Virus genome (UHGV): UHGV-1519562
Reading direction: 5' to 3' (one strand)
Source of the DNA: a virus
Length of the DNA: 64,000 bases
Made by a program: the position numbers and the translations under genes
Part shown: positions 1 to 64,000 of the stretch, one piece after another
Layout of the letters: every line of letters starts with the position of its first letter
How positions within the stretch are numbered: position 1 is the first letter of the stretch
Notes under the pieces: generated by a model
Told to the model about the DNA's origin: nothing
The model's input: only the letters and a program-made list of their open reading frames with translations
The model's database searches: none

Positions 1-2
1 GG

Positions 3-107
3 GGTACTATTCAAGTTGTATCTAATGGATTTAATACTAGAAAGGAAGCTATAGAATACTTTCAAACCGCAAAGGAATTTGAGAGTTACAACGAATGGAT
101 GTGAAAA
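3..107 (+). CDS. partial CDS, C-terminal fragment (5' end outside window)
   Basis: open frame from window edge to a stop near 105-107; no start in window. Confidence 0.25.
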
Positions 108-334
108 CTATGAAAATGTATACAAATTGGGATGAGCTTTGTGATTTAATCATTCACTTTGGTGGTGAATATGATATTGACGCAGATAAACCTGATGAAA
201 ATCATTATTTTATCTGCCCTGAATGCGGAGAACCTATTTACAATGGCGATTTTGCTGAATCTGATTTTCTAAATAATAATAATCTTAGTTGTCCTGTTTG
301 TGGAACTACTGCTGCTGATATGTTTGGAGGTTGA
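95..334 (+). CDS. small zinc-ribbon protein
   Basis: 79 aa ORF with CPECG...CPVCG motif pair; ATG start. Confidence 0.5.
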   Translation: MDVKTMKMYTNWDELCDLIIHFGGEYDIDADKPDENHYFICPECGEPIYNGDFAESDFLNNNNLSCPVCGTTAADMFGG

Positions 335-340
335 TTATTA

Positions 341-799
341 ATGAGTGTTGCTAAATCTTATGAAAATTTTACTAAACTGTCTGAACCTTATGAAGAAAAT
401 GGCAAGATGTATATTCAACTTCAGAATCCTAAAACTGGTACTATCCGCAAAGCAAGATGGTATGAAGAAACAAAAGTAAAGAAAACTAATAGCGGAAATC
501 CCAATCTGAAAAGAGTGCGCGGTTTCAGCAAAGGTCCTATTCTTGTAGTTCGCAATATTAAAACTCATGCGGATGAACTTTGGTGTAAAGAATCCAATGC
601 AAGATACGCGGTAGGTATTGGTTGGCATTTTGTTTCTGAAGAAGAACTTCCCACAGAAATGCCCAAAAACCTCAAATATGTACTTCTTACTTGGGATGAA
701 TTTAAAGGCAAAGATGATTTTCATTCTAAAACCTCTAAACAGCTCGCCGCAATCATTACCCGCAAACTTGAAGCTAATAAAACTATTACTTTTTGTTAA
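341..799 (+). CDS. hypothetical protein
   Basis: 152 aa ORF, GGAGG-like RBS upstream. Confidence 0.6.
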   Translation: MSVAKSYENFTKLSEPYEENGKMYIQLQNPKTGTIRKARWYEETKVKKTNSGNPNLKRVRGFSKGPILVVRNIKTHADELWCKESNARYAVGIGWHFVSEEELPTEMPKNLKYVLLTWDEFKGKDDFHSKTSKQLAAIITRKLEANKTITFC

Positions 800-809
800 G
801 GAGGACTAA

Positions 810-980
810 ATGAATATTGCAAAAATTGTAACTGATTTTATCCAGTCTGGCGAAATTCAGGAATTGGCGAATAGCCAGCCTGAACATAAGGAAGCTTTTA
901 TCACAGGCGCTACTTGGGCAGCTTGTATGATTGCTATGAAATGCGTTGAAACAGAACAGAAGAAGGAGGATAAAGAATGA
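810..980 (+). CDS. small hypothetical protein (56 aa, not in ORF track)
   Basis: ATG preceded by AGGAGG RBS; read manually. Confidence 0.3.
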   Translation: MNIAKIVTDFIQSGEIQELANSQPEHKEAFITGATWAACMIAMKCVETEQKKEDKE

Positions 981-1011
981 AGGCTATTTATAAAACACAT
1001 TGTGTTGATTT

Positions 1012-1254
1012 TTGGGAATGGGTACAGCATGGGGCAAAGAAGAAGCTTTACAGTCTTTAAGAGATTTTTTTAAATCTATTAATCATAAGGCTATAATTTT
1101 TAGTTCTAATGAGCTTGAAGATGGTTTTTATATTAAATCTGAATATAGTTGGACTGCACATGTTTACTATGGCAGCATTTTAGTAATTGATAAGAATGAT
1201 AATTATTATTATCTTAAAGATAAATTCAAAAAATTTTTTGAGGTAATGGGATGA
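1012..1254 (+). CDS. hypothetical protein (possible 5' extension to ~976 through a G-run frameshift)
   Basis: 80 aa ORF; upstream ATG with strong RBS is in another frame. Confidence 0.45.
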   Translation: MGMGTAWGKEEALQSLRDFFKSINHKAIIFSSNELEDGFYIKSEYSWTAHVYYGSILVIDKNDNYYYLKDKFKKFFEVMG

Positions 1255-1541
1255 AACATTCTATATTTGTTATCTGTGATACATCTGCTTCTCCAAAGCT
1301 GACTTATCTTACTCATAATGATAAAATTTGGACATCCGATTTAGAAGAAGCAGCAATTTGGTTTAATAAAACAAACGCTCAGTTATATATTGAAAAATTT
1401 GTTACAGATATTTTTCATCGCCAAATAGAAATAATCAATAGAGAAGGAATCAACAAATTTACATCAGTAAAATACAATACAGTTTATGAGAATTATTTTC
1501 GATTAAAGCGAATTTATAAACCTTTGGAGGTATCTGTATGA
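1251..1541 (+). CDS. hypothetical protein
   Basis: 96 aa ORF, start overlaps upstream stop. Confidence 0.55.
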   Translation: MKHSIFVICDTSASPKLTYLTHNDKIWTSDLEEAAIWFNKTNAQLYIEKFVTDIFHRQIEIINREGINKFTSVKYNTVYENYFRLKRIYKPLEVSV

Positions 1542-1759
1542 GAACAAGATGTATTCTTTATAAAATTGATGAAAATTATAAAAACTCTTATTTGAGTTAT
1601 GATTTTCTTAATATGACTACATATTTTACGCCTTCTTCTTCTACTGCTTTTATTTTTAATTCTGTAAAAATTGCAGAAAATTACCTCAAAACGCACAATC
1701 TTCAGCTAAACATTCAGACTATTTATAATGAAAGGAATATTGAAAATGAGTGGTTTTAA
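1538..1759 (+). CDS. hypothetical protein
   Basis: 73 aa ORF with GGAGG RBS. Confidence 0.5.
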   Translation: MRTRCILYKIDENYKNSYLSYDFLNMTTYFTPSSSTAFIFNSVKIAENYLKTHNLQLNIQTIYNERNIENEWF

Positions 1760-1967
1760 AACTATTGATAATCAGTCCACCTTGATTACAGTTTGCGGTG
1801 AATGTCCTTTTGCTTCCAAAAAGACATATGAATATACTAGAAAAAATCCTTATGACCCCTATGGAGATGTACAGTACATCTTTGAAAAGAAATGTGAAAG
1901 ATATAATACTATTGTACCTGATACTTTGCCGGTTTGTGAAGCTATGGAATTTTGTTATAATGATTAA
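1746..1967 (+). CDS. hypothetical Cys-containing small protein
   Basis: in-frame ATG (Met7 of track ORF 1728..1967) after AAAGGAA RBS. Confidence 0.45.
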   Translation: MSGFKTIDNQSTLITVCGECPFASKKTYEYTRKNPYDPYGDVQYIFEKKCERYNTIVPDTLPVCEAMEFCYND

Positions 1968-1974
1968 AAAAAAT

Positions 1975-2178
1975 ATGAAAATTTTTAAACTTTATAGAAT
2001 TGCACCTACTCAAGAAAAAGAATGGCTTCATATTAGAGGTATTCAATATCTTTGGGAAAAAGGAAATTATGCAGGCACTTCTTTTCCTTCTTTACACAAA
2101 GCATTAAAATGTAAAGAAAAATATTTAATAAATTTTGGTTTTCCTTCTTTTCAGATTTATATTGCAGAATTTTTTTAA
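1975..2178 (+). CDS. small hypothetical protein, paralog A (KEWL motif)
   Basis: in-frame ATG (Met60 of track ORF 1798..2178); similar to following small ORF. Confidence 0.45.
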   Translation: MKIFKLYRIAPTQEKEWLHIRGIQYLWEKGNYAGTSFPSLHKALKCKEKYLINFGFPSFQIYIAEFF

Positions 2179-2187
2179 AAGGTTAAT

Positions 2188-2343
2188 ATGTATTATATTT
2201 ATCGAGTTATTGACAAGAAAAAAGAATGGTTAAATATTAAAATTTTAGATGGACAACTTATTTGGACTTGGAAAAAGCACTGCAATAAAGCTATTTCTTT
2301 TTTAAGTATGCGAGAAGCAATAGTCACAAAAGGATGTACTTAA
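2188..2343 (+). CDS. small hypothetical protein, paralog B (51 aa, not in track)
   Basis: manual read; shares YR(I/V)..KEWL motif with 1975..2178. Confidence 0.35.
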   Translation: MYYIYRVIDKKKEWLNIKILDGQLIWTWKKHCNKAISFLSMREAIVTKGCT

Positions 2344-2401
2344 AAGCTTTTAATGTTTCTTCTAAAGACGTTTATATTATATTTAAAAGGAGCTGGTAAT
2401 T

Positions 2402-2617
2402 ATGACTTATCAATATTATGAGTACAACATTGTATTGAAAAATAACGAAATTCGCCAAGGTATTATTAGTGCGGAAGATTATTATTCTGCTCTTGATGAC
2501 ATTATTCATCAGTATAATAATATTAAATCTATTCTATTGTCAGAAATTGATTCTCTTGGTAGTGTAAGTTTTTCTGAAGAAATTATTAATGAAATCAAAA
2601 GAAATGAGGTAGTTTAA
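2402..2617 (+). CDS. hypothetical protein
   Basis: 71 aa ORF, AAGGAG RBS. Confidence 0.6.
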   Translation: MTYQYYEYNIVLKNNEIRQGIISAEDYYSALDDIIHQYNNIKSILLSEIDSLGSVSFSEEIINEIKRNEVV

Positions 2618-2618
2618 T

Positions 2619-2861
2619 ATGGAAACTCATCACGGAATTATTAATCATACTGAGCATTATTCTCTTGAAATCAATAGATTTATGAACGCTCTTGATGCAG
2701 TAATTGAATCTGCTATTGATTATGGTCAAGCAGAAGAAACAGATGAAGAAAGATTAACTCTTAAAACTCTTGATGATAATATTAATCTTTTGTTTAGAAA
2801 GCTAGGGATTTCTGCTGATTGGTACGCTCGCAATGGGCATCTTATCAATAGGGTTAAGTGA
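2619..2861 (+). CDS. hypothetical protein
   Basis: 80 aa ORF tightly coupled to upstream gene. Confidence 0.55.
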   Translation: METHHGIINHTEHYSLEINRFMNALDAVIESAIDYGQAEETDEERLTLKTLDDNINLLFRKLGISADWYARNGHLINRVK

Positions 2862-2870
2862 ATAAAACAA

Positions 2871-2910
2871 AGGTCAACAGATTTTGTAACACTGTTGACC
2901 TTTTAAAAAT
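2871..2910 (+). terminator. rho-independent terminator
   Basis: stem AGGTCAACAG / CTGTTGACCT followed by T-run. Confidence 0.6.
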
Positions 2911-2923
2911 TTTATGATATAAT
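2895..2923 (+). promoter_or_regulatory. sigma70-like promoter (-35 TTGACC, 17 bp, extended -10 TGnTATAAT) with conserved leader
   Basis: hexamers and spacing read directly; member of repeated promoter family. Confidence 0.5.
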
Positions 2924-2956
2924 ATTTATAGAAAATAAAAAAGGAGTTTTAAAAGT

Positions 2957-4630
2957 ATGGAAGATTTTATGAACAAATTAAATCTTACTAAAGATGAAGA
3001 TTTGTTAAATTTTTATTTTCAAACTTACGGCGATGATGAAGCTATGCCCGCAAGAGACTATCTCAAATTTTGGCATGAAGCTAAAAGTGAATATCTACTT
3101 CCTATCTTTAAAAATCAACTTATCTACAAAAAAGAAATCAGTTTTGATGTAGATACTGAAATTCTTATTTCAAGAATTTACAGACTTTTTATTAAAGATA
3201 ATAAAAATTCTAATATCTATTACAAACTTAAAAATAGATTATTTGAAATTGTTGATAATTTATTTCCTAATGTAAGTAAAGATATTCGTATAAACAAAGA
3301 TGTTTCTTGTGATTCATACCTCTGGATAAGTTCTTGTTTAAATTTTCGCACTCTAGCTTTGAATAGAACTGCAACTACTTTTCAATATAATAATTTTAAA
3401 ATCCCGCAAGGTACAAAAGTTTTTAAAGCTCTTAAATCTTTTGTTAATTTTGCGTTAAAGAATAAACTTATTGAACAAATTGAATATGATGAAATAAATG
3501 ATCTTATTGAATATTTGCGGATTCAACATTCTCAAGTATTTAATCAAAAAAAGATTTCCGGCAATTTATGTATCTCAATTCATCCTATGGACTATATTAC
3601 CATGAGTGATAATAGTAATAACTGGGATTCTTGTATGCGCTGGGGCAATGACGGAGGGGATTATAAAGTAGGTACTTTGGAAATGCTTAATTCTCCTTCT
3701 GTTGTAGTTTGTTATCTTGAAAGCAAAAAACCTTGGAATATCAATGATGATTATTCCTGGAATAATAAAAAATGGCGGGAATTATTTATTGTTGATAAAG
3801 ATTTTATTTGTGGTGTCAAAGGCTATCCATATCCTAGTGTTTATCTGGAGACTATGTGTGCTAACTGGTTAGCAGATTTAGTTGAAGAATATTATCACAA
3901 TAAGTTTGATAGAACTAATTTCCGCTATGATAAAAAAATTACATTTGAAACTATTCTAATGTATAATGATATTAATGCAAATGGAGAATGTTTTTTATAT
4001 TATTCAGAGGATGCTATTGAAGCAGATGAAGAAATTGAATTTAATTATAGTGGATATGCAAGATGTTTAAGATGCGGTGAAATTATTTCTGAAGAATGGA
4101 CAGATTCAGATACTTTATTTAGTATGTTTCTTTGTCCTAGTTGCGCAGGTTTGATATTTTGTGCAGATTGTGGCGATTTAATTAATCCAGAAGATTATGG
4201 CGTTGAACACAATGGAAACTGGTATTGTGAAGAATGTATGTTAGATCATGGTTTCTTCTGCGGTGAGTGCGATGAATTTCATTGGAATGATGAAGATGAA
4301 AACACCGCGATTTATGTTGCGTACAAAGACAAAAATTCTGAACAAGTAGAATTAAGAATACTCAATTATTTGTGTCCTGATTGTATTAATGAAAATCTTG
4401 AATGTGGAAATATCGTTGAAGTAGAATATGAAAATCAAAAATATTATGTTGCTACTGTTGATTTTATTACTTCAGAATATGTTAGTCAAGTTTCTCGTTA
4501 TGGCGATAAAGATGGGCATAAAATGATTTCTACTTTTGCTTTTTACCATGATTTAACTTTTAATAAAACAATTTTGTATAATCCAGAATACTTTATTAAC
4601 AAGGAGTATTTAAATGAAGAAAATGACTAA
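2957..4630 (+). CDS. large hypothetical protein, paralog of 6736..8031; conserved NWxSC core and C-terminal CxxC clusters
   Basis: 557 aa ORF; core SIHPMDY..NNWDSCMRWG..GDYKVG aligns with ASIDPFEF..CNWRSCH..GDYRAG of the paralog. Confidence 0.8.
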   Translation: MEDFMNKLNLTKDEDLLNFYFQTYGDDEAMPARDYLKFWHEAKSEYLLPIFKNQLIYKKEISFDVDTEILISRIYRLFIKDNKNSNIYYKLKNRLFEIVDNLFPNVSKDIRINKDVSCDSYLWISSCLNFRTLALNRTATTFQYNNFKIPQGTKVFKALKSFVNFALKNKLIEQIEYDEINDLIEYLRIQHSQVFNQKKISGNLCISIHPMDYITMSDNSNNWDSCMRWGNDGGDYKVGTLEMLNSPSVVVCYLESKKPWNINDDYSWNNKKWRELFIVDKDFICGVKGYPYPSVYLETMCANWLADLVEEYYHNKFDRTNFRYDKKITFETILMYNDINANGECFLYYSEDAIEADEEIEFNYSGYARCLRCGEIISEEWTDSDTLFSMFLCPSCAGLIFCADCGDLINPEDYGVEHNGNWYCEECMLDHGFFCGECDEFHWNDEDENTAIYVAYKDKNSEQVELRILNYLCPDCINENLECGNIVEVEYENQKYYVATVDFITSEYVSQVSRYGDKDGHKMISTFAFYHDLTFNKTILYNPEYFINKEYLNEEND

Positions 4631-4991
4631 AAGAGATTATTATAAAAAAATTCTCCAACATTTTGGAGATAATTGCCCAGAGTCAGAAATGATTAGAAAT
4701 TTTCTTGAAAATGAAATTATGTTGCTTGATAGAAAAACAGAGTCTGCAAAGTTAAAAGCTATTGAAGCAAAAGAAAAAGGTGACGAACTGCGTGAACAGA
4801 TTTATGACATTTTACCTAGTTGCGAAGAAAATCCCATTCCTGTTTCTAAAATAAAAGAAATTTTAAATAATGATTTAATTACTTCTCAAAAAATTTCTGC
4901 GCGTTTGACTCAGTTGTTTAAATTAAACAAAATTGAGAAACAAGAAATTTCTTTTGAAGGTCAGAAAAAGACTGGATATAGAAAAATTTAA
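4614..4991 (+). CDS. hypothetical protein
   Basis: 125 aa ORF, AAGGAG RBS, followed by terminator. Confidence 0.7.
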   Translation: MKKMTKRDYYKKILQHFGDNCPESEMIRNFLENEIMLLDRKTESAKLKAIEAKEKGDELREQIYDILPSCEENPIPVSKIKEILNNDLITSQKISARLTQLFKLNKIEKQEISFEGQKKTGYRKI

Positions 4992-4998
4992 GAAGATA

Positions 4999-5027
4999 AA
5001 GAGGAGAATTTTTTCTCCTCTTTTTTA
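4999..5027 (+). terminator. rho-independent terminator
   Basis: stem AGAGGAGAA / TTCTCCTCT plus T6. Confidence 0.7.
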
Positions 5028-5069
5028 TTACCATAATTATAATAACATATTTTTTGCTAAAAATAAAGT

Positions 5070-5140
5070 TTGAAACTTTTAGCTTAGCTTAGGCCGGGGC
5101 GGAGACGTGCGAATAAAAATGGCTTTAACAAATTTTTAAA
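5070..5140 (+). promoter_or_regulatory. conserved GC-rich element plus mini-ORF (MALTNF), copy 1
   Basis: TTTGAAACTTTTAGCTTAGCTTAGGCCGGGGCGGAGACGTGCGAATAAAAATGGCTTTAACAAATTTTT; related copies at ~13030 and ~49222. Confidence 0.45.
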
Positions 5141-5158
5141 AGATAAAGGAGAATAACA

Positions 5159-5935
5159 ATGTTATATAGTTTAAATACAAGATTAAAAAAACTAATGCCA
5201 GATGAAATCAAATGTCAAGTAAATAGATTGGGAGACATTTTTGATTTAATTAAAGAAAATCCAGATATTAGATGTAATATTCAATACACTAATATGGGCG
5301 AATTATCTGAAAAAAAATTAGATGAACAAATTGATTTTATTAAAGAAGTGGCAAAAGATTATACAATAGCTGTAATTAATTTCCAAGATTTGCGGAAATT
5401 AAAAGCAAAAGGCTATAATGTATATTTAGATTTGCCGGTTTCAGATTGGGAAACTTTTAATAATTTAAAAAATATTGGGGTTTCAGATATTTATATTGAC
5501 GGAGCTTTAGGATTCCAAATGGAAAAAATTGGAAAAGCAAAAGGAAAAATAAAGATTAGAGTTACTCCGCACATGTCGCCAAACGCGCAATGGTCATTTT
5601 CAGATAATGAAAATTCTTTTTATATTCGACCAGAAGATATAGATAATTATTCTAAATATGTAGATATTTTAGACTTTAGAGATAACAGTAAAGATGCAGA
5701 AGAAACTTTATTCAATATTTATAAAAGGAAGATTTTTCCTTTTGATTTAAATAATTTAATTAGACAATTGAATTTACCAACTAATAATATTTATATTGCA
5801 AATAGCTTTTGTTCAAACAGATTGAATTGCGGGCAAAGATGTCAAGAGCCAGATATTTCTTGCCATTTATGTAGAAACGCAATTTTAATTTCTAATAAAA
5901 TGAATGAATATATTAGTTTAACAGAAAAAAATTGA
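5159..5935 (+). CDS. hypothetical protein with C-terminal Cys cluster
   Basis: 258 aa ORF; AAAGGAG RBS. Confidence 0.7.
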   Translation: MLYSLNTRLKKLMPDEIKCQVNRLGDIFDLIKENPDIRCNIQYTNMGELSEKKLDEQIDFIKEVAKDYTIAVINFQDLRKLKAKGYNVYLDLPVSDWETFNNLKNIGVSDIYIDGALGFQMEKIGKAKGKIKIRVTPHMSPNAQWSFSDNENSFYIRPEDIDNYSKYVDILDFRDNSKDAEETLFNIYKRKIFPFDLNNLIRQLNLPTNNIYIANSFCSNRLNCGQRCQEPDISCHLCRNAILISNKMNEYISLTEKN

Positions 5936-5960
5936 TTTTTTTTAAAAAATATAATATAAT
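5932..5960 (+). promoter_or_regulatory. sigma70-like promoter (-35 TTGATT, 17 bp, -10 TATAAT)
   Basis: read directly. Confidence 0.45.
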
Positions 5961-5986
5961 ATTTATATAATAAAAGAAATAATAAG

Positions 5987-6020
5987 TTTTATAAAACTCA
6001 CCTTTGGTGAGTTTTATAAA
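5987..6020 (+). other. stable hairpin in 5' UTR of 6045 gene (attenuator or terminator-like)
   Basis: ATAAAACTCACC-TTT-GGTGAGTTTTAT; core shared with hairpin at ~34510. Confidence 0.4.
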
Positions 6021-6044
6021 ACAAATAAGAAAGATGGGGATGAT

Positions 6045-6770
6045 ATGAAACTAAATAATTATGATTATAGATTTTTAAAAAAGTTGTTACAGTCTACACA
6101 GCATGAACTATTAGAATTTTTGCCTAAAGCGCTTAATGCTATCTACCGCAAAGAAGATATTATTATTACCAACAATTATATTTGCGCTAAAGGTGATATC
6201 CCAGTAGCTTTAGTTGCTCATTTAGACACTGTATATCCAGAACCACCTAAACAGATTTTTCATGACCCAGAATATAATATTATTTGGGGAACAAGTGGTT
6301 TAGGTGCAGATGATAGAGCAGGCGTTTTTGCTATTTTAAATATTTTAGAATGTGGTTATAAACCTACTGTAATCTTTTGTTGTGATGAAGAAAATGGCGG
6401 TTTAGGTGCTTATCAACTGACTAAAGATTTTCCAAAACCTTTCACCAATTTTAAAATGCTTATTGAGCTAGACCGCCAAGGAACAAAAGATGCAGTATAT
6501 TATTCATTAAATAACACTGATTTTGAAAATTATATCAATAATTATGGATTTGAAACTGCGGTAGGTGTATTTACAGATATTTGTATTCTAGGTCCAATTT
6601 GGGATGTTCCCGCAGTTAATCTTTCTGTTGGTTATTTTAATGAACATAGTTATGCGGAAATGCTTTATTACCCGGCTTTATTTGATACTATTGATAAGGT
6701 TTGTTTAATTTTAGAAGAAAAGAGGACAAAAGACTTTGAATTTACAGAAATCACTGGAAGCAGCAATTAA
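6045..6770 (+). CDS. putative zinc metallopeptidase (M20/M28/M42-like)
   Basis: motifs AHLDTV, GADDRAG, DEENGG consistent with the His/Asp/Glu-Glu ligand pattern of this peptidase clan. Confidence 0.55.
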   Translation: MKLNNYDYRFLKKLLQSTQHELLEFLPKALNAIYRKEDIIITNNYICAKGDIPVALVAHLDTVYPEPPKQIFHDPEYNIIWGTSGLGADDRAGVFAILNILECGYKPTVIFCCDEENGGLGAYQLTKDFPKPFTNFKMLIELDRQGTKDAVYYSLNNTDFENYINNYGFETAVGVFTDICILGPIWDVPAVNLSVGYFNEHSYAEMLYYPALFDTIDKVCLILEEKRTKDFEFTEITGSSN

Positions 6771-8031
6771 ATATTCTCAAAATTATTCTTTTCCTCTTGA
6801 TTGTAAAGAAATAATTACTTCTTGGGAAATTAATAAAGCTAAATTGAACAAAGAATATTTGAACGAAAAAATTACTTTACAATTAACTAATGAACCAGTA
6901 TCTATTACTCTTGATGAAACCTTTAGAAGAGATAGTTTTTTTGAATTTATTGATAAAGTTATGAATTTGTTGGAACCATCTGAAGATGCTCCAGATAGTG
7001 AAATAGAACTATATTACAATTTTTATGATTTTCTTAGTGATAATGTAAATAATTTTTATTCTAATATTGTTACTTCAGATTTTTTAAATATTGTAAAACG
7101 TGGAAGTAAAATTATTAAATCTTTTAAGTATTTTGTTAAAGATAAACAAAAGCTCAGAAAGATCCAGGATATGGCAAGTGAGTTAATTCAAACACAAAAA
7201 ATTTCTGGGTATTTATTTGCTTCTATTGATCCATTTGAATTTTTAACTTCTAGTGAGAATAATTGTAATTGGCGTTCTTGTCATTCATTGGATGGAGATT
7301 ATCGTGCAGGAAATATTAGTTATATGAATGATCCATCTACCATTATTGTATTTTTAGCAAATGAAGAAAAAATCAATGTAGAATGTTTACCAAAATCTAT
7401 CAAAGTCTATAATAAAAAATGGAGAATGTTAATTCATATAAATCAAAATGATAATATAATTTATTATGGAAGACAATACCCTTCTTATAATAAAAATTTA
7501 TTAGATTTAGTTTATAATAAATTGTTTTATGATAGAGGTTTTATGCCTCCTAAAGAAGTTACTTTTGACCAAATTAATTTAAATCAAGATAATTGTATTG
7601 ATTTAGACCATAATTATATGGCATTAAATAATAAAGTTTTTGATACTTTAGAATTAATTGATATTCCAGAAAATTCGTTGAATTATAATGATATTGTATA
7701 TTCTTCATTTCATCAAACACAGGTTAGTATTAACAAAAAATATAAATATTATTATAGCAAAGATAAACAAAAGACAATAGATTTATTTTTAACTAAAGTT
7801 GGTTATCCTGTTGCTTGCGCTTGTGGATGCGGCAGAAAAGTAAATAATTCGGCAAGCTTTATTTGTGATACTTGTGCAGAAAAATATAATGCTGAAGGAA
7901 ATTTATATCCAATTTGCTCTTGCTGTGGACAAAGAATAAATTTGAAAGATAAACAAAGTTATAAGCAAGAAGAAGAAGGTCTTTATTGTAATCTTTGTTG
8001 TGAGGAATTAAGTCATTTGAACGTCAATTGA
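6736..8031 (+). CDS. large hypothetical protein, paralog of 2957..4630
   Basis: 431 aa ORF; shared core motif; C-terminal CACGCG..CDTC..CSCCG..CNLCC. Confidence 0.75.
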   Translation: MNLQKSLEAAIKYSQNYSFPLDCKEIITSWEINKAKLNKEYLNEKITLQLTNEPVSITLDETFRRDSFFEFIDKVMNLLEPSEDAPDSEIELYYNFYDFLSDNVNNFYSNIVTSDFLNIVKRGSKIIKSFKYFVKDKQKLRKIQDMASELIQTQKISGYLFASIDPFEFLTSSENNCNWRSCHSLDGDYRAGNISYMNDPSTIIVFLANEEKINVECLPKSIKVYNKKWRMLIHINQNDNIIYYGRQYPSYNKNLLDLVYNKLFYDRGFMPPKEVTFDQINLNQDNCIDLDHNYMALNNKVFDTLELIDIPENSLNYNDIVYSSFHQTQVSINKKYKYYYSKDKQKTIDLFLTKVGYPVACACGCGRKVNNSASFICDTCAEKYNAEGNLYPICSCCGQRINLKDKQSYKQEEEGLYCNLCCEELSHLNVN

Positions 8032-8056
8032 ATTTTTAATAAAAATATATTATAAT
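8028..8056 (+). promoter_or_regulatory. sigma70-like promoter (-35 TTGAAT, 17 bp, -10 TATAAT) plus conserved leader
   Basis: read directly. Confidence 0.5.
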
Positions 8057-8238
8057 ATATTTAGAAAATTAAGAAAGGAATAAAATATGACTGTAAAAGA
8101 GCATGAAGTAAAAGTTTTTAAATGGCATTATACTTTAGTTAAAAGTTCAGCCATTTTTATTTAAAAGATTTTATTAATCAAAATGTTTCAGATATTGATT
8201 ATTATATTGCTGATAATAATGAAAGTAATAAAATTATT

Positions 8239-8544
8239 TTGAATATTAATGGAGTAGAGTATCGTCTTTTGATTAATGATTATCTTCTTTATGATCCTTA
8301 TTATAATACTTTTGTCATATTAGAAAAATCTCCAGAATTTCTTTTTAAAGAATATGAAAAAGATTATGTTATTAAATTTTTAGATAATTATATTGGTAAA
8401 AATCTTCACGATATAACAACTATTTTTAGTTGTGCGAGACATTTTTCTTCTAAAGAAAAAGCTGAAAAGGTAGTAGATTTTTTGAGTAATAATTTTAACA
8501 CTGATAGAGCTTGTTTTAAAATTATTAACTTAAATGAGGAATAA
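8239..8544 (+). CDS. hypothetical protein, tandem paralog 1 (N-terminal part may lie upstream in another frame)
   Basis: EYxLLxxDYLxYDxYY motif shared with next ORF. Confidence 0.6.
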   Translation: MNINGVEYRLLINDYLLYDPYYNTFVILEKSPEFLFKEYEKDYVIKFLDNYIGKNLHDITTIFSCARHFSSKEKAEKVVDFLSNNFNTDRACFKIINLNEE

Positions 8545-8546
8545 TT

Positions 8547-8843
8547 ATGAGTAATACTATTGAACAAAAAGTTAAAATATTTTGTTGGAGTGTTCTTATT
8601 GACAAAAAATTATCTATTTTTTGTTTAGAAGATTTTTTGAATAATATTAACAATATTTCTTTTTATATTTTTATAAGCACTCATAATGATATTATTCATT
8701 TTAAAATTAATGAAAAAGAATATGTTCTCTTAATGGGAGATTATTTGGTTTATGATTCTTATTATGAGAATTTTGCTATATTTCATAAACTTCCAAAATA
8801 TATTCGTAAAATGCAACAAATTGAAAATTTAAAAAATAAATGA
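8547..8843 (+). CDS. hypothetical protein, tandem paralog 2
   Basis: 98 aa ORF; motif EYVLLMGDYLVYDSYY. Confidence 0.6.
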   Translation: MSNTIEQKVKIFCWSVLIDKKLSIFCLEDFLNNINNISFYIFISTHNDIIHFKINEKEYVLLMGDYLVYDSYYENFAIFHKLPKYIRKMQQIENLKNK

Positions 8844-8849
8844 TATAAT
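8821..8849 (+). promoter_or_regulatory. sigma70-like promoter (-35 TTGAAA, 17 bp, TGnTATAAT) plus leader ATATATACAAAGTTAAGAAAGGA
   Basis: read directly. Confidence 0.55.
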
Positions 8850-8884
8850 ATATATACAAAGTTAAGAAAGGAATAAAAAAAATA

Positions 8885-24212: not shown

Positions 24213-24245
24213 AAAAATTTATATTATAATATATATAGAAATTAA
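24212..24245 (+). promoter_or_regulatory. promoter-family copy (AT-rich upstream, -10 TATAAT, leader ATATATAGAAATTAAGAAAGGA)
   Basis: consensus AAAAATTTATATTATAATATATATAGAAA after terminator. Confidence 0.45.
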
Positions 24246-24339
24246 GAAAGGAATTGATGTTTATGAAATTATGGGTGGATGATATTCGGCCTGCGCTGCT
24301 GGTTATATTTGGGCTAAATCTGTTGAACAAGCGAAAACT

Positions 24340-24597
24340 ATGATTTCTTTTGCTCAAAATGGTTTTTTAATTGGATTAACTGATGATATTTTTCTTGATT
24401 TAATATCTCTCGACCATGATGCTGGAGATTTTGCTTCTGATGGTGGTGATTATATTGAAATTTTAAATTGGTTAGAAAGGGTTCAAAATGCTTTTGCTTG
24501 GCCTCTTTCTTGTAAATTTCATCTTCATTCCCAAAATCCTGTGGGAGTTCAAAATATGAGGAGAATTATTCAACATAATCACTGGGAGGAGATTTAA
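24340..24597 (+). CDS. conserved small phage protein, apparently frameshifted (N-terminal MKLWVDDIRPA segment in another frame from ~24257)
   Basis: track ORF lacks the conserved N-terminus, which is readable upstream in a different frame. Confidence 0.4.
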   Translation: MISFAQNGFLIGLTDDIFLDLISLDHDAGDFASDGGDYIEILNWLERVQNAFAWPLSCKFHLHSQNPVGVQNMRRIIQHNHWEEI

Positions 24598-24598
24598 T

Positions 24599-25495
24599 AT
24601 GAATAATTATCAAAATTTATATAATATTATTAAAACTATTTATATCCAAAAGCAAGAAGAAAAATCTACCAATTATCATTCTTATATCGAAATTCAAACA
24701 AGAGTAATGGAGCATTACCAAGAAGCTTTAAAAATTTTTCCTAAAGAAAATATTCTTGGTATTTTTTATCAAGGCGCCGCGAATTATGGTCTTGATACTG
24801 TAAATTCTGATGTTGATACTAAATGTCTTATTATTCCTACTATTGAAGATTTGGCTTTTAATAAAAAACCAGTAAGTTATACTCATGTTTTAAATAATAA
24901 TGAACACATTGATTTTAAAGATGTGCGGCTTTATATGAATGAGTTCCGCAAACAGAATATTAATTTTTTAGAAATTTTATACACTGATTATTGTTATGTA
25001 AATCCAAAATATCAATCTTTTTGGAATAAATTAATTTCTAAAAGAGATGAAATTGCTCATTATGATGAATTTAGAGCTTTAAATAGTATGCTTGGTATAA
25101 TGCAAAATGAGATTAATCGCATGTTTAAACCAACAGAGAGTCGAAAAGAAGTTGTAGAAAAATTTGGCTATGACCCAAAATGTTTTAGTCATTTAAATAG
25201 ACTTAGATTATTTTATAGTTGTTACTTGAATGATTCTTATTCTATTTGTTTAAAGTGTTATGATAGTTTTTGGAGAGAAAGATTAATCTTTTATAAAAAT
25301 GGATATGAAGATTTAAGTTTTGTAAAAATTTTTGTTGAAGATCAGCAAGAATGGGTAAAAAACCAGTATGAACGATTAAGTAATGAAAGAAAAAATTATT
25401 CTATCAATATAGAAATTTCTAATTACATGGATGAAGTATTATTAAATATTATTGAAAATTATTTGTGTTCATATTTTCAACCTACTGCTTTTTAA
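24599..25495 (+). CDS. nucleotidyltransferase-fold protein (Pol beta superfamily)
   Basis: QGAANYGLDTVNSDVDT fits the G[GS]x9-13Dh[DE] signature; second acidic motif IDFKDVR. Confidence 0.5.
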   Translation: MNNYQNLYNIIKTIYIQKQEEKSTNYHSYIEIQTRVMEHYQEALKIFPKENILGIFYQGAANYGLDTVNSDVDTKCLIIPTIEDLAFNKKPVSYTHVLNNNEHIDFKDVRLYMNEFRKQNINFLEILYTDYCYVNPKYQSFWNKLISKRDEIAHYDEFRALNSMLGIMQNEINRMFKPTESRKEVVEKFGYDPKCFSHLNRLRLFYSCYLNDSYSICLKCYDSFWRERLIFYKNGYEDLSFVKIFVEDQQEWVKNQYERLSNERKNYSINIEISNYMDEVLLNIIENYLCSYFQPTAF

Positions 25496-25507
25496 GGAGG
25501 AATTCTA

Positions 25508-26254
25508 GTGAAACAGTATTTTATCACTGGGGATACGCACGGTAAAAATTATCAACGTATTTGTCAAATGATTGAACAATATTCTTGCTCTCCTAAAAAT
25601 TCTTCTCTTATTATTCTTGGAGACGCAGGATTTAATTTTTGGTTAGATAAAAAAGAGCAAAAGTGGAAGAAAAGAGTAAATGATTTAGGATATTCGATTT
25701 ATTGTGTGCGGGGAAACCATGAAGAGCATCCTAAAAATTTACCTAATATTCAAGAAATTTGGGATGCAGAAATTCAAGGTTGGATTTATATTCAACCAGA
25801 TTTTCCTAACCTTAAATATTTGATTGACGGAAATACTTACTACTTTAATAGTCATTCTGCTATTGTTCTTGGTGGTGCTTATTCGGTTGATAAACATTAT
25901 AGATTAATGCAGGCTACTTTGAATCGTACCGATGATTGGACTGGTTGGTTTCCTGATGAACAATTAACACAGCAAGAGATGTTAGATATTAACAATAAAG
26001 TGATTAATCATCATTATGATTTAGTTCTATCTCATACTTGTCCTTTTGATTGGCGTCCTACTGCTTTATTTCTTCCTGGAATTGATCAATCTACTATTGA
26101 TAATACTATGGAAATTTGGATGAATGATTTAAAAGATAAGTTTTCTTGGAATAATTGGTTCTGGGGACACTTTCACGCAAATACAGATTACTATGATGGT
26201 AGATATATGTTATTTGAAAATATTTATAATTTAGAGGATTTAATTAATGATTGA
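25508..26254 (+). CDS. calcineurin-like metallophosphoesterase
   Basis: motifs GDTHG, GDAGFN, RGNHE, GHFH; GTG start after AAGGAGG RBS. Confidence 0.7.
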   Translation: MKQYFITGDTHGKNYQRICQMIEQYSCSPKNSSLIILGDAGFNFWLDKKEQKWKKRVNDLGYSIYCVRGNHEEHPKNLPNIQEIWDAEIQGWIYIQPDFPNLKYLIDGNTYYFNSHSAIVLGGAYSVDKHYRLMQATLNRTDDWTGWFPDEQLTQQEMLDINNKVINHHYDLVLSHTCPFDWRPTALFLPGIDQSTIDNTMEIWMNDLKDKFSWNNWFWGHFHANTDYYDGRYMLFENIYNLEDLIND

Positions 26255-26576
26255 TGGCGTTACAGTTTTAAAACAATATGATTTTACTTTGGACGCAAAT
26301 TTAATTATTATTCTTAGTATTTTAACTGGTATATTGTTTTTCTTTTTAGTTAAAATGCTTTGGTTTGATATGAAACCTGAAGGAAATTTAATACCTCTTA
26401 TATGGGGAGTAACGATTGGTTTATTAGCTGCTTTTTATTTAAAATCTGATGATTCTTCTCCTTGTCGTTATGATGTTATTATAGATGATTCTGTTTCAGT
26501 TAATGAATTATATAAAGATTATGAAATATTAAAAGTAGAAGGAAAAATTTATACAATTACTTTAAGGGAGAAATAA
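26247..26576 (+). CDS. small membrane protein
   Basis: hydrophobic segments LIIILSILTGILFFFLV and GVTIGLLAAFYL. Confidence 0.5.
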   Translation: MIDGVTVLKQYDFTLDANLIIILSILTGILFFFLVKMLWFDMKPEGNLIPLIWGVTIGLLAAFYLKSDDSSPCRYDVIIDDSVSVNELYKDYEILKVEGKIYTITLREK

Positions 26577-26578
26577 TA

Positions 26579-27097
26579 ATGACTAATAAATATGAAGCAC
26601 GAATTTTCCCCAATGGACGTATCGCGTTTTATAAAAGCAAAGATTTAGAAGATGCCATCAAAGCTGATAAAGAATTGTTGATTGTATGTAATTGTCATAC
26701 TGGTGGAAGCACTTTAGCTATGGGCGCCCACAAAATGCCCGATCGGAATAATCCTGATGAAACTATCACATTTTTATACAACTCAAGCATCAGCCGTCAA
26801 GTATTTACAGGAGAAGAAATGAATCGTTTTTATAAGGTTATTTTTACTCCTGGCGAAAGGATTTTTGATAATAACTCTGACTATGCTACACGATATGACT
26901 ATGGCCACCATTGTTTCTATAATGGCAGCAAAAAAATGAAAGTAAATGAGGAAATGACTGCGCGTTATCTCAATAAAGAACAAGTAAAAGCAATGATTGG
27001 AATTGGTGTTTTTACTGAAAAGGCATTGGATTACTGTATTGAAGCAATAAGTAATAAAAATGCTATCGAAGATTCTGTAAACGAATGTTCTAGTTAA
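26579..27097 (+). CDS. hypothetical protein
   Basis: 172 aa ORF. Confidence 0.55.
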   Translation: MTNKYEARIFPNGRIAFYKSKDLEDAIKADKELLIVCNCHTGGSTLAMGAHKMPDRNNPDETITFLYNSSISRQVFTGEEMNRFYKVIFTPGERIFDNNSDYATRYDYGHHCFYNGSKKMKVNEEMTARYLNKEQVKAMIGIGVFTEKALDYCIEAISNKNAIEDSVNECSS

Positions 27098-27121
27098 AAA
27101 GAAATTTATTTTAAATTTAAG

Positions 27122-27160
27122 GACAAAACTTTTAAAAGTTTTGTCATTAATTTATTTTTT
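27122..27160 (+). terminator. terminator-like hairpin
   Basis: stem GACAAAACTTTT / AAAAGTTTTGTC, T-run slightly downstream. Confidence 0.5.
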
Positions 27161-27200
27161 TAAAAAAATATTATATAATATATATAGAAAGTTAAGGAAT
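27160..27200 (+). promoter_or_regulatory. promoter-family copy with conserved leader
   Basis: AAAAAAATATTATATAATATATATAGAAAGTTAAGGAA. Confidence 0.45.
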
Positions 27201-27229
27201 AAATAAATAAGAAAGAGGTTGAAATTTTT

Positions 27230-27499
27230 ATGATTTATAGAAAAAGCAAATATAGTAAAGATCAGACTGCAATTTGGCAAGGTGAAACCGCGGTTATTCT
27301 TGCCCAATCAGCAGAAGCTATGACAATAGATGAAATTAAAAAGAATAGTATTCAATTAACAGGTGTTTCTACTCAAAAAATGGCTAGGATTCTTGGGCAT
27401 TTAATTGAAATGGGTATGGTAACAAAAGCAAAAAGCAAAAGTGGTAAAATGGTCTATAAATCTTTAGCAGTTATGGAAGCACAAGGCTATGAAATTTAA
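27230..27499 (+). CDS. putative winged-helix DNA-binding protein
   Basis: MTIDEI...GVSTQKMARILGHLIEMGMV resembles an HTH; weak. Confidence 0.4.
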   Translation: MIYRKSKYSKDQTAIWQGETAVILAQSAEAMTIDEIKKNSIQLTGVSTQKMARILGHLIEMGMVTKAKSKSGKMVYKSLAVMEAQGYEI

Positions 27500-27518
27500 A
27501 TAAAGGAGTTTGATATTT

Positions 27519-28787
27519 ATGGCATACTATGGTTTAGTAACTAAAATTGAGAATGTAAGAAAAGACCCTAATTCTGATAGACTCTATTTAGCTGACTGTT
27601 TTAGAGAAGGAGTTATTGTAGGCCCTGATATAAAGGAAGGTGAGTTAGTTCTTTATCTTCCTACTGATGGAGCTATTGAGCGTTGGTTTGGTGATGAGTT
27701 TAAGCTTTTCCGCAAGAATTTAGATGGCACCGCACAAGGTGGTTATTTGGAAAATAATGCTCATATTAGAGCAATTAAGCTGAGAGGTAATGAATCTTCT
27801 GGTATTGTTATTTCTTATTCTGCTATTGTTGAGCATTTTGGTGAGCAAAATTGGAAAGACGGCGATCAAGTAACTGAAATTAATAATAAACTGTTTTGTT
27901 ATAAATATATTCCTAGACCTTCGGCTACTCCTCGCACTACTCCTAAGACTTCTTATAAAGGTCGTAAAGCAGCTGGAATTAAGTATCCTGATTTTGCTAT
28001 GCACATTGATACTGCTCAATTAGCTTACAATCTTGGAATCTTTAGACCTGGAGATAAAATTAATCTAACCCTTAAAATGCATGGAACTAGCCAGCGTAGT
28101 GCATATACTTGGGCAGAATATCCTATGTCTTGGTTTAGAAAACTATTTCATATGAAGCCTAAGAGAAAGTTACAGTATGTTTTAGGTACTCGTAGAACTG
28201 TTGTTACTACTGATGGGGCAGGTTATTATGGTAATGACAAATTTAGATTTAGTCATCATGAAGCTTTAAAACCTTATCTTGATGAAGGTATGGAGGTTTT
28301 TTATGAAGTAGTTGGTTGGTATGGAGCAAAAGAAAATGAAACTATTATGCCAATTGTAGATAATAGTAAAATTAATGACAAGAAATTTATGAAAAAGTTT
28401 GGTAAGTATACTACTTTTTCTTATGGTTGTACTCCTGGTCATTCTGCGATGTGGATTTATAGAATTACTTCTCACAATGGAGAGTATGAATATTCTCCAG
28501 AGGAAATTACTACTTGGTGTAATGAATATGGTTTTAATCGTGTTCCTATCATTGAGGATTTTGAATTTACTACTGTTGATGACTTGCTCGCTAAAATTGA
28601 CAAATATTTTGAAGATATTGTTGATCCAGTTGGTTTAACTCATGTTAAAGAAGGTGTAGTGGTTAGAATCGCTAATAGATGTACTTTTACTGCATTAAAA
28701 CAAAAAACCTGGGAGTTTAAAGTCCTTGAAGGTCTAGTTAAAGATACTGAAACCCAGCCCGATATGGAAGAAGCACAGGAGATTTAA
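27519..28787 (+). CDS. RNA ligase, Rnl2-like (nucleotidyltransferase motif I KxHGT)
   Basis: LTLKMHGTSQ matches the ligase motif I lysine-adenylation signature in its Rnl2-type form; ATG after AAGGAG RBS. Confidence 0.55.
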   Translation: MAYYGLVTKIENVRKDPNSDRLYLADCFREGVIVGPDIKEGELVLYLPTDGAIERWFGDEFKLFRKNLDGTAQGGYLENNAHIRAIKLRGNESSGIVISYSAIVEHFGEQNWKDGDQVTEINNKLFCYKYIPRPSATPRTTPKTSYKGRKAAGIKYPDFAMHIDTAQLAYNLGIFRPGDKINLTLKMHGTSQRSAYTWAEYPMSWFRKLFHMKPKRKLQYVLGTRRTVVTTDGAGYYGNDKFRFSHHEALKPYLDEGMEVFYEVVGWYGAKENETIMPIVDNSKINDKKFMKKFGKYTTFSYGCTPGHSAMWIYRITSHNGEYEYSPEEITTWCNEYGFNRVPIIEDFEFTTVDDLLAKIDKYFEDIVDPVGLTHVKEGVVVRIANRCTFTALKQKTWEFKVLEGLVKDTETQPDMEEAQEI

Positions 28788-28789
28788 AT

Positions 28790-29239
28790 ATGACTTTAGA
28801 AATTATGCACAATGACATGATGCAGGCTTTGAAGAATGGTGATACTCAAAAGAAGAATGTACTTTCCAATATGATTGGTGAAGTACAAAAAGCAGCAATT
28901 ACACCAAAAGGCAGAATTGAAATTACCGAAGAGCTTGTTAATAATACTTTAATCAAGTATCAAAAGATGATTCAAGAAATGATTGATACTTGTCCAGAAA
29001 ATCGCGAAGAGTTATTTATTCAATATAATCTTGATATGGCTGTTGTAAAGCAGTATGCACCACAACTTCTTACTGACAAAGAAGCAATTAAAACTCAAAT
29101 TGAAAAGATGCTTGCAGAAAATAAGCTCGATGCAATTAAGGCAAATAAAGGCAGAGCAATGAAACTTTTTGCTCCTGTTTTTAAAGGTAAAGCAGATATG
29201 AAAATTGTTAATCAAATTGTATCGGAGGTAATGACCTAA
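28790..29239 (+). CDS. GatB/YqeY-domain protein
   Basis: C-terminal GRAMKLFAPVFKGKADMKIVNQIVSEVM matches the YqeY signature. Confidence 0.65.
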   Translation: MTLEIMHNDMMQALKNGDTQKKNVLSNMIGEVQKAAITPKGRIEITEELVNNTLIKYQKMIQEMIDTCPENREELFIQYNLDMAVVKQYAPQLLTDKEAIKTQIEKMLAENKLDAIKANKGRAMKLFAPVFKGKADMKIVNQIVSEVMT

Positions 29240-29416
29240 TATGTTTTATTTAATAATGACGATTATTTGGGGTATCTTAATGTGTGTTAATGGAGTTTTG
29301 CTATGCGAAACAATTTTACATAATAGATGTCAAGAAAAGAAAATGCGTATTTTCTGGTTCCTCTTTTGCGTATTTTGGTTTATTTTTGAAATCTTGCGGC
29401 TCGGAGGCTTTATTCT

Positions 29417-29635
29417 TTGAAAATTGTAATTGATAAAAAAGATTTTATGGAATATATTCGTGCTATGGTAGATAAGGATTTTGACAATTTTATGTTTGCA
29501 AATCCTTACGCGACAGAAGAAGATTATATTAATTTATATTATTCTTTTGATACAATTCATAATTTAGATGATATTTGTGAAGAAGAATATTGTAGAAGAA
29601 TTATTAATGGTGAAATAGAAGAAATTGAAGATTGA
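29417..29635 (+). CDS. hypothetical protein
   Basis: 72 aa ORF. Confidence 0.45.
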   Translation: MKIVIDKKDFMEYIRAMVDKDFDNFMFANPYATEEDYINLYYSFDTIHNLDDICEEEYCRRIINGEIEEIED

Positions 29636-29640
29636 AAGAA

Positions 29641-29687
29641 TTAAGGGCAAAGATTAAGATCTTTTGCCCTTAATTTATTTTTTTAAA
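29641..29687 (+). terminator. rho-independent terminator
   Basis: stem TTAAGGGCAAAGAT / ATCTTTTGCCCTTAA plus T-run. Confidence 0.65.
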
Positions 29688-29725
29688 AATTTATATTATA
29701 ATATATATAGAAAGTTAAGAAAGGA
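29685..29725 (+). promoter_or_regulatory. promoter-family copy with conserved leader
   Basis: AAAAATTTATATTATAATATATATAGAAAGTTAAGAAAGGA. Confidence 0.45.
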
Positions 29726-29735
29726 ATTGATATTT

Positions 29736-29903
29736 ATGAATAAGGGTAAAGTTTATTGTTTTACTGACCTTCATGGCGATTCAAATTTGTTTAAGCAAAT
29801 TAAAAATTTCATTCAAGCAGAAGATAAAGTATTCGTGTTGGGTGATGTAATTGACAGAGGGACAGAAGGTTGTCAAAGCCTTTCTCTACACGAAAATATT
29901 TAA
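29736..29903 (+). pseudogene. truncated metallophosphoesterase remnant (N-terminal ~55 aa only)
   Basis: DLHGD...GDVIDRG motifs then premature stop; no downstream GNHE motif in any frame. Confidence 0.45.
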
Positions 29904-30073
29904 CAGACAATAATATACGTATTATTTTTACAAATTATGTAGAAATGTTAAAATATAAAATTTGGAAAAAGACAGAAATTAAAAAAATAAATACAGAAAA
30001 AGAAAGAAAAGAACTTAAAGAATATTTTGAAATTGTAAAAAAACAAATTGAGGAGTTTGATAAAAATGTCTAA
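29870..30073 (+). CDS. small hypothetical ORF (may be non-coding remnant)
   Basis: 67 aa Lys-rich ORF overlapping the truncated gene. Confidence 0.25.
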   Translation: MSKPFSTRKYLTDNNIRIIFTNYVEMLKYKIWKKTEIKKINTEKERKELKEYFEIVKKQIEEFDKNV

Positions 30074-30341
30074 AGACCCTAGAAAATATGAAATGCACGA
30101 TTTTTATTGTATGAATTGCGGAAAGAAGTCAATGTCAATTCCTCGATTAAGAGGACGTTTTAGAGAAGTTGGGCATAAGAAAGTTATGTATTGCCCTCAT
30201 TGTAAAGAAACTGTTAATATGGTAGAATGTAGAAACGATGAAGAAGCATATAATTTTAAACTAGATTTTGAAGAAGGTCTTTTTAAAGAAGAAGCACAAA
30301 ATAGTATTTCTTATGTAAAGGAGTTTGGTATTTATGATTAA
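30066..30341 (+). CDS. zinc-ribbon protein
   Basis: CMNCG...CPHCK pair. Confidence 0.5.
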   Translation: MSKDPRKYEMHDFYCMNCGKKSMSIPRLRGRFREVGHKKVMYCPHCKETVNMVECRNDEEAYNFKLDFEEGLFKEEAQNSISYVKEFGIYD

Positions 30342-30837
30342 TTTGCATATTCTTTGTGGTATTCCTGCTTCCGGCAAATCTACTTGGGCAAAACAACAGA
30401 ATGGTAAAATTATTTCAAGAGATGAAATCCGTAAGAATTATGTAGGCGAAAATCCTGGAAAAAATTATTTTAGTAAAGAAAAACAAGTATATAAAGAAAT
30501 GATTACAAATATTAAAATTGCAATCAAAGAAAATATAAAAAATATTTATATAGATGCAACTCATATTGATGTTTCTTCAAGAGCTAAACTTTTAAACAAT
30601 TTTTTTAATCTAAAAGATAAGAATAATATTAATCTTACTTTTGATTATTTTCCTATTCTTTTAGATGTTGCTTTAAAAAGAAATTCTGAAAGAGAAGGTT
30701 TTGCTAAAGTCCCAGAAGAAGCAATAAAAAATTTTTATTTTAAATCTTCTATTCCTTCTAAGGATGAGATGAATAAATATCTTGATTGGGGTTTTCATAA
30801 TGTGAATACTATTTTGCATTATACTGAGGAGGTGTAA
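30334..30837 (+). CDS. P-loop polynucleotide-kinase-like protein (Pnk-type AAA kinase)
   Basis: Walker A GIPASGKST followed by RDEIR, as in T4 Pnkp-type kinase domains. Confidence 0.55.
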   Translation: MINLHILCGIPASGKSTWAKQQNGKIISRDEIRKNYVGENPGKNYFSKEKQVYKEMITNIKIAIKENIKNIYIDATHIDVSSRAKLLNNFFNLKDKNNINLTFDYFPILLDVALKRNSEREGFAKVPEEAIKNFYFKSSIPSKDEMNKYLDWGFHNVNTILHYTEEV

Positions 30838-30839
30838 TA

Positions 30840-31385
30840 ATGGTTTGGTTTACCAGTGATCTTCATCTAGGCCATAATAAGCCCTTTCTTTATGAACCAA
30901 GAGGGTTTAAGAATATTCAAGAACATGATAACGCAATTATTGAAAATTGGAATAAAATTATTCGTCCTAATGATAAAATTTATGTGCTTGGCGATTTAAT
31001 GCTAAATGATAATGAAGCAGGAATTGAAAAAATTAAACAGTTAAAAGGACAAATTTATGTAGTTAGAGGAAACCATGATAGTGAAGTTCGTGTAAATTTA
31101 TATAATAATTGTAACAATATTATTAAAGTAACTGAAGGTCAATTTCTAAGATATGGTAAATATCATTTTTATTTAAGCCATTATCCTACACTTTGTAGTA
31201 ATTTTGATAATGAGAAACCTCTTAAAGCAAGAATGATTAGTATGTGCGGACACTCTCATAGTCAGGACGCTTTTGCGGATTGGGATAAAGGTCTTATTTA
31301 TCATGTAGAATTGGATGCTCATAATAATTTTCCTGTTTCTATTGATTCAATTATTAAGGATATTAAAAACAAAATTAAACAATAA
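30840..31385 (+). CDS. calcineurin-like metallophosphoesterase (candidate phosphatase partner of the kinase)
   Basis: SDLHLGH, GDLMLND, RGNHD, GHSH motifs. Confidence 0.65.
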   Translation: MVWFTSDLHLGHNKPFLYEPRGFKNIQEHDNAIIENWNKIIRPNDKIYVLGDLMLNDNEAGIEKIKQLKGQIYVVRGNHDSEVRVNLYNNCNNIIKVTEGQFLRYGKYHFYLSHYPTLCSNFDNEKPLKARMISMCGHSHSQDAFADWDKGLIYHVELDAHNNFPVSIDSIIKDIKNKIKQ

Positions 31386-31387
31386 AT

Positions 31388-31421
31388 TAAAGACCCTAGA
31401 GTGCTTTTACTCTAGGGTCTT
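31388..31421 (+). terminator. terminator-like hairpin followed by GC-rich segment
   Basis: stem AGACCCTAGAGT / ACTCTAGGGTCT. Confidence 0.5.
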
Positions 31422-31489
31422 CGTGCATATTCGTGGCGGCCCGTGTCGCCGAATTTTCGCGCCTCTAGCAATTTTTTACGCAAATACCA

Positions 31490-31523
31490 AGAATTTTATT
31501 TTTCTCAGAATTTATGATATAAT
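31490..31523 (+). promoter_or_regulatory. promoter-family copy (TGnTATAAT)
   Basis: ATTTATGATATAATTATAAT upstream of 31554 ORF. Confidence 0.4.
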
Positions 31524-31553
31524 TATAATATAAAATAAGATAGGAGAATTTTA

Positions 31554-31991
31554 ATGAGTCTAAGAAAAACAATTAATCTTTTACCCGTAGAATTTAATTA
31601 CACAAATAATTCAATTGAGGCAATAATTTATTATGAACGAAAATACTATACTGGGATTGCTACTTGTCATTCTGATGATATGGACTTTTTCTCAACCAAA
31701 GTAGGTCAAACAATAGCTCACAAAAGAGCAATTATTAATGCTTTAAAAGATATTAAAGAAAAAACTAATATCGAATATAACGCTGTAAAAAGATTTTATA
31801 ACGATATTTTAAGAGAAAATAAAAAATGTGAGTATATCATTGTCATTAAAGAAATAGTAAGGTTAAAACGGCAAATTAATAAATATTTGGGTTATATTAA
31901 AACAGAAGAAAAAGAATTAAATACATATTTAAAAGCTCAAAGTAAAGTAATTACTTCTCTAAAAAGACAAAGAAAGGCCATAAATAATTAA
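31554..31991 (+). CDS. hypothetical protein
   Basis: 145 aa ORF behind promoter and RBS TAGGAG. Confidence 0.55.
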   Translation: MSLRKTINLLPVEFNYTNNSIEAIIYYERKYYTGIATCHSDDMDFFSTKVGQTIAHKRAIINALKDIKEKTNIEYNAVKRFYNDILRENKKCEYIIVIKEIVRLKRQINKYLGYIKTEEKELNTYLKAQSKVITSLKRQRKAINN

Positions 31992-32044
31992 TTATTTTAT
32001 TTATTTTTTAATCTAATAAAGAAAGATAATTTATTTTATCTTAT

Positions 32045-33316
32045 TTGAACAATAGGAGAGTGGAAATTATTATTAAATTCTACGATACTTGTAGTCTTTT
32101 ATTAGCCGGAGAATCAGCTTTTGAAGATAATGAAAAATTTATCATTTCTTCTATTACTTTAAAAGAGTTAGAAAGAATTAAAACTGCGGCAAATAAAGAT
32201 TCTGATATAAAATATTCCGCAAGACTTTTGCTTCATTTATTTGAAAAATATCCAAATAATTATTCTGTTAAAATTCATCAAACAAATTATGAATACATTT
32301 TAGATAAAATGAATTTTGATATTAATGATGATGCTAGAATTTTGTCTGATGCTTGGAATGAGTTTGAAACAAATAAATGTTTAGAATTTATAACTAATGA
32401 TTTAAGTTTAAAACATATTGCTTTATGTTTGTTTCCCAAAGAAAATGTTTCTTCTATTGAAGAAGATTTAGATACTTATAGTGGAATTGCAGAAATTACT
32501 GCTAATGAAGAATTAATTTCTGAATTTTATGAAAATCCTAACCATAATCATTTTAATCTTAAAAAAGGAGAATATCTACTTTTAAAAAATCCTGATAATT
32601 TTGATGAACTTATAGATGTGCGGGTTTGGACAGGAGAAACTTATCGTTATTTAAAATTTCCTACTTTTGATTCTACCTGGTTTGGAAAAGTACAACCATA
32701 TCAAGGAGATATATATCAAAAATGTGCTTTTGATAGTTTAGCTAATAATAAAATTACTTTGCTACAAGGCCCAGCAGGAGTAGGAAAATCTTACATTTCT
32801 CTAGCTTTTTTAATGTATATGTTAGAAAAAAATAGAATAGATAAAATTATAATCTTTTGTAATACAGTGGCAACTATTAATTCCGCTAAATTAGGGTTTT
32901 ACCCAGGTACAAAAGACGATAAATTACTTGACTCGCAAATTGGAAATATGCTTTCCGCCAAATTGGGTGGTAAAGAAGGTGTTCTTCGTATGATGGAAGA
33001 AGATAAATTAGTTTTATTGCCTTTTAGCGATATTAGAGGTTATGATACTAGCGGAATGAACGCAGGTATTTATATAACAGAAGCACAAAATTTAGACAGA
33101 ACTTTAATTAAATTAGCTCTTCAACGTATTGGTGAAGATTGTATTTGTATTATTGATGGTGATGCTAAAACGCAAGTTGACTCATTAGCTTATTCTGGTA
33201 ATAATAATGGTATGAGAAGAATGTCTAAAATTTTTAGAGGTTCTGATATTTATGGAGAAGTAACTTTAAATAATATTCATAGATCTAAAATAGCAGAACT
33301 TGCAGAATTAATTTAA
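32045..33316 (+). CDS. PhoH-like ATPase with N-terminal PIN-like domain
   Basis: Walker A GPAGVGKS and KLGFYPGT matching the PhoH signature; N-terminal YDTCSLL acidic motif. Confidence 0.65.
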   Translation: MNNRRVEIIIKFYDTCSLLLAGESAFEDNEKFIISSITLKELERIKTAANKDSDIKYSARLLLHLFEKYPNNYSVKIHQTNYEYILDKMNFDINDDARILSDAWNEFETNKCLEFITNDLSLKHIALCLFPKENVSSIEEDLDTYSGIAEITANEELISEFYENPNHNHFNLKKGEYLLLKNPDNFDELIDVRVWTGETYRYLKFPTFDSTWFGKVQPYQGDIYQKCAFDSLANNKITLLQGPAGVGKSYISLAFLMYMLEKNRIDKIIIFCNTVATINSAKLGFYPGTKDDKLLDSQIGNMLSAKLGGKEGVLRMMEEDKLVLLPFSDIRGYDTSGMNAGIYITEAQNLDRTLIKLALQRIGEDCICIIDGDAKTQVDSLAYSGNNNGMRRMSKIFRGSDIYGEVTLNNIHRSKIAELAELI

Positions 33317-33322
33317 TAATAA

Positions 33323-33360
33323 TAATAATTAAAGAGCTAGGATTTTATCCTAGCTCTTTT
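33323..33360 (+). terminator. rho-independent terminator
   Basis: stem AGAGCTAGGA / TCCTAGCTCT plus T7. Confidence 0.7.
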
Positions 33361-33387
33361 TTTAAAACAAAAGAAAGGAGAATGTAT

Positions 33388-34176
33388 ATGAATACACAGC
33401 CTGTATCTTATTTACAAACAGACGCAAGATGGAAAAATATTAGTTATTCAGCAAAAGGTGAATCAACTACAATTGGCGCTTCTGGCTGCGGCCCCACCGC
33501 AATGTCTATGGTTTTAGCTACATGGGCAGATAAAAAAGTTACTCCAAAAACTGAATGTGCTTGGGCTTTAGCGCATGGTTATAAAGCCCCTCACCAAGGA
33601 ACTTATTATGGATATTTTAAGCCTGCTGCTGCACGATACGGTTTAACAGCCTATATGTTGAATGGTGCAAATATTTATGGTAATAGTTCTAGTAAATATC
33701 ATAATTTAGCAAAAGCTGAAATTGATAAAGGTAATTTAGTTATAGCTTGTATGGGCAAAGGATTATGGACAAGTAGTGGTCATTTCATTTTAGTGTGGAA
33801 TATTCAAGGAAACACTATTTATATTAATGACCCTAACAGCACAAAAACCGTACGCACTAGAGGTAATTATAGTCTTTTCAAACAACAGGTAAAATATTAC
33901 TTTATAATTGAAAAACCTAAAACAAATAATAATAAACCTACAATTAAACAAGAGGAGGATGAAGATATGACTCAAGAAAAATTTAATGAAATGATGAATA
34001 ATTATTTAGTTCAATTAGCTAAGCAAAATGCTGATTGGGGCAAAGATGAATTAAATTGGGCAGTTTCTATGGGACTAATTAAAGGTGACGAAACTGGCAA
34101 ATTAATGCCTAATAAGTTTTTAACCAGACTAGAAGGCGTCACTATAATGAAGAGATTGTATGATAAGCTTCGTTAA
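33388..34176 (+). CDS. endolysin candidate: papain-fold (C39-like) cysteine peptidase with C-terminal SLH domain
   Basis: ASGCGPTAMSMV Cys motif and GHFILVWN His motif; C-terminal NWAVSMGLIKGDETGKLMPNKFLTRLEGVTIMKRL (SLH-like). Confidence 0.55.
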   Translation: MNTQPVSYLQTDARWKNISYSAKGESTTIGASGCGPTAMSMVLATWADKKVTPKTECAWALAHGYKAPHQGTYYGYFKPAAARYGLTAYMLNGANIYGNSSSKYHNLAKAEIDKGNLVIACMGKGLWTSSGHFILVWNIQGNTIYINDPNSTKTVRTRGNYSLFKQQVKYYFIIEKPKTNNNKPTIKQEEDEDMTQEKFNEMMNNYLVQLAKQNADWGKDELNWAVSMGLIKGDETGKLMPNKFLTRLEGVTIMKRLYDKLR

Positions 34177-34501
34177 AAAAAATAGAAACAAAAGAAAAAA
34201 GAAAAAAGAATTTTCAAAAGTCCTTTTAGCTCAAGAATCTGCTTTAATATGGGTTCATTCTCTTGCTCATATTATTCTAGCATTTTATTGCATTCACGAA
34301 GGATTTACTGGCTCTTTGCCTTGGTTAGCCGCGGAAGCCAGTTTACCTTGGGCTGCTTATGCAGTTAGTCAAGCTTTTTATTATAATAAAGCCACTCGTG
34401 AGAATACTAAAAATGGCATAAAATATGAAACTGTGATGAATAATCTGACGCCACAAACGCCCACTTCTTCCGATGAACCGGACGTTTTTGGGCCGATTTG
34501 A
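34160..34501 (+). CDS. holin-like membrane protein
   Basis: two hydrophobic segments, basic N-terminus, immediately after endolysin. Confidence 0.4.
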   Translation: MISFVKKNRNKRKKKKEFSKVLLAQESALIWVHSLAHIILAFYCIHEGFTGSLPWLAAEASLPWAAYAVSQAFYYNKATRENTKNGIKYETVMNNLTPQTPTSSDEPDVFGPI

Positions 34502-34508
34502 AGATTAT

Positions 34509-34560
34509 ATGGGTTATAAACTCACCAAAGGTGAGTTTATAACCCTTTATTTGTTTTATT
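34509..34560 (+). terminator. rho-independent terminator after lysis genes
   Basis: stem GGGTTATAAACTCACC / GGTGAGTTTATAACCC plus T-rich tail. Confidence 0.65.
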
Positions 34561-34600
34561 TTTAAAAAAATGATATAATATTATTAAAGAATAAAAGATT
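34561..34600 (+). promoter_or_regulatory. promoter-family copy (extended -10 TGATATAAT)
   Basis: read directly, after terminator. Confidence 0.4.
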
Positions 34601-34658
34601 GATTTATTAATAATATTATACTACTTTTATTTAAGAAAATCAAAGAAGGGAGAATTAA

Positions 34659-35153
34659 ATCATAGGTACTATTATTTACACTGATGGGTCAACTTTAAAA
34701 AATGGTAGTAAAGATGCTTCTGGAGGCTATGGAGTAGTTGTTTACAAGTATCTTAAAGACCCCAAAAATTTACATTTAGTAGATGCTTTTGCTCATCAAA
34801 CTATTGGAACTACAAATAACAGAGAAGAAATGAAAGCTATTCTTTGGGCTTTATATAATTATGGGGTTTCCGCGGATTCTTTTACTTATCCTATTGTTTA
34901 TACAGATTCTTTATATTGTGTAAATACTTTCAATGATTGGATGTATAGGTGGAAAAATAATAACTGGCGAAAAGCAGATAAATCAACTCCTGAAAATTTG
35001 GATTTAATAAAATTTTATGATATAATATATAATAAATGGAATAGAAAGATTGATTTAAAAAAAATTAAAGGTCATGCTGGTATTGAAGGCAATGAACTTG
35101 CTGATGATTTAGCTACTGGTAGAGTGACTGTTAAGGAGGTATTGGGTGAATAA
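34659..35153 (+). CDS. rnhA: ribonuclease H (RNase HI-like); no canonical start codon found in frame
   Basis: IYTDGS...GGYG, REEMKAI, YTDSLY, KGHAG...NELADDLA catalytic motifs; frame opens right after TAA with ATC/ATA codons; track ORF 34830..35153 is only the C-terminal part. Confidence 0.6.
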   Translation: MIGTIIYTDGSTLKNGSKDASGGYGVVVYKYLKDPKNLHLVDAFAHQTIGTTNNREEMKAILWALYNYGVSADSFTYPIVYTDSLYCVNTFNDWMYRWKNNNWRKADKSTPENLDLIKFYDIIYNKWNRKIDLKKIKGHAGIEGNELADDLATGRVTVKEVLGE

Positions 35154-37026
35154 TTTATATAATAAAGATTCAATTCAAAGTCTTACTCCACTAGAATTTA
35201 CAAGACTTAGACCTGGAGTATATGTTGGTTCTACTGAATATTCAACTCAGCTATTGATTGAGATTGTTTCTAATGCAGTTGATGAGTTTAAAGCAGGTCA
35301 TTGCACTGAAATTAATGTAACTATTTCAGATAATAATGTAATCACAGTTAAAGATAATGGGCAAGGTTTTTTAATTAATTCCACTAGAGAAGATGGAAAA
35401 ACAATTCTTGAAGCTGCTTTTAGTGTGCTTAACACTTCTGGTAAATATACTGAAGATGGTGTTTATGAAGGTACCGCGTTAGGTCTAAACGGAATCGGCA
35501 GTAAGTTAGTTGTATTTTTAAGTCATTGGACAAAGGTACTTAGTTATCAAAAAGGAAACTTTGAAGAAGTTTCTTTTGAAGAAGGAATTTTCAAAAACCG
35601 CAAAACTGGTAAAGTAAAAAATGATAAAAAAGCTGGTACTGTTGTTACTTGGCAAGCGAGTGAAGAATTTTTTACTCACCCAGAAGTAGATTTAAAAATT
35701 ATTAATAATCTTTTTGAAGTTTTAGTTTGTTTATGTCCAGGTTTAACTATTACTTTAAATGAAAAAACTTTTTTCTCTAAGAATGGATTAACTGATTTGG
35801 TTGATTCTACTGTAGACAAAAATAGCGAAATTATTAAAAATAGACTTAAAATTGATTTTAAAGATAATAAGAATGAATTAAATTTAGTATTAACTTATAC
35901 TGATAAATATTCTTCTACTATTGTTCCTTATGTTAATACAGGACTTACTGATACTGGCCCGCACATTACTCAAATTAAAACTATTCTAACAAGAGAAATG
36001 AATAAGTTTTTTAGAGATAAAGGTTGGCTGAAAGAAAAGGATAGTAATTTATCTGGTGATGATTGTCAAGAAGGATTATATTTAGTTTTTAACATTACTG
36101 CTCCTGGTATAGCTTATGATGCTCAGACCAAAAGTAGAATTGTTAAAATTGATATGCACCCTTTCGCAGGAATCATTGCACAAGAATTACAATATTGGTT
36201 TGAAGCAAATGAAAAAGAAATAAAGAAAATCGCGGATAAGGCGATTAATGCTCGAAAAGCTAGAGAAGCAGCTCGAAAAGCTAGAGAAGCTGTTAGAGAT
36301 AAGGGCAAAAAAGAAACTGGTCTTAAAGCTAAAATTGCTTTAAGTAATAAATTTATTGATTGCACAAATAAACATCCAAGCCAGCGTAATTTACTGTTAG
36401 TCGAGGGTCTAAGCGCAGGATCTTCTGCCGTTGAAGCACGAAATCCCAAAACAGATTGTATTTATATGTTAAAAGGCAAAACTATTAGCCCTAGAAAACA
36501 ATCTGTTGAAAAGATTCTTGCTAATCAAGAAATCTCCGATATTATTAAAGTAATTGGTGGAGGTTTTGATAAAACTTTTGATGTAGATAAAATGCAATTT
36601 GACAAAATTGTAATTACTTCAGATGCAGATTCTGATGGAGCTAGCATTGAATTACTTTTAACTACATTCTTTTTTACTTATATGCGGCCTTTAGTCGAAG
36701 CAGGAAAGCTTTATAGAGCAGTTACTCCTTTGTACATTATTCGTCAGAAGAATAATGAATACTATGCTTATACTGATGAAGAACTTGAAGAGTGGAGAAC
36801 TCAGCATCAAGGCACTTATGAGCTAGTAAGAGCGAAGGGTTTGGGCGAGTTAAACGCACGTGATCTTCAGAAAGTTTGTTTTGAGCAAGAACGCTATAAA
36901 AGAATTACCATTAGCGATGCAGAAAAAGCTGATGAATTACTTGAAATTTTAATGGGAGTTAAAGTAGAACCCCGCAAACAATATATTTATGAAAATGCTA
37001 CTGAGCTTGGTTTTACTTTTGATTAA
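35146..37026 (+). CDS. type II topoisomerase ATPase/Toprim subunit (GyrB / T4 gp39-like)
   Basis: GHKL ATPase motifs (IEIVSNAVDE, GLNGIGSK), Toprim EGLSAG and DADSDG. Confidence 0.8.
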   Translation: MNNLYNKDSIQSLTPLEFTRLRPGVYVGSTEYSTQLLIEIVSNAVDEFKAGHCTEINVTISDNNVITVKDNGQGFLINSTREDGKTILEAAFSVLNTSGKYTEDGVYEGTALGLNGIGSKLVVFLSHWTKVLSYQKGNFEEVSFEEGIFKNRKTGKVKNDKKAGTVVTWQASEEFFTHPEVDLKIINNLFEVLVCLCPGLTITLNEKTFFSKNGLTDLVDSTVDKNSEIIKNRLKIDFKDNKNELNLVLTYTDKYSSTIVPYVNTGLTDTGPHITQIKTILTREMNKFFRDKGWLKEKDSNLSGDDCQEGLYLVFNITAPGIAYDAQTKSRIVKIDMHPFAGIIAQELQYWFEANEKEIKKIADKAINARKAREAARKAREAVRDKGKKETGLKAKIALSNKFIDCTNKHPSQRNLLLVEGLSAGSSAVEARNPKTDCIYMLKGKTISPRKQSVEKILANQEISDIIKVIGGGFDKTFDVDKMQFDKIVITSDADSDGASIELLLTTFFFTYMRPLVEAGKLYRAVTPLYIIRQKNNEYYAYTDEELEEWRTQHQGTYELVRAKGLGELNARDLQKVCFEQERYKRITISDAEKADELLEILMGVKVEPRKQYIYENATELGFTFD

Positions 37027-37038
37027 AGGAGGAAAAGA

Positions 37039-39414
37039 ATGAGTTTAATTACAGAAGTTGATATTCTTGATGAAGCCAAAGAAAACTTTTTAACTTATAG
37101 TTCGGAAGTTTTAACAGATAGAGCTATTCCTTCAATTGAAGATGGTCTTCTTTCCGCACAAAGAAAAATTCTTTGGACTATGGAAGATTATCTTAAAATG
37201 AATAACAAAAGTAAAACAAAAAAGTGTAACGCTATTGTGGGAAGTACATTAGCAACTAGCTATTTTCATGGTGATGCTAGTTGCTATGGAGTTTTATGTA
37301 AAATGTCTCAGGATTATCTTATGCGATATCCTCTAATTGCGGGACAGGGTTCATTGGGTACGCAAGAGAATAATGATATGGTGGCTTCTGCTAGATATAC
37401 AGAAGCTAAACCTAGTATTTATGCAGATTTGATGATGAAAGATTTTAAAAAGAATATTGTCCCAACAAAAGAGACATATAATGGTGAATTTATGGAACCA
37501 GTTATTCTTCCTTCACTTTTTCCTAACGCAATTTGCAATGGTAGACAGGCTATTGGTGTATCTATGAGCCATAATAGTAGTCCACATAATCTAACAGAAG
37601 TATGTGAAACTGCAATCGCGTTTATTCAGAAAAAAATTTCCAATACTAACGATCTGCTTAAATATTTACCTGGGCCAGATTTTCCATTAGGCGGTACTAT
37701 TATTAATATCAAAGATATTTATACTGCTTTTAATACTGGTCATTCCTCTGTTTCTTTAAAGATTCAAGGAGATTATGAGATTAAAGATAATAAAATTATC
37801 TTTACTACCATTCCTTATAGAACCTATCGAAATAAAATTAAAGAACAGATTGAAAAAAATGTAGATGTTTTGGCAGAAGTAATTGAGGATTTTGACGATG
37901 AATCCAATGTTGGACAAAATAAGTTAATCTTTTACGTTAAGAAAAACGTAAATCCGCAAATTGCTTTAAATAGATTATTTAAATTAACTGATTTGCAGAC
38001 TACCCTTTCTTATAATATGAACTTTATTGTTAATGGTACTCCTAAACTTTGTTCTATGTTAGATTTAATTAAGAATTATGTTTTACATCAAGAAAACATG
38101 TTAATTAATTCTACTACTTTTGACAAAGAGAAAGCAGAAGCTAGAGTTCATATTTTGGAAGGTCTTATCGCCGCGGTAGATAAAATTGATGAAGTAATTA
38201 AAATTATTAAGCAATCTGAAAATAATCAAATGGCAAAAGAAGGTTTGATGGCTTTTCTTTCTATTGATAAAATTCAGGCAAATGCAGTTTTAGACATGAA
38301 ACTCGGCAAATTAAGTAAAATTAACAAAAATGAATTAATTCAAGAATTGGAAGATAAAAAGAAGTTTATTGAATATTGTATTGGTATTTTAACCAATAAA
38401 GAAATTCGCGATAATACTTTAATTAATATTATTACTGAATTAAAAGATAAATATGGAGATAAGAGAAGAACTAAACTATTAAACTTAGAAAATAATAATA
38501 TTGAAACAATAGTCCCTGATATTGTCCCTGAAAATTGTGTTGTATCTATTACTAAATCTGGTAATATTAAACGCATTCCTAGCAAAAATTATAAAACACA
38601 AAAGCGCAATGGTGTAGGTATTAAAAATAATGATGATATTATTTCTTATATTTGTGATACTAATACTATTGATACTTTAATGGTTTTTTCTTCTAAGGGG
38701 AAAATGTATCGTTTGCTGGTGAACAATATCCCAGAAGGGACTAATTCTTCCAAAGGAAGTAATTTAAATACTTTAATTAAGTTTGATAAAAATGAATTTC
38801 CTATGGCTTTTGCTTCTTTACATCAAGGAACAAATGCAAAGTATGTTTTTTTTGTAACTAAGAATGGTATTATTAAAAAGGTTGCTTTAGAGGAATTTAA
38901 TAATACTAAAAGAAATACAGGTGTTGTGGCAATCTCTTTAAAAGAAAATGATGCACTTAGAGCTGTAACTTTTATTGAAGAAGAGACAATGTTATTAATT
39001 ACCAAAAATGGCACTGTTTTACATTTTGATTCAAAAGATATGCCAATTTCTTCTCGGATCGCGCAAGGAGTAAAAGGAATTAATTTGCGCGAAGGAGATA
39101 GTGTATTTACCTGTTTACCAGTTACAAATAATAAAAATAATCTAGCTTTTATTAGCAAAGATGGCAATGGCAAACAAGTTTTATTAAAAGAATTTGTATT
39201 GCAAAAAAGAGGTGGAAGAGGCACTTATGGCTATCGAGGAATCATTGCGGGCTGTTGTTTAATTAATAATAGTAATAATTTATTGATTGTGGGAGATAAA
39301 TCTACTATTAAAATTTCAGCAAAAGAATTGACATTAGGAAGTAAAGTCGCACAAGGAGTAAAAATTATTAAGAATAATAATAAGATAAATTCGGTATCTA
39401 AAATTGAGGAGTGA
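37039..39414 (+). CDS. type II topoisomerase DNA breakage-reunion subunit (GyrA / T4 gp52-like)
   Basis: DGLLSAQRKILW and active-site Tyr context SARYTEAK. Confidence 0.8.
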   Translation: MSLITEVDILDEAKENFLTYSSEVLTDRAIPSIEDGLLSAQRKILWTMEDYLKMNNKSKTKKCNAIVGSTLATSYFHGDASCYGVLCKMSQDYLMRYPLIAGQGSLGTQENNDMVASARYTEAKPSIYADLMMKDFKKNIVPTKETYNGEFMEPVILPSLFPNAICNGRQAIGVSMSHNSSPHNLTEVCETAIAFIQKKISNTNDLLKYLPGPDFPLGGTIINIKDIYTAFNTGHSSVSLKIQGDYEIKDNKIIFTTIPYRTYRNKIKEQIEKNVDVLAEVIEDFDDESNVGQNKLIFYVKKNVNPQIALNRLFKLTDLQTTLSYNMNFIVNGTPKLCSMLDLIKNYVLHQENMLINSTTFDKEKAEARVHILEGLIAAVDKIDEVIKIIKQSENNQMAKEGLMAFLSIDKIQANAVLDMKLGKLSKINKNELIQELEDKKKFIEYCIGILTNKEIRDNTLINIITELKDKYGDKRRTKLLNLENNNIETIVPDIVPENCVVSITKSGNIKRIPSKNYKTQKRNGVGIKNNDDIISYICDTNTIDTLMVFSSKGKMYRLLVNNIPEGTNSSKGSNLNTLIKFDKNEFPMAFASLHQGTNAKYVFFVTKNGIIKKVALEEFNNTKRNTGVVAISLKENDALRAVTFIEEETMLLITKNGTVLHFDSKDMPISSRIAQGVKGINLREGDSVFTCLPVTNNKNNLAFISKDGNGKQVLLKEFVLQKRGGRGTYGYRGIIAGCCLINNSNNLLIVGDKSTIKISAKELTLGSKVAQGVKIIKNNNKINSVSKIEE

Positions 39415-40508
39415 TATTATTGTATCCAGAAGCTAAAATGATTCCGCCAATGAAAATCTGGAAAATTCCTTCTGATATGGAAGCATATAAACTTCCAGAA
39501 ATTTTAAATTCTAAAGAGTATTTTGCTGAAGAAAAAATTGATGGTTATTGGTATCAGTATGAAAAAACAGAACATTATTCCTATCTTTTTAGTAGAAATA
39601 TTTCTAAAACAACTGGATATTATTCTGAAAAGGGTGAAAATGTACCTCATATTATGAAGGCTTTAGATAGTTGTCTTCCTCCTAACACTACTTTAATTGG
39701 AGAAATTTTTTATCCAGGAAAAACTTCAAAAGAAGTAACAACTATTATGGGGTGTTTACCAGCTACCGCAATCAAAAGACAAAAGAATAACCTTATTCAT
39801 TATTATATCCATGATATTATTCAATATAATGGATGTAATTTAGTTAATTGTCCTGCTTGGGATAGGTATAAAATTTTAAAAGCAATTTGGGATAAACATT
39901 ATTTGGGTCAGTTTAATTTTCTTAAATTGGCTTTTGCTTTTGATACAAAAATTCAAGAACGTCTTGATATTATTTTAAAAGTGGGCGGAGAAGGACTTGT
40001 TTTAAAAAAGAAAAATTTGCCGTATTATCCTGATAAACGTCCTGCTTGGTCTACTATTAAAATTAAACGTACAGATAGTGTGGATTTAGTCTGTATTGGT
40101 TTTTGTCCTGCTACCAAAAAATATACAGGAAAAGATTTAGAGACATGGGAGTATTGGGAAACTCCTGATGGTTTGCAAGAAGGACGTTATTATATAAACT
40201 GGATTAAAGATAAAGACAACTATACTCCTATTACTAAACCTTATTTTTTTGGTTGGAAAACTGCACTAGAGGTAGGAGCCTATGACAATACAGGAAAATT
40301 AGTTAAAATTGGAACAGTTTCTTCTGGCTTAACAGATGAAGATAAAAATCTAATTCTTAAAAATCCAGAAGAATTTTTAAATCATGTTGTCAGTATTGAT
40401 TGTATGCAAATTGATAAAAATGAACACACTCTGCGGCATCCTCATTTTATTAAAATCAGAGAAGATAAACCAGCAAAAGATTGTTTAATAGAAGAAATTT
40501 TTTCTTGA
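39411..40508 (+). CDS. ATP-dependent DNA ligase-like protein
   Basis: motif I EEKIDGY (KxDG), motif III LIGEIF, motif IV EGLVLKKK. Confidence 0.6.
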   Translation: MILLYPEAKMIPPMKIWKIPSDMEAYKLPEILNSKEYFAEEKIDGYWYQYEKTEHYSYLFSRNISKTTGYYSEKGENVPHIMKALDSCLPPNTTLIGEIFYPGKTSKEVTTIMGCLPATAIKRQKNNLIHYYIHDIIQYNGCNLVNCPAWDRYKILKAIWDKHYLGQFNFLKLAFAFDTKIQERLDIILKVGGEGLVLKKKNLPYYPDKRPAWSTIKIKRTDSVDLVCIGFCPATKKYTGKDLETWEYWETPDGLQEGRYYINWIKDKDNYTPITKPYFFGWKTALEVGAYDNTGKLVKIGTVSSGLTDEDKNLILKNPEEFLNHVVSIDCMQIDKNEHTLRHPHFIKIREDKPAKDCLIEEIFS

Positions 40509-40563
40509 TTTTTTTAAAAAAATATAATATAATATAAATACAATAAAGGTTAAGGAAAAAATA

Positions 40564-40773
40564 ATGACAAAAAAACAAATTAAAAAAATTGCATCTGAAA
40601 TGACTGCATTAGAAAAAATCCATAATGATGGAGACAGTAGTCAAGATCAAATTGCTAAGGCTGAAAAGCGTATTATGCAATTAACAGAAATGATTATGCG
40701 GTTGCCGCACGGTCAAGGCTTTGAAGTTATGGCAGAAATTGATGAAATTATTCAAAAGAATTTGAAAAATTAA
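40564..40773 (+). CDS. hypothetical protein
   Basis: 69 aa ORF. Confidence 0.5.
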   Translation: MTKKQIKKIASEMTALEKIHNDGDSSQDQIAKAEKRIMQLTEMIMRLPHGQGFEVMAEIDEIIQKNLKN

Positions 40774-40800
40774 AATTTTTTTGATATAATATATACATAA
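40772..40800 (+). promoter_or_regulatory. sigma70-like promoter (-35 TTGAAA, 17 bp, TGnTATAAT)
   Basis: read directly. Confidence 0.5.
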
Positions 40801-40886
40801 ATTAAGTTAATAACTATGAAAGAAATAATACTCATAGATTATTATATAAATTAAAAAAATATTTAAATAAAAGGAGATAATTAATT

Positions 40887-41153
40887 ATGGCAATGTCCGA
40901 CAATTCTAAGAAGGTTTTTGAGTATTTGAAGAATAACGCTGGTACTGATATGACGAGTGCTGATGTGGCTGGCGCACTGGGTTTGGAGAAGCGTCAGGTC
41001 GATGGTATTTTTACTTCCGCTATTCAGCGTAAGGGTTATGGTATTCGTGTTCCCGCTGAGGTTGAGCTACCTGATGGTACTCATAAGGCTATTAAACTGC
41101 TTCAGTTGACCGAGGAAGGTATGAACTTTACCCCTGACGATATTGATGATTGA
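40887..41153 (+). CDS. hypothetical protein (GC-richer codon usage)
   Basis: 88 aa ORF, AAAGGAG RBS, terminator downstream. Confidence 0.6.
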   Translation: MAMSDNSKKVFEYLKNNAGTDMTSADVAGALGLEKRQVDGIFTSAIQRKGYGIRVPAEVELPDGTHKAIKLLQLTEEGMNFTPDDIDD

Positions 41154-41168
41154 TAATTAATGTAAAAG

Positions 41169-41198
41169 GAGGACTTTTGTCCTCCTTTTATTTCTCTT
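41169..41198 (+). terminator. rho-independent terminator
   Basis: stem AGGAGGAC / GTCCTCCT plus T-run. Confidence 0.65.
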
Positions 41199-41215
41199 AA
41201 AGAGGTGTAATAAAA

Positions 41216-41875
41216 TTGGGCAAAGTTATTATCCAATCCGCAACTACTAAGAATCCTCTTCATCTTATCGGCGTTGAAGCGGGAGTATGTTGGAACGCAA
41301 AAATCACAAATAAAGATAATAATATCAAAAGAGCTAAAGAATGTATTGAATCTGGGCATGGAAGAGTTATGGAATTTCCACAAGTTTATATGATCCTTGA
41401 AGGATATAGCGCAAAAACTTTGAGAGAATTTTATACTCATATTTCAGGTGGCCCCACACGATTACAGGCATCAACTCGCTATATCAACTATGATTCTTTT
41501 TCTTTTGTTTCTCCTTCTTTTACTTCTAAAGAAATGAAACAAAAATATGAAGAAAGTATGCAGTCGATTGCTCAGAATTATAAAGTATTAGTTGATATGG
41601 GGATGCCGATTGAAGATGCTAGTCTTTTGCTTCCTCTTGGTATGGAAACAAAAGTAGTAGTAAGAACTAATTTGCGGAATTTAGTTGATATGTCCCATCA
41701 AAGAATGTGTAAACGTGCTTATTGGGAATATCAAAATGTTATGCAGGATATAAAAAAAGCACTTGCTATTTACTCAGAAGAATGGAAATATTTGGTAGAT
41801 CACTTATTTGTTCCTAAATGTCAATATTTCGGCAAATGTACCGAGAAGCATTCTTGCGGTAAATTGAAAAATTAA
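41216..41875 (+). CDS. thyX: flavin-dependent thymidylate synthase ThyX-like
   Basis: 219 aa; HISGGPTRLQASTRY region resembles the ThyX RHR...S signature. Confidence 0.55.
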   Translation: MGKVIIQSATTKNPLHLIGVEAGVCWNAKITNKDNNIKRAKECIESGHGRVMEFPQVYMILEGYSAKTLREFYTHISGGPTRLQASTRYINYDSFSFVSPSFTSKEMKQKYEESMQSIAQNYKVLVDMGMPIEDASLLLPLGMETKVVVRTNLRNLVDMSHQRMCKRAYWEYQNVMQDIKKALAIYSEEWKYLVDHLFVPKCQYFGKCTEKHSCGKLKN

Positions 41876-41969
41876 AAAAAATATTATACAATATTTATAG
41901 AAAATAAAAAGAAAAGCCTCTTTTCAGAAGTGGCAATAAAAAAAATAATTAAATCAAAAGGAGAAAATA

Positions 41970-42926
41970 ATGAGTAAGAAGTTTATTAATGCAGTACATT
42001 TGAATGGTTTTGTTCATAGTCACAAGCTTGAAAAGAAGGTTTCTGGCAGTGCTTCTAAGAATCCTGGTACTGAGTATATTCGTGGTGATGTTAATATTGC
42101 AACAGATAATAAGTGTCTGAATGTTGTTACTGTTCATTTTAGATATGTAACCGCGGTTACTGCTCGTGGTACTAATGATACTTATAATATTCTTGAGCGA
42201 ATTTTGAATAATGATCTGGGTAATGTCATGGATAATGGCAAGGATAATGCGGCGTATGTAAGAATTGATACTGCTATTGCTTTGAATGAATTTTATGATA
42301 AGAATGATATGGAAAAGCTGGTAAGTAATCGACGTCTTGAAGGTGGTTTTATTCATCTTGAGGTTTGCCCCGAAGAGGGAATTGATGAATCTAAGAGTGC
42401 AACTTTCAATGAAGATATTGTGATTAATAATTGTGTGCGTTATGAGGCAGATGATGAGAGAGGTAAGCCTGAGCGTGTTGTTATTAAGGGCGCAGTTTTT
42501 GATTTCCGTAAGGCGCTGCTTCCTGTTGAGTTTACTGCTGTAAATCCTGCGGCGATGGATTATTTTGAAGGACTGGAAGCAAGTCCCAAGAATCCAGTTT
42601 TTACTCGTATTCAGGGTAAGATTATTTCTCAGACTGTGGTAAAGAAGATCGAGGAAGAGTCTGCTTTTGGCGAAGCAATTGTGAGAGAAACCCCTCAGTC
42701 TTATAAGGATTATGTAGTTAATTGGGCGCAGCAAACTCCTTATGAATGGGATAGTGAAGATACTATTCTTGCTTCTGAACTTCAGGATTATGTTGCAGCA
42801 CGAGAGATTGCTCTTGCAACTATTAAGAAGAATCAGCTTGATTATCAGAATAAAGCAAATAATAATGCTATTAGTGGCGGAACTGGAGTTACAGTTAATT
42901 CTAGTAAGAATGATTATGATTTTTAA
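41970..42926 (+). CDS. hypothetical protein (GC-richer codon usage; possibly abundant)
   Basis: 318 aa ORF. Confidence 0.65.
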   Translation: MSKKFINAVHLNGFVHSHKLEKKVSGSASKNPGTEYIRGDVNIATDNKCLNVVTVHFRYVTAVTARGTNDTYNILERILNNDLGNVMDNGKDNAAYVRIDTAIALNEFYDKNDMEKLVSNRRLEGGFIHLEVCPEEGIDESKSATFNEDIVINNCVRYEADDERGKPERVVIKGAVFDFRKALLPVEFTAVNPAAMDYFEGLEASPKNPVFTRIQGKIISQTVVKKIEEESAFGEAIVRETPQSYKDYVVNWAQQTPYEWDSEDTILASELQDYVAAREIALATIKKNQLDYQNKANNNAISGGTGVTVNSSKNDYDF

Positions 42927-42940
42927 TTAAAATTTTATAT

Positions 42941-42978
42941 GAATGAGCTTTTTTAAAGCTCATTCATATTTTTCTTTA
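42941..42978 (+). terminator. rho-independent terminator
   Basis: stem ATGAATGAGCTT / AAGCTCATTCAT plus T5. Confidence 0.65.
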
Positions 42979-43009
42979 AAATTATTTTATTTAAAAAGGA
43001 GATTGTTTT

Positions 43010-43981
43010 ATGGGTTTGCTTGATATTAAGCCGCATGAAGTTTCAAGAGATTTGCGAGGATACTCAGTTCTTTTCTACGGAGCGCCTAAGAGTGGTAAGA
43101 CAACAGTTGCTTCTAGATTTCCAGGCTCACTTTTATTAGCTTTCGAGAAAGGCTACAATGCATTGCCTGGTGTTTACGCCCAGCCCATTAATTCTTGGGG
43201 TGAGTTTAAGAAAACTTTGCAGGAATTAAAAAATCCTGAAGTGCAGGAAAAGTTTTCAACTATTGTAATTGATACAGCAGATATTGCTTATAGTTATTGT
43301 GAGCGTTATATCTGTAGTCGTGAAGGTGTAGATACAATTGCTGATCTTGCATACGGCAAGGGCTATGCAATGGTTGGTAATGAATTTGATGAATCTATCA
43401 GAAAGATTTTACAGCTAAATTATGGTCTTGTCCTTATTTCTCATGCCACAGACAAAGTCTTTAAGGATGAATCGGGAACAGAATTTAATCAGATTGTTCC
43501 TACTCTTGATAAGAGAGGCCGCTTGATTTGTGAAAGAACTTGTGATATTATTGGTTATTCTACTGCTGTGAATACAGAAGATGGAGTTAAAACTCGTTTG
43601 TATATGAGAGGTACTCCTAGATTTGTTGCAGGTAGTCGATTTGCTTATATTCCTGATTATATTAATTTCAGTTATGATAATCTAGTAAATGCTATTGCTG
43701 AAGCTATTGATAAGCAGTCTCAGCAAACAAATGGTCAATATATTACAGATAAACCTACACAGGTTGTTTCTAAGGATACTGAATATGATTTTGATGGTTT
43801 GATGAATGAGTTTCAGGATTTGGTTGGACAGTTGATGTCTAGCAATCAAACAAATGCAGTTAAGATTACCGCAATTACTGATAAGTATTTGGGTAAGGGT
43901 AAGAAAGTCGGCGAATGTACTCCTGATCAGTCTGAACAGTTGGATTTGATTGTACATGATTTGAAAGATTTAATGAATTAA
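43010..43981 (+). CDS. RecA-fold ATPase (AAA_24 / Sak4-like recombination protein candidate)
   Basis: Walker A GAPKSGKTT, Walker B IVIDTAD. Confidence 0.55.
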   Translation: MGLLDIKPHEVSRDLRGYSVLFYGAPKSGKTTVASRFPGSLLLAFEKGYNALPGVYAQPINSWGEFKKTLQELKNPEVQEKFSTIVIDTADIAYSYCERYICSREGVDTIADLAYGKGYAMVGNEFDESIRKILQLNYGLVLISHATDKVFKDESGTEFNQIVPTLDKRGRLICERTCDIIGYSTAVNTEDGVKTRLYMRGTPRFVAGSRFAYIPDYINFSYDNLVNAIAEAIDKQSQQTNGQYITDKPTQVVSKDTEYDFDGLMNEFQDLVGQLMSSNQTNAVKITAITDKYLGKGKKVGECTPDQSEQLDLIVHDLKDLMN

Positions 43982-43999
43982 TTATAGCAATAATAACAA

Positions 44000-44030
44000 A
44001 AGTCAAGAGGATAATCCTCTTGACTTTTGT
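44000..44030 (+). terminator. terminator-like hairpin
   Basis: stem AAGTCAAGAGGA / TCCTCTTGACTT. Confidence 0.55.
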
Positions 44031-44048
44031 TCAAATATATGTTATAAT
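44020..44048 (+). promoter_or_regulatory. sigma70-like promoter (-35 TTGACT, 17 bp, -10 TATAAT), -35 embedded in terminator stem
   Basis: read directly. Confidence 0.45.
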
Positions 44049-44601
44049 ATTAAAAAAGGAAGTGATAAAAATTGCACATAAAGTAAAATGTTTTGTGTGC
44101 GGAAGTACATTTGACCGAGACAAAGAAGAATGTATACCAATTCCTAATAAAAGAAGATATGCACATAAGTTATGTTATGAAAGATATAGTCAAAATATTG
44201 CAGAAGAAGAAAAAAACCGGATTGCTTTAGAAGAATATATTAAACAACTTTTTAATTATGATATAATTCCTAAAGTAGTTTATAAACAAATTAAAGACTA
44301 TGTAAATGAAAATCATTATACTTATTCTGGTATTTTAAAAACTTTAAAATATCATTTTGAAGTAAAAGGTGGAGATTTAGGAAAGGCTCAAGGCAGAATT
44401 GGAATTGTCCCTTATCAGTATGAAAATGCTAGAAATTATTATTATACAATTTGGGAAAATCAGCAAAGAAATGAAAATAAAGAAATAGAAAATTTTATTC
44501 TGCCTACAGAAGAAATTCATATCACTCCCCCTAAAACAAGAGAGCCAATGAGAAAAAGGAAAAGATTTTTTACTTTTTTGGAGGAAGATATGAATGAGTA
44601 A
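44020..44601 (+). CDS. zinc-finger protein; start codon uncertain (no in-frame ATG near RBS)
   Basis: CFVCG...HKLCYERY motif. Confidence 0.45.
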   Translation: MTFVQIYVIILKKEVIKIAHKVKCFVCGSTFDRDKEECIPIPNKRRYAHKLCYERYSQNIAEEEKNRIALEEYIKQLFNYDIIPKVVYKQIKDYVNENHYTYSGILKTLKYHFEVKGGDLGKAQGRIGIVPYQYENARNYYYTIWENQQRNENKEIENFILPTEEIHITPPKTREPMRKRKRFFTFLEEDMNE

Positions 44602-46123
44602 ATATATAGATTTAACAGCGGTAGCTCAAGTTATTGGTTGTGTTTTTAATGATAATTCAATTTTAGATGCACCTGATGAATTTCCTATTTTTGAAGAAGA
44701 TTTTACAGAAGAAGTTCATAAAATCATTTTTGGGTCTATGTACAATATACATGAAGCAAAATCGGCAATTACTTTAGATACTATTGTTGATTATTTGGCA
44801 GTTAGACCCAAATATGAAGCTGTGTTTAAAGCAAATGGTGGTTTAGAGTATGTAACTAAAGCCGCAGAATTAGCTACTAGAGATACTTTTAAATATTATT
44901 ATAGTCGATTAAAAAAATTTACTTTATTAAGAGCTTATGATAAATTTGGAGTAGATGTTTCTTTTTTATATGATACTAATAATATTTTAGATTTAAAAAA
45001 GAAACAAAAGCAAGAAGACTGGTTAGATTCTACTTCTCTTGTTGAAATAGCTGATATTATTGATAAACGAATTGATGATATTAAAGTTAAGTATATTGAC
45101 AATAATGTAATTGGAGGATACCAAGCAGGAGAAGGAATTTTAGAATTAATTGAAAATTTTAAAAAGAATCCTGAGGTTGGTGCTCCACTTTATGGAAGAT
45201 TGGTTAATACTGTTACTAGAGGTGCAAGACTTAGAAAATTATATCTTAGATCTGCTGCTACTGGTGCAGGTAAAACTAGAGCTTTAATTGCAGATGCTTG
45301 TAATTTTGCTTGTAATAAAATTTATGATACTAATTTTGGTATGTGGATTAAAAATGGAGCTTCTTTACCAACTTTATTTATTGGTACTGAGCAAGATAAA
45401 GAAGAAATTCAAACTATGATGCTGGCTTTTCTTTCTGCGGTAAATGAAGACCATATTCTTAGAGGTGAATACAAAGCAGGAGAAGAAGAACGAGTTATTG
45501 AAGCAGGAAAGATTTTATCTGAATCACCTATTTGGGTAGAATTATTGCCTGATTATTCTTTAATGGATGTAGAGAATACTGTTAAAAGAAATATCAGAGA
45601 ACATGATATAGCTTATGTTTGTTTCGACTACATTCAAAGTACAATGAAGATTCTTGAAGAAGTTACAAGACGAAGTGGTGGAGTAAGATTAAGAGAAGAT
45701 AATATTCTTTTTATGTTAAGTGTTAGACTTAAAGATATTTGTAATGAGTATGGTATTTTTCTTATTACTGCAACACAGCTTTCAGGTGATTTTCGCAATA
45801 CTGATACTCCTGACCAAAGTTTGTTAAGAGGTGCAAAAAGCTTAGCAGATAAGGTAGATATAGGTGAAATTATTTTGGATGTAACAGAAGAGGATTTAGA
45901 AACATTAAAGCCAATTTTATCTACAAATAATTTTCAAATTCCTGATAAAAAGATTTCAGTTTATAAAAACAGAAGAGGTTCTTACAAAGGAGTTTATTTA
46001 TGGTGTGCTTCTGATTTAGGTATTTGTAGAATTCAGCCGCAATTTGTTACAAAATGGAACTATGATTTAGTCCCTATTGAAGATATAAAAATTATTATGG
46101 AAGATGAACCTTCCGCATTTTAA
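44594..46123 (+). CDS. DnaB-like replicative helicase
   Basis: Walker A SAATGAGKT and FDYIQS segment typical of DnaB C-terminal domain. Confidence 0.65.
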   Translation: MSKYIDLTAVAQVIGCVFNDNSILDAPDEFPIFEEDFTEEVHKIIFGSMYNIHEAKSAITLDTIVDYLAVRPKYEAVFKANGGLEYVTKAAELATRDTFKYYYSRLKKFTLLRAYDKFGVDVSFLYDTNNILDLKKKQKQEDWLDSTSLVEIADIIDKRIDDIKVKYIDNNVIGGYQAGEGILELIENFKKNPEVGAPLYGRLVNTVTRGARLRKLYLRSAATGAGKTRALIADACNFACNKIYDTNFGMWIKNGASLPTLFIGTEQDKEEIQTMMLAFLSAVNEDHILRGEYKAGEEERVIEAGKILSESPIWVELLPDYSLMDVENTVKRNIREHDIAYVCFDYIQSTMKILEEVTRRSGGVRLREDNILFMLSVRLKDICNEYGIFLITATQLSGDFRNTDTPDQSLLRGAKSLADKVDIGEIILDVTEEDLETLKPILSTNNFQIPDKKISVYKNRRGSYKGVYLWCASDLGICRIQPQFVTKWNYDLVPIEDIKIIMEDEPSAF

Positions 46124-46137
46124 AAAGGAGAATATTA

Positions 46138-46344
46138 ATGACTATTTATTATGCTAACTCTCATATGCCCGCAGTGAAGAATGAAAAGAAAATTGATTAT
46201 AAAATGCCTATGTCTATGTTTGAGGGTTTATTGAAGACTCGTAACAAGGAAGAGAAGCGAATGAATCCTTATGAATATGTTACTAAAATTGTTAATAATG
46301 AATTTGGTCTGAGAGGTAAAGTTGTTAATGTAATTACATATTAA
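46138..46344 (+). CDS. hypothetical protein
   Basis: 68 aa ORF. Confidence 0.5.
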   Translation: MTIYYANSHMPAVKNEKKIDYKMPMSMFEGLLKTRNKEEKRMNPYEYVTKIVNNEFGLRGKVVNVITY

Positions 46345-46346
46345 TT

Positions 46347-47444
46347 ATGGCCGGTTATTACAATAAAGATTCTCTAAAAGAACAGCTAGATTTAGAAAAT
46401 ATTTATGATTTAGTCGCGGAACTAGGAGGAGAACCAGAATATGTAGAAACTGGACTTATTTCGCAGACTATTTGTCATAATTATCCAGGTGAAGGTTCCA
46501 GAAAATTATATTATTATCAAAATTCTCATTTGTTTAAATGTTTCACAGATTGTGATTCTACTTTTGATATTTTTGAATTAGTAATTAAAGCTATGAAAAT
46601 TCAAAAAGGTTATGAATGGGAATTATATGATGCAATGGTTTATGTTGCTAGTTATTTTGGTTTGGGAGAAGCGGAACGCCCAAACCAAAATAACAATTCT
46701 GAGCAATGGGTAGTTTTTAAAAGACATGATTTTTCATTGCCTTCTTTAAAACAAAATCCAATTTTAAAAGAATATAATCCAAAAATTTTAGAGAATTTTT
46801 CTTATCCAAGAATTTTTGATTGGGAACAAGAAGGAATTTCACATCAAATTAATTTAAAAAATTTAATTGGTTATTTTCCAGCAGGAGAACAAATAACAAT
46901 TCCGCATTTCGATATAAATAATAGATTAATTGGAATTAGAGGTAGAGCTTTAATTCAAGAAAATGCAGAGAGATTTGGTAAATACAGACCTCTGCAAATT
47001 AATAATATTATATATAGTCATCCTTTAAGTATGAATTTATATAATTTAAACAATAGTAAAGAAAATATTAAAGCTAGTAAGACCGCAATTATTTTTGAAT
47101 CTGAAAAAAGCACTCTTCAATTACAAACTTTTTATGGCTTTGAAAATAATATTTCAGTAGCATGTTGCGGTAGTAATATTTCAAGCTACCAAATATATTT
47201 ATTAGAAAAATTAGGGGTAAAGGAAATTATCATTGCTTTTGATAGACAGTTTAAAGAAATAGGTGATAATGAATTTCAAAGATTAAAAAATAAATTAATT
47301 AATTTAAATAGAAAATATGGAAATTTAATTCAGATAACAGCAATTTTTGATAAAAATATGATTACTCCTTATAAATCTAGTCCAAGTGATATGGGGAGGG
47401 AAATATTTGAAAAATTATTATCTGAAAGAATTATTCCAAAATAA
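46347..47444 (+). CDS. DnaG-like primase (zinc-binding plus Toprim)
   Basis: CHNYPG...KCFTDCDS zinc motif; Toprim-like IIFESEKS and IIAFDRQ. Confidence 0.6.
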   Translation: MAGYYNKDSLKEQLDLENIYDLVAELGGEPEYVETGLISQTICHNYPGEGSRKLYYYQNSHLFKCFTDCDSTFDIFELVIKAMKIQKGYEWELYDAMVYVASYFGLGEAERPNQNNNSEQWVVFKRHDFSLPSLKQNPILKEYNPKILENFSYPRIFDWEQEGISHQINLKNLIGYFPAGEQITIPHFDINNRLIGIRGRALIQENAERFGKYRPLQINNIIYSHPLSMNLYNLNNSKENIKASKTAIIFESEKSTLQLQTFYGFENNISVACCGSNISSYQIYLLEKLGVKEIIIAFDRQFKEIGDNEFQRLKNKLINLNRKYGNLIQITAIFDKNMITPYKSSPSDMGREIFEKLLSERIIPK

Positions 47445-47481
47445 AATAGTGGTGATCTCCGCATGAAAGGAGATTAACACT

Positions 47482-49218
47482 ATGAACTATAAATTAATTA
47501 ATCCTATTGATTCAAATAAATCAATAGTGGAACAAATTTTAAACAACAGAGGGATTCAAGATATACAAACCTATTTGAATCCAAATGATTCTGTTATTTA
47601 TAATCCAAATTTAATAAATAATATGCAGCAAGGAGTAGAAATGCTTTTTCGTCACTTAGGAAAAGATTTAATTTATTTAATTGTAGATGATGATGATGAT
47701 GGATTTACTTCTGCTGCTATTTTTTTAAATTATTTATATAAAATTGTTCCATCAATAGTAGAAGCAAATATTATTTATGATTTTCACCCGCATAAAGCTC
47801 ATGGTATTTGGCTAGACCAAATTCCGCAAGAAACTAAATTGGTTATAGCTTTAGATTCTAGCAGTAATGAGTATGATATACATGAACAATTATCCAATAA
47901 AGGAATTGATGTTTTAGTAATTGACCACCATAAAGCAGATAAAGTTAGTCCTTTTGCTTGTGTGATAAATAATCAACTTTGCGATTATCCAACTAAATCA
48001 TTATCTGGCGCAGGTATGGTCTATAAATTTTGTAAATATATTGATAATTTACTTAATTTAAATTACGCAGATGATTTTCTTGATTTAGTATCTCTTGGTT
48101 TGACAGGAGATGTTATGAGTTTAAGAGATTTAGAAACATCTTATTTAACTAGAAAAGGATTAGAAAATATTCAAAATCCTTTTATGCGAGAGATGGTAGA
48201 AAAAAATAGTTATCAATTAGGTACTGATATTACATCCATAGGAGTTGCTTTTTATATTGTACCTTATATTAATGCGGTTGCTAGATTGGGGACAAAAGAA
48301 GAAAAGAAAATATTATTTGAAGCAATGCTTGATTGGAAAGCTTTAAATCAAATTCCTTCTACTAAACGAGGATGCAAAGGACAAATGGAAGCAATTGTTA
48401 CTCAGGCAGCTAGAATGAGTAATAATATTAAAAATCGTCAAAATAAAATTAGAGATGAAAACATTGAGATTATTAGTAATCAAATTGAAGAAAAAGATTT
48501 ATTAAAAAATAAAATTTTAATAATTCAATCAACTCCAGAAGAACCGATTAATAGATCTATTTCTGGATTAATCGCAAATCGGCTAGTTTCAGAGTATCAG
48601 CGTCCTGTTATTATTTTAAATGAATATAATATAGACAATGAAATAACTTGGGAAGGTTCCGCAAGAGGATACGAAAAATCTCAGTTAAAAGATTTACAAA
48701 CTTTTGAACAAAAATCTAATTTAATTAATTGGGCGCAAGGACACGCTAATGCTCATGGTCTATCTATTTCAGATGAAAATTTATCGAAATTTATAGATTA
48801 TTGCAATCAAGAATTAAAAAATGTGGAATTTACTCCTGATTATAGAGTAGATTTTATATGGCAATATTCTGATATTTTGGCTAAAAATATTTTAGATATT
48901 GGTAATTTAAAACATCTTTGGGGAAAAGACGTAGAAGAAGCTTTGATAGTTATAAAAGGAATTCGAGTAACTGCAAATAATCTTCATCTTATGGCGAAAG
49001 ATAGAAATCCTACATTAAAAATTGATTTAAAAGATAATATAAAAGCAATTAAGTTTAAATCAGGAGAAGAAGAATATAATAACTTATATACTAAACAAGG
49101 TTGTGTAATTATTGATATTCTTTGTAAATGTGAGATAAATGAATATTGCGGGAACATTAATCCGCAATTAATTATTCAAGATTATGAAATTGTATCTCAC
49201 CAAGATTATTTCTTTTGA
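47482..49218 (+). CDS. DHH-family phosphoesterase (RecJ-like exonuclease candidate)
   Basis: DDDDDG and VIDHHK motifs. Confidence 0.65.
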   Translation: MNYKLINPIDSNKSIVEQILNNRGIQDIQTYLNPNDSVIYNPNLINNMQQGVEMLFRHLGKDLIYLIVDDDDDGFTSAAIFLNYLYKIVPSIVEANIIYDFHPHKAHGIWLDQIPQETKLVIALDSSSNEYDIHEQLSNKGIDVLVIDHHKADKVSPFACVINNQLCDYPTKSLSGAGMVYKFCKYIDNLLNLNYADDFLDLVSLGLTGDVMSLRDLETSYLTRKGLENIQNPFMREMVEKNSYQLGTDITSIGVAFYIVPYINAVARLGTKEEKKILFEAMLDWKALNQIPSTKRGCKGQMEAIVTQAARMSNNIKNRQNKIRDENIEIISNQIEEKDLLKNKILIIQSTPEEPINRSISGLIANRLVSEYQRPVIILNEYNIDNEITWEGSARGYEKSQLKDLQTFEQKSNLINWAQGHANAHGLSISDENLSKFIDYCNQELKNVEFTPDYRVDFIWQYSDILAKNILDIGNLKHLWGKDVEEALIVIKGIRVTANNLHLMAKDRNPTLKIDLKDNIKAIKFKSGEEEYNNLYTKQGCVIIDILCKCEINEYCGNINPQLIIQDYEIVSHQDYFF

Positions 49219-49221
49219 TTT

Positions 49222-49290
49222 TTGAAAGTTTTAGCTGGAAGCTCATCGGCGCGGAGACGATGAATTAAAATGGAGTTTAGTAATTTTTAG
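49222..49290 (+). promoter_or_regulatory. conserved GC-rich element plus mini-ORF (MEFSNF), copy 3, upstream of helicase operon
   Basis: TTTGAAAGTTTTAGCTGGAAGCTCATCGGCGCGGAGACGATGAATTAAAATGGAGTTTAGTAATTTTT. Confidence 0.45.
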
Positions 49291-49312
49291 AGTAAATAGG
49301 AGAAAAATTAAA

Positions 49313-49549
49313 ATGGATGATATTTATAAGTTGCAGGAAGTTTTTGAAGAAAAAGATATGAAAATTAAAGAATATGTTTTTGACAGTTTGTGTTTAAGAT
49401 ATAAATACGCAAGAATGATGTTAGCTGTTTATGAAGTTAAAAATGGCCAGGAATTTGAAACACGAATGAATTTAGCGAGAAGAGATTGTTTACGTTTCTT
49501 TGATATTCTTAGAGAAAACCTTTTGGAGGATAAAAATGACTCTAACTGA
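49313..49549 (+). CDS. hypothetical protein
   Basis: 78 aa ORF behind GC-rich conserved element. Confidence 0.5.
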   Translation: MDDIYKLQEVFEEKDMKIKEYVFDSLCLRYKYARMMLAVYEVKNGQEFETRMNLARRDCLRFFDILRENLLEDKNDSN

Positions 49550-51779
49550 TAAACAATACCAAGGATTGCAGATTGCAGTACAAAGATATAGATCTAAAGA
49601 ACCATATACTGTAGTTTCGGGATACGCTGGAACAGGAAAAGCTCAACCCATAGATACTCTTGTTCCCACTCCTACTGGATGGAGAAAATTGGGTGAACTT
49701 AAAATTGGCGATTATGTTTATGATAGAACAGGACAACCCACAAAAATTTTAGGTGTTTTTCCACAGGGCAAAAAACAAGTTTATACTATTTGTTTAAAAG
49801 ATGGTAGAAAAAGTAAATGTGCAGGAGATCACCTATGGACAGTTTTAAATAAGAAAAATCAAGAGCAAACATTAACTACAGAAGAACTTTTAAAAAAAGG
49901 GCTAACTAATAGTGCGGGATTTAAATACGCAGTGCCAAATAATTCTCCTGTTGAGTATCCTCAAATTAATTATTCTATTGATCCATATGTTATTGGAGCT
50001 TTTTTGGGAGACGGATGTTGTAAACAAAGGCAATTAACTCTTTCTTCTGAAAATGAAGAGATACCAAATATAGTAAAAAAATTAATTGGAGCAAAAGAAG
50101 TATGCAGAAATTCTTCACAAAATTATAATTGGACTTTTACTTTTGAAGAGCCTGTAACCAATATTGATAATCCAGCTTATTCTATTTTAAAATTTCAAAC
50201 GAATACTTTTTTTGTAGATTACCAAAAAGAACTTTGTTGCGCAGCTCAAGAAAAAAGTATCCCTGATATTTATAAAAGAGGTTCTATCCAACAACGATTA
50301 GATTTACTTCAAGGGTTATTTGATACAGATGGTTCAATCATTGATAGTGAAAAACGATTTAATGTTCGTTTTACTTCAACCAGTTATCATTTAATTTTAG
50401 ATGTACAAGAAGTTCTTTGGTCTTTAGGTTATAGTTCAACTATTATAAAGGATAAAAGAAGTGAAAAATATACAACTGGTATTTGTTATAATTTAAATGT
50501 TAATATTCCTAATGAAGAAAAATTTAAACTTTTTAGATTACAAAGAAAAAAAGAAATTGCTTATGAAGCTCAAAATTATATTAAACATAAAAATTATACA
50601 AAAAATTCTATCGTAGATATTTTTAAAGAATCACATGAAACAGAAATGGTTTGCATTTATGTTGACAACTCAGAACATTTGTATTTAACAAATGATTATA
50701 TTGTTACTCATAATACAACTTTAGTTAATTTTATTATTGATGCTCTAAATTTAGACAAAGAAAATGATGTAGCTTTTATTGCTTATACAGGTAAAGCCGC
50801 TAAAGTTTTAAAATCAAAAGGTAATAAAAATGCAATGACTGCTCATAAGTTACTTTATAAAGCTGTAAAAAATCCTAATGGAACATATAGATTTTATCCT
50901 AAATTGACTATTGATGATTATAAACTTATTGTGGTGGATGAAGTTTCCATGTTACCTAAAAAAATGTGGGAACTTCTTCTCTCCCATCATATTCCTGTTC
51001 TAGCAACTGGCGACCCCGGCCAATTACCTGCTTTAACAGAAGGAACAGATATTCTAAATAATCCACATGTTTTTCTTGATGAGATTATGCGACAAGCGCA
51101 AGAAAGTGAAATTATTAGATTAAGCATGGATATTAGAAATGGAAAACTTATTAAACCTTTTAAAGGAAAAGAGGTAAATGTAGTTTGTGCTTCTAATTTA
51201 AATCAAGGTATGTTAGCTTGGGCAGATCAGATTATTTGTGCTAAAAATGACACTAGATATTACTTAAATGATGTTTGTCGTAAATTATTCTGGGGTGTTG
51301 ATTCTGGCGCTCTTCCTGTTGTTGGAGATAAAATTATTTGTCTGCATAATGATTGGAAAAAGTTAAATTCTTTAGAAGATCCACTCATTAATGGTGCAAT
51401 TGGAACTATTAAAAATTATAAAGTTTTATATGATAAAAATTTAAAAGATAATATTCTTAAATTAGATTTTATGCCAGAAGAATACGATGATGAAAATTTT
51501 TTAGGGTTATTTTCTATGAATAATGTAGATTATAATCAATTAGTAAATCATACCCCAAGTGTTACTCAAGATAATTATTATCTTTTACCTAAGAATTATA
51601 AGCTTCAAAGTTTTGATTATGGTTATGCAATTACTTGCTGGAAAGCACAAGGCAGCGAATATCAAAAGGTATTGGGTATTGAAGAAAACTTTCCTTTTAA
51701 ACAAGAGGAGCATAAAAGATATTTATATACTTTAGTGACTCGTGCATCTGAAAAACTTACTCTTGTTTTAAAAAATTAA
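49536..51779 (+). CDS. Dda/RecD-like SF1 helicase interrupted by an intein in the Walker A motif
   Basis: GYAGTGK | intein | TTLVNF restores GTGKTT; downstream VVDEVSM and GDPGQLP. Confidence 0.75.
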   Translation: MTLTDKQYQGLQIAVQRYRSKEPYTVVSGYAGTGKAQPIDTLVPTPTGWRKLGELKIGDYVYDRTGQPTKILGVFPQGKKQVYTICLKDGRKSKCAGDHLWTVLNKKNQEQTLTTEELLKKGLTNSAGFKYAVPNNSPVEYPQINYSIDPYVIGAFLGDGCCKQRQLTLSSENEEIPNIVKKLIGAKEVCRNSSQNYNWTFTFEEPVTNIDNPAYSILKFQTNTFFVDYQKELCCAAQEKSIPDIYKRGSIQQRLDLLQGLFDTDGSIIDSEKRFNVRFTSTSYHLILDVQEVLWSLGYSSTIIKDKRSEKYTTGICYNLNVNIPNEEKFKLFRLQRKKEIAYEAQNYIKHKNYTKNSIVDIFKESHETEMVCIYVDNSEHLYLTNDYIVTHNTTLVNFIIDALNLDKENDVAFIAYTGKAAKVLKSKGNKNAMTAHKLLYKAVKNPNGTYRFYPKLTIDDYKLIVVDEVSMLPKKMWELLLSHHIPVLATGDPGQLPALTEGTDILNNPHVFLDEIMRQAQESEIIRLSMDIRNGKLIKPFKGKEVNVVCASNLNQGMLAWADQIICAKNDTRYYLNDVCRKLFWGVDSGALPVVGDKIICLHNDWKKLNSLEDPLINGAIGTIKNYKVLYDKNLKDNILKLDFMPEEYDDENFLGLFSMNNVDYNQLVNHTPSVTQDNYYLLPKNYKLQSFDYGYAITCWKAQGSEYQKVLGIEENFPFKQEEHKRYLYTLVTRASEKLTLVLKN
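49641..50714 (+). mobile_element. intein (358 aa) with LAGLIDADG homing-endonuclease domain
   Basis: starts with Ala after GTGK, ends IVTHN followed by Thr; LAGLIDADG-type motifs IGAFLGDGC and LLQGLFDTDGSI. Confidence 0.7.
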
Positions 51780-51820
51780 AAAAATATGTTATAATATAAT
51801 AAGAAAGGTGTGATAATCTG

Positions 51821-54800
51821 TTGAAATTCCCAGGTAGTGTACATAATCACTCGGAGTTCAGTAATATTCGTCTGCGCGATTGTATCATAAAAGTAGAAAA
51901 TTTAATTGATACAGCTGTTTCTTTGGGGCATAAAGTATTAGCTATTACTGACCATGATTGTTTATCAGGACATTTATCTGCCTTATCTTATTATGAAAAG
52001 ATTAAAAAAGATAATCCTGATTTTAAACTAATTTTAGGTAATGAGATTTATCTTTGTCGAAATGGATTAAATCAAGATAATTTTATCTCAGGAGAAGATA
52101 GTTATTATCATTTTATTTTATTGGCAAAAGATAAAGAAGGCCATAAACAACTTAGAGAAATTTCTACACGGGCATGGCTAAGAAGTTATAAAACAGGTAA
52201 AATGCGAAGAGTTCCTACTTATTATCAAGATTTAATTGATATTATTGATAATAATAAGGGTCATCTTATTGCATCAAGCGCTTGTTTGGGCGGTTTTCTA
52301 TCTTCAGAATGTTTAAAGTTAGCCGAAAACCCAGATGAAGAAAGAAAAAATCATCTTATTAAATGGTGTAAATCAATGGTAAAATTATTTGGAGAAGGTA
52401 ATTTTTATATTGAATTGCAGCCACCTGAGAAAAAAGATAATGAACAATATTTAGCCAATCAGCAGTTACTAAAAATTGCAAAAGAATTAAATATTCCTTG
52501 GATTGTAACTACAGATTCACATTATGCTCGATTAGAAGATCGACCGATTCATAAAGCTTATCTTAATTCTCAAGATGGTGAGAGAGAAGTTGATGCTTTT
52601 TATGCTACAACTTATATGATGACGACAGAAGAGCTTGAATCTTATTTTGATTTTTCTCTTGATGAAGCATATAAAAATATTGATTATATTGCTTCGCAGT
52701 GTGAAGATTATGATTTGCGAAAGTCTCTAAAAATTCCACAATTACCTTGGAAAACTTTTAATCCAAAAAGTAATTTATATGATTGGATAAATGATATTCC
52801 TCTTTTGAAGGAATTTATTGAATCTGATTATATTGGCGATGTAGAATTAGCTAAAGCTATTGTTGAACGATTAGAAAAAGATGAAACTTTAAGAAATCAA
52901 AAAACTTATGAAGCAATTAATGATTGTTTAGATAAAACTTGGGAATCATCAATAGTAAATAAAACTCATTGGAGTGCCTATTATTTAAATCTTCAAAAAA
53001 TTATTGATTGCTGTTGGGAAGCTGGCAGTTTAGTAGGGCCTGGTCGTGGTTCAGGCGTTGGTTTTATTTTGTTATATCTTTTAGATATAACGCAAATTAA
53101 TCCTTTGCGAGAAACTGTTCAAACTTTTAGTTGGAGATTTCTTAATCCTAGTCGAGTTTCTGTTTTGGATGTGGATGTAGATATTGAAGGATCTAAAAGA
53201 GCGCAAGTTCTTTCTCACCTAAGAGAAGTTTATGGTGAAGATAGAGTTGCGAATGTTATTACTTTTGGTAAAGAAACTTCTAAGAGTGCTATTTTAACAG
53301 CTTGTAGAGGTTTAGGCATTGATGTAGATGAAGCTCAATATATTGCATCTCTTATTCCCGCAGATAGAGGATTAATTCGCACTTTATCTCAATGTTATTA
53401 TGGTGATAAGGAAAATGGTTATCCTGTTATTAGACCTTTTGTTGATAAAATGAAAGAATATCCTGAATTGTGGGATGTAGCTCATAAAATTGAAGGTTTG
53501 ATTTGTCGTTCTGGTATTCATGCAGGCGGAGTTATTTTTGTGGATGAACCTTTTACTGAGTCTGCTTCTTTAATGCGTGCTCCTGATGGAACAATAGTAA
53601 CAGGTTATGATCTACATCGAGCTGAAGATGTAAGTCTTATTAAATACGATTTATTATCCGTTGAAGCTATGGATAAAATGCACAATTGTCTTGATCTTTT
53701 GCTCGCAGCAAATAAAATTCAAGATAAAGGTTCTTTAAGAGAAACTTATGAAGAAATTTTAGGTGTATATAACATTGAGCGCAATGATTCTGAAATGTGG
53801 AAAATGGTTAATAACCATGAAATTCAATCTTTATTCCAAATGGAAAAACAAAGTGGAATACAAGGCATTGCATTAACTCATCCTAAATCAGTTGAGGATT
53901 TAGCCCACTTAAATTCAATTATTCGATTAATGGCTCAAGAAAAAGGTGGAGAACAACCTTTAAATAAATATGCTCGCTTTAAAGCAAATATTAATCTATG
54001 GTATCAAGAAATGAAAAACTATGGATTAACTCAACAAGAGCAAGAATTACTTAAACCATATCTTTCTGGTAGTTATGGTATATGTGAGAGTCAGGAAGGA
54101 TTTATGCAGTTAGTTCAAATTCCAGAGTGCGGTGGTTTTGATTTAACTTTTGCCGATAGTTTGCGGAAAGCTATTGCAAAGAAAAATCCTGCTGCATATG
54201 ATGAACTTACCAAAAAATATTTTACAGAAGTAAAAGAAAAAAGTTTAAGTCAAAATCTTTGTAATTATGTTTGGAATGTGTTAGTTGCAACCAGTCGAGG
54301 ATACGGGTTTAATCTATCTCATACACTTGCCTACTCTATCATTGCTGTTCAAGAAATGAATTTAGCTTTTAAATTTCCTATTGTTTATTGGAATTGTGCT
54401 TGTCTTATTAATGATGCAGGTGGAGAAGATGGAAGCACTGATTATAATAAAATTGCTACTGCTTTAGGAAAAATGCAAAAAGCAAATATTAAAATTTCTC
54501 TTGTAGATATTAATAATTCACAATATAATTTTGTTCCTGATGAAAAACAGAATTTAATTTGGATGGGTTTAAAAAGTTTGCTTAATGTTGGAGATGATTT
54601 AATTAAAGATATTATTGCTAAACGTCCTTATAATTCTATGCTAGATTTTTACAATCGAGTTAGACCTAATAAACAAGCAATGATTACTTTGATTAAAGGT
54701 GGCGCTTTTGATAATTTATCTCCTAGGTATGACACAATGATTACTTATTTGTGGCTTACCTGTGATAAAAAATCAAGATTAACTTTACAGAATCTCCCAG

Positions 54801-64000: not shown

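What the first reader, a model, noticed from the sequence alone, without database searches (positions are those of the whole stretch)
2957..8031. Paralogous large proteins with a conserved Cys-containing core flanking an M28-like metallopeptidase
The 557-aa and 431-aa proteins share a core (HPMDY..NNWDSCMRWG..GDYKVG versus IDPFEF..CNWRSCH..GDYRAG, then a hydrophobic strand and a KKWR motif) and both end in multiple CxxC zinc-ribbon-like clusters, as does the intervening 5159 gene. The invariant Cys could be catalytic. I could not assign a family, and duplication of a large gene within 4 kb is unusual for a compact phage genome.
Basis: seen in the sequence. Interest (0 to 1): 0.5.

Follow-up and report, generated by a model that had tools for sequence, protein, structure and literature searches.

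The report
Ancient paralog pair in phage operon
The two large related proteins flanking a metallopeptidase gene are real, ancient paralogs from a very large, unannotated phage protein family, and they sit in a five-gene operon conserved in hundreds of uncultivated gut phages whose function is still unknown.

Summary
The 557-aa (A, 2957-4630) and 431-aa (B, 6736-8031) proteins are homologous (BLASTP E 4e-15; profile-profile E 1e-52 over 390 columns). They share an invariant Cys and C-terminal Cys4 zinc sites, and they flank a metallopeptidase with a complete MH-clan active site.

The duplication is not recent. A and B each have their own orthologs, and the order A, small winged-helix protein, 258-aa Cys4 protein, peptidase, B recurs on one strand in 67 of 87 related loci examined, mostly 75-200 kb phage contigs. 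A reduced unit (core-family protein plus peptidase) occurs in cultured Enterococcus phages and in a 142-kb Vescimonas plasmid.

Best reading, at low confidence: an early-expressed, zinc-finger-tethered multi-enzyme module acting on a host or phage macromolecule. Function is unproven.

The parts
2895..2923 (+). Near-consensus sigma-70-type promoter (TTGACC, 17 nt, TG-TATAAT; 11 of 12 matches) 34 nt upstream of the A start codon. An AAAGGAG ribosome-binding site lies at about 2940.
   Evidence: Best-scoring promoter-like site in 2300-8600; sequence read. This is a consensus match only; function is not shown.
2957..4630 (+). Paralog A (557 aa). It has an N-terminal helical domain, a conserved alpha/beta core (aa 140-345, nt 3374-3991) with invariant Cys226 (nt 3632-3634), a LIM-like double zinc finger (aa 362-431, nt 4040-4249), a third Cys4 ribbon, and a beta-rich tail.
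   Evidence: ORF; orthologs; invariant residues; AF2 model pLDDT 87.2; LIM alignment E 1.6e-7.
4614..4991 (+). Small protein 'w' (125 aa). It overlaps the end of A by 17 nt and consists of a helical N-terminal part plus a winged-helix-like C-terminal part.
   Evidence: Follows A in nearly all related loci. 9 of 42 family members hit Pfam HTH_20; others hit AlkZ-like, DprA_WH or LexA_DNA_bind below threshold.
4998..5023 (.). 11-bp GC-containing hairpin followed by a T-run: terminator-like, immediately after w.
   Evidence: sequence. Pattern match only.
5159..5935 (+). Protein 'T' (258 aa). An alternating beta/alpha pattern is seen by eye (not computed). Many invariant acidic and basic residues (E16, R38, W97-E98, D110, D114, R134, E159) and a C-terminal C224-x3-C228-x6-C235-x2-C238 site.
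   Evidence: Family of 237 or more proteins, none with a Pfam domain; invariant residues; no PDB or Pfam match; no homolog in cultured phages.
6045..6770 (+). Protein 'P' (241 aa): a single-domain MH-clan (M28/M20/M42-type) co-catalytic metallohydrolase, closest to PepT-like tripeptidases. The full ligand and catalytic set is present: H59, D61, D89, E115, E116, D143, H201.
   Evidence: Pfam M28 above threshold; phrog_34186 E 3.6e-54 and phrog_4191 'peptidase'; PDB 3rza tripeptidase E 2e-6; all seven residues at least 98% conserved in 97 cassette homologs.
6736..8031 (+). Paralog B (431 aa). It overlaps the end of P by 35 nt. It has the same N-terminal helical domain and core (aa 112-330, nt 7069-7725) with invariant Cys182 (nt 7279-7281), then a LIM-like double zinc finger (aa 356-422, nt 7801-8001). 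It lacks the third ribbon present in most B orthologs.
   Evidence: ORF; orthologs; invariant residues; AF2 model pLDDT 93.3; hhalign vs the A family E 1e-52.

Best explanation
A and B are ancient paralogs of a large, phage- and plasmid-borne, previously unannotated protein family. Together with a winged-helix protein (w), a Cys4 alpha/beta protein (T) and an active MH-clan metallohydrolase (P), they form a conserved operon, probably transcribed early from a host-type promoter.

Most likely (inferred, not shown), the products assemble into a multi-protein enzyme machine held together, or held on its target, by zinc fingers. That machine would covalently modify or process a macromolecule (a host protein or a nucleic acid) during takeover or counter-defence. 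In this model:
- A and B supply a transferase-type pocket with a possibly GNAT-like topology. The pocket would be lined by the invariant Ser/Pro/Asp, Trp-x-Ser-Cys, Lys-Lys-Trp-Arg and Tyr-Pro elements.
- P supplies a hydrolytic (aminopeptidase or deacylase) step.
- The LIM-like fingers and w provide docking.

Shown: homology, ancient duplication, operon conservation, an intact P active site, zinc-site patterns, and the absence of any known family.

Inferred: complex formation, catalysis by A and B, the nature of the target, and the timing of expression.
For: 1. Paralogy and age. BLASTP E 4e-15 and hhalign E 1e-52. Every hit of the A search scores 144 bits or more to A but 85 bits or less to B. 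B has its own orthologs.

2. Operon. The order A-w-T-P-B on one strand occurs in 67 of 87 loci, including variants with extra or split copies. Most other loci are cut by contig ends. The same holds in 22 MAG contigs. Adjacent genes overlap (A/w by 17 nt, P/B by 35 nt), which fits coupled translation.

3. The link between core-family protein and peptidase extends beyond this clade. Enterococcus phage H1 has three core paralogs around a 44%-identical peptidase. Vescimonas plasmid pMM35_02 has one core protein (hhalign 98.6%, E 1e-15) directly followed by P (E 3e-76).

4. Enzyme-like conservation. About 12 residues are invariant across both paralog families at roughly 25% overall identity. The family is very large: 4,166 representatives, 2,265 of them at E<=1e-30.

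5. P keeps all seven MH-clan catalytic and ligand residues in at least 98% of 97 homologs.

7. Docking modules. The eight Cys of A align with the eight zinc ligands of CRP2 LIM2 (E 1.6e-7). 87 of 96 P homologs and all T homologs carry Cys-rich tails. w is winged-helix-like.

8. Context. A near-consensus sigma-70 promoter precedes A. In pMM35_02 the pair sits beside PcfJ, PcfK/AcrIIA9-family, YodL and LigA genes, a neighbourhood typical of establishment and anti-defence genes (my own knowledge).
Against: - There is no biochemical or expression evidence of any kind.
- The residue at A His209 varies (H/D/N/R) in B and other paralogs, so no obvious Cys-His pair is conserved. The Cys could be structural or metal-binding.
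- About six loci have A-w-T-P without B, and the Enterococcus and Vescimonas elements lack T, so the five parts are not all obligatory.
- P-family peptidases occur alone in many other phages.
- The promoter is only a consensus match.
Confidence: 0.3

Rival explanations
1. The cassette is a nucleic-acid modification pathway, either phage DNA hypermodification or tRNA/RNA modification. T would be a barrel-type base- or sugar-acting enzyme. A and B would be Mom-like GNAT-fold transferases. P would trim an amino-acid-derived adduct. The zinc fingers and w would bind the nucleic acid.
For: - Nucleic-acid-type docking modules are present: a winged helix and zinc ribbons on A, B, T and most P.
- The genome carries 16 tRNA genes, a radical SAM enzyme and a T4-like nucleotide-metabolism set.
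- Weak GNAT-like fold. Phage Mu Mom is a GNAT-fold DNA-modifying enzyme (my own knowledge).
- T has many invariant acidic residues plus a Cys4 site.
Against: - Nothing matches any known DNA- or RNA-modification family. TGT/DpdA, U32, radical SAM, methyltransferase and aGPT-Pplase HMMs do not hit A, B or T.
- The U32 comparison was negative.
- T is missing from the Enterococcus and Vescimonas versions.
- LIM-type fingers are usually protein-binding (my own knowledge).
Confidence: 0.15
2. A and B are not enzymes. They would be zinc-finger regulatory or scaffolding proteins (for example modulators of host RNA polymerase, replication or another host complex). The invariant core residues would form a binding surface or a structural metal site, and P would act independently.
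For: - No catalytic motif of any known class was recognised.
- Position 209 is variable.
- A phage sigma factor lies near the cassette in L006, and another near the core-protein/peptidase pair in pMM35_02.
Against: - Invariance of small polar residues (Ser, Asp, Cys, Lys, Arg, Tyr-Pro) across about 25%-identical paralogs and thousands of clusters is more typical of an active or ligand-binding site.
- Strict linkage with an intact hydrolase and with T, which looks like an enzyme.
Confidence: 0.2
3. One reading: the M28-like peptidase matures or regulates the paralogs themselves. A and B would be its substrates (pro-proteins) rather than its partners in acting on a third molecule.
For: - Adjacency of P to a core-family gene is invariant in three kinds of element.
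- The P and B reading frames overlap.
- MH-clan enzymes are typically exopeptidases that act on N-termini (established knowledge of families M20/M28).
Against: - The N-termini of A and B are conserved, and the models place them inside well-packed helices (pLDDT above 90 from residue 1), with no obvious pro-peptide.
- The P family also exists in many phages that lack A and B.
- Many M20 members are deacylases rather than protein-processing enzymes.
Confidence: 0.12
4. The similarity is a chance or compositional artefact, or reflects a recent tandem duplication of no functional importance.
For: The genome is AT-rich (about 29% GC) and the proteins are Cys-rich, which could inflate scores.
Against: - BLASTP used composition-based statistics and still gave E 4e-15. 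Profile-profile comparison gave E 1e-52.
- The core alone, without the Cys tail, finds thousands of relatives.
- Both paralogs are separately conserved in more than 80 distant genomes.
Confidence: 0.01

Closest known systems
GNAT (Gcn5-related N-acetyltransferase) fold superfamily, including non-CoA members such as FemX/FemA and HAT1
   Different: - Z stays below 8.
- No GNAT hits appear in the top 60 for A.
- Foldseek finds nothing.
- No acetyltransferase or FemAB HMM hit in any member.
- The pyrophosphate-binding Q/RxxGxG/A loop is replaced by invariant Y-P-[YF].
- Helix a4 is apparently missing.
- A and B have large extra N-terminal helical and C-terminal zinc-finger domains.
LIM / binuclear treble-clef zinc fingers (e.g. 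CRP1/CRP2; plant DA1 LIM-peptidases)
   Same: The A-family profile matches the LIM domains of CRP2 and CRP1 at E 1.6e-7 to 2.2e-7, with all eight zinc-ligand positions aligned. The B profile matches more weakly (E 1e-3). As in DA1 proteins, the fingers are associated with a metallopeptidase (my own knowledge; DA1 paper listed).
   Different: - All eight ligands are Cys (C4-C4) rather than C2HC-C4.
- The linker between the two fingers is 5 residues, not 2.
- Pfam LIM does not hit.
- The peptidase is a separate MH-clan protein, not a fused DA1-type zincin.
- A third Cys4 ribbon follows in A.
MH-clan metallopeptidases (Pfam Peptidase_M28 / M20; PepT-like tripeptidases, ArgE/LysK deacylases)
   Same: P passes the M28 threshold and aligns with PepT-like tripeptidase 3rza across the HxD, GADD and EE motifs and the final His. 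All catalytic and ligand residues are conserved.
   Different: P has only the catalytic domain (241 aa, against 370-410 aa) and no lid or dimerisation domain. Most cassette homologs instead carry a C-terminal Cys-rich tail. Scores to the NCBIfam equivalogs are far below their cut-offs, so substrate specificity cannot be transferred.
PHROG families phrog_18912 and phrog_29713 (unknown function) of Enterococcus phages H1/EF1/EF5/VRE9
   Same: H1_5 and H1_7 (phrog_18912) and H1_1 (phrog_29713) match the core profile at E 1e-26, 6e-17 and 4e-15. They surround a 44%-identical peptidase and follow a small winged-helix protein.
   Different: The window's A and B do not themselves hit any PHROG at E<=0.01. 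The Enterococcus cluster has three paralogs, no T, and a different order.
PcfJ-like domain (Pfam PF14284), proteins of conjugative plasmids and phages, function unknown
   Same: By eye the architecture is similar: zinc ribbons plus a C-terminal alpha/beta domain, with a strand ending in Pro, then an x-Cys motif, then strands ending in G-[FY]. A genuine PcfJ protein is encoded 2.4 kb from the core-family/peptidase pair in pMM35_02.
   Different: No PcfJ HMM hit in A, B or 44 core sequences. hhalign of the core profile against one PcfJ sequence or a three-sequence PcfJ profile gives probability of about 0.1%. This is a resemblance only.

Membership tests
GNAT superfamily | Conserved mixed alpha/beta fold b1-a1-a2-b2-b3-b4-a3-b5-a4-b6(-b7), detectable by structure comparison | tested here: inconclusive
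GNAT superfamily | Motif A: Q/R-x-x-G-x-G/A pyrophosphate-binding loop between b4 and a3 | tested here: not met
   The b4-a3 junction reads G-Y-P-Y-P-S-V in A and R-Q-Y-P-S-Y-N in B, with Y-P invariant and no Gly-rich loop (read from the sequence).
GNAT superfamily | Sequence-profile match to an acetyltransferase, FemAB or related Pfam model | tested here: not met
   No such hit for A or B at E<=1, nor for any of 44 core sequences at E<=10.
LIM domain | Two contiguous zinc fingers with eight ligands, spaced CX2CX16-23(H/C)X2CX2CX2CX16-21CX2(C/H/D) | tested here: inconclusive
   A has C370X2C373X19C393X2C396X5C402X2C405X18C424X2C427. All eight ligands align with CRP2 LIM2 at E 1.6e-7. However, the inter-finger linker is 5 rather than 2, the third ligand is Cys rather than His, and the Pfam LIM model does not hit.
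MH-clan metallopeptidase (M28/M20/M42) | Co-catalytic metal site: His, Asp (bridging), Glu, Asp/Glu and His ligands, plus catalytic Asp and Glu (HxD ... D ... EE ... D ... H) | tested here: met
   H59, D61, D89, E115, E116, D143 and H201 are present in the window protein and at least 98% conserved in 97 cassette homologs. Pfam M28 is above its gathering score. PepT-like alignment.
MH-clan metallopeptidase (M28/M20/M42) | Demonstrated peptidase or deacylase activity and substrate | not testable with these tools
   No experimental data. NCBIfam equivalog scores are far below their cut-offs.
PcfJ-like (PF14284) | Match to the PcfJ HMM or profile | tested here: not met
   No hit. hhalign probability about 0.1% against one PcfJ sequence and against a three-sequence profile. 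The test is weak because the PcfJ profile was tiny.
Peptidase U32 / UbiU-UbiV-RlhA-TrhP (considered for the 258-aa protein T) | Match to the U32 profile, with barrel motifs and the Cys4 Fe-S site in register | tested here: not met
   No Pfam U32 hit in 55 members. hhalign against UbiU, UbiV and a four-paralog E. coli profile gives probability below 1%.
Known anti-phage defence systems (PADLOC) | Match of any cassette protein to a defence-system model | tested here: not met
   No hits for A, T, P or B; only a chance-level hit for w (E 0.021).

The most novel reading that the evidence does not exclude
The A/B core is a new enzyme superfamily, either a new fold or a GNAT-like fold diverged beyond recognition, built around an invariant Cys. 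Together with its obligate MH-clan hydrolase partner (plus T and w in the full operon), it constitutes a previously unrecognised early host-takeover or counter-defence system of phages and plasmids. That system would covalently tag or edit a host protein or a nucleic acid.
Probability: 0.25. Interest if true: 0.8.

Novelty: categorically new. Interest (0 to 1): 0.5.

Why it matters
If the module is enzymatic, it would add a new catalytic family and a new multi-protein pathway to the set of activities that large gut phages of Clostridia and Enterococcus phages use early in infection.

The family is very large: 4,166 clusters at 50% identity. It is confined to mobile elements, being found in only 22 of about 185,000 species genomes, all of them phage-sized or fragmentary MAG contigs. 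It is missing entirely from Pfam, NCBIfam and the PDB. It is therefore a sizeable piece of phage 'dark matter' with confident structure predictions and a clear genetic context.

Two cultured systems carry reduced versions: Enterococcus phages H1/EF1/EF5/VRE9 and the 142-kb element pMM35_02 of Vescimonas fastidiosa MM35. The question is therefore open to experiment now.

If instead the proteins turn out to be non-catalytic scaffolds, the finding is an ordinary conserved hypothetical operon.

Tried and rejected
- **Known-family assignment by sequence.** Pfam, PHROGs, NCBIfam and PADLOC scans of all five proteins found only M28 for P. Per-member Pfam scans of 44 cores at E<=10 and of 55 T proteins gave nothing consistent. 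phmmer and hmmsearch against PDB sequences found only LIM hits to the Cys tail, and zero hits for the core even at E<=10.
- **T as a U32-type (UbiU/UbiV-like) barrel.** This was suggested by an 'E-I-R-C-P-x-N-Q-L' start that resembles 'E-L-L-C-P-A-G-N-L'. It was rejected by hhalign.
- **Core as a PcfJ-like domain.** This was a lead from memory and from visual motif similarity, and it is not supported.
- **Cultured-phage homologs.** A and T have none in INPHARED. B has only the Enterococcus group.
- **Distant tail of the family.** The 1.84-billion-protein search lists only its best 150 hits, all close relatives, so domain fusions among distant members could not be inspected.
- **Literature.** Searches for a described system with these components found nothing relevant.
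- **Catalytic-motif ideas.** Cys-His-Asp (papain/NAT-like), the nitrilase E-K-C triad, AEP primase, ART and thymidylate-synthase-like motifs were considered by inspection and dropped. Either the residue order or the conservation does not fit; for example position 209 is H/D/N/R.
- **Not possible here.** Model coordinates are not exposed, so I could not check whether the invariant residues cluster in three dimensions.

Full report
**1. What is in the sequence**

The region 2957-8031 holds five + strand ORFs:
- A: 2957-4630, 557 aa.
- w: 4614-4991, 125 aa.
- T: 5159-5935, 258 aa.
- P: 6045-6770, 241 aa.
- B: 6736-8031, 431 aa, TTG start.

A/w overlap by 17 nt and P/B by 35 nt.

The window is AT-rich (about 29% GC) and almost entirely + strand. 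It encodes topoisomerase II, a DnaB-like helicase, a RecJ-like exonuclease, a Dda-like helicase, NrdD and a radical SAM enzyme, plus 16 tRNA genes. It is therefore part of a large phage genome. A 96%-identical relative is a 137,669-bp IMG/VR contig. The RecJ-like protein is closest (36-37% identity) to SPbeta-like Bacillus phages and Geobacillus virus E3.

**2. The paralogy is real**

BLASTP of A against B gives E 4e-15 across the core and zinc region, and E 2e-13 across the N-terminal half. I aligned 81 A-type and 86 B-type orthologs. hhalign between the two alignments gives probability 100% and E 1e-52 over 390 columns, covering the N-terminal helical domain, the core and the Cys clusters.

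Residues invariant or nearly invariant in both families:
- Ser-x-x-Pro-x-Asp (A 207-212).
- Ser-(Asp/Glu)-Asn (217-219).
- Trp-x-Ser-Cys (223-226).
- Gly239.
- Lys-Lys-Trp-Arg (271-274).
- Tyr-Pro (290-291).
- Asp338 within a Tyr-Asn-Asp motif.

Only two copies of the core exist in the window.

**3. The duplication is ancient and sits in a conserved operon**

All 120 listed hits of the A search are much closer to A than to B, and B retrieves its own set.

Context look-ups show the same five genes in the same order, both in an 81%-identical relative and in relatives only 32-36% identical.

A scan of IMG/VR with the core profile found 246 loci. I labelled the ORFs of the best 80, plus earlier loci, with local HMMs:
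- 67 of 87 loci show A-w-T-P-B on one strand. This includes variants with a second A or with ORFs split by a single stop.
- Most of the rest are cut by contig ends.
- About six have A-w-T-P without B.
- Two are rearranged (T B .. P .. A w).

The 22 loci found in GTDB species genomes are all contigs of metagenome bins (Lachnospiraceae, Acutalibacteraceae and other Clostridia, with some obvious mis-binnings). They carry the same cassette. So this is not a recent duplication. It is a fixed pair within a hallmark operon of a clade of 75-200 kb gut phages.

**4. A smaller conserved unit**

B has 30%-identical homologs in cultured Enterococcus phages (H1, EF1, EF5, VRE9_1-4). In phage H1 three core-family paralogs (H1_1, H1_5, H1_7) surround a peptidase 44% identical to P. 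They follow an 80-aa winged-helix protein, and T is absent.

A 142-kb linear 'plasmid' of Vescimonas fastidiosa MM35 encodes one core-family protein (hhalign 98.6%, E 1e-15) directly followed by a P homolog (E 3e-76). The pair lies next to PcfJ, PcfK/AcrIIA9-family, YodL and LigA genes.

The recurring unit is therefore 'core-family protein + MH-clan peptidase'. The P family alone is also widespread in unrelated phages that lack A and B.

**5. What the parts are**

*P.* P passes Pfam M28 and aligns with PepT-like tripeptidases. It keeps H59, D61, D89, E115, E116, D143 and H201, each at least 98% conserved in 97 cassette homologs. It is very probably an active metallohydrolase. It lacks the lid domain. 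In 87 of 96 relatives it carries a Cys-rich C-terminal tail that the window's lineage has lost.

*w.* w is winged-helix-like, supported only by sub-threshold hits: 9 of 42 members to HTH_20, others to AlkZ-like, DprA_WH or LexA_DNA_bind.

*T.* T belongs to a family with many invariant charged residues and an invariant C-x3-C-x6-C-x2-C site, and has no Pfam or PDB relative. A U32-like reading was tested and rejected.

*Zinc sites of A and B.* The Cys cluster of A forms three Cys4 sites. The first two align ligand-for-ligand with LIM domains (CRP2, E 1.6e-7). B has two sites, and an HMM of A's fingers recognises 60 of 100 B proteins.

**6. The shared core**

It has no match in Pfam, NCBIfam or PADLOC. 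A and B hit no PHROG at all. There is no match in PDB sequences even at E<=10. Yet the core profile matches 4,166 of 1.84 billion cluster representatives, 2,265 of them at E<=1e-30.

AlphaFold2 models are confident: A has pLDDT 87.2 and pTM 0.77; B has pLDDT 93.3 and pTM 0.88.

Structure comparison gave the following:
- Foldseek of B against the PDB finds nothing.

The predicted element order fits GNAT topology. However, the GNAT cofactor loop is absent and no acetyltransferase HMM matches. I therefore treat 'GNAT-like' as a lead, not a classification. A visual resemblance to PcfJ domains was not supported by hhalign.

**7. How it most likely works**

The evidence shows a conserved, probably co-translated gene set. 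It consists of an intact hydrolase, one or two members of an enzyme-like family, a DNA-binding-type small protein, and zinc-finger tails on nearly every large component.

A near-consensus extended -10 sigma-70 promoter lies just upstream of A, and a terminator-like hairpin follows w. This is compatible with early transcription by host RNA polymerase. The plasmid version sits among establishment and anti-defence-type genes.

My best reading (confidence about 0.3) is a zinc-finger-tethered multi-enzyme module that modifies or processes a host or phage macromolecule early in infection. A and B would provide a transferase-type pocket and P a hydrolytic step.

Rival readings:
- A nucleic-acid modification pathway (0.15).
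- Non-catalytic regulators or scaffolds (0.2).
- P maturing A and B themselves (0.12).
- An artefact (refuted).

None of the functional steps is demonstrated.

**8. Novelty and verdict**

It is wrong in treating the duplication as an oddity of a compact genome.

Relative to known systems, the core family and the operon cannot be placed in any described kind, so I rate it categorically new. The caveat is that function is unknown and that conserved hypothetical operons are common in phages.

Interest is moderate (0.5): a very large, structured, mobile-element-specific family with a clear partner enzyme and two cultured entry points, but no mechanism yet.

Noticed in passing
L045 14208-14212; L049 9816-9820; L010 12241-12245 and 13 other related loci: In related phage contigs the T and B genes are often split by a single in-frame stop, which is TAG in 14 of 16 cases. 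In L045 the TAG falls exactly at the conserved Gln of the G-R-Q-Y-P-F motif. This suggests TAG-to-Gln recoding in part of this phage clade. The window itself shows no such interruptions (TAG ends 2 of 44 long ORFs).
   Followed up: partly
window 10234-12942 and 20167-21479: There are two clusters totalling 16 tRNA genes, 15 of them confirmed by Rfam. The one at 12158-12230 has an 8-nt anticodon loop (CUUGAAAA), and ARAGORN calls a four-base anticodon 'tgaa'. It could be a frameshift- or quadruplet-type tRNA, or a mis-call.
   Followed up: partly
window 8239-8544 and 8547-8843: Two adjacent small ORFs (101 and 98 aa) just downstream of B share a 35-residue motif (EY-LL--DYL-YD-YY--F-I--K-P; BLASTP E 6e-10). 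They form a second tandem paralog pair.
   Followed up: partly
window 5986-6022: A perfect 17-bp inverted repeat (GTTTTATAAAACTCACC / GGTGAGTTTTATAAAAC, 3-nt loop) lies in the T-P intergenic region. It is unique in the window and is not followed by a T-run on the + strand. It may be an RNA structure or a protein-binding palindrome inside the operon.
   Followed up: partly
window 6045-6770 compared with L003 13466-14482, L005 11138-12097, L007 4624-5727: The window's peptidase (241 aa) lacks the C-terminal Cys-rich (two to four CxxC) tail present in 87 of 96 cassette homologs. The loss is shared by its closest relatives (L001, L002, L008).
   Followed up: yes
L116 (NZ_AP023417.1 114974-131600): Vescimonas fastidiosa MM35 'plasmid' pMM35_02 is a 142-kb linear, non-mobilizable record. 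It carries a core-family/peptidase pair, a sigma factor, LigA, PcfJ, PcfK/AcrIIA9-like and YodL genes. It may be a phage or phage-plasmid related to this clade, in a cultured host.
   Followed up: partly
window 11476-11952 and 11921-12124: A GIY-YIG-like ORF (motif YIYRIIN..KVYIGKT) and a small following ORF sit between tRNA genes, which looks like a homing-endonuclease insertion in the tRNA cluster. This was read from the translation only.
   Followed up: no
window 21535-23058; L003 5557-7047; L006 15645-16997: A phrog_850 'RNA-binding protein' lies in the window next to the second tRNA cluster, and DUF2828/DUF7788 proteins lie within about 8 kb of the cassette in L003 and L006. If these are the same Ro/TROVE-like family, which I assumed but did not test, an RNA-related module recurs near the cassette.
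   Followed up: no

What the first reader, a model, noticed from the sequence alone, without database searches (positions are those of the whole stretch)
8821..8875. Very highly conserved promoter plus leader unit repeated about 20 times
Consensus TTGAAAA(T)TTAAAAAAT(A)AATGATATAATATATATAGAAAGTTAAGAAAGGA: a near-perfect sigma70-type -35 TTGAAA, 17-bp spacer and extended -10 TGnTATAAT, then an almost invariant ~25 nt transcribed leader ending in the RBS. Copies occur upstream of 2957, 6045, 8239, 8885, 9250, 10514, 10853, 17473, 19860 (two in tandem), 20167, 24257, 27230, 29736, 31554, 34659, 40564, 40887, 44020 and 59259. The conserved leader beyond the -10 suggests a common post-transcriptional signal rather than promoter strength alone.
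Basis: seen in the sequence. Interest (0 to 1): 0.5.

Follow-up and report, generated by a model that had tools for sequence, protein, structure and literature searches.

The report
Repeated phage early-promoter expression cassette
The repeated 50-nt unit is real: it is the standard host-type (sigma-A-like) early promoter of a large uncultivated gut/rumen phage, a known kind of phage feature, and its conserved "leader" is mostly part of the promoter rather than a separate RNA signal.

Summary
A PWM finds 23 units in the window, all on the gene strand, and none in shuffled sequence.

The window is the early/DNA-metabolism region of a ~30% GC, tRNA-rich phage with no close cultured relative.

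Each unit reads: -35 TTGA(c/a), a T-run/A-run 17-nt spacer, a Gram-positive TRTG -16 element, TATAAT, then ATATAT-AGAAAG(TTAAG), usually followed by an AAGAAAGGA Shine-Dalgarno and a start codon 25-35 nt after the -10. Seven units abut a terminator hairpin.

The same architecture recurs in many 70-200 kb viral contigs. Its exact 23-mer occurs in more than 150 places there. Those contigs' genes are at most 70% identical to the window's, or unrelated, and units keep their position before orthologous genes.

The block after the -10 is locked to the -10 and not to the start codon. It persists without a start codon. It is as frequent before tRNA genes (8/31) as before ORFs (93/263). It is unstructured. 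Only the GG of the SD depends on a start codon.

I read it as a sigma-A-type early promoter with an optimised discriminator and initial transcribed sequence plus a minimal leader, spread and homogenised like T4 PeSLs and SPO1 early promoters. It is a new member of a known kind.

The parts
8821..8872 (+). Promoter unit (the finding's copy): -35 TTGAAA, 17-nt spacer, TGaTATAAT 8841-8849, predicted +1 at A8856, leader ACAAAGTTAAGAAAGGA, ATG at 8885 (102-aa ORF)
   Evidence: (56.3 bits)
2895..2946 (+). Unit before the 557-aa ORF (ATG 2957); the terminator hairpin 2870-2902 overlaps the -35
   Evidence: 49.0 bits; -14.6 kcal/mol
5932..5983 (+). Unit before the peptidase gene (ATG 6045); 84-nt leader containing a 17-bp hairpin at 5986-6022
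   Evidence: 42.8 bits; -21.7 kcal/mol, z = -5.8
8028..8079 (+). Full-leader unit; ATG at 8087 opens a frameshifted paralogue of ORF 8547-8843
   Evidence: (55.4 bits)
9194..9245 (+). Unit with a ~260-nt leader before the PD-(D/E)XK endonuclease ORF 9484-9939
   Evidence: (50.5 bits)
10459..10510 (+). Unit driving tRNA-Leu(tag), which starts at 10514, 26 nt after the -10; no SD
   Evidence: (39.7 bits)
10722..10773 (+). Unit before the small ORF at 10777 and the downstream tRNA cluster
   Evidence: (45.4 bits)
17411..17462 (+). Unit directly after terminator 17370-17399; ATG at 17473
   Evidence: 55.4 bits; -17.8
19715..19766 (+). First of two tandem full-leader units; no start codon of its own
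   Evidence: (55.0 bits)
19800..19851 (+). Second tandem full-leader unit; ATG at 19860 (64 aa)
   Evidence: 0 mismatches; 55.7 bits
20050..20101 (+). Unit (16-nt spacer) driving the tRNA cluster that begins with tRNA-Leu(taa) at 20167
   Evidence: (29.6 bits)
24202..24253 (+). Full-leader unit directly after terminator 24179-24201; lacks a TTGA -35
   Evidence: 51.2 bits; -15.2
27151..27202 (+). Full-leader unit after terminator 27122-27145. The 5'-proximal AAGGA is a decoy; the real SD and ATG (27230) lie 50 nt after the -10
   Evidence: 51.0 bits; -11.4
29674..29725 (+). Full-leader unit after the terminator at ~29638-29677; ATG at 29736. Its orthologue in the 95% relative is a chimera of paralogous units
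   Evidence: 57.3 bits; -19.3
31495..31546 (+). Divergent-leader unit; ATG at 31554 (145 aa)
   Evidence: (34.7 bits)
34551..34602 (+). Unit after terminator 34511-34545, upstream of the topoisomerase II operon; long leader
   Evidence: 35.6 bits; -25.3
34998..35049 (+).
   Evidence: 28.9 bits; conserved in L128
40505..40556 (+). Unit before the 69-aa ORF (ATG 40564)
   Evidence: (47.2 bits)
40762..40813 (+). Unit with a 96-nt leader before the 88-aa ORF (ATG 40887). Its position is conserved, often as 2-3 tandem copies, in seven distant relatives
   Evidence: (34.0 bits)
41864..41915 (+).
   Evidence: (42.1 bits)
44020..44071 (+). Unit whose -35 TTGACT lies in the descending arm of hairpin 43995-44031; precedes the ORF upstream of the DnaB-like helicase
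   Evidence: 31.9 bits; -17.7
51767..51818 (+).
   Evidence: (33.7 bits)
59199..59250 (+). Unit before the 116-aa ORF (ATG 59259)
   Evidence: (33.4 bits)

Best explanation
The units are this phage's early/middle promoters, read by the host's primary-sigma (sigma-A/sigma-70-type) RNA polymerase. They are built as compact expression cassettes: an optional terminator hairpin, -35 TTGAc, a T-run/A-run 17-nt spacer, a TRTG -16 element, TATAAT, an AT-only discriminator ATATAT, a predicted start at A followed by a purine-rich initial transcribed sequence (AGAAAGTTAAGAAA), and, where a protein gene follows, a Shine-Dalgarno (AGAAAGGA) with the start codon 25-35 nt after the -10, giving a ~20-28-nt unstructured 5' UTR. 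The conservation beyond the -10 has two parts. The first part is a promoter-linked block of about 20 nt, the discriminator plus the initial transcribed sequence. I infer that it tunes open-complex formation and promoter escape, and that it is copied along with the promoter. The second part is an ordinary ribosome-binding site. The near-identity of the 'full' version within the genome and across many diverged phages is best explained by strong selection for a maximal-strength module, combined with exchange or gene conversion between units during phage recombination. Shown here: the motif, its statistics, its geometry, strand and position, its clade-wide and positional conservation, and its linkage to the -10 rather than to translation. 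Inferred: which polymerase reads it, the transcription start site, and the effect of the initial transcribed sequence.
For: Motif statistics. Sigma-70 geometry, with the units as the top consensus matches. The TaTGaTATAAT -16 element and the information budget from motif-independent relatives (63 sites on the gene strand against 7 opposite; spacer 6.2 bits, -16 region 3.3, discriminator 3.7, +1..+6 2.6, +7..+14 1.7, SD zone 1.1). Downstream genes are early or DNA-metabolism functions and tRNAs. No sigma factor or RNAP was found among the 40 larger ORFs (151 aa and above) scanned. Clade-wide occurrence where only the units are alignable. Units keep their position before orthologous genes at 30-60% protein identity. 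The block is locked to the -10 with or without a start codon. It is equally frequent before tRNAs and ORFs (8/31 vs 93/263, p = 0.32) and rare after non-unit TATAAT (19/4343). Leaders are unstructured. Promoter-less genes use other SDs without AGAAAGTTAAG. Exact-leader units precede 59 unrelated protein clusters. Literature: the initial transcribed sequence can change promoter output more than 10-fold, purine content correlates with productive yield, and +2G and GA/GG near +6 favour escape (PMC5961368). Exchange between units: the chimeric orthologue, a homology breakpoint at a unit edge, and 3.6-fold breakpoint enrichment.
Against: There are no transcription data, so promoter use, the start site and timing are all inferred. 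Units 24225, 27174 and 29697 lack a TTGA -35 (TTATTT instead), and unit 17434 has only TTGGAA with an 18-nt spacer; these would depend on the -16/-10 elements. The T-run/A-run spacer and the exact 17-nt post -10 block carry more information than sigma-A recognition is known to need, so an additional reader (protein or RNA-level) is not excluded. The host is unknown. Only ORFs of 151 aa and above were scanned for a phage sigma factor or RNAP, and the rest of the genome lies outside the window. Unit divergence against the 95% relative (2.3%) is no lower than the flanks (2.6%), so there is little power at that distance.
Confidence: 0.75

Rival explanations
1. RNA-level signal. The conserved 5' end AGAAAGUUAAGAAAGGA acts after transcription. 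It could be a 5'-proximal SD-like polypurine stabiliser that holds a 30S subunit near the 5' end and blocks 5'-to-3' decay, a ribosome standby site, or the target of a phage RNA-binding or RNase factor (compare T4 RegA and RegB).
For: The tract lies within ~10-17 nt of the predicted 5' end and is 80-100% purine. AGAAAG and AGAAAGGA are complementary to the extreme 3' end of Firmicute 16S rRNA (3'-UCUUUCCUCC; my own knowledge). Unit 27174 carries a decoy AAGGA at the 5' end with the real SD 25 nt further on, and unit 19738 has the tract with no start codon. SD-like polypurine 5' stabilisers are documented in B. subtilis, including phage SP82 early mRNA (Hue 1995 and STAB-SD, as cited in PMC7509114 and PMC3997798). 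Full-leader units favour small early-type ORFs.
Against: The same block is as frequent before tRNA genes, whose leaders are simply removed. The GG that gives SD strength is lost when no start codon follows. Position +6 is A as often as G, which weakens specific anti-SD pairing. There is no structure. The untranscribed spacer is at least as conserved.
Confidence: 0.2
2. Recombination linker (PeSL-type). The units are conserved chiefly because they act as short homology patches at which co-infecting or replicating phages exchange, delete or insert gene cassettes. Their near-identity would then result from concerted evolution rather than selection on every base.
For: A homology breakpoint between the window and its 95% relative lies exactly at the 3' edge of a unit. 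The orthologous unit 29697/L128:583 differs by 5 clustered changes, each shared with paralogous units 27174 or 24225. 24 of 299 breakpoints between related loci fall inside units, against 2.2% at random. There are tandem duplications of units (19738/19823; 2-3 copies in L126, L129 and L137). Units associate with small ORFans and 7 of 23 abut terminator hairpins.
Against: Three other indels against the relative are not unit-bounded. The breakpoint enrichment is not corrected for the general intergenic bias. Units persist at orthologous positions over deep divergence and keep locus-specific deviations, which argues for in-place function. This model explains the spread of the units, not what they do.
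Confidence: 0.35
3. Operator or specialised-polymerase site. The extra conserved positions (the T-run/A-run spacer and the block around +1) are bound by a phage-encoded regulator that switches early transcription off, or the unit is read by a phage-encoded sigma factor or RNAP rather than by the unmodified host enzyme.
For: The information content exceeds the canonical sigma-A elements. The TnAn spacers are self-complementary. SPO1 encodes regulators of its early promoters (annotations).
Against: The -35, -16 and -10 elements match the primary-sigma consensus nearly perfectly. No sigma factor, RNAP or obvious repressor was found among the scanned ORFs. The exact 23-mer also occurs in a mobile-element context in a bacterial isolate genome, where only host polymerase is expected.
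Confidence: 0.1

Closest known systems
PeSL (promoter-early stem-loop) cassettes of T4-like phages (Arbiol et al. 2010, PMC2839356; Comeau et al. 2014, PMC4122927)
   Same: Dozens of copies per genome of a ~50-100-bp intergenic module that combines a strong sigma-70-type early promoter, a terminator-type stem-loop and an SD plus start codon. They sit preferentially before small ORFans, and there are signs of recombination at the module.
   Different: Only 7 of 23 units carry the stem-loop. There is no conserved AT-rich upstream region (1.3 bits over 25 nt). The phages here are Firmicute-type with a TRTG -16 element. The position-locked post -10 block is not a described PeSL feature. Mini-circles are untested.
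SPO1/SP82 host-takeover early promoters (Bacillus Herelleviridae)
   Same: About 12 near-identical sigma-A early promoters with a conserved spacer and -16 TGTG, each heading a short transcription unit of small early genes, with recurring leader and RBS sequence. I re-derived this from the SPO1 terminal redundancy. SP82 early mRNA carries a polypurine 5' stabiliser.
   Different: The SPO1 consensus is unrelated in sequence. Its leaders are longer and contain hairpins. Canonical leaders here are ~20-28 nt and unstructured. There is no sequence similarity at the genome level.
Phage T5 early promoters (e.g. P_N25) and the initial-transcribed-sequence effect
   Same: These are very strong host-polymerase promoters whose transcribed +1..+20 region contributes to output. 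That is the mechanism I infer for AGAAAGTTAAGAAA (PMC5961368, PMC12464699).
   Different: They belong to an E. coli phage and have a different sequence. The effect was shown by experiment for T5 and is only inferred here.
Start-associated sequences (SAS) of Cluster K mycobacteriophages (Pope et al. 2011; recalled from my own knowledge)
   Same: A short, highly conserved asymmetric motif, repeated many times just upstream of start codons and including the RBS.
   Different: SAS are positioned relative to the start codon and are independent of promoters. The block here is positioned relative to the -10 and also occurs before tRNAs and without start codons.

Membership tests
Primary-sigma (sigma-70/sigma-A) promoter | -35 TTGACA-like and -10 TATAAT hexamers separated by 17 +/- 1 nt | tested here: met
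   11-of-12 matches with 16-18-nt spacers at the units. Three units lack TTGA (24225, 27174, 29697) and 17434 has TTGGAA with an 18-nt spacer.
Primary-sigma (sigma-70/sigma-A) promoter | Gram-positive -16 region TRTG / extended -10 TGn | tested here: met
   The consensus is TaTGaTATAAT in the window and in motif-independent relatives (3.3 bits over 5 nt).
Primary-sigma (sigma-70/sigma-A) promoter | Co-oriented with, and just upstream of, transcription units | tested here: met
   23 of 23 units are on the gene strand, and 63 vs 7 in relatives. The start codon lies 25-35 nt after the -10, or a tRNA 5' end at 26 or 88 nt.
Primary-sigma (sigma-70/sigma-A) promoter | Initiation by host holoenzyme at a mapped start site | not testable with these tools
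   No transcriptome or biochemistry is available. The +1 at the A 7 nt after TATAAT is a prediction.
PeSL cassette | Strong early sigma-70-type promoter plus SD/start in one conserved intergenic module, many copies per genome | tested here: met
PeSL cassette | Stable stem-loop (terminator/attenuator) within or next to the promoter | tested here: inconclusive
   7 of 23 units have a hairpin of -11 kcal/mol or stronger abutting or overlapping the -35. One (5955) has it in the leader. The other 15 have none.
PeSL cassette | [quoted passage not shown] | tested here: not met
   Only 1.3 bits over the 25 nt upstream of the -35. No conserved columns in the window alignment.
PeSL cassette | Preferential association with small ORFans and with indel/replacement breakpoints | tested here: inconclusive
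   The ORF-size bias is met (median 90 vs 117 aa, p = 1e-4). There is one clean breakpoint and one chimeric unit. The 3.6-fold enrichment is not corrected for intergenic bias, and three other indels are not unit-bounded.
PeSL cassette | Formation of cassette mini-circles during infection | not testable with these tools
   Needs inverse PCR or long reads from infected cells.
5' mRNA stabiliser (STAB-SD / SP82 polypurine type) | SD-like polypurine tract close to the mRNA 5' end, independent of the translated start | tested here: inconclusive
   The purine tract persists without a start codon but loses its GG. There are decoy examples at 27174 and 19738. The same block precedes tRNAs.
5' mRNA stabiliser (STAB-SD / SP82 polypurine type) | Increases mRNA half-life through 30S binding | not testable with these tools
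   Requires decay measurements.
SPO1/SP82-type early leader with RNase III hairpin | Stable hairpin in the early leader | tested here: not met
   Canonical leaders fold at -1.3 to -8.4 kcal/mol with z between -1.0 and +1.4. Only the 5955 leader has a strong hairpin.
Mycobacteriophage start-associated sequence (SAS) | Motif at a fixed short distance from the start codon, independent of promoters | tested here: not met
   The block is fixed relative to the -10. It is present without start codons and before tRNAs, and absent from promoter-less genes.

The most novel reading that the evidence does not exclude
The position-locked 5' block (5'-AGAAAGUUAAGAAA) is a clade-wide tag placed on every early primary transcript, pre-tRNAs included. 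A dedicated factor would read it: a phage protein that marks, protects or processes early RNAs, or a specific adaptation of the host polymerase or 30S subunit. On this reading its exact conservation across phages with only ~50% core-protein identity reflects that recognition, not generic promoter strength or recombination.
Probability: 0.12. Interest if true: 0.6.

Novelty: new member of a known kind. Interest (0 to 1): 0.3.

Why it matters
The unit gives a ready marker for early transcription units in a large, uncultivated clade of 70-200 kb gut and rumen phages that probably infect anaerobic Firmicutes. It can be used to delimit early genes and host-takeover ORFans in metagenomic contigs, and to spot phage contigs mis-binned into MAGs. 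It is also a candidate strong, compact promoter/RBS part for genetically difficult gut Clostridia. The clade offers a natural data set of hundreds of variants for studying how spacer, discriminator and initial transcribed sequence shape sigma-A promoter output, and for testing the PeSL idea of promoter-mediated gene shuffling outside T4-like phages. It does not reveal a new kind of mechanism.

Tried and rejected
1. Megablast of 12 kb of the window against cultured phages found no match. blastn of one unit also found nothing, but the low-complexity filter probably masks it, so that result is uninformative.
2. A literature search for the motif strings found only an unrelated yeast paper.
3. I tested whether the full leader is just the phage's general RBS context. 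Rejected: promoter-less genes use AAGGAGG/GGAGG without AGAAAGTTAAG.
4. I tested whether the unit travels with one gene family. Rejected: 59 unrelated clusters follow it.
5. I tested for RNA structure in the leader. Rejected for canonical units. A permissive Rfam scan finds only tRNAs.
6. I looked for a purifying-selection signal against the 95% relative. It was uninformative: 2.3% divergence in units vs 2.6% in flanks.
7. I compared orthologous with paralogous unit similarity as a test of concerted evolution. The result was mixed: the positional orthologue ranked first in 7 of 22 comparisons.
8. I considered that the 271-bp indel at 8547-8817 was unit-mediated. Tandem paralogous ORFs explain it better.
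9. My first SPO1 regex was too strict and found only 2 sites. The relaxed version found 12.
10. Hue et al. 1995 (PMC177050) is not held in the library, so I cite it only through reviews.
11. I considered a phage sigma factor or RNAP in the window. None was found among the 40 scanned ORFs, but small ORFs and the rest of the genome were not scanned.
Full report
**1. What is in the sequence**

The copy named in the finding reads TTGAAA (8821-8826), a 17-nt spacer, TG (8841-8842), TATAAT (8844-8849), then ATATATACAAAGTTAAGAAAGGA, with the ATG at 8885. The 21-nt core, allowing up to 3 mismatches, occurs 12 times. All 12 are on the + strand, against 0.01 expected from dinucleotide shuffles.

I anchored 21 visible copies on the -10 and built a 53-column PWM. 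It scores 23 sites at 25 bits or more, all on the + strand. The best - strand score is 22 bits, and no hit reached 12 bits in five Markov-shuffled windows. The generic sigma-70 scan independently ranks these sites as the 11-of-12 consensus matches on the + strand: 11 of its 12 such matches are units, the exception being one at 20458.

Three were missed: 35021, 41887 (with a TACAAT -10) and 51790. Some gene coordinates need correcting:
- The unit 'upstream of 8239' has its ATG at 8087.
- The unit 'upstream of 10853' serves an ORF starting at 10777.
- 44020 is the -35 hexamer itself.
- 10514 and 20167 are tRNA-Leu 5' ends.

The 'almost invariant 25-nt leader' applies to only 7-8 units. AGAAAGTTAAGAAAGGA with up to 3 mismatches gives 7 hits, all inside units. 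The remaining units share ATaTATAgAAA and then diverge, or have leaders of 50-260 nt.

**2. Genomic context**

The window is ~30% GC, and almost all genes up to ~61.6 kb are on the + strand. It carries 16 tRNA genes in two clusters. It also holds an early/DNA-metabolism gene set:
- topoisomerase II subunits, DNA ligase, a DnaB-like helicase and a Dda-like helicase;
- RecJ, Sak4, DNA polymerase III alpha, anaerobic NrdD with its activase, ThyX, dUTPase and guanylate kinase;
- PhoH and an RNA-repair set (Ro-like protein, nucleotidyltransferase, RNA ligase, kinase, phosphoesterases).

No cultured phage is alignable at the DNA level. Protein hits are 34-39% identical to SPbeta-type, Herelleviridae and other Firmicute phages. 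NrdD and an SLH-domain peptidase point to an anaerobic Firmicute host. No sigma factor or RNA polymerase was found among the 40 larger ORFs scanned.

**3. Anatomy of the unit**

Going 5' to 3':
- Seven of 23 units begin with a strong hairpin (-11 to -25 kcal/mol) followed by T residues. It abuts or overlaps the -35 and is the terminator of the preceding unit.
- Next comes the -35, TTGA(c/a). Three units have TTATTT instead, and one (17434) has TTGGAA with an 18-nt spacer.
- Then a 17-nt spacer with a T-run followed by an A-run.
- Then TaTG, matching the TRTG -16 element of Gram-positive promoters (my own knowledge: Voskuil and Chambliss 1998).
- Then TATAAT, followed by ATATAT.
- Then A-G-A-A-A-G/A. 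The invariant T-A step at nt 6-7 after the -10 predicts +1 = A.
- Then TTAAG, and usually AAAGGA.

In canonical units the start codon lies 25-35 nt after the -10. Across 148 exact-motif sites in other phages this distance peaks at 31-35 nt, most often 33. That gives a 5' UTR of roughly 20-28 nt. These leaders are unstructured, folding at -1.3 to -8.4 kcal/mol with z-scores from -1.0 to +1.4.

**4. The unit is clade-wide**

It also hits 37 stretches in genome collections. Most of those are 130-180 kb contigs in rumen or gut MAG bins with inconsistent taxonomy, which are probably mis-binned phages. One hit is a mobile-element region of the isolate *Massiliimalia massiliensis*.

Only one contig, IMGVR_UViG_3300045988_145614 (137.7 kb), is a close relative at ~95% identity. 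In nearly all the others the only DNA alignable to the window is the set of 50-90-bp units, at 85-90% identity. Their genes are at most ~70% identical or undetectable.

To avoid circularity I fetched 18 loci through the topoisomerase II protein, at 29-99% identity (17 of them at 50-99%). They carry 0-13 units per ~22 kb, almost all on the gene strand. Calling sites there by hexamers alone gives 63 on the gene strand and 7 on the other. The family consensus is TTGAcTTTTTaAAAAAatTaTGaTATAAT-ATATAT-A.AAAA.

Units also keep their position. Orthologues of the genes at 40887 and 41970 and of the topoisomerase operon are preceded by units, often 2-3 in tandem, in relatives with 30-60% protein identity. 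This positional conservation is strong comparative evidence that the units function.

**5. What the conserved 'leader' is tied to**

- Promoter-less genes in the window use AAGGAGG/GGAGG-type SDs and lack AGAAAGTTAAG. The block is therefore not the phage's general RBS context.
- I called sites from the upstream half only, giving 434 unique sites in ~1.4 Mb. ATATATAGAAArTwAArAAA is conserved whether or not a start codon follows at 18-40 nt. Only G at the SD positions drops, from 0.5-0.6 to 0.2-0.3.
- Units that drive tRNA genes keep the block right up to the mature tRNA 5' end, for example in L098, L038, L035 and L021. The 17-nt block with up to 2 mismatches is present at 8 of 31 tRNA-driving units and 93 of 263 ORF-driving units (Fisher p = 0.32). 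It follows only 19 of 4343 TATAAT hexamers outside units.
- Exact-leader units precede 59 unrelated protein clusters.

So the block belongs to the promoter, either functionally or as part of a unit that is copied whole. It is not primarily a translation signal. The SD is an ordinary add-on.

**6. Mechanism**

The most economical reading is a primary-sigma early promoter optimised at every position the polymerase contacts, from the -35 to about +14. Published work on E. coli polymerase shows that the initial transcribed sequence can change promoter output more than 10-fold, that purine content correlates with productive yield, and that +2G and GA/GG near +6 favour escape (PMC5961368). The predicted AGAAAG start fits these preferences. 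This step is an inference.

An RNA-level role remains possible. AGAAAG and AGAAAGGA complement the extreme 3' end of Firmicute 16S rRNA (my own knowledge). SD-like polypurine 5' stabilisers exist in B. subtilis, including phage SP82 early mRNA. Decoy tracts occur at 27174 and 19738. However, the tRNA result, the loss of GG without a start codon, and A/G equivalence at +6 all weigh against it as the main cause.

**7. Why the copies are so alike**

Besides selection, there are signs of exchange between units.
- Against the 95% relative, one homology breakpoint lies exactly at the 3' edge of a unit. The relative has a unit where the window has a different upstream gene.
- The orthologue of unit 29697 differs by five clustered changes. 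Each variant state is shared with paralogous units 27174 or 24225, while the flanks are identical.
- Among locus pairs at 88% identity or more, 24 of 299 breakpoints fall inside units against 2.2% at random positions. This is not corrected for intergenic bias.
- Full-leader units precede smaller ORFs (median 90 vs 117 aa, p = 1e-4).

These are the hallmarks described for PeSL cassettes of T4-like phages (PMC2839356, PMC4122927). Here the stem-loop is present in only a third of units, the upstream AT-rich region is absent, and three other indels are not unit-bounded.

**8. Comparison with known systems**

I re-derived the 12 SPO1 host-takeover early promoters. They are likewise near-identical, including the spacer and the -16 TGTG, and they head short units with recurring leader and RBS sequence. 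'Repeated promoter plus conserved leader' is therefore a classical feature of large Firmicute phages. Kayviruses are reported with ~60 predicted promoters of this sort (PMC6445280).

The present units differ in three ways. Their consensus sequence is different. Their leader is very short and has no hairpin. Their post -10 block is position-locked. Mycobacteriophage start-associated sequences are excluded because they are tied to the start codon.

**9. Verdict**

The promoter interpretation is supported by sequence and comparative evidence. The 'post-transcriptional signal' inference is not supported, though it is not excluded either. This is a new member of a known kind: host-polymerase early-promoter cassettes of large lytic phages, in an uncultivated gut/rumen clade. 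Interest is moderate to low for mechanism. The unit is useful as an annotation marker and as a source of natural promoter variants.

Noticed in passing
window 12158-12230: ARAGORN calls a tRNA with a four-base anticodon (tgaa, 'tRNA-???'). Rfam scores it as a tRNA at 51.4 bits. It could be a frameshift-suppressor-like tRNA or a miscalled anticodon loop.
   Followed up: no
window 21535-31385: There is an apparent RNA/tRNA-repair module next to the second tRNA cluster. It comprises a Ro-like RNA-binding protein (21535-23058), a nucleotidyltransferase (24599-25495), metallophosphoesterases (25508-26254, 30840-31385), an RNA ligase (27510-28787) and an AAA_33 kinase (30325-30837). It may counter host anticodon nucleases.
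   Followed up: partly
window 32898 (inside PhoH-like ORF 32045-33316); L128 4558-5849: The ~95%-identical relative carries a 1292-bp insertion at this point inside the PhoH-like gene, possibly an intron or homing-endonuclease element. A second, 766-bp insertion in the relative lies at window ~29875-29882 (L128 768-1533). Neither is bounded by a promoter unit.
   Followed up: no
window 8087-8544 and 8547-8843: These are tandem paralogous small genes. The first, just after unit 8051, is broken by frameshifts in both the window and the relative, and the two differ in homopolymer run lengths. It is either a decaying paralogue or an assembly error. The relative lacks the second copy (271-bp indel at 8547-8817).
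   Followed up: partly
window 5986-6022 and 34511-34545: Two copies of a similar 16-17-bp-stem hairpin (…TATAAAACTCACCTTTGGTGAGTTTTATA…). One lies inside the leader of unit 5955 (-21.7 kcal/mol, z = -5.8) and may act as an attenuator. The other serves as the terminator just upstream of unit 34574.
   Followed up: partly
window 9250-9483: A ~230-nt ORF-free stretch lies between unit 9217 and the PD-(D/E)XK endonuclease ORF (9484-9939). There is no Rfam match and no significant fold (z = +0.4), so the purpose of this long leader is unknown. A GIY-YIG endonuclease ORF (11476-11952) sits inside the first tRNA cluster.
   Followed up: partly
window 19715-19851; L126 14841-14979; L129 15941-16099; L137 13717-13798: Promoter units occur as tandem arrays of 2-3 copies spaced 68-90 bp apart. 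The arrays in the relatives sit before orthologues of the 88-aa gene at window 40887, which has a 96-nt leader.
   Followed up: partly
window ~61670-64000: The gene orientation switches to the - strand and the GC skew changes sign in the last 2 kb. This marks a module boundary. No promoter units are found on the - strand there.
   Followed up: no
L140, L150, L156, L163 (Methanobrevibacter bins); L147 (Doudnabacteria); L149, L170 (Mollicutes) and others: Contigs of 130-180 kb carrying the unit are filed in MAG bins of very different taxa, including archaea. These are probably phage genomes mis-binned into MAGs, and the unit could serve as a flag for this.
   Followed up: no
L158 2213-2257 (Massiliimalia massiliensis NZ_FUHT01000003.1): One exact copy of the -10 plus leader 23-mer lies in an isolate genome. 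It sits upstream of a helicase-like gene beside an XRE regulator and a serine recombinase, which is a mobile-element context. This is a weak clue that the hosts are Oscillospiraceae-type Clostridia.
   Followed up: partly

Follow-up and report, generated by a model that had tools for sequence, protein, structure and literature searches.

Gene content and operon layout

The genes at 24.2-31.4 kb of the window (the whole stretch of 64,000 nt that was analysed) probably make up a phage island for RNA repair, with tRNA as its most likely target; islands of this kind have already been predicted. All genes of the set lie on the + strand (ORF calling and Pfam, this window) and comprise a frameshifted gene for cREC (cyclic-phosphate-processing receiver), a divergent RlaP-type nucleotidyltransferase, two intact metallophosphoesterases (MPE1 and MPE2) and the remnant of a third (MPE3), an ATP-dependent RNA ligase, a YqeY protein, and a Pnk-type kinase. 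This stretch is flanked upstream by 16-17 tRNAs and the gene for a TROVE-like protein, and downstream by that for a PIN-PhoH protein. Every gene named in the first-pass annotation was recovered in its place, including the two intact calcineurin-like phosphoesterases, the GatB/YqeY-domain protein, and the RNase H and PIN-PhoH genes slightly downstream; the cREC gene, with which that annotation's stretch began at 24257, was included there but unnamed. The cluster comes from a large uncultivated gut phage. Hen1, RtcB, 2H phosphoesterase and Tpt1 were not seen among the ORFs scanned, and no component of the set matched the known defence-system models.

21535-23058, +, TROVE/Ro-like RNA-binding protein (DUF2828 and DUF7788; Pfam 1.9e-30 and 9.9e-39)
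24179-24249, +, terminator hairpin, then promoter-like repeat that opens the first repair operon
24263-24597, +, cREC gene, frameshifted (Pfam cREC_REC 5.7e-10, C-terminal part)
24599-25495, +, divergent RlaP-family Pol-beta nucleotidyltransferase (Pfam RlaP; phrog_388 5.1e-16)
25508-26254, +, metallophosphoesterase MPE1 (Pfam Metallophos 4.8e-12; phrog_1649)
26247-27097, +, two ORFs (109 and 172 aa) closing the first operon
27122-27145, terminator ending the first operon
27151-27198, +, promoter-like repeat that opens the second operon
27230-27499, +, 89-aa winged-helix-like protein, immediately preceding the ligase (weak TrmB match, 0.0018)
27510-28787, +, ATP-dependent RNA ligase, Rnl5 architecture (Pfam RNA_ligase 9.5e-6)
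28790-29239, +, YqeY/GatB-tail domain protein (Pfam YqeY 1.4e-15; phrog_1460)
29640-29721, +, terminator hairpin, then promoter-like repeat that opens the third operon
29737-29903, +, MPE3 remnant, 55 codons
30048-30341, +, 97-aa zinc-ribbon protein overlapping the kinase start (phrog_1257; CxxC...CxxC)
30325-30837, +, 5'-OH polynucleotide-kinase-type P-loop kinase (AAA_33/KTI12)
30840-31385, +, metallophosphoesterase MPE2 (aq_1665/GpdQ-like)
32045-33316, +, PIN-PhoH protein (Pfam PhoH 3.1e-25, PIN_4 3e-5)
34830-35153, RNase H

The island is divided into three short operons. A promoter-like repeat with 17 copies stands at the head of each and also precedes the phage tRNA clusters. The TROVE-like gene (phrog_850 "RNA-binding protein", 5.7e-111) directly follows the second tRNA cluster and is part of the same conserved set, and 22 related loci have orthologues (51-97% identical) at this position; the protein is predicted to be a scaffold for damaged RNA. 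PIN-PhoH, predicted to act as an RNase plus RNA helicase/ATPase, is a conserved downstream neighbour in relatives, with an uncertain role in the repair set. The two ORFs closing the first operon had no Pfam or PHROG match; among the related loci, the 172-aa ORF occurs in the sibling genome only (see below), whereas the sibling shares the 109-aa ORF and the zinc-ribbon protein with four further loci (L030-L033).

Conservation in related phages

Relatives were represented by 30 related loci from public viral contigs, and co-occurrence was counted within 10 kb of the ligase. The set is kept together in these phage loci, the ligases of which are 34-97% identical; the ligase is accompanied by RlaP in 29 of the 30 loci, by Pnk and MPE3 in 25 each, by MPE1 in 23 (plus one weak hit), by TROVE in 22, and by cREC in 21. 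Because of this co-occurrence, the clustering of the repair genes exceeds chance. Extra genes often found with the set in relatives encode Thg1, a vault-protein homologue, Band-7 and enzymes of NAD salvage (nicotinamidase, a Prs-like protein, NAPRTase and NAD synthase, interleaved with the repair genes); all of these are absent from the window genome, as is an exonuclease. Two further parts are broken there, cREC by a frameshift and MPE3 by a deletion, and the window genome is a reduced, partly decayed version of the repair set. Both genes are intact in a 97% identical sibling genome (L011).

The layout of RNA-repair genes in phages and bacteria has been published earlier (Burroughs & Aravind 2016; Iyer et al. 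2021), and in large phages an apparatus for RNA repair made up of ligase, RlaP, kinase, phosphoesterases, cREC, TROVE and tRNAs has been described (PMC7824862). The parts list is the same here. Since the locus matches the published layout, it is an instance of a kind already predicted by comparative genomics for big phages, and mostly untested.

The RNA ligase and its neighbours

The ligase combines an N-terminal Trbp111/CsaA-type (tRNA-binding-type) OB domain with an Rnl2/Rnl5-like adenylyltransferase domain, i.e., the Rnl5 architecture that it shares with DraRnl and NgrRnl, and the earlier assignment to Rnl2 was therefore rejected. The KMHGT motif noted in the first pass is indeed present and contains the nucleophile K189, which is invariant in the family together with R228, E266, Y305, E381, K397 and K399. 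The protein matched NCBIfam RNA_lig_DRB0094 (2.2e-9), and a profile of the diverse family matched NgrRnl at 7e-11 but T4 Rnl2 only at 0.1. With every motif conserved, the ligase reads as a genuine covalent-lysine nucleotidyltransferase. Besides the 97% sibling, 18 related loci have the 89-aa winged-helix protein (45-71% identical), in every case immediately preceding the ligase. In 11 of 34 related loci, ligase and kinase have YqeY, a possible tRNA-binding accessory, between them.

The characterised Rnl5 enzymes are nick sealers in duplexes with no established physiological substrate, and the sole phenotype described for an Rnl5 knockout lies in genome reassembly and in how cells recover from ionising radiation (PMC5397189). 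Alternatively, the set might act on DNA or RNA-DNA junctions in replication or repair: nicks with a ribonucleotide on the 3'-OH side would be sealed by the ligase and DNA ends cleaned by the kinase and phosphoesterases, with RNase H and the downstream replication genes taking part in the same process. DraRnl, the founding Rnl5, seals duplex nicks with an RNA 3'-OH strand, and its deletion delays post-irradiation genome reassembly (PMC5397189); the cluster adjoins RNase H, gyrase B/A, DNA ligase, DnaB, RecJ and Pol III alpha; and in L011 a DEDD exonuclease gene just upstream of the ligase (with the 89-aa winged-helix gene between) echoes the DraRnl-DR_B0095 operon (PMC5397189). We nevertheless consider action on DNA unlikely, because the conserved partners are RNA-specific or RNA-associated (RlaP, cREC, TROVE, YqeY, Thg1 in relatives, and the adjoining tRNA clusters) and the repair operons, with their own terminators and promoters, stand apart from the replication genes. 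Furthermore, DNA joining does not require the Rnl5-type enzyme, since the replication module of the phage encodes a separate ATP-dependent DNA ligase.

Predicted enzymes of end healing

The Pol-beta-fold nucleotidyltransferase recognised in the first pass was assigned to the RlaP family through its homologues: its own match is weak (E 0.0054, under the Pfam cut-off), and RlaP was matched by 27 of the 31 family members (best 6.4e-7). G59, D71, D73, D105 and D108 are invariant; in the G-S motif, the window protein has A60 where at least 90% of the family has S. RlaP enzymes were recently shown to add 1-2 NMP to the RNA 3'-OH, and over-damaged tRNA regains function (PMC12776372); the window enzyme is predicted to restore 1-2 nucleotides at RNA 3' ends.

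The best solved relatives of the kinase are PSTK (1.5e-9), Pnkp1 (3.5e-4) and T4 Pnk (0.018), bearing out its earlier description as Pnk-like, and it weakly matches bacterial Pnkp. Across 17 orthologues the invariants are G-x4-GKST, S-R-D-x-x-R, D77 and R119-N-x-x-R123, and the window protein retains the P-loop, S-R-D-x-x-R, the Walker-B Asp and R-N-x-x-R. Its sequence places it in the Pnk/PSTK/KTI12 clade, and with these conserved residues a dNMP kinase was rejected. MPE2 starts two bases past the kinase stop codon and follows the kinase directly in all 21 loci that show MPE2 (start at most about 100 nt from the kinase end). Its closest relatives are aq_1665 and the phosphodiesterase GpdQ, nearer than protein phosphatases, an assignment that was rejected; it is a candidate 2',3'-cyclic phosphodiesterase/3'-phosphatase. 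The MPE2 family is also found in hundreds of phages (e.g., phage K) with neither kinase nor ligase nearby.

MPE1 has complete motifs (GDTHG, GD, GNHE, H and GHFH) and is a candidate 3'-end healing enzyme; the sequence search found no solved or characterised relative. The truncated third phosphoesterase of the first-pass annotation is present as a fragment, the truncation being what a deletion of ~770 bp has left: the ORF spans 29664-29903 (the true start is probably the ATG at 29737) and keeps only the DLHG and GDVIDRG motifs. The intact MPE3 of the sibling (237 aa, 12217-12930 in L011) is of the lambda-phosphatase/PrpE/ApaH type, and it is the sole phosphoesterase of the set with the lambda-phosphatase type used by bacterial Pnkp. 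The cREC frameshift is a 1-base deletion between 24295 and 24296, and the leftover ATG ORF (24340-24597) lacks the N-terminal MKLWVDD segment; cREC is intact (111-114 aa) in L008, L009 and L011. The families found fit a heal-and-seal RNA-repair set, but the proposal of a tRNA-repair complement is supported in part only, because the ligase has the Rnl5 architecture, MPE3 is deleted, cREC is frameshifted, and the MPE2 family is widespread in phages without a repair context.

It is conceivable, though improbable, that the phosphoesterases and cREC serve anti-signalling, destroying cyclic-nucleotide or ADP-ribose-derived immune messengers with a loose link to ligase and kinase. The role proposed for cREC is processing of cADPR or 2',3'-cyclic nucleotides, and the domain is tied to NAD/ADPR systems (PMC7824862); NAD-salvage genes lie among the repair genes of relatives, and MPE2 resembles a promiscuous diesterase and is common outside repair loci. 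Against this stand the tight and constant kinase-MPE2 adjacency and the position of cREC, directly before RlaP here and, in the relatives examined, a short way upstream; ligase, kinase, RlaP, TROVE and Thg1 would also be left unexplained.

tRNA clusters and the interrupted tRNA-Ile

ARAGORN predicted 16 tRNAs (17 with the intron option) and Rfam 15, rather than the about 18 counted in the first pass.

9442-10003, +, tRNA-Ile(UAU) interrupted after nt 36 (the "split tRNA" of the first pass)
10234-12942, +, first cluster, 9 tRNAs (ARAGORN, Rfam)
20167-21479, +, second cluster, 7 tRNAs, followed directly by the TROVE-like gene (ARAGORN, Rfam)

One tRNA of the first cluster is odd in having an 8-nt anticodon loop (12158-12230). 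The insertion in tRNA-Ile(UAU) measures ~486 nt, all but about 40 nt of which is a PD-(D/E)XK homing endonuclease ORF; it had no group I match in Rfam and no recognisable ribozyme, and a helix with both splice sites covaries with the anticodon across six homologous insertions. These features, and the splicing of tRNA by heal-and-seal enzymes in fungi and plants (PMC6379707), would suit a kit whose main job is phage tRNA maturation, especially the rejoining of exons around ribozyme-less, endonuclease-encoding insertions. This is slightly less probable still than the preceding alternatives: processing of the split tRNA by the kit, as had been suggested, is unsupported since cREC and MPE3 are damaged in the intron-bearing window and the intron-less sibling has the complete kit. 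In addition, none of roughly 50 ligase loci has such a tRNA insertion within 10 kb, no candidate splicing endonuclease was identified, and the insertion may be self-splicing. A link between the insertion and the ligase is possible but unsupported.

An accidental grouping of unrelated accessory genes in a variable region is already disfavoured and very improbable: the region is plastic (indels even between 97% identical genomes, extra genes varying among relatives), but the order of the core genes (those for RlaP, MPE1, ligase, kinase, MPE2 and TROVE) is kept at only 34-71% protein identity, and phages and bacteria that are unrelated show the combination as well (PMC7824862, PMC12776372).

Proposed role in RNA repair

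The analysis shows the gene content, families, catalytic residues, operons and conservation among relatives; for the RNA-repair island, we infer the substrates, the order of steps, the division of labour among the phosphoesterases and a role in counter-defence as follows. A host ribonuclease (e.g., an anticodon nuclease, or a different RNase with an immune or toxin function) would cut RNA, leaving 2',3'-cyclic-phosphate and 5'-OH ends. The 3' phosphate would be opened and removed by MPE2 and/or MPE1 in the window genome, and cREC and the lambda-phosphatase-like MPE3 would also be available for this step in intact relatives; as both are broken in the window, part of the proposed healing step would be missing or redundant there. 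The 5'-OH would be phosphorylated by the Pnk-type kinase. If a nucleotide had been excised too, the RlaP-type enzyme would re-add it at the 3' end, and in relatives a Thg1-like enzyme may rebuild 5' ends. The ligase would then close the break via lysyl-AMP at K189, its OB domain probably holding the substrate, and the TROVE-like protein, perhaps with YqeY, would serve to bind the damaged RNA or to present it. A parallel, replacement route would come from the tRNAs of the phage. Taken in this way, the island would best be read as a counter-defence of the phage against tRNA nucleases.

Organization of the predicted RNA-repair island

The set of RNA end-healing and ligation genes that the first-pass annotation had noticed without database searches was borne out, with the corrections described below, by family matches across 21.5-33.3 kb. 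The window has a G+C content of about 29%, and its + strand carries nearly all genes.

Genes of the repair island (window coordinates; MPE, metallophosphoesterase)
21535-23058, TROVE-like DUF2828+DUF7788 protein
23113-24174, subtilase with SLH domain
24263-24597, cREC domain gene
24599-25495, Pol-beta nucleotidyltransferase
25508-26254, MPE1
26247-27097, two ORFs, unknown
27230-27499, winged-helix-like protein, 89 aa
27510-28787, RNA ligase
28790-29239, YqeY
29241-29635, two small ORFs
29737-29903, MPE3 stub
30048-30341, zinc-ribbon protein
30325-30837, P-loop kinase
30840-31385, MPE2
31554-31991, unknown ORF, 145 aa
32045-33316, PIN-PhoH

A hairpin terminator stands at each of 24179, 27122, about 29640 and 31389, with a copy of a promoter-like repeat behind it; these elements split the repair set into three operons. 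The repeat (a T(G/A)nTATAAT box, then ATATATAGAAAGTTAAGAAAGGA leading into the ribosome-binding site, with an optional TTGA box) is present in 17 copies in the window, including those at 2895, 8821, 10722, 19800, 24202, 27151, 29674, 31495 and 41864. It stands ahead of the tRNA clusters and of every repair operon, and the repair-operon copies lack the TTGA box. ARAGORN identified two tRNA clusters (10.2-12.9 kb and 20.2-21.5 kb) holding 16 tRNAs in total, and one further tRNA, the 17th, once introns were allowed. The TROVE-like gene lies directly 3' of a tRNA cluster; no Y-RNA or tRNA-like partner for it was found in a permissive Rfam scan of 19.5-35.5 kb, which returned ordinary tRNAs only. 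PADLOC assigned no island protein to a known defence system. The presence of ligase, nucleotidyltransferase, kinase/phosphoesterase and scaffold protein in one conserved neighbourhood corresponds to the RNA-repair operon layout attributed to Burroughs & Aravind 2016 (defined here from PMC7824862).

Conservation of the island in related phages

Megablast detected no match to the 7-kb region among about 50,000 phage genomes: the phage lacks a close relative in culture. In gut-metagenome contigs and 30 IMG/VR loci, a common gene order was observed (TROVE, cREC, RlaP, MPE1, winged-helix protein, ligase, MPE3, kinase, MPE2, PIN-PhoH), to which many relatives add a homologue of the vault protein MVP, nicotinamidase, a Prs-like protein, NAPRTase, NAD synthase, Thg1 and Band-7, none of which was found in the window. 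The homologue of the eukaryotic major vault protein (about 810 aa, with the MVP shoulder domain) lies just 3' of the TROVE-like gene in several relatives (e.g., L001 3161-5596 and L007 1485-3926, both loci on viral contigs), Band-7 proteins are placed after MPE2, and the nicotinamidase/Prs/NAPRTase/NAD-synthase set lies within the repair island.

An RNA ligase of Rnl5 architecture

The ligase scores just below the Pfam RNA_ligase threshold and matches the RNA ligase family of PHROGs at 2.4e-47; its adenylyltransferase domain has motifs I, Ia, III, IIIa, IV and V. It had been described as Rnl2-like from its KMHGT motif. In Rnl2 enzymes the catalytic domain is N-terminal and is followed by an Rnl2-specific C-terminal helical domain, with no N-terminal OB domain. 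Rnl5 enzymes combine an N-terminal OB domain with a C-terminal adenylyltransferase domain and carry out Mn-dependent sealing of 3'-OH/5'-PO4 nicks with RNA on the 3'-OH side. In the phage protein the catalytic lysine is residue 189, behind an OB domain of about 130 residues, and the N-terminal domain matches Trbp111/CsaA/PheRS-B2 OB folds.

Searches of solved structures with the single sequence or a narrow profile found no solved relative of the ligase, and the Rnl5 relationship is visible solely with a profile of diverse homologues and with the structure model. A profile of 48 diverse homologues matched NgrRnl of Naegleria at 7e-11 but T4 Rnl2 only at 0.1, and aligned ligase residues 5-192 with NgrRnl 8-179, the lysine motifs being matched (KlHGTS vs KLDGSS). 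In Foldseek the model matched NgrRnl over its full length at 4.7e-15. T4 Rnl2 aligned across the catalytic domain alone. K189, R228, E266, Y305, E381, K397 and K399 are invariant across the family. Rnl2 identity was rejected on the N-terminal OB domain and on the full-length matches, which are solely to NgrRnl; the part of the earlier description that stands concerns the catalytic domain. As judged by profile and model, the phage ligase is of Rnl5 architecture with an Rnl2/Rnl5-like catalytic domain and a predicted ligase activity. The NCBIfam DraRnl model (TIGR02306) matches its N-terminal half at 2.2e-9 (36.7 bits vs a cut-off of 151), and by sequence the phage clade is a distinct, larger subfamily than the DraRnl equivalogs.

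A role on RNA is favoured for this Rnl5-type enzyme because the phage replication module has a separate, dedicated DNA ligase and because the partners of the enzyme belong to RNA-specific families; the sole known phenotype of DraRnl, recovery after irradiation (PMC5397189), counts against such a role. The sibling IMG/VR contig L011 (137.7 kb; 97% identity to the window) encodes a DEDD (RNase T-like) exonuclease of 276 aa just 5' of the ligase operon (8877-9707); the gene is absent from the corresponding position of the window (27097-27230). The arrangement in L011 resembles the operon of DraRnl, the founding Rnl5 ligase, which contains a DEDDh-like protein (PMC5397189).

The ligase family (phrog_968) comprises about 1,900 clusters at 50% identity and more than 6,000 at 90% identity, is abundant in gut metagenomes, and has members in phages of mycobacteria, Microbacterium, Gordonia, Prevotella and Bacillus. 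Close homologues number in the thousands, on metagenomic contigs of about 105-250 kb. A few homologues in the protein cluster search (P0133, P0138, P0142, P0162 and P0166) are about 790-810 aa long and carry an insertion of ~360 residues exactly behind the catalytic lysine motif, with query residues 1-193 and 190-422 mapping to the two ends; from its sequence the insertion looks like an intein.

Kinase and nucleotidyltransferase

The best solved relatives of the kinase are PSTK, Pnkp1 (3.5e-4) and T4 Pnk, and the bacter_Pnkp model matches at 1.1e-4. The GIPASGKST P-loop, S31-R-D33-x-x-R36, the Walker-B D77 and R119-N-x-x-R123 are kept in 17 orthologues; they correspond to the P-loop, the catalytic Asp with its Arg (D-x-x-R), the Walker-B Asp and the R-x-x-x-R lid of T4 Pnk. 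These relatives and residues place the protein in the polynucleotide-kinase clade, in agreement with its first description as Pnk-like, and exclude assignment to the dNMP kinases. Its predicted substrate is 5'-OH RNA ends; homology alone does not settle this, since the top match, PSTK, phosphorylates Ser-tRNA.

The nucleotidyltransferase matches Pfam RlaP (PF10127) weakly (16.9 bits, cut-off 23). Among its close homologues, 27 of 31 match RlaP at E<=0.01 (best 6.4e-7), and a precomputed PF10127 hit was present in 8 of 120. In the search for the Pol-beta signature (G-[GS], D-x-D and a third acidic residue), G59, D71, D73, D105 and D108 were found to be invariant, with G-A and not G-S in the window and its nearest strains. 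The gene lies <3 kb from the ligase gene, and RlaP is present in 29 of the 30 related ligase loci. RlaP enzymes have recently been shown to extend RNA 3' ends by one or two NMPs and to rescue over-damaged tRNA (PMC12776372).

Phosphoesterases and the cREC gene

MPE1 has all metallophosphoesterase motifs, and no characterised relative, nor a solved one by sequence search, was found for it. Relatives of MPE2 include Aquifex aq_1665 and the diesterase GpdQ. Two bases separate the stop codon of the kinase from the MPE2 gene, which comes next after the kinase at each of the 21 related loci where it was seen. Members of the MPE2 family are also frequent in phages that lack repair genes, e.g., phage K.

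Among the phosphoesterases of the window the lambda-phosphatase-type signature of the bacterial Pnkp phosphatase (DxHG, GDxxDRG, GNHE, GHxH) belongs to MPE3 alone, and this copy is not intact. The truncated third phosphoesterase of the first-pass annotation is real, and is the remnant of a deletion: 55 codons are left (with DLHG and GDVIDRG) and the rest is gone, whereas L011 encodes a lambda-phosphatase/PrpE/ApaH-like protein of 237 aa with DLHG, GDVIDRG, GNHE and HGH, and a deletion of ~770 bp in the window relative to L011 takes most of the gene. Decay by frameshift and loss of GNHE, suggested by a weak collinear tblastn similarity (E 16-21), was dropped; the similarity downstream of the remnant is due to chance, because the comparison with the sibling shows a plain deletion.

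The cREC gene passes the PF20274 model (40.2 bits vs 27). In the window a 1-base deletion (CCTGCG-CTGCTGG in comparison with L011) parts the MKLWVDD start, with the N-terminal acidic pair, from the remainder; the gene is intact in L011 and in two further near-identical strains. As the lesion is seen in one sequence only, it could instead be an assembly error.

An interrupted tRNA-Ile(UAU)

The tRNA that ARAGORN found when introns were allowed (9442-10003) contains an insertion of 486 nt. L011 carries the same tRNA unbroken with the anticodon loop CTTATAA, which identifies it as tRNA-Ile(UAU) with the insertion at nt 36/37; a suppressor tRNA was rejected on this loop. The insertion consists almost wholly of an ORF of the PD-(D/E)XK homing-endonuclease family PF11645 (1.8e-30), leaving about 40 nt of non-coding sequence, and Rfam detected no group I intron in it, even at E 5. 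Homologous endonucleases occupy the same position in tRNA-Ile(UAU), tRNA-Ile(GAU) and tRNA-Thr(UGU) genes of other phage contigs (loci L067-L071), at times in two or three adjacent tRNAs; the final base of the insertions is A or C, not G. A search of viral contigs with the tRNA-insertion endonuclease gave no match.

In every insertion, the strand made up of nt 33-36 and the 7 bases that open the intron pairs with the strand made up of its final 10 bases and A37. The shared 11-bp helix contains both splice sites, and the last three intron bases form the codon complementary to the anticodon. Across six sequences both sides change in 10 of 16 pairs, and 96.9% of cells are paired, compared with about 40-46% in slid controls. 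The helix looks like a selected RNA structure.

The first-pass annotation had also suggested that the repair enzymes process this split tRNA. This was unsupported: the intron-bearing genome, the window, is the one with decayed healing genes, and no such insertion was found within 10 kb of other ligase loci. A role of the ligase in removal of the insertion is conceivable but unsupported. It is quite improbable that the insertions are protein-removed introns, in which a nuclease would cut the helix and the exons would be rejoined by the phage's own Rnl5-type ligase, helped by kinase and phosphoesterase if the ends need healing; if true, bacteria or phages would gain their first protein-dependent pathway of tRNA splicing, and an Rnl5 ligase a physiological substrate.

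Other features of the genome

In L011 the PIN-PhoH gene, unbroken in the window, is split by an insertion of ~1.3 kb (16151-17454, corresponding to about 32890 in the window), which is probably a group I intron, as judged from its LAGLIDADG ORF and its terminal G. A GIY-YIG endonuclease gene lies within the first tRNA cluster (11476-11952); together with the tRNA insertion and the phoH intron of L011, it shows a heavy load of homing elements. A LAGLIDADG domain, probably part of an intein, interrupts an SF1 helicase (AAA_30/UvrD_C, 49500-51779) at residues about 267-328.

For the tRNA at 12158-12230, ARAGORN predicts a four-base anticodon (tgaa) in an 8-nt loop, and its Rfam score (51 bits) is that of an ordinary tRNA. 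It may act as a frameshift suppressor, or the loop may be miscalled. The stretch between the tRNA clusters (17836-19714) encodes a 414-aa radical-SAM enzyme and a 218-aa product of an unknown ORF, which might be involved in RNA or nucleotide modification. The RNase H frame (34650-35153) runs about 60 codons 5' of its first ATG (..IIGTIIYTDGS.., including the first catalytic Asp and the Glu), and because ATG, GTG and TTG are absent from this stretch, the gene probably starts at ATA, ATC or ATT after a GGGAG ribosome-binding site. SLH domains in the subtilase (23113-24174) and in a C39-like peptidase (33382-34176), the anaerobic NrdD (56260-58389) and the low G+C content (29%) point to an anaerobic, S-layer-bearing Firmicute as the host.

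Comparison with known RNA-repair systems

Like T4, which sets Pnkp and Rnl1 against the PrrC anticodon nuclease, the window combines a 5' kinase, a 3' phosphoesterase and an ATP-dependent ligase in a tRNA-carrying phage. T4 joins its phosphatase, a domain of acid-phosphatase/HAD type, to the kinase in one protein and uses Rnl1 as tRNA ligase, whereas the window has a stand-alone kinase, binuclear metallophosphoesterases and a ligase of Rnl5 architecture. T4 also encodes an RlaP-family gene, NrdC.11 (PMC12776372). The bacterial Pnkp/Hen1 system (Clostridium thermocellum type, Pnkp1-Rnl-Hen1 complex) shares a kinase of the same clade, a metallophosphoesterase and an adenylyltransferase, but there the three activities reside in one fused protein accompanied by the Hen1 methyltransferase; in the window they are encoded by separate genes, Hen1 was not found and the lambda-phosphatase-like member (MPE3) is deleted. 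DraRnl (Deinococcus) and NgrRnl, the best structural and profile match, have the same order of OB and adenylyltransferase domains, although the phage ligase is about 85 residues longer, is 12-14% identical to them and belongs to a large clade of its own.

The RNA-repair sets that Burroughs & Aravind 2016 and Iyer et al. 2021 described for large phages and bacteria share an ATP-dependent ligase, RlaP, polynucleotide kinase, phosphoesterases, cREC, a TROVE scaffold, Thg1 and many tRNAs (PMC7824862) with the present clade, whose genomes of about 105-150 kb are under the jumbo-phage range. Phage 3'-phosphatases are typically HAD enzymes and rarely calcineurin-like (PMC7824862), but as many as three calcineurin-like members occur in the window clade. 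PMC7824862 makes no mention of YqeY, and a literature search on YqeY in RNA repair gave nothing relevant.

The nearest cultured relatives of the ligase (40-44% identity, full length) are found in Tsamsa-like Bacillus siphophages (vB_BcoS-136, PBC2 and Kirov). In these phages a kinase gene lies directly 3' of the ligase. A subtilisin gene (a subtilase in vB_BcoS-136) is located upstream, as in the window. Their kinase carries an additional C-terminal domain that bears no relation to MPE2: the 'polynucleotide kinase' of vB_BcoS-136 was rejected as a kinase-MPE2 fusion, the match being confined to the kinase half. No RlaP, cREC, TROVE or metallophosphoesterase gene is annotated in the ligase neighbourhood of these phages.

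A heal-and-seal reading of the island

The function of the island is best read as the published heal-and-seal scheme of RNA repair (PMC7824862, PMC12776372). A phosphoesterase would open and strip the 2',3'-cyclic or 3' phosphate, the kinase would phosphorylate the 5'-OH, RlaP would put back excised 3' nucleotides (and, in relatives, Thg1 would restore 5' nucleotides), and the ligase would seal the break; TROVE, possibly also YqeY, would hold the RNA, and the phage tRNAs would provide a parallel replacement route. The first-pass interpretation as tRNA repair is supported in part: gene content, residues and conservation are established here, whereas the substrates, the order of steps and the role in counter-defence are inferred.

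The general idea of a phage RNA-repair island is already known and the published picture is unchanged; the island is a well-populated addition to a known type of RNA-repair set, no new kind. Beyond T4, however, phage RNA repair is almost all prediction, and the window clade packs nearly every predicted part into one island, providing one context for several candidate enzymes (Rnl5-type ligase, RlaP, cREC, three metallophosphoesterases, TROVE and YqeY). For Rnl5 ligases, the function of which has been called uncharted (PMC5397189), it offers a concrete physiological hypothesis, and the 97%-identical pair of genomes, with and without cREC, MPE3 and the exonuclease, would, given a host, be a natural knockout series.

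What the first reader, a model, noticed from the sequence alone, without database searches (positions are those of the whole stretch)
49641..50714. Ala-1 intein with LAGLIDADG endonuclease splitting the Walker A loop of the Dda/RecD-like helicase
The host protein reads GYAGTGK | intein | TTLVNF, so splicing restores GTGKTT. The intein is 358 aa, carries two LAGLIDADG-type motifs and ends in HN followed by Thr. It begins with Ala rather than Cys or Ser, implying a non-canonical first splicing step.
Basis: partly seen in the sequence, partly recalled or inferred. Interest (0 to 1): 0.6.

Follow-up and report, generated by a model that had tools for sequence, protein, structure and literature searches.

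The report
Class 3 intein in phage helicase
A self-splicing, mobile protein insert (a class 3 intein with its own homing endonuclease) sits in the ATP-binding loop of a phage helicase; it is real and cleanly defined, but it is a textbook kind of element at its textbook insertion site.

Summary
The gene at 49536-51779 (+) encodes a 747-aa Dda/RecD-like SF1B helicase. Its Walker A loop is split as GYAGTGK | 358 aa | TTLVNF by an in-frame insert at 49641-50714.

A relative that is 92-93% identical in DNA carries the same gene without the insert. The difference is a clean 1074-nt indel, so the insert is not a native subdomain.

The insert is a bifunctional intein. The AlphaFold2 model (pLDDT 96.7) matches PI-SceI-type intein-endonucleases, and both LAGLIDADG motifs keep their catalytic Asp.

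The Ala1 is explained by the full class 3 signature: no N-terminal nucleophile, the Trp66 / Cys338 / Thr356 "WCT" triplet, His-Asn at the end, and Thr+1. These residues align with Trp67/Cys118/Thr137 of the experimentally studied M. smegmatis DnaBi1 class 3 intein. The first nucleophile is therefore most likely the internal block F Cys338.

More than 100 homologues (31-58% identical; a seventh-frame relative in locus L005 reaches 79.5%) sit at the same GK|T position in helicases, PhoH, DnaB, UvrD, RuvB, terminases and kinases. About 650 GenBank phage records hold 31-35% identical relatives.

Class 3 inteins in phage helicase P-loops are the founding example of the class, so this is a new member of a known kind. 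Splicing and cleavage remain untested.

The parts
49525..49529 (+). Shine-Dalgarno GGAGG, 6 nt upstream of the ATG start
   Evidence: Read directly from the sequence. It supports the ATG at 49536 over the upstream TTG at 49500.
49536..51779 (+). Helicase precursor gene: 747 aa plus stop, made of N-extein, intein and C-extein
   Evidence: ORF list. The same 747-aa product is called on a 130,331-bp JGI contig and on Logan contigs.
49536..49640 (+). N-extein, 35 aa, ending in the first part of Walker A, GYAGTGK (49620-49640)
   Evidence: It is colinear with the intein-free allele P0121/L003.
49641..50714 (+). Class 3 intein, 358 aa. Hint splicing domain is about residues 1-99 plus 319-358. A LAGLIDADG endonuclease domain (about residues 100-318, roughly 49938-50594) is nested inside it.
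   Evidence: This is exactly the 1074 nt missing from L003/L004.
49641..49643 (+). Ala1 (GCT), a non-nucleophilic first residue
   Evidence: Ala occupies this position in 97 of 103 family members.
49830..49838 (+). Block B His64-Leu65-Trp66. His is position B10. Trp is B12, the 'W' of the WCT triplet.
   Evidence: Aligns with His65/Trp67 of MsmDnaBi1 (6bs8) and with HLW of gp41-1_WCT. His is present in 101/103 and Trp in 97/103 family members.
49986..50018 (+). LAGLIDADG motif 1 (YVIGAFLGDGC), with the catalytic Asp124 at 50010-50012
   Evidence: Model helix 115-124. Fold match to PI-SceI and I-DmoI. Asp is present in 76/103 family members.
50304..50336 (+). LAGLIDADG motif 2 (LLQGLFDTDGS), with the catalytic Asp230 at 50328-50330
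   Evidence: Pfam LAGLIDADG_3 covers residues 220-281 at E 4e-15. Model helix 216-229. Asp is present in 92/103 family members.
50652..50654 (+). Cys338, block F position 4, the 'C' of WCT. Predicted initiating nucleophile.
   Evidence: Aligns with the catalytic Cys118 of MsmDnaBi1 (role described in PMC6195587). Cys is present in 101/103 family members.
50706..50714 (+). Block G Thr356-His357-Asn358. Thr is the 'T' of WCT. His is the penultimate residue. Asn is the terminal residue that cyclises.
   Evidence: Thr 101/103, His 103/103, Asn 101/103.
50715..50717 (+). Thr+1 (ACA). It is the C-extein nucleophile and also the Walker A Thr of GK[T/S].
   Evidence: Thr+1 is present in essentially all family members, whereas 106 of 120 intein-free orthologues have Ser here.
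50715..51779 (+). C-extein, 354 aa plus stop: the rest of the AAA_30/AAA_19 ATPase core and the UvrD_C_2 domain
   Evidence: Pfam and PHROG 325.

Best explanation
The region 49641-50714 encodes a full-length class 3 intein with a nested, probably active, double-motif LAGLIDADG homing endonuclease. It is inserted between Lys and Thr of the Walker A P-loop of a phage Dda/RecD-like SF1B helicase.

Inferred mechanism, following the established class 3 pathway:
1. The 747-aa precursor cannot bind ATP because its P-loop is interrupted.
2. Cys338 (block F4), activated by His64, Trp66 and Thr356, attacks the Lys(-1)-Ala1 peptide bond and forms a block F thioester branched intermediate.
3. The N-extein is transferred to the side-chain oxygen of Thr+1.
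4. Asn358 cyclises and releases the intein.
5. An O-to-N acyl shift produces the 389-aa helicase with an intact GYAGTGKTT loop.

At the DNA level, the endonuclease domain is expected to cut intein-free alleles at the P-loop codons during co-infection. Repair from the intein-bearing copy would then spread the element (homing).

Shown here: the insert, its exact boundaries, its fold, all signature residues, the presence/absence polymorphism, and purifying selection on both intein domains and on the exteins. Inferred: the chemistry, and the endonuclease activity and target.
For: - Boundaries and insertion status. P0121 is a 389-aa helicase 96% identical to the spliced product. Its loci L003/L004 match the window at 92-93% nt identity on both sides, over 1.8 kb and 2.9 kb. 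A clean 1074-nt gap falls at the K|T codon boundary.
- Fold. The AlphaFold2 model has pLDDT 96.7 and pTM 0.93. Foldseek matches the whole chain to PI-SceI, TliVMA and PI-PfuI inteins (E 1e-16 to 1e-12, TM 0.6-0.7). The Hint part matches the class 3 MsmDnaBi1 and MchDnaB1 structures and gp41-1. The middle domain matches I-DmoI.
- Class 3 signature. Ala1, His64/Trp66, Cys338, Thr356-His357-Asn358 and Thr+1 align with His65/Trp67, Cys118 and Thr137-His138-Asn139 of MsmDnaBi1 (roles from PMC6195587; class definition from PMC2807308).
- Family. 120 listed homologues, 102 with both junctions mapped. Nearly all read GK|A...H.W...C...THN|T inside a Walker A loop.
- Selection. Intein dN/dS is 0.12 overall and 0.13 for the endonuclease domain alone, measured against the homologous intein in L005. 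Extein dN/dS is 0.04 against the intein-free allele. The host gene is therefore kept functional, which requires splicing.
- Endonuclease. It keeps both catalytic Asp residues (124 and 230) and the conserved Lys205. Shortened derivatives at the same helicase site have lost these motifs but keep all splicing blocks.
Against: - No experiment was possible. Splicing, the block F branched intermediate and DNA cleavage are all inferred.
- Grafting WCT onto a class 1 intein did not give productive splicing (PMC7664689), so the triplet is diagnostic but not sufficient.
- Block B position 7 is Ala61 here, not the Asp seen in MsmDnaBi1, so details of N-junction activation may differ.
- Evidence for recent mobility is mixed. 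The intein is much more similar to the L005 copy than the exteins are (79.5% vs 48-51% aa). However, synonymous divergence is only modestly lower (pS 0.59 vs 0.65, near saturation). Stronger constraint could explain part of the difference.
- Intein GC content (28.3%) equals that of the host gene (29.1%), so there is no compositional trace of recent arrival.
Confidence: 0.9

Rival explanations
1. It is a class 2 (KlbA-like) Ala1 intein. The +1 residue attacks the N-terminal splice junction directly, with no block F intermediate.
For: It begins with Ala, as KlbA inteins do.
Against: Class 2 is defined by the absence of the WCT triplet, and its members use Cys+1 (PMC2807308). This intein has Trp66, Cys338 and Thr356 at positions B12, F4 and G5, and it has Thr+1. 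A Thr hydroxyl is a poor nucleophile for direct attack on an amide bond.
Confidence: 0.04
2. It is a splicing-dead or decaying intein. The gene would then be a helicase pseudogene, or would make only an inactive precursor.
For: Nothing was tested experimentally. Dead class 3-like inteins are known, for example Arth_1007 (PMC3196547).
Against: The 2.2-kb ORF is uninterrupted in a 30% GC genome. Every catalytic residue is intact. Extein dN/dS is 0.04 against the intein-free allele, and intein dN/dS is 0.12. The same precursor is found on four contigs.
Confidence: 0.04
3. It splices normally, but the endonuclease is no longer active. The intein would be a vertically inherited passenger and no longer mobile.
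For: Intein composition equals that of the host. Synonymous divergence from the L005 copy is nearly as high as for the exteins. Endonuclease-decayed mini-inteins at the same site show that this is the usual fate.
Against: Both catalytic Asp residues and Lys205 are retained. Endonuclease-domain dN/dS is 0.13. The intein is present or absent among genomes 92% identical in DNA. The first C-extein residues, TTLVNF, are shared with the distant L005 allele but not with the window's closest relative, which reads STLVGF. This suggests the flank was co-converted from a donor.
Confidence: 0.25
4. The insert is a native helicase subdomain or an accessory nuclease domain, not a splicing element.
For: None beyond its in-frame position.
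Against: A 96%-identical orthologue and at least 120 further orthologues of 381-402 aa lack it. The same module occurs at the same P-loop position in at least nine unrelated ATPase families. It has a Hint fold with terminal His-Asn.
Confidence: 0.01

Closest known systems
Mycobacterium smegmatis DnaBi1 and M. chimaera MchDnaB1 class 3 inteins (PDB 6bs8, 6rix; PMC6195587, PMC7664689)
   Same: Both start with Ala1. Both are inserted in a helicase P-loop directly after GK, and the +1 hydroxyl residue doubles as the Walker A Ser/Thr. The WCT triplet and His-Asn are the same. The sequence match covers blocks A-B and F-G (E 2e-8), and the Hint fold matches at about 2 Å rmsd over 84 residues.
   Different: They are mini-inteins with no endonuclease. 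Their host is the hexameric SF4 helicase DnaB, not an SF1B Dda-like helicase. Their block B has DxxH, whereas this intein has Ala at the equivalent position. They are cellular rather than phage-borne.
Mycobacteriophage Bethlehem DnaB intein, the class 3 prototype (PMC2807308)
   Same: It is phage-encoded and of similar size (341 aa). It has no N-terminal nucleophile, carries WCT, and ends THN|T. The source paper notes that class 3 inteins are typically in helicase-type proteins and mostly in the P-loop.
   Different: It starts with Pro1. Its reported flanks are VSQDQ|...|TKNTF, not GK|T. I could not align it directly, because it was not found in the part of the Bethlehem genome I fetched.
'Classic' K|T P-loop intein insertions in phage terminases and other ATPases (TerL1-a; PMC5050341, PMC4760082), and class 3 P-loop inteins spreading between unrelated proteins in Anaeramoeba (PMC10710043)
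   Same: The insertion point is identical, between the invariant Lys and the Thr of Walker A. Related inteins are shared among non-homologous P-loop proteins. The family found here includes terminase, PhoH, DnaB, UvrD, RuvB, dNK, IstB and AAA_33 hosts.
   Different: The hosts and the environment differ. This clade comes from uncultured phage contigs of about 130 kb and is only 31-35% identical to inteins in GenBank phages.
gp41-1 intein (PDB 6qaz, with WCT-grafted variant 6riz)
   Same: It is the best PDB sequence match (E 2e-13 for 6riz, 2e-10 for wild-type 6qaz). It shares the THN C-terminus and the conserved Cys four residues before the block B His.
   Different: It is class 1 (Cys1, with Phe and Asp in place of Trp and Cys). 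It is naturally split and has no endonuclease.
PI-SceI, PI-PfuI and TliVMA bifunctional inteins
   Same: The overall two-domain architecture is the same: a Hint domain with a nested double-motif LAGLIDADG endonuclease. These are the top whole-chain fold matches.
   Different: They are class 1 inteins (Cys1) from other hosts, with only 13-15% sequence identity.

Membership tests
Intein (Hint-domain protein-splicing element) | In-frame insertion in a conserved host protein that is absent from orthologues, with host sequence colinear across the site | tested here: met
   P0121 (389 aa) is 96% identical to the spliced product. L003 and L004 are colinear with the window at 92-93% nt identity, with a clean 1074-nt indel.
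Intein (Hint-domain protein-splicing element) | Hint fold with splicing blocks A, B, F and G, and a C-terminal His-Asn followed by a Cys, Ser or Thr at +1 | tested here: met
   Model pLDDT is 96.7, with Foldseek hits to intein structures. phmmer aligns blocks A/B and F/G to gp41-1 and MsmDnaBi1. The sequence ends His357-Asn358 | Thr+1. Pfam Intein_splicing scores only 21.6 bits, below its 35.8-bit cut-off.
Intein (Hint-domain protein-splicing element) | Autocatalytic excision with ligation of the exteins | not testable with these tools
   Only indirect evidence is available: extein dN/dS of 0.04 implies the host gene is still functional.
Class 3 intein | No Cys, Ser or Thr nucleophile at intein position 1 | tested here: met
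   Ala1 is encoded by GCT at 49641-49643. Ala is present in 97/103 family members.
Class 3 intein | WCT triplet: Trp at block B12, Cys at block F4, Thr at block G5 | tested here: met
   Trp66, Cys338 and Thr356 align with Trp67, Cys118 and Thr137 of MsmDnaBi1 (residue roles in PMC6195587). They are 94-98% conserved in the family.
Class 3 intein | [quoted passage not shown] | tested here: met
   Thr+1 is encoded by ACA at 50715-50717.
Class 3 intein | Obligate block F Cys forming a block F branched thioester intermediate | not testable with these tools
   This needs C338 mutagenesis and detection of the intermediate.
Class 2 (KlbA-like) intein | No N-terminal nucleophile AND no WCT triplet, with Cys+1 attacking the N-junction directly | tested here: not met
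   The WCT triplet is present and the +1 residue is Thr.
LAGLIDADG homing endonuclease (monomeric, double-motif) | Two LAGLIDADG helices, each ending in a catalytic acidic residue, in an alpha-beta-beta-alpha-beta-beta-alpha pseudo-dimeric fold | tested here: met
   The motifs are at residues 116-126 (Asp124) and 222-232 (Asp230). Pfam LAGLIDADG_3 matches at E 4e-15. Fold matches to I-DmoI, PI-SceI and I-Tsp061I.
LAGLIDADG homing endonuclease (monomeric, double-motif) | Site-specific cleavage of the intein-free allele | not testable with these tools
   Supporting but indirect evidence: endonuclease-domain dN/dS of 0.13, presence/absence polymorphism, and a cluster of substitutions at the empty site.
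SF1B Dda/RecD-like helicase (the host protein) | AAA_30/AAA_19 P-loop core plus the UvrD_C_2 C-terminal domain, with Walker A restored after splicing | tested here: met
   Pfam. PHROG 325 'Dda-like helicase' at E 7e-92 over residues 1-388 of the spliced product. Partial TIGR01448 RecD2 match below its cut-off.

The most novel reading that the evidence does not exclude
This intein may belong to a still-active clade of 'motif-homing' class 3 inteins in large, uncultured AT-rich phages. Their LAGLIDADG endonuclease would target DNA encoding the Walker A GK|T motif rather than one particular gene. That would let the clade jump repeatedly between non-homologous ATPases: Dda-like helicase, PhoH, AAA_33 kinase, DnaB, UvrD, RuvB, terminase, dNK and IstB. 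Intein-free populations would escape by carrying GK-Ser alleles. The window and its 92%-identical intein-free relative would then be a natural pair for testing non-allelic homing and target-site immunity.
Probability: 0.4. Interest if true: 0.4.

Novelty: new member of a known kind. Interest (0 to 1): 0.22.

Why it matters
For annotation, the gene should be called as one helicase precursor with an intein. The mature product is a 389-aa Dda-like helicase. Gene callers already mis-start the homologous gene inside the intein (P0079/L005).

For biology, the finding adds a full-length, endonuclease-bearing, Ala1 class 3 intein in an SF1B helicase. A naturally occurring empty-site allele is also at hand, which makes a convenient substrate pair for studying class 3 splicing and P-loop homing.

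It does not change what is known. Class 3 inteins were defined on a phage helicase intein, and the founding paper already reported that they concentrate in the P-loops of helicase-type ATPases.

Tried and rejected
- Near-identity search of 47000-53000 against GenBank phages found nothing. The window comes from an uncultured phage-like contig of 130,331 bp.
- I tried to align directly to the class 3 prototype, the Mycobacteriophage Bethlehem DnaB intein. I fetched AY500153 30000-52250, but neither tblastn with our intein nor a search for the published N-extein VSQDQ found it there. I did not fetch the first 30 kb and used MsmDnaBi1 (6bs8) as the experimental reference instead.
- Tori & Perler 2011 (PMC3133030) is not held in the library.
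- I searched for a second intein of this family in the window by running a family HMM over all six-frame ORFs of 60 aa or more. Only the helicase matched.
- I tested whether the higher intein identity to L005 (79.5% vs about 50% for the exteins) proves recent horizontal transfer. It does not on its own, because synonymous divergence is only slightly lower and is near saturation.
- I looked for a compositional signature of recent invasion and found none. Intein GC is 28.3% against 29.1% for the C-extein, and GC3 is 11% against 15%.
- The model coordinates are not exposed, so I could not measure the distance from Cys338 to the scissile bond or from Cys60 to Cys338.
Full report
**1. The observation**

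Window 49641-50714 (+) translates to 358 codons with no stop, AQPIDT...YIVTHN. At the insert's base composition (28% GC), the chance of this is about 3e-15.

The insert lies in frame inside a single ORF. The true start is the ATG at 49536, six bases after a GGAGG at 49525-49529. The upstream TTG at 49500 that the ORF lister reports is not the start.

The precursor is 747 aa and reads ...VVSGYAGTGK | AQPIDT...IVTHN | TTLVNFIIDA... Deleting the insert gives a 389-aa protein with an intact Walker A loop, GYAGTGKTT. The same 747-aa product is called on a 130,331-bp JGI metagenome contig and on Logan assemblies.

**2. The insert is an insertion, not a native domain**

The spliced 389-aa sequence finds thousands of homologues. 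The best 120 are 381-402 aa long and none carries the insert. The top hit, P0121, is 96% identical over 100% of its length.

The loci of P0121 (L003 and L004) were compared with the window:
- L003 1-1846 matches window 47797-49642 at 92.2% nt identity.
- L003 1858-4764 matches window 50729-53635 at 92.9% nt identity.
- The only structural difference in between is the 1074-nt insert. The 1170-nt gene aligns without gaps once 49641-50714 is removed.

**3. The host protein**

Pfam finds AAA_30, AAA_19 and UvrD_C_2 in the exteins. The spliced protein matches PHROG 325 'Dda-like helicase' end to end at E 7e-92. It also matches RecD2/RecD models partially, below their curated cut-offs.

The neighbouring genes form a phage replication module:
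- topoisomerase II subunits
- DnaB-like helicase
- primase
- RecJ-like DHH protein
- DnaE
- NrdD
- PhoH
- 16 tRNA genes

**4. What the insert is**

Sequence evidence:
- Pfam LAGLIDADG_3 matches at E 4e-15.
- Intein_splicing and the Hint models match only weakly, below threshold.
- NCBIfam matches fall only on the intein portions of intein-containing DnaB, GyrA, Tes and RecA models.

PDB sequence search:
- The best hits are gp41-1_WCT (6riz, E 2e-13) and wild-type gp41-1 (6qaz, E 2e-10).
- The next hits are the class 3 inteins MsmDnaBi1 (6bs8, E 2e-8) and MchDnaB1 (6rix and 6riy).
- In each case both the N-terminal (blocks A-B) and C-terminal (blocks F-G) segments align.

Structure:
- An AlphaFold2 model built on a 56-sequence alignment is very confident, with pLDDT 96.7 and pTM 0.93.
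- Foldseek matches the whole chain to the bifunctional inteins PI-SceI, TliVMA and PI-PfuI, at E 3e-16 to 1e-12 and TM 0.6-0.7.
- The Hint portion matches MsmDnaBi1, MchDnaB1 and gp41-1.
- The central domain matches the monomeric LAGLIDADG enzymes I-DmoI and I-Tsp061I.
- The two LAGLIDADG helices are at residues 115-124 and 216-229. They end in Asp124 and Asp230.

**5. Why it starts with Ala: class 3**

Class 3 inteins are defined by three features (PMC2807308, PMC5050341):
- a non-nucleophilic first residue;
- a co-varying Trp (block B12), Cys (block F4), Thr (block G5) triplet, called WCT;
- Thr or Ser at the +1 position.

In the alignment, the residues of this intein fall on those of MsmDnaBi1 as follows:

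| This intein | MsmDnaBi1 |
|---|---|
| His64 / Trp66 | His65 / Trp67 |
| Cys338 | Cys118 |
| Thr356-His357-Asn358 | Thr137-His138-Asn139 |

In MsmDnaBi1 these are the experimentally assigned catalytic residues (PMC6195587). MsmDnaBi1 and MchDnaB1 also start with Ala, directly after GK in a helicase P-loop (PMC7664689, PMC6195587).

All sequence-level criteria for class 3 are therefore met. The criteria for class 2 (KlbA), which are no WCT triplet and a Cys+1, are not met.

The most likely chemistry is as follows:
1. Cys338 attacks the Lys-Ala1 peptide bond.
2. The N-extein moves to the Thr+1 hydroxyl.
3. Asn358 cyclises and releases the intein.
4. An O-to-N acyl shift restores GKTT.

These steps are inferred from the family, not shown here.

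**6. The intein family**

The intein alone finds 141 proteins, of which 120 are listed at 31-58% identity. I mapped both junctions in 102 of them. Nearly all read GK|A(Q/L)P...H.W...C...THN|T, and in every case the N-extein ends in a Walker A loop.

The hosts, by precomputed Pfam domains, include:
- AAA_30 helicases
- PhoH (the most frequent)
- AAA_33 kinases
- DnaB_C
- UvrD
- RuvB
- terminase
- deoxynucleoside kinase
- IstB-like ATPases

Column conservation among 103 sequences:

| Residue | Count |
|---|---|
| Ala1 | 97 |
| His64 | 101 |
| Trp66 | 97 |
| Cys338 | 101 |
| Thr356 | 101 |
| His357 | 103 |
| Asn358 | 101 |
| Asp124 | 76 |
| Asp230 | 92 |

In GenBank phages, 652 records carry relatives at 31-35% identity. 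Among them are 300 mycobacteriophages, Lactobacillus phage LfeInf (where the region is annotated 'putative intein') and Lactococcus phage 949 terminase.

The literature already describes the following:
- K|T as the 'classic' P-loop insertion point (PMC5050341);
- the concentration of class 3 inteins in P-loops of helicase-type proteins (PMC2807308);
- P-loop inteins across many ATPases (PMC4760082);
- apparent transfer of class 3 inteins between P-loops of unrelated proteins (PMC10710043).

**7. Is it functional and mobile?**

*Evidence that the gene and the intein are functional*
- Extein dN/dS between the intein-bearing and intein-free alleles is 0.04 (dS 0.45). The helicase is therefore maintained, which requires splicing.
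- A second phage of about 130 kb (L005) carries the same intein at the same site. Its full ORF is 753 aa. The gene caller had truncated it to P0079.
- Between the window and L005, the intein is 79.5% identical in protein. The exteins are 48-51% identical, and the neighbouring RecJ and DnaE are 42-50% identical.
- Intein dN/dS is 0.12, and 0.13 for the endonuclease domain alone. Both activities have been under purifying selection.

*Caveats on mobility*
- Synonymous divergence of the intein is only modestly lower than that of the exteins (pS 0.59 vs 0.65, near saturation). The identity contrast alone does not prove late horizontal transfer.
- The intein's GC content equals that of its host gene.

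*Evidence for homing and co-conversion*
- 9 of the 97 nucleotide differences between the two alleles fall within 23 nt around the insertion point. This gives P = 4e-5, or 0.012 after correcting for scanning along the gene.
- 3 of the 15 amino-acid differences lie at residues 33, 36 and 40, which flank the junction.
- The window shares the C-extein start TTLVNF with the distant L005 allele. Its own close relative reads STLVGF.
- Of 120 intein-free orthologues, 106 have GK-Ser. All 18 intein-bearing helicases of this type have GK|Thr (Fisher P = 3e-14).
- This pattern fits any of three explanations: a splicing requirement for Thr+1, co-conversion of the flank, or resistance of GK-Ser alleles to cleavage. 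I cannot separate them.
- Several orthologous helicases carry shortened versions of 207-288 aa at the same site. These have deletions inside the endonuclease domain and have lost the LAGLIDADG acidic residues, but they keep all splicing blocks. This is the expected later stage of the homing cycle.

**8. Comparison, novelty and verdict**

This is a member of the class 3 inteins at the canonical P-loop K|T site. Every sequence-level and fold-level criterion was tested and met.

What is particular here:
- The host is an SF1B Dda-like helicase of an uncultured, 30% GC phage of about 130 kb.
- The LAGLIDADG domain is complete.
- A natural empty-site allele is available.

None of this departs from known biology, so I rate it a new member of a known kind with low-to-moderate interest.

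The only addition is that the 'non-canonical first step' can be assigned to the block F Cys338.

The most novel reading not excluded is that this clade's endonuclease targets the P-loop motif itself and is still hopping between unrelated ATPases in these phages. Precedents for that idea already exist.

Noticed in passing
L003:4764-5002 (corresponds to window ~53635, inside DnaE 51821-55657): In the intein-free relative, the DnaE ORF stops after residue 605 (...HRAEDVS*). The window's DnaE continues at that exact point with LIKYDLLSV, and the L003 sequence beyond it has no match in the window. Rfam gives a weak, sub-threshold group I intron hit there (RF00028, 18.7 bits, E 0.016) before the contig ends. 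The two near-identical phages seem to carry different mobile insertions: an intein in the helicase in one, and a probable intron in DnaE in the other.
   Followed up: partly
window 30319-30834, 32030-33313, 42995-43978, 44594-46120: Four other Walker A genes in the window are intein-free: an AAA_33-like kinase, PhoH, a GAPKSGKTT ATPase and a DnaB-like helicase. The same kinds of protein host this intein family in other phages. Their P-loop DNA matches the helicase homing site at only 16-17 of 36 positions.
   Followed up: partly
window 50715-50717 and orthologues P0121-P0240: The Walker A residue after Lys is Ser in 106 of 120 intein-free orthologues, but Thr in every intein-bearing helicase (Fisher P = 3e-14). 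This could reflect a splicing requirement, flank co-conversion, or endonuclease-resistant GK-Ser alleles.
   Followed up: partly
L005:2311-4572: The database protein P0079 (523 aa) is a mis-called fragment that starts at a Met inside the intein. The real ORF is 753 aa from a GTG start and contains a complete homologous intein at the same site.
   Followed up: yes
window 49818-49820 (Cys60 of the intein): A Cys four residues before the block B His is present in 100 of 103 family members and also in gp41-1. In MsmDnaBi1 a non-catalytic Cys forms a regulatory disulfide with the block F Cys, so a similar redox switch is conceivable here. I could not measure the distances.
   Followed up: no
P0063, P0099, P0101, P0103-P0105, P0114, P0118: These proteins carry shortened inteins of 207-288 aa at the same P-loop site. 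They have internal deletions in the endonuclease domain and degraded LAGLIDADG motifs, but intact splicing blocks.
   Followed up: yes
window 10234-12942 and 20167-21479: Sixteen tRNA genes lie in two clusters on the + strand. One ARAGORN call, at 12158-12230, has a four-base anticodon (tgaa) and no assigned amino acid.
   Followed up: no
window 49313-49549: A 78-aa ORF ends 14 nt after the helicase start codon, so it overlaps the helicase start. It is conserved in position in the relatives L001-L004 and has no Pfam hit.
   Followed up: no
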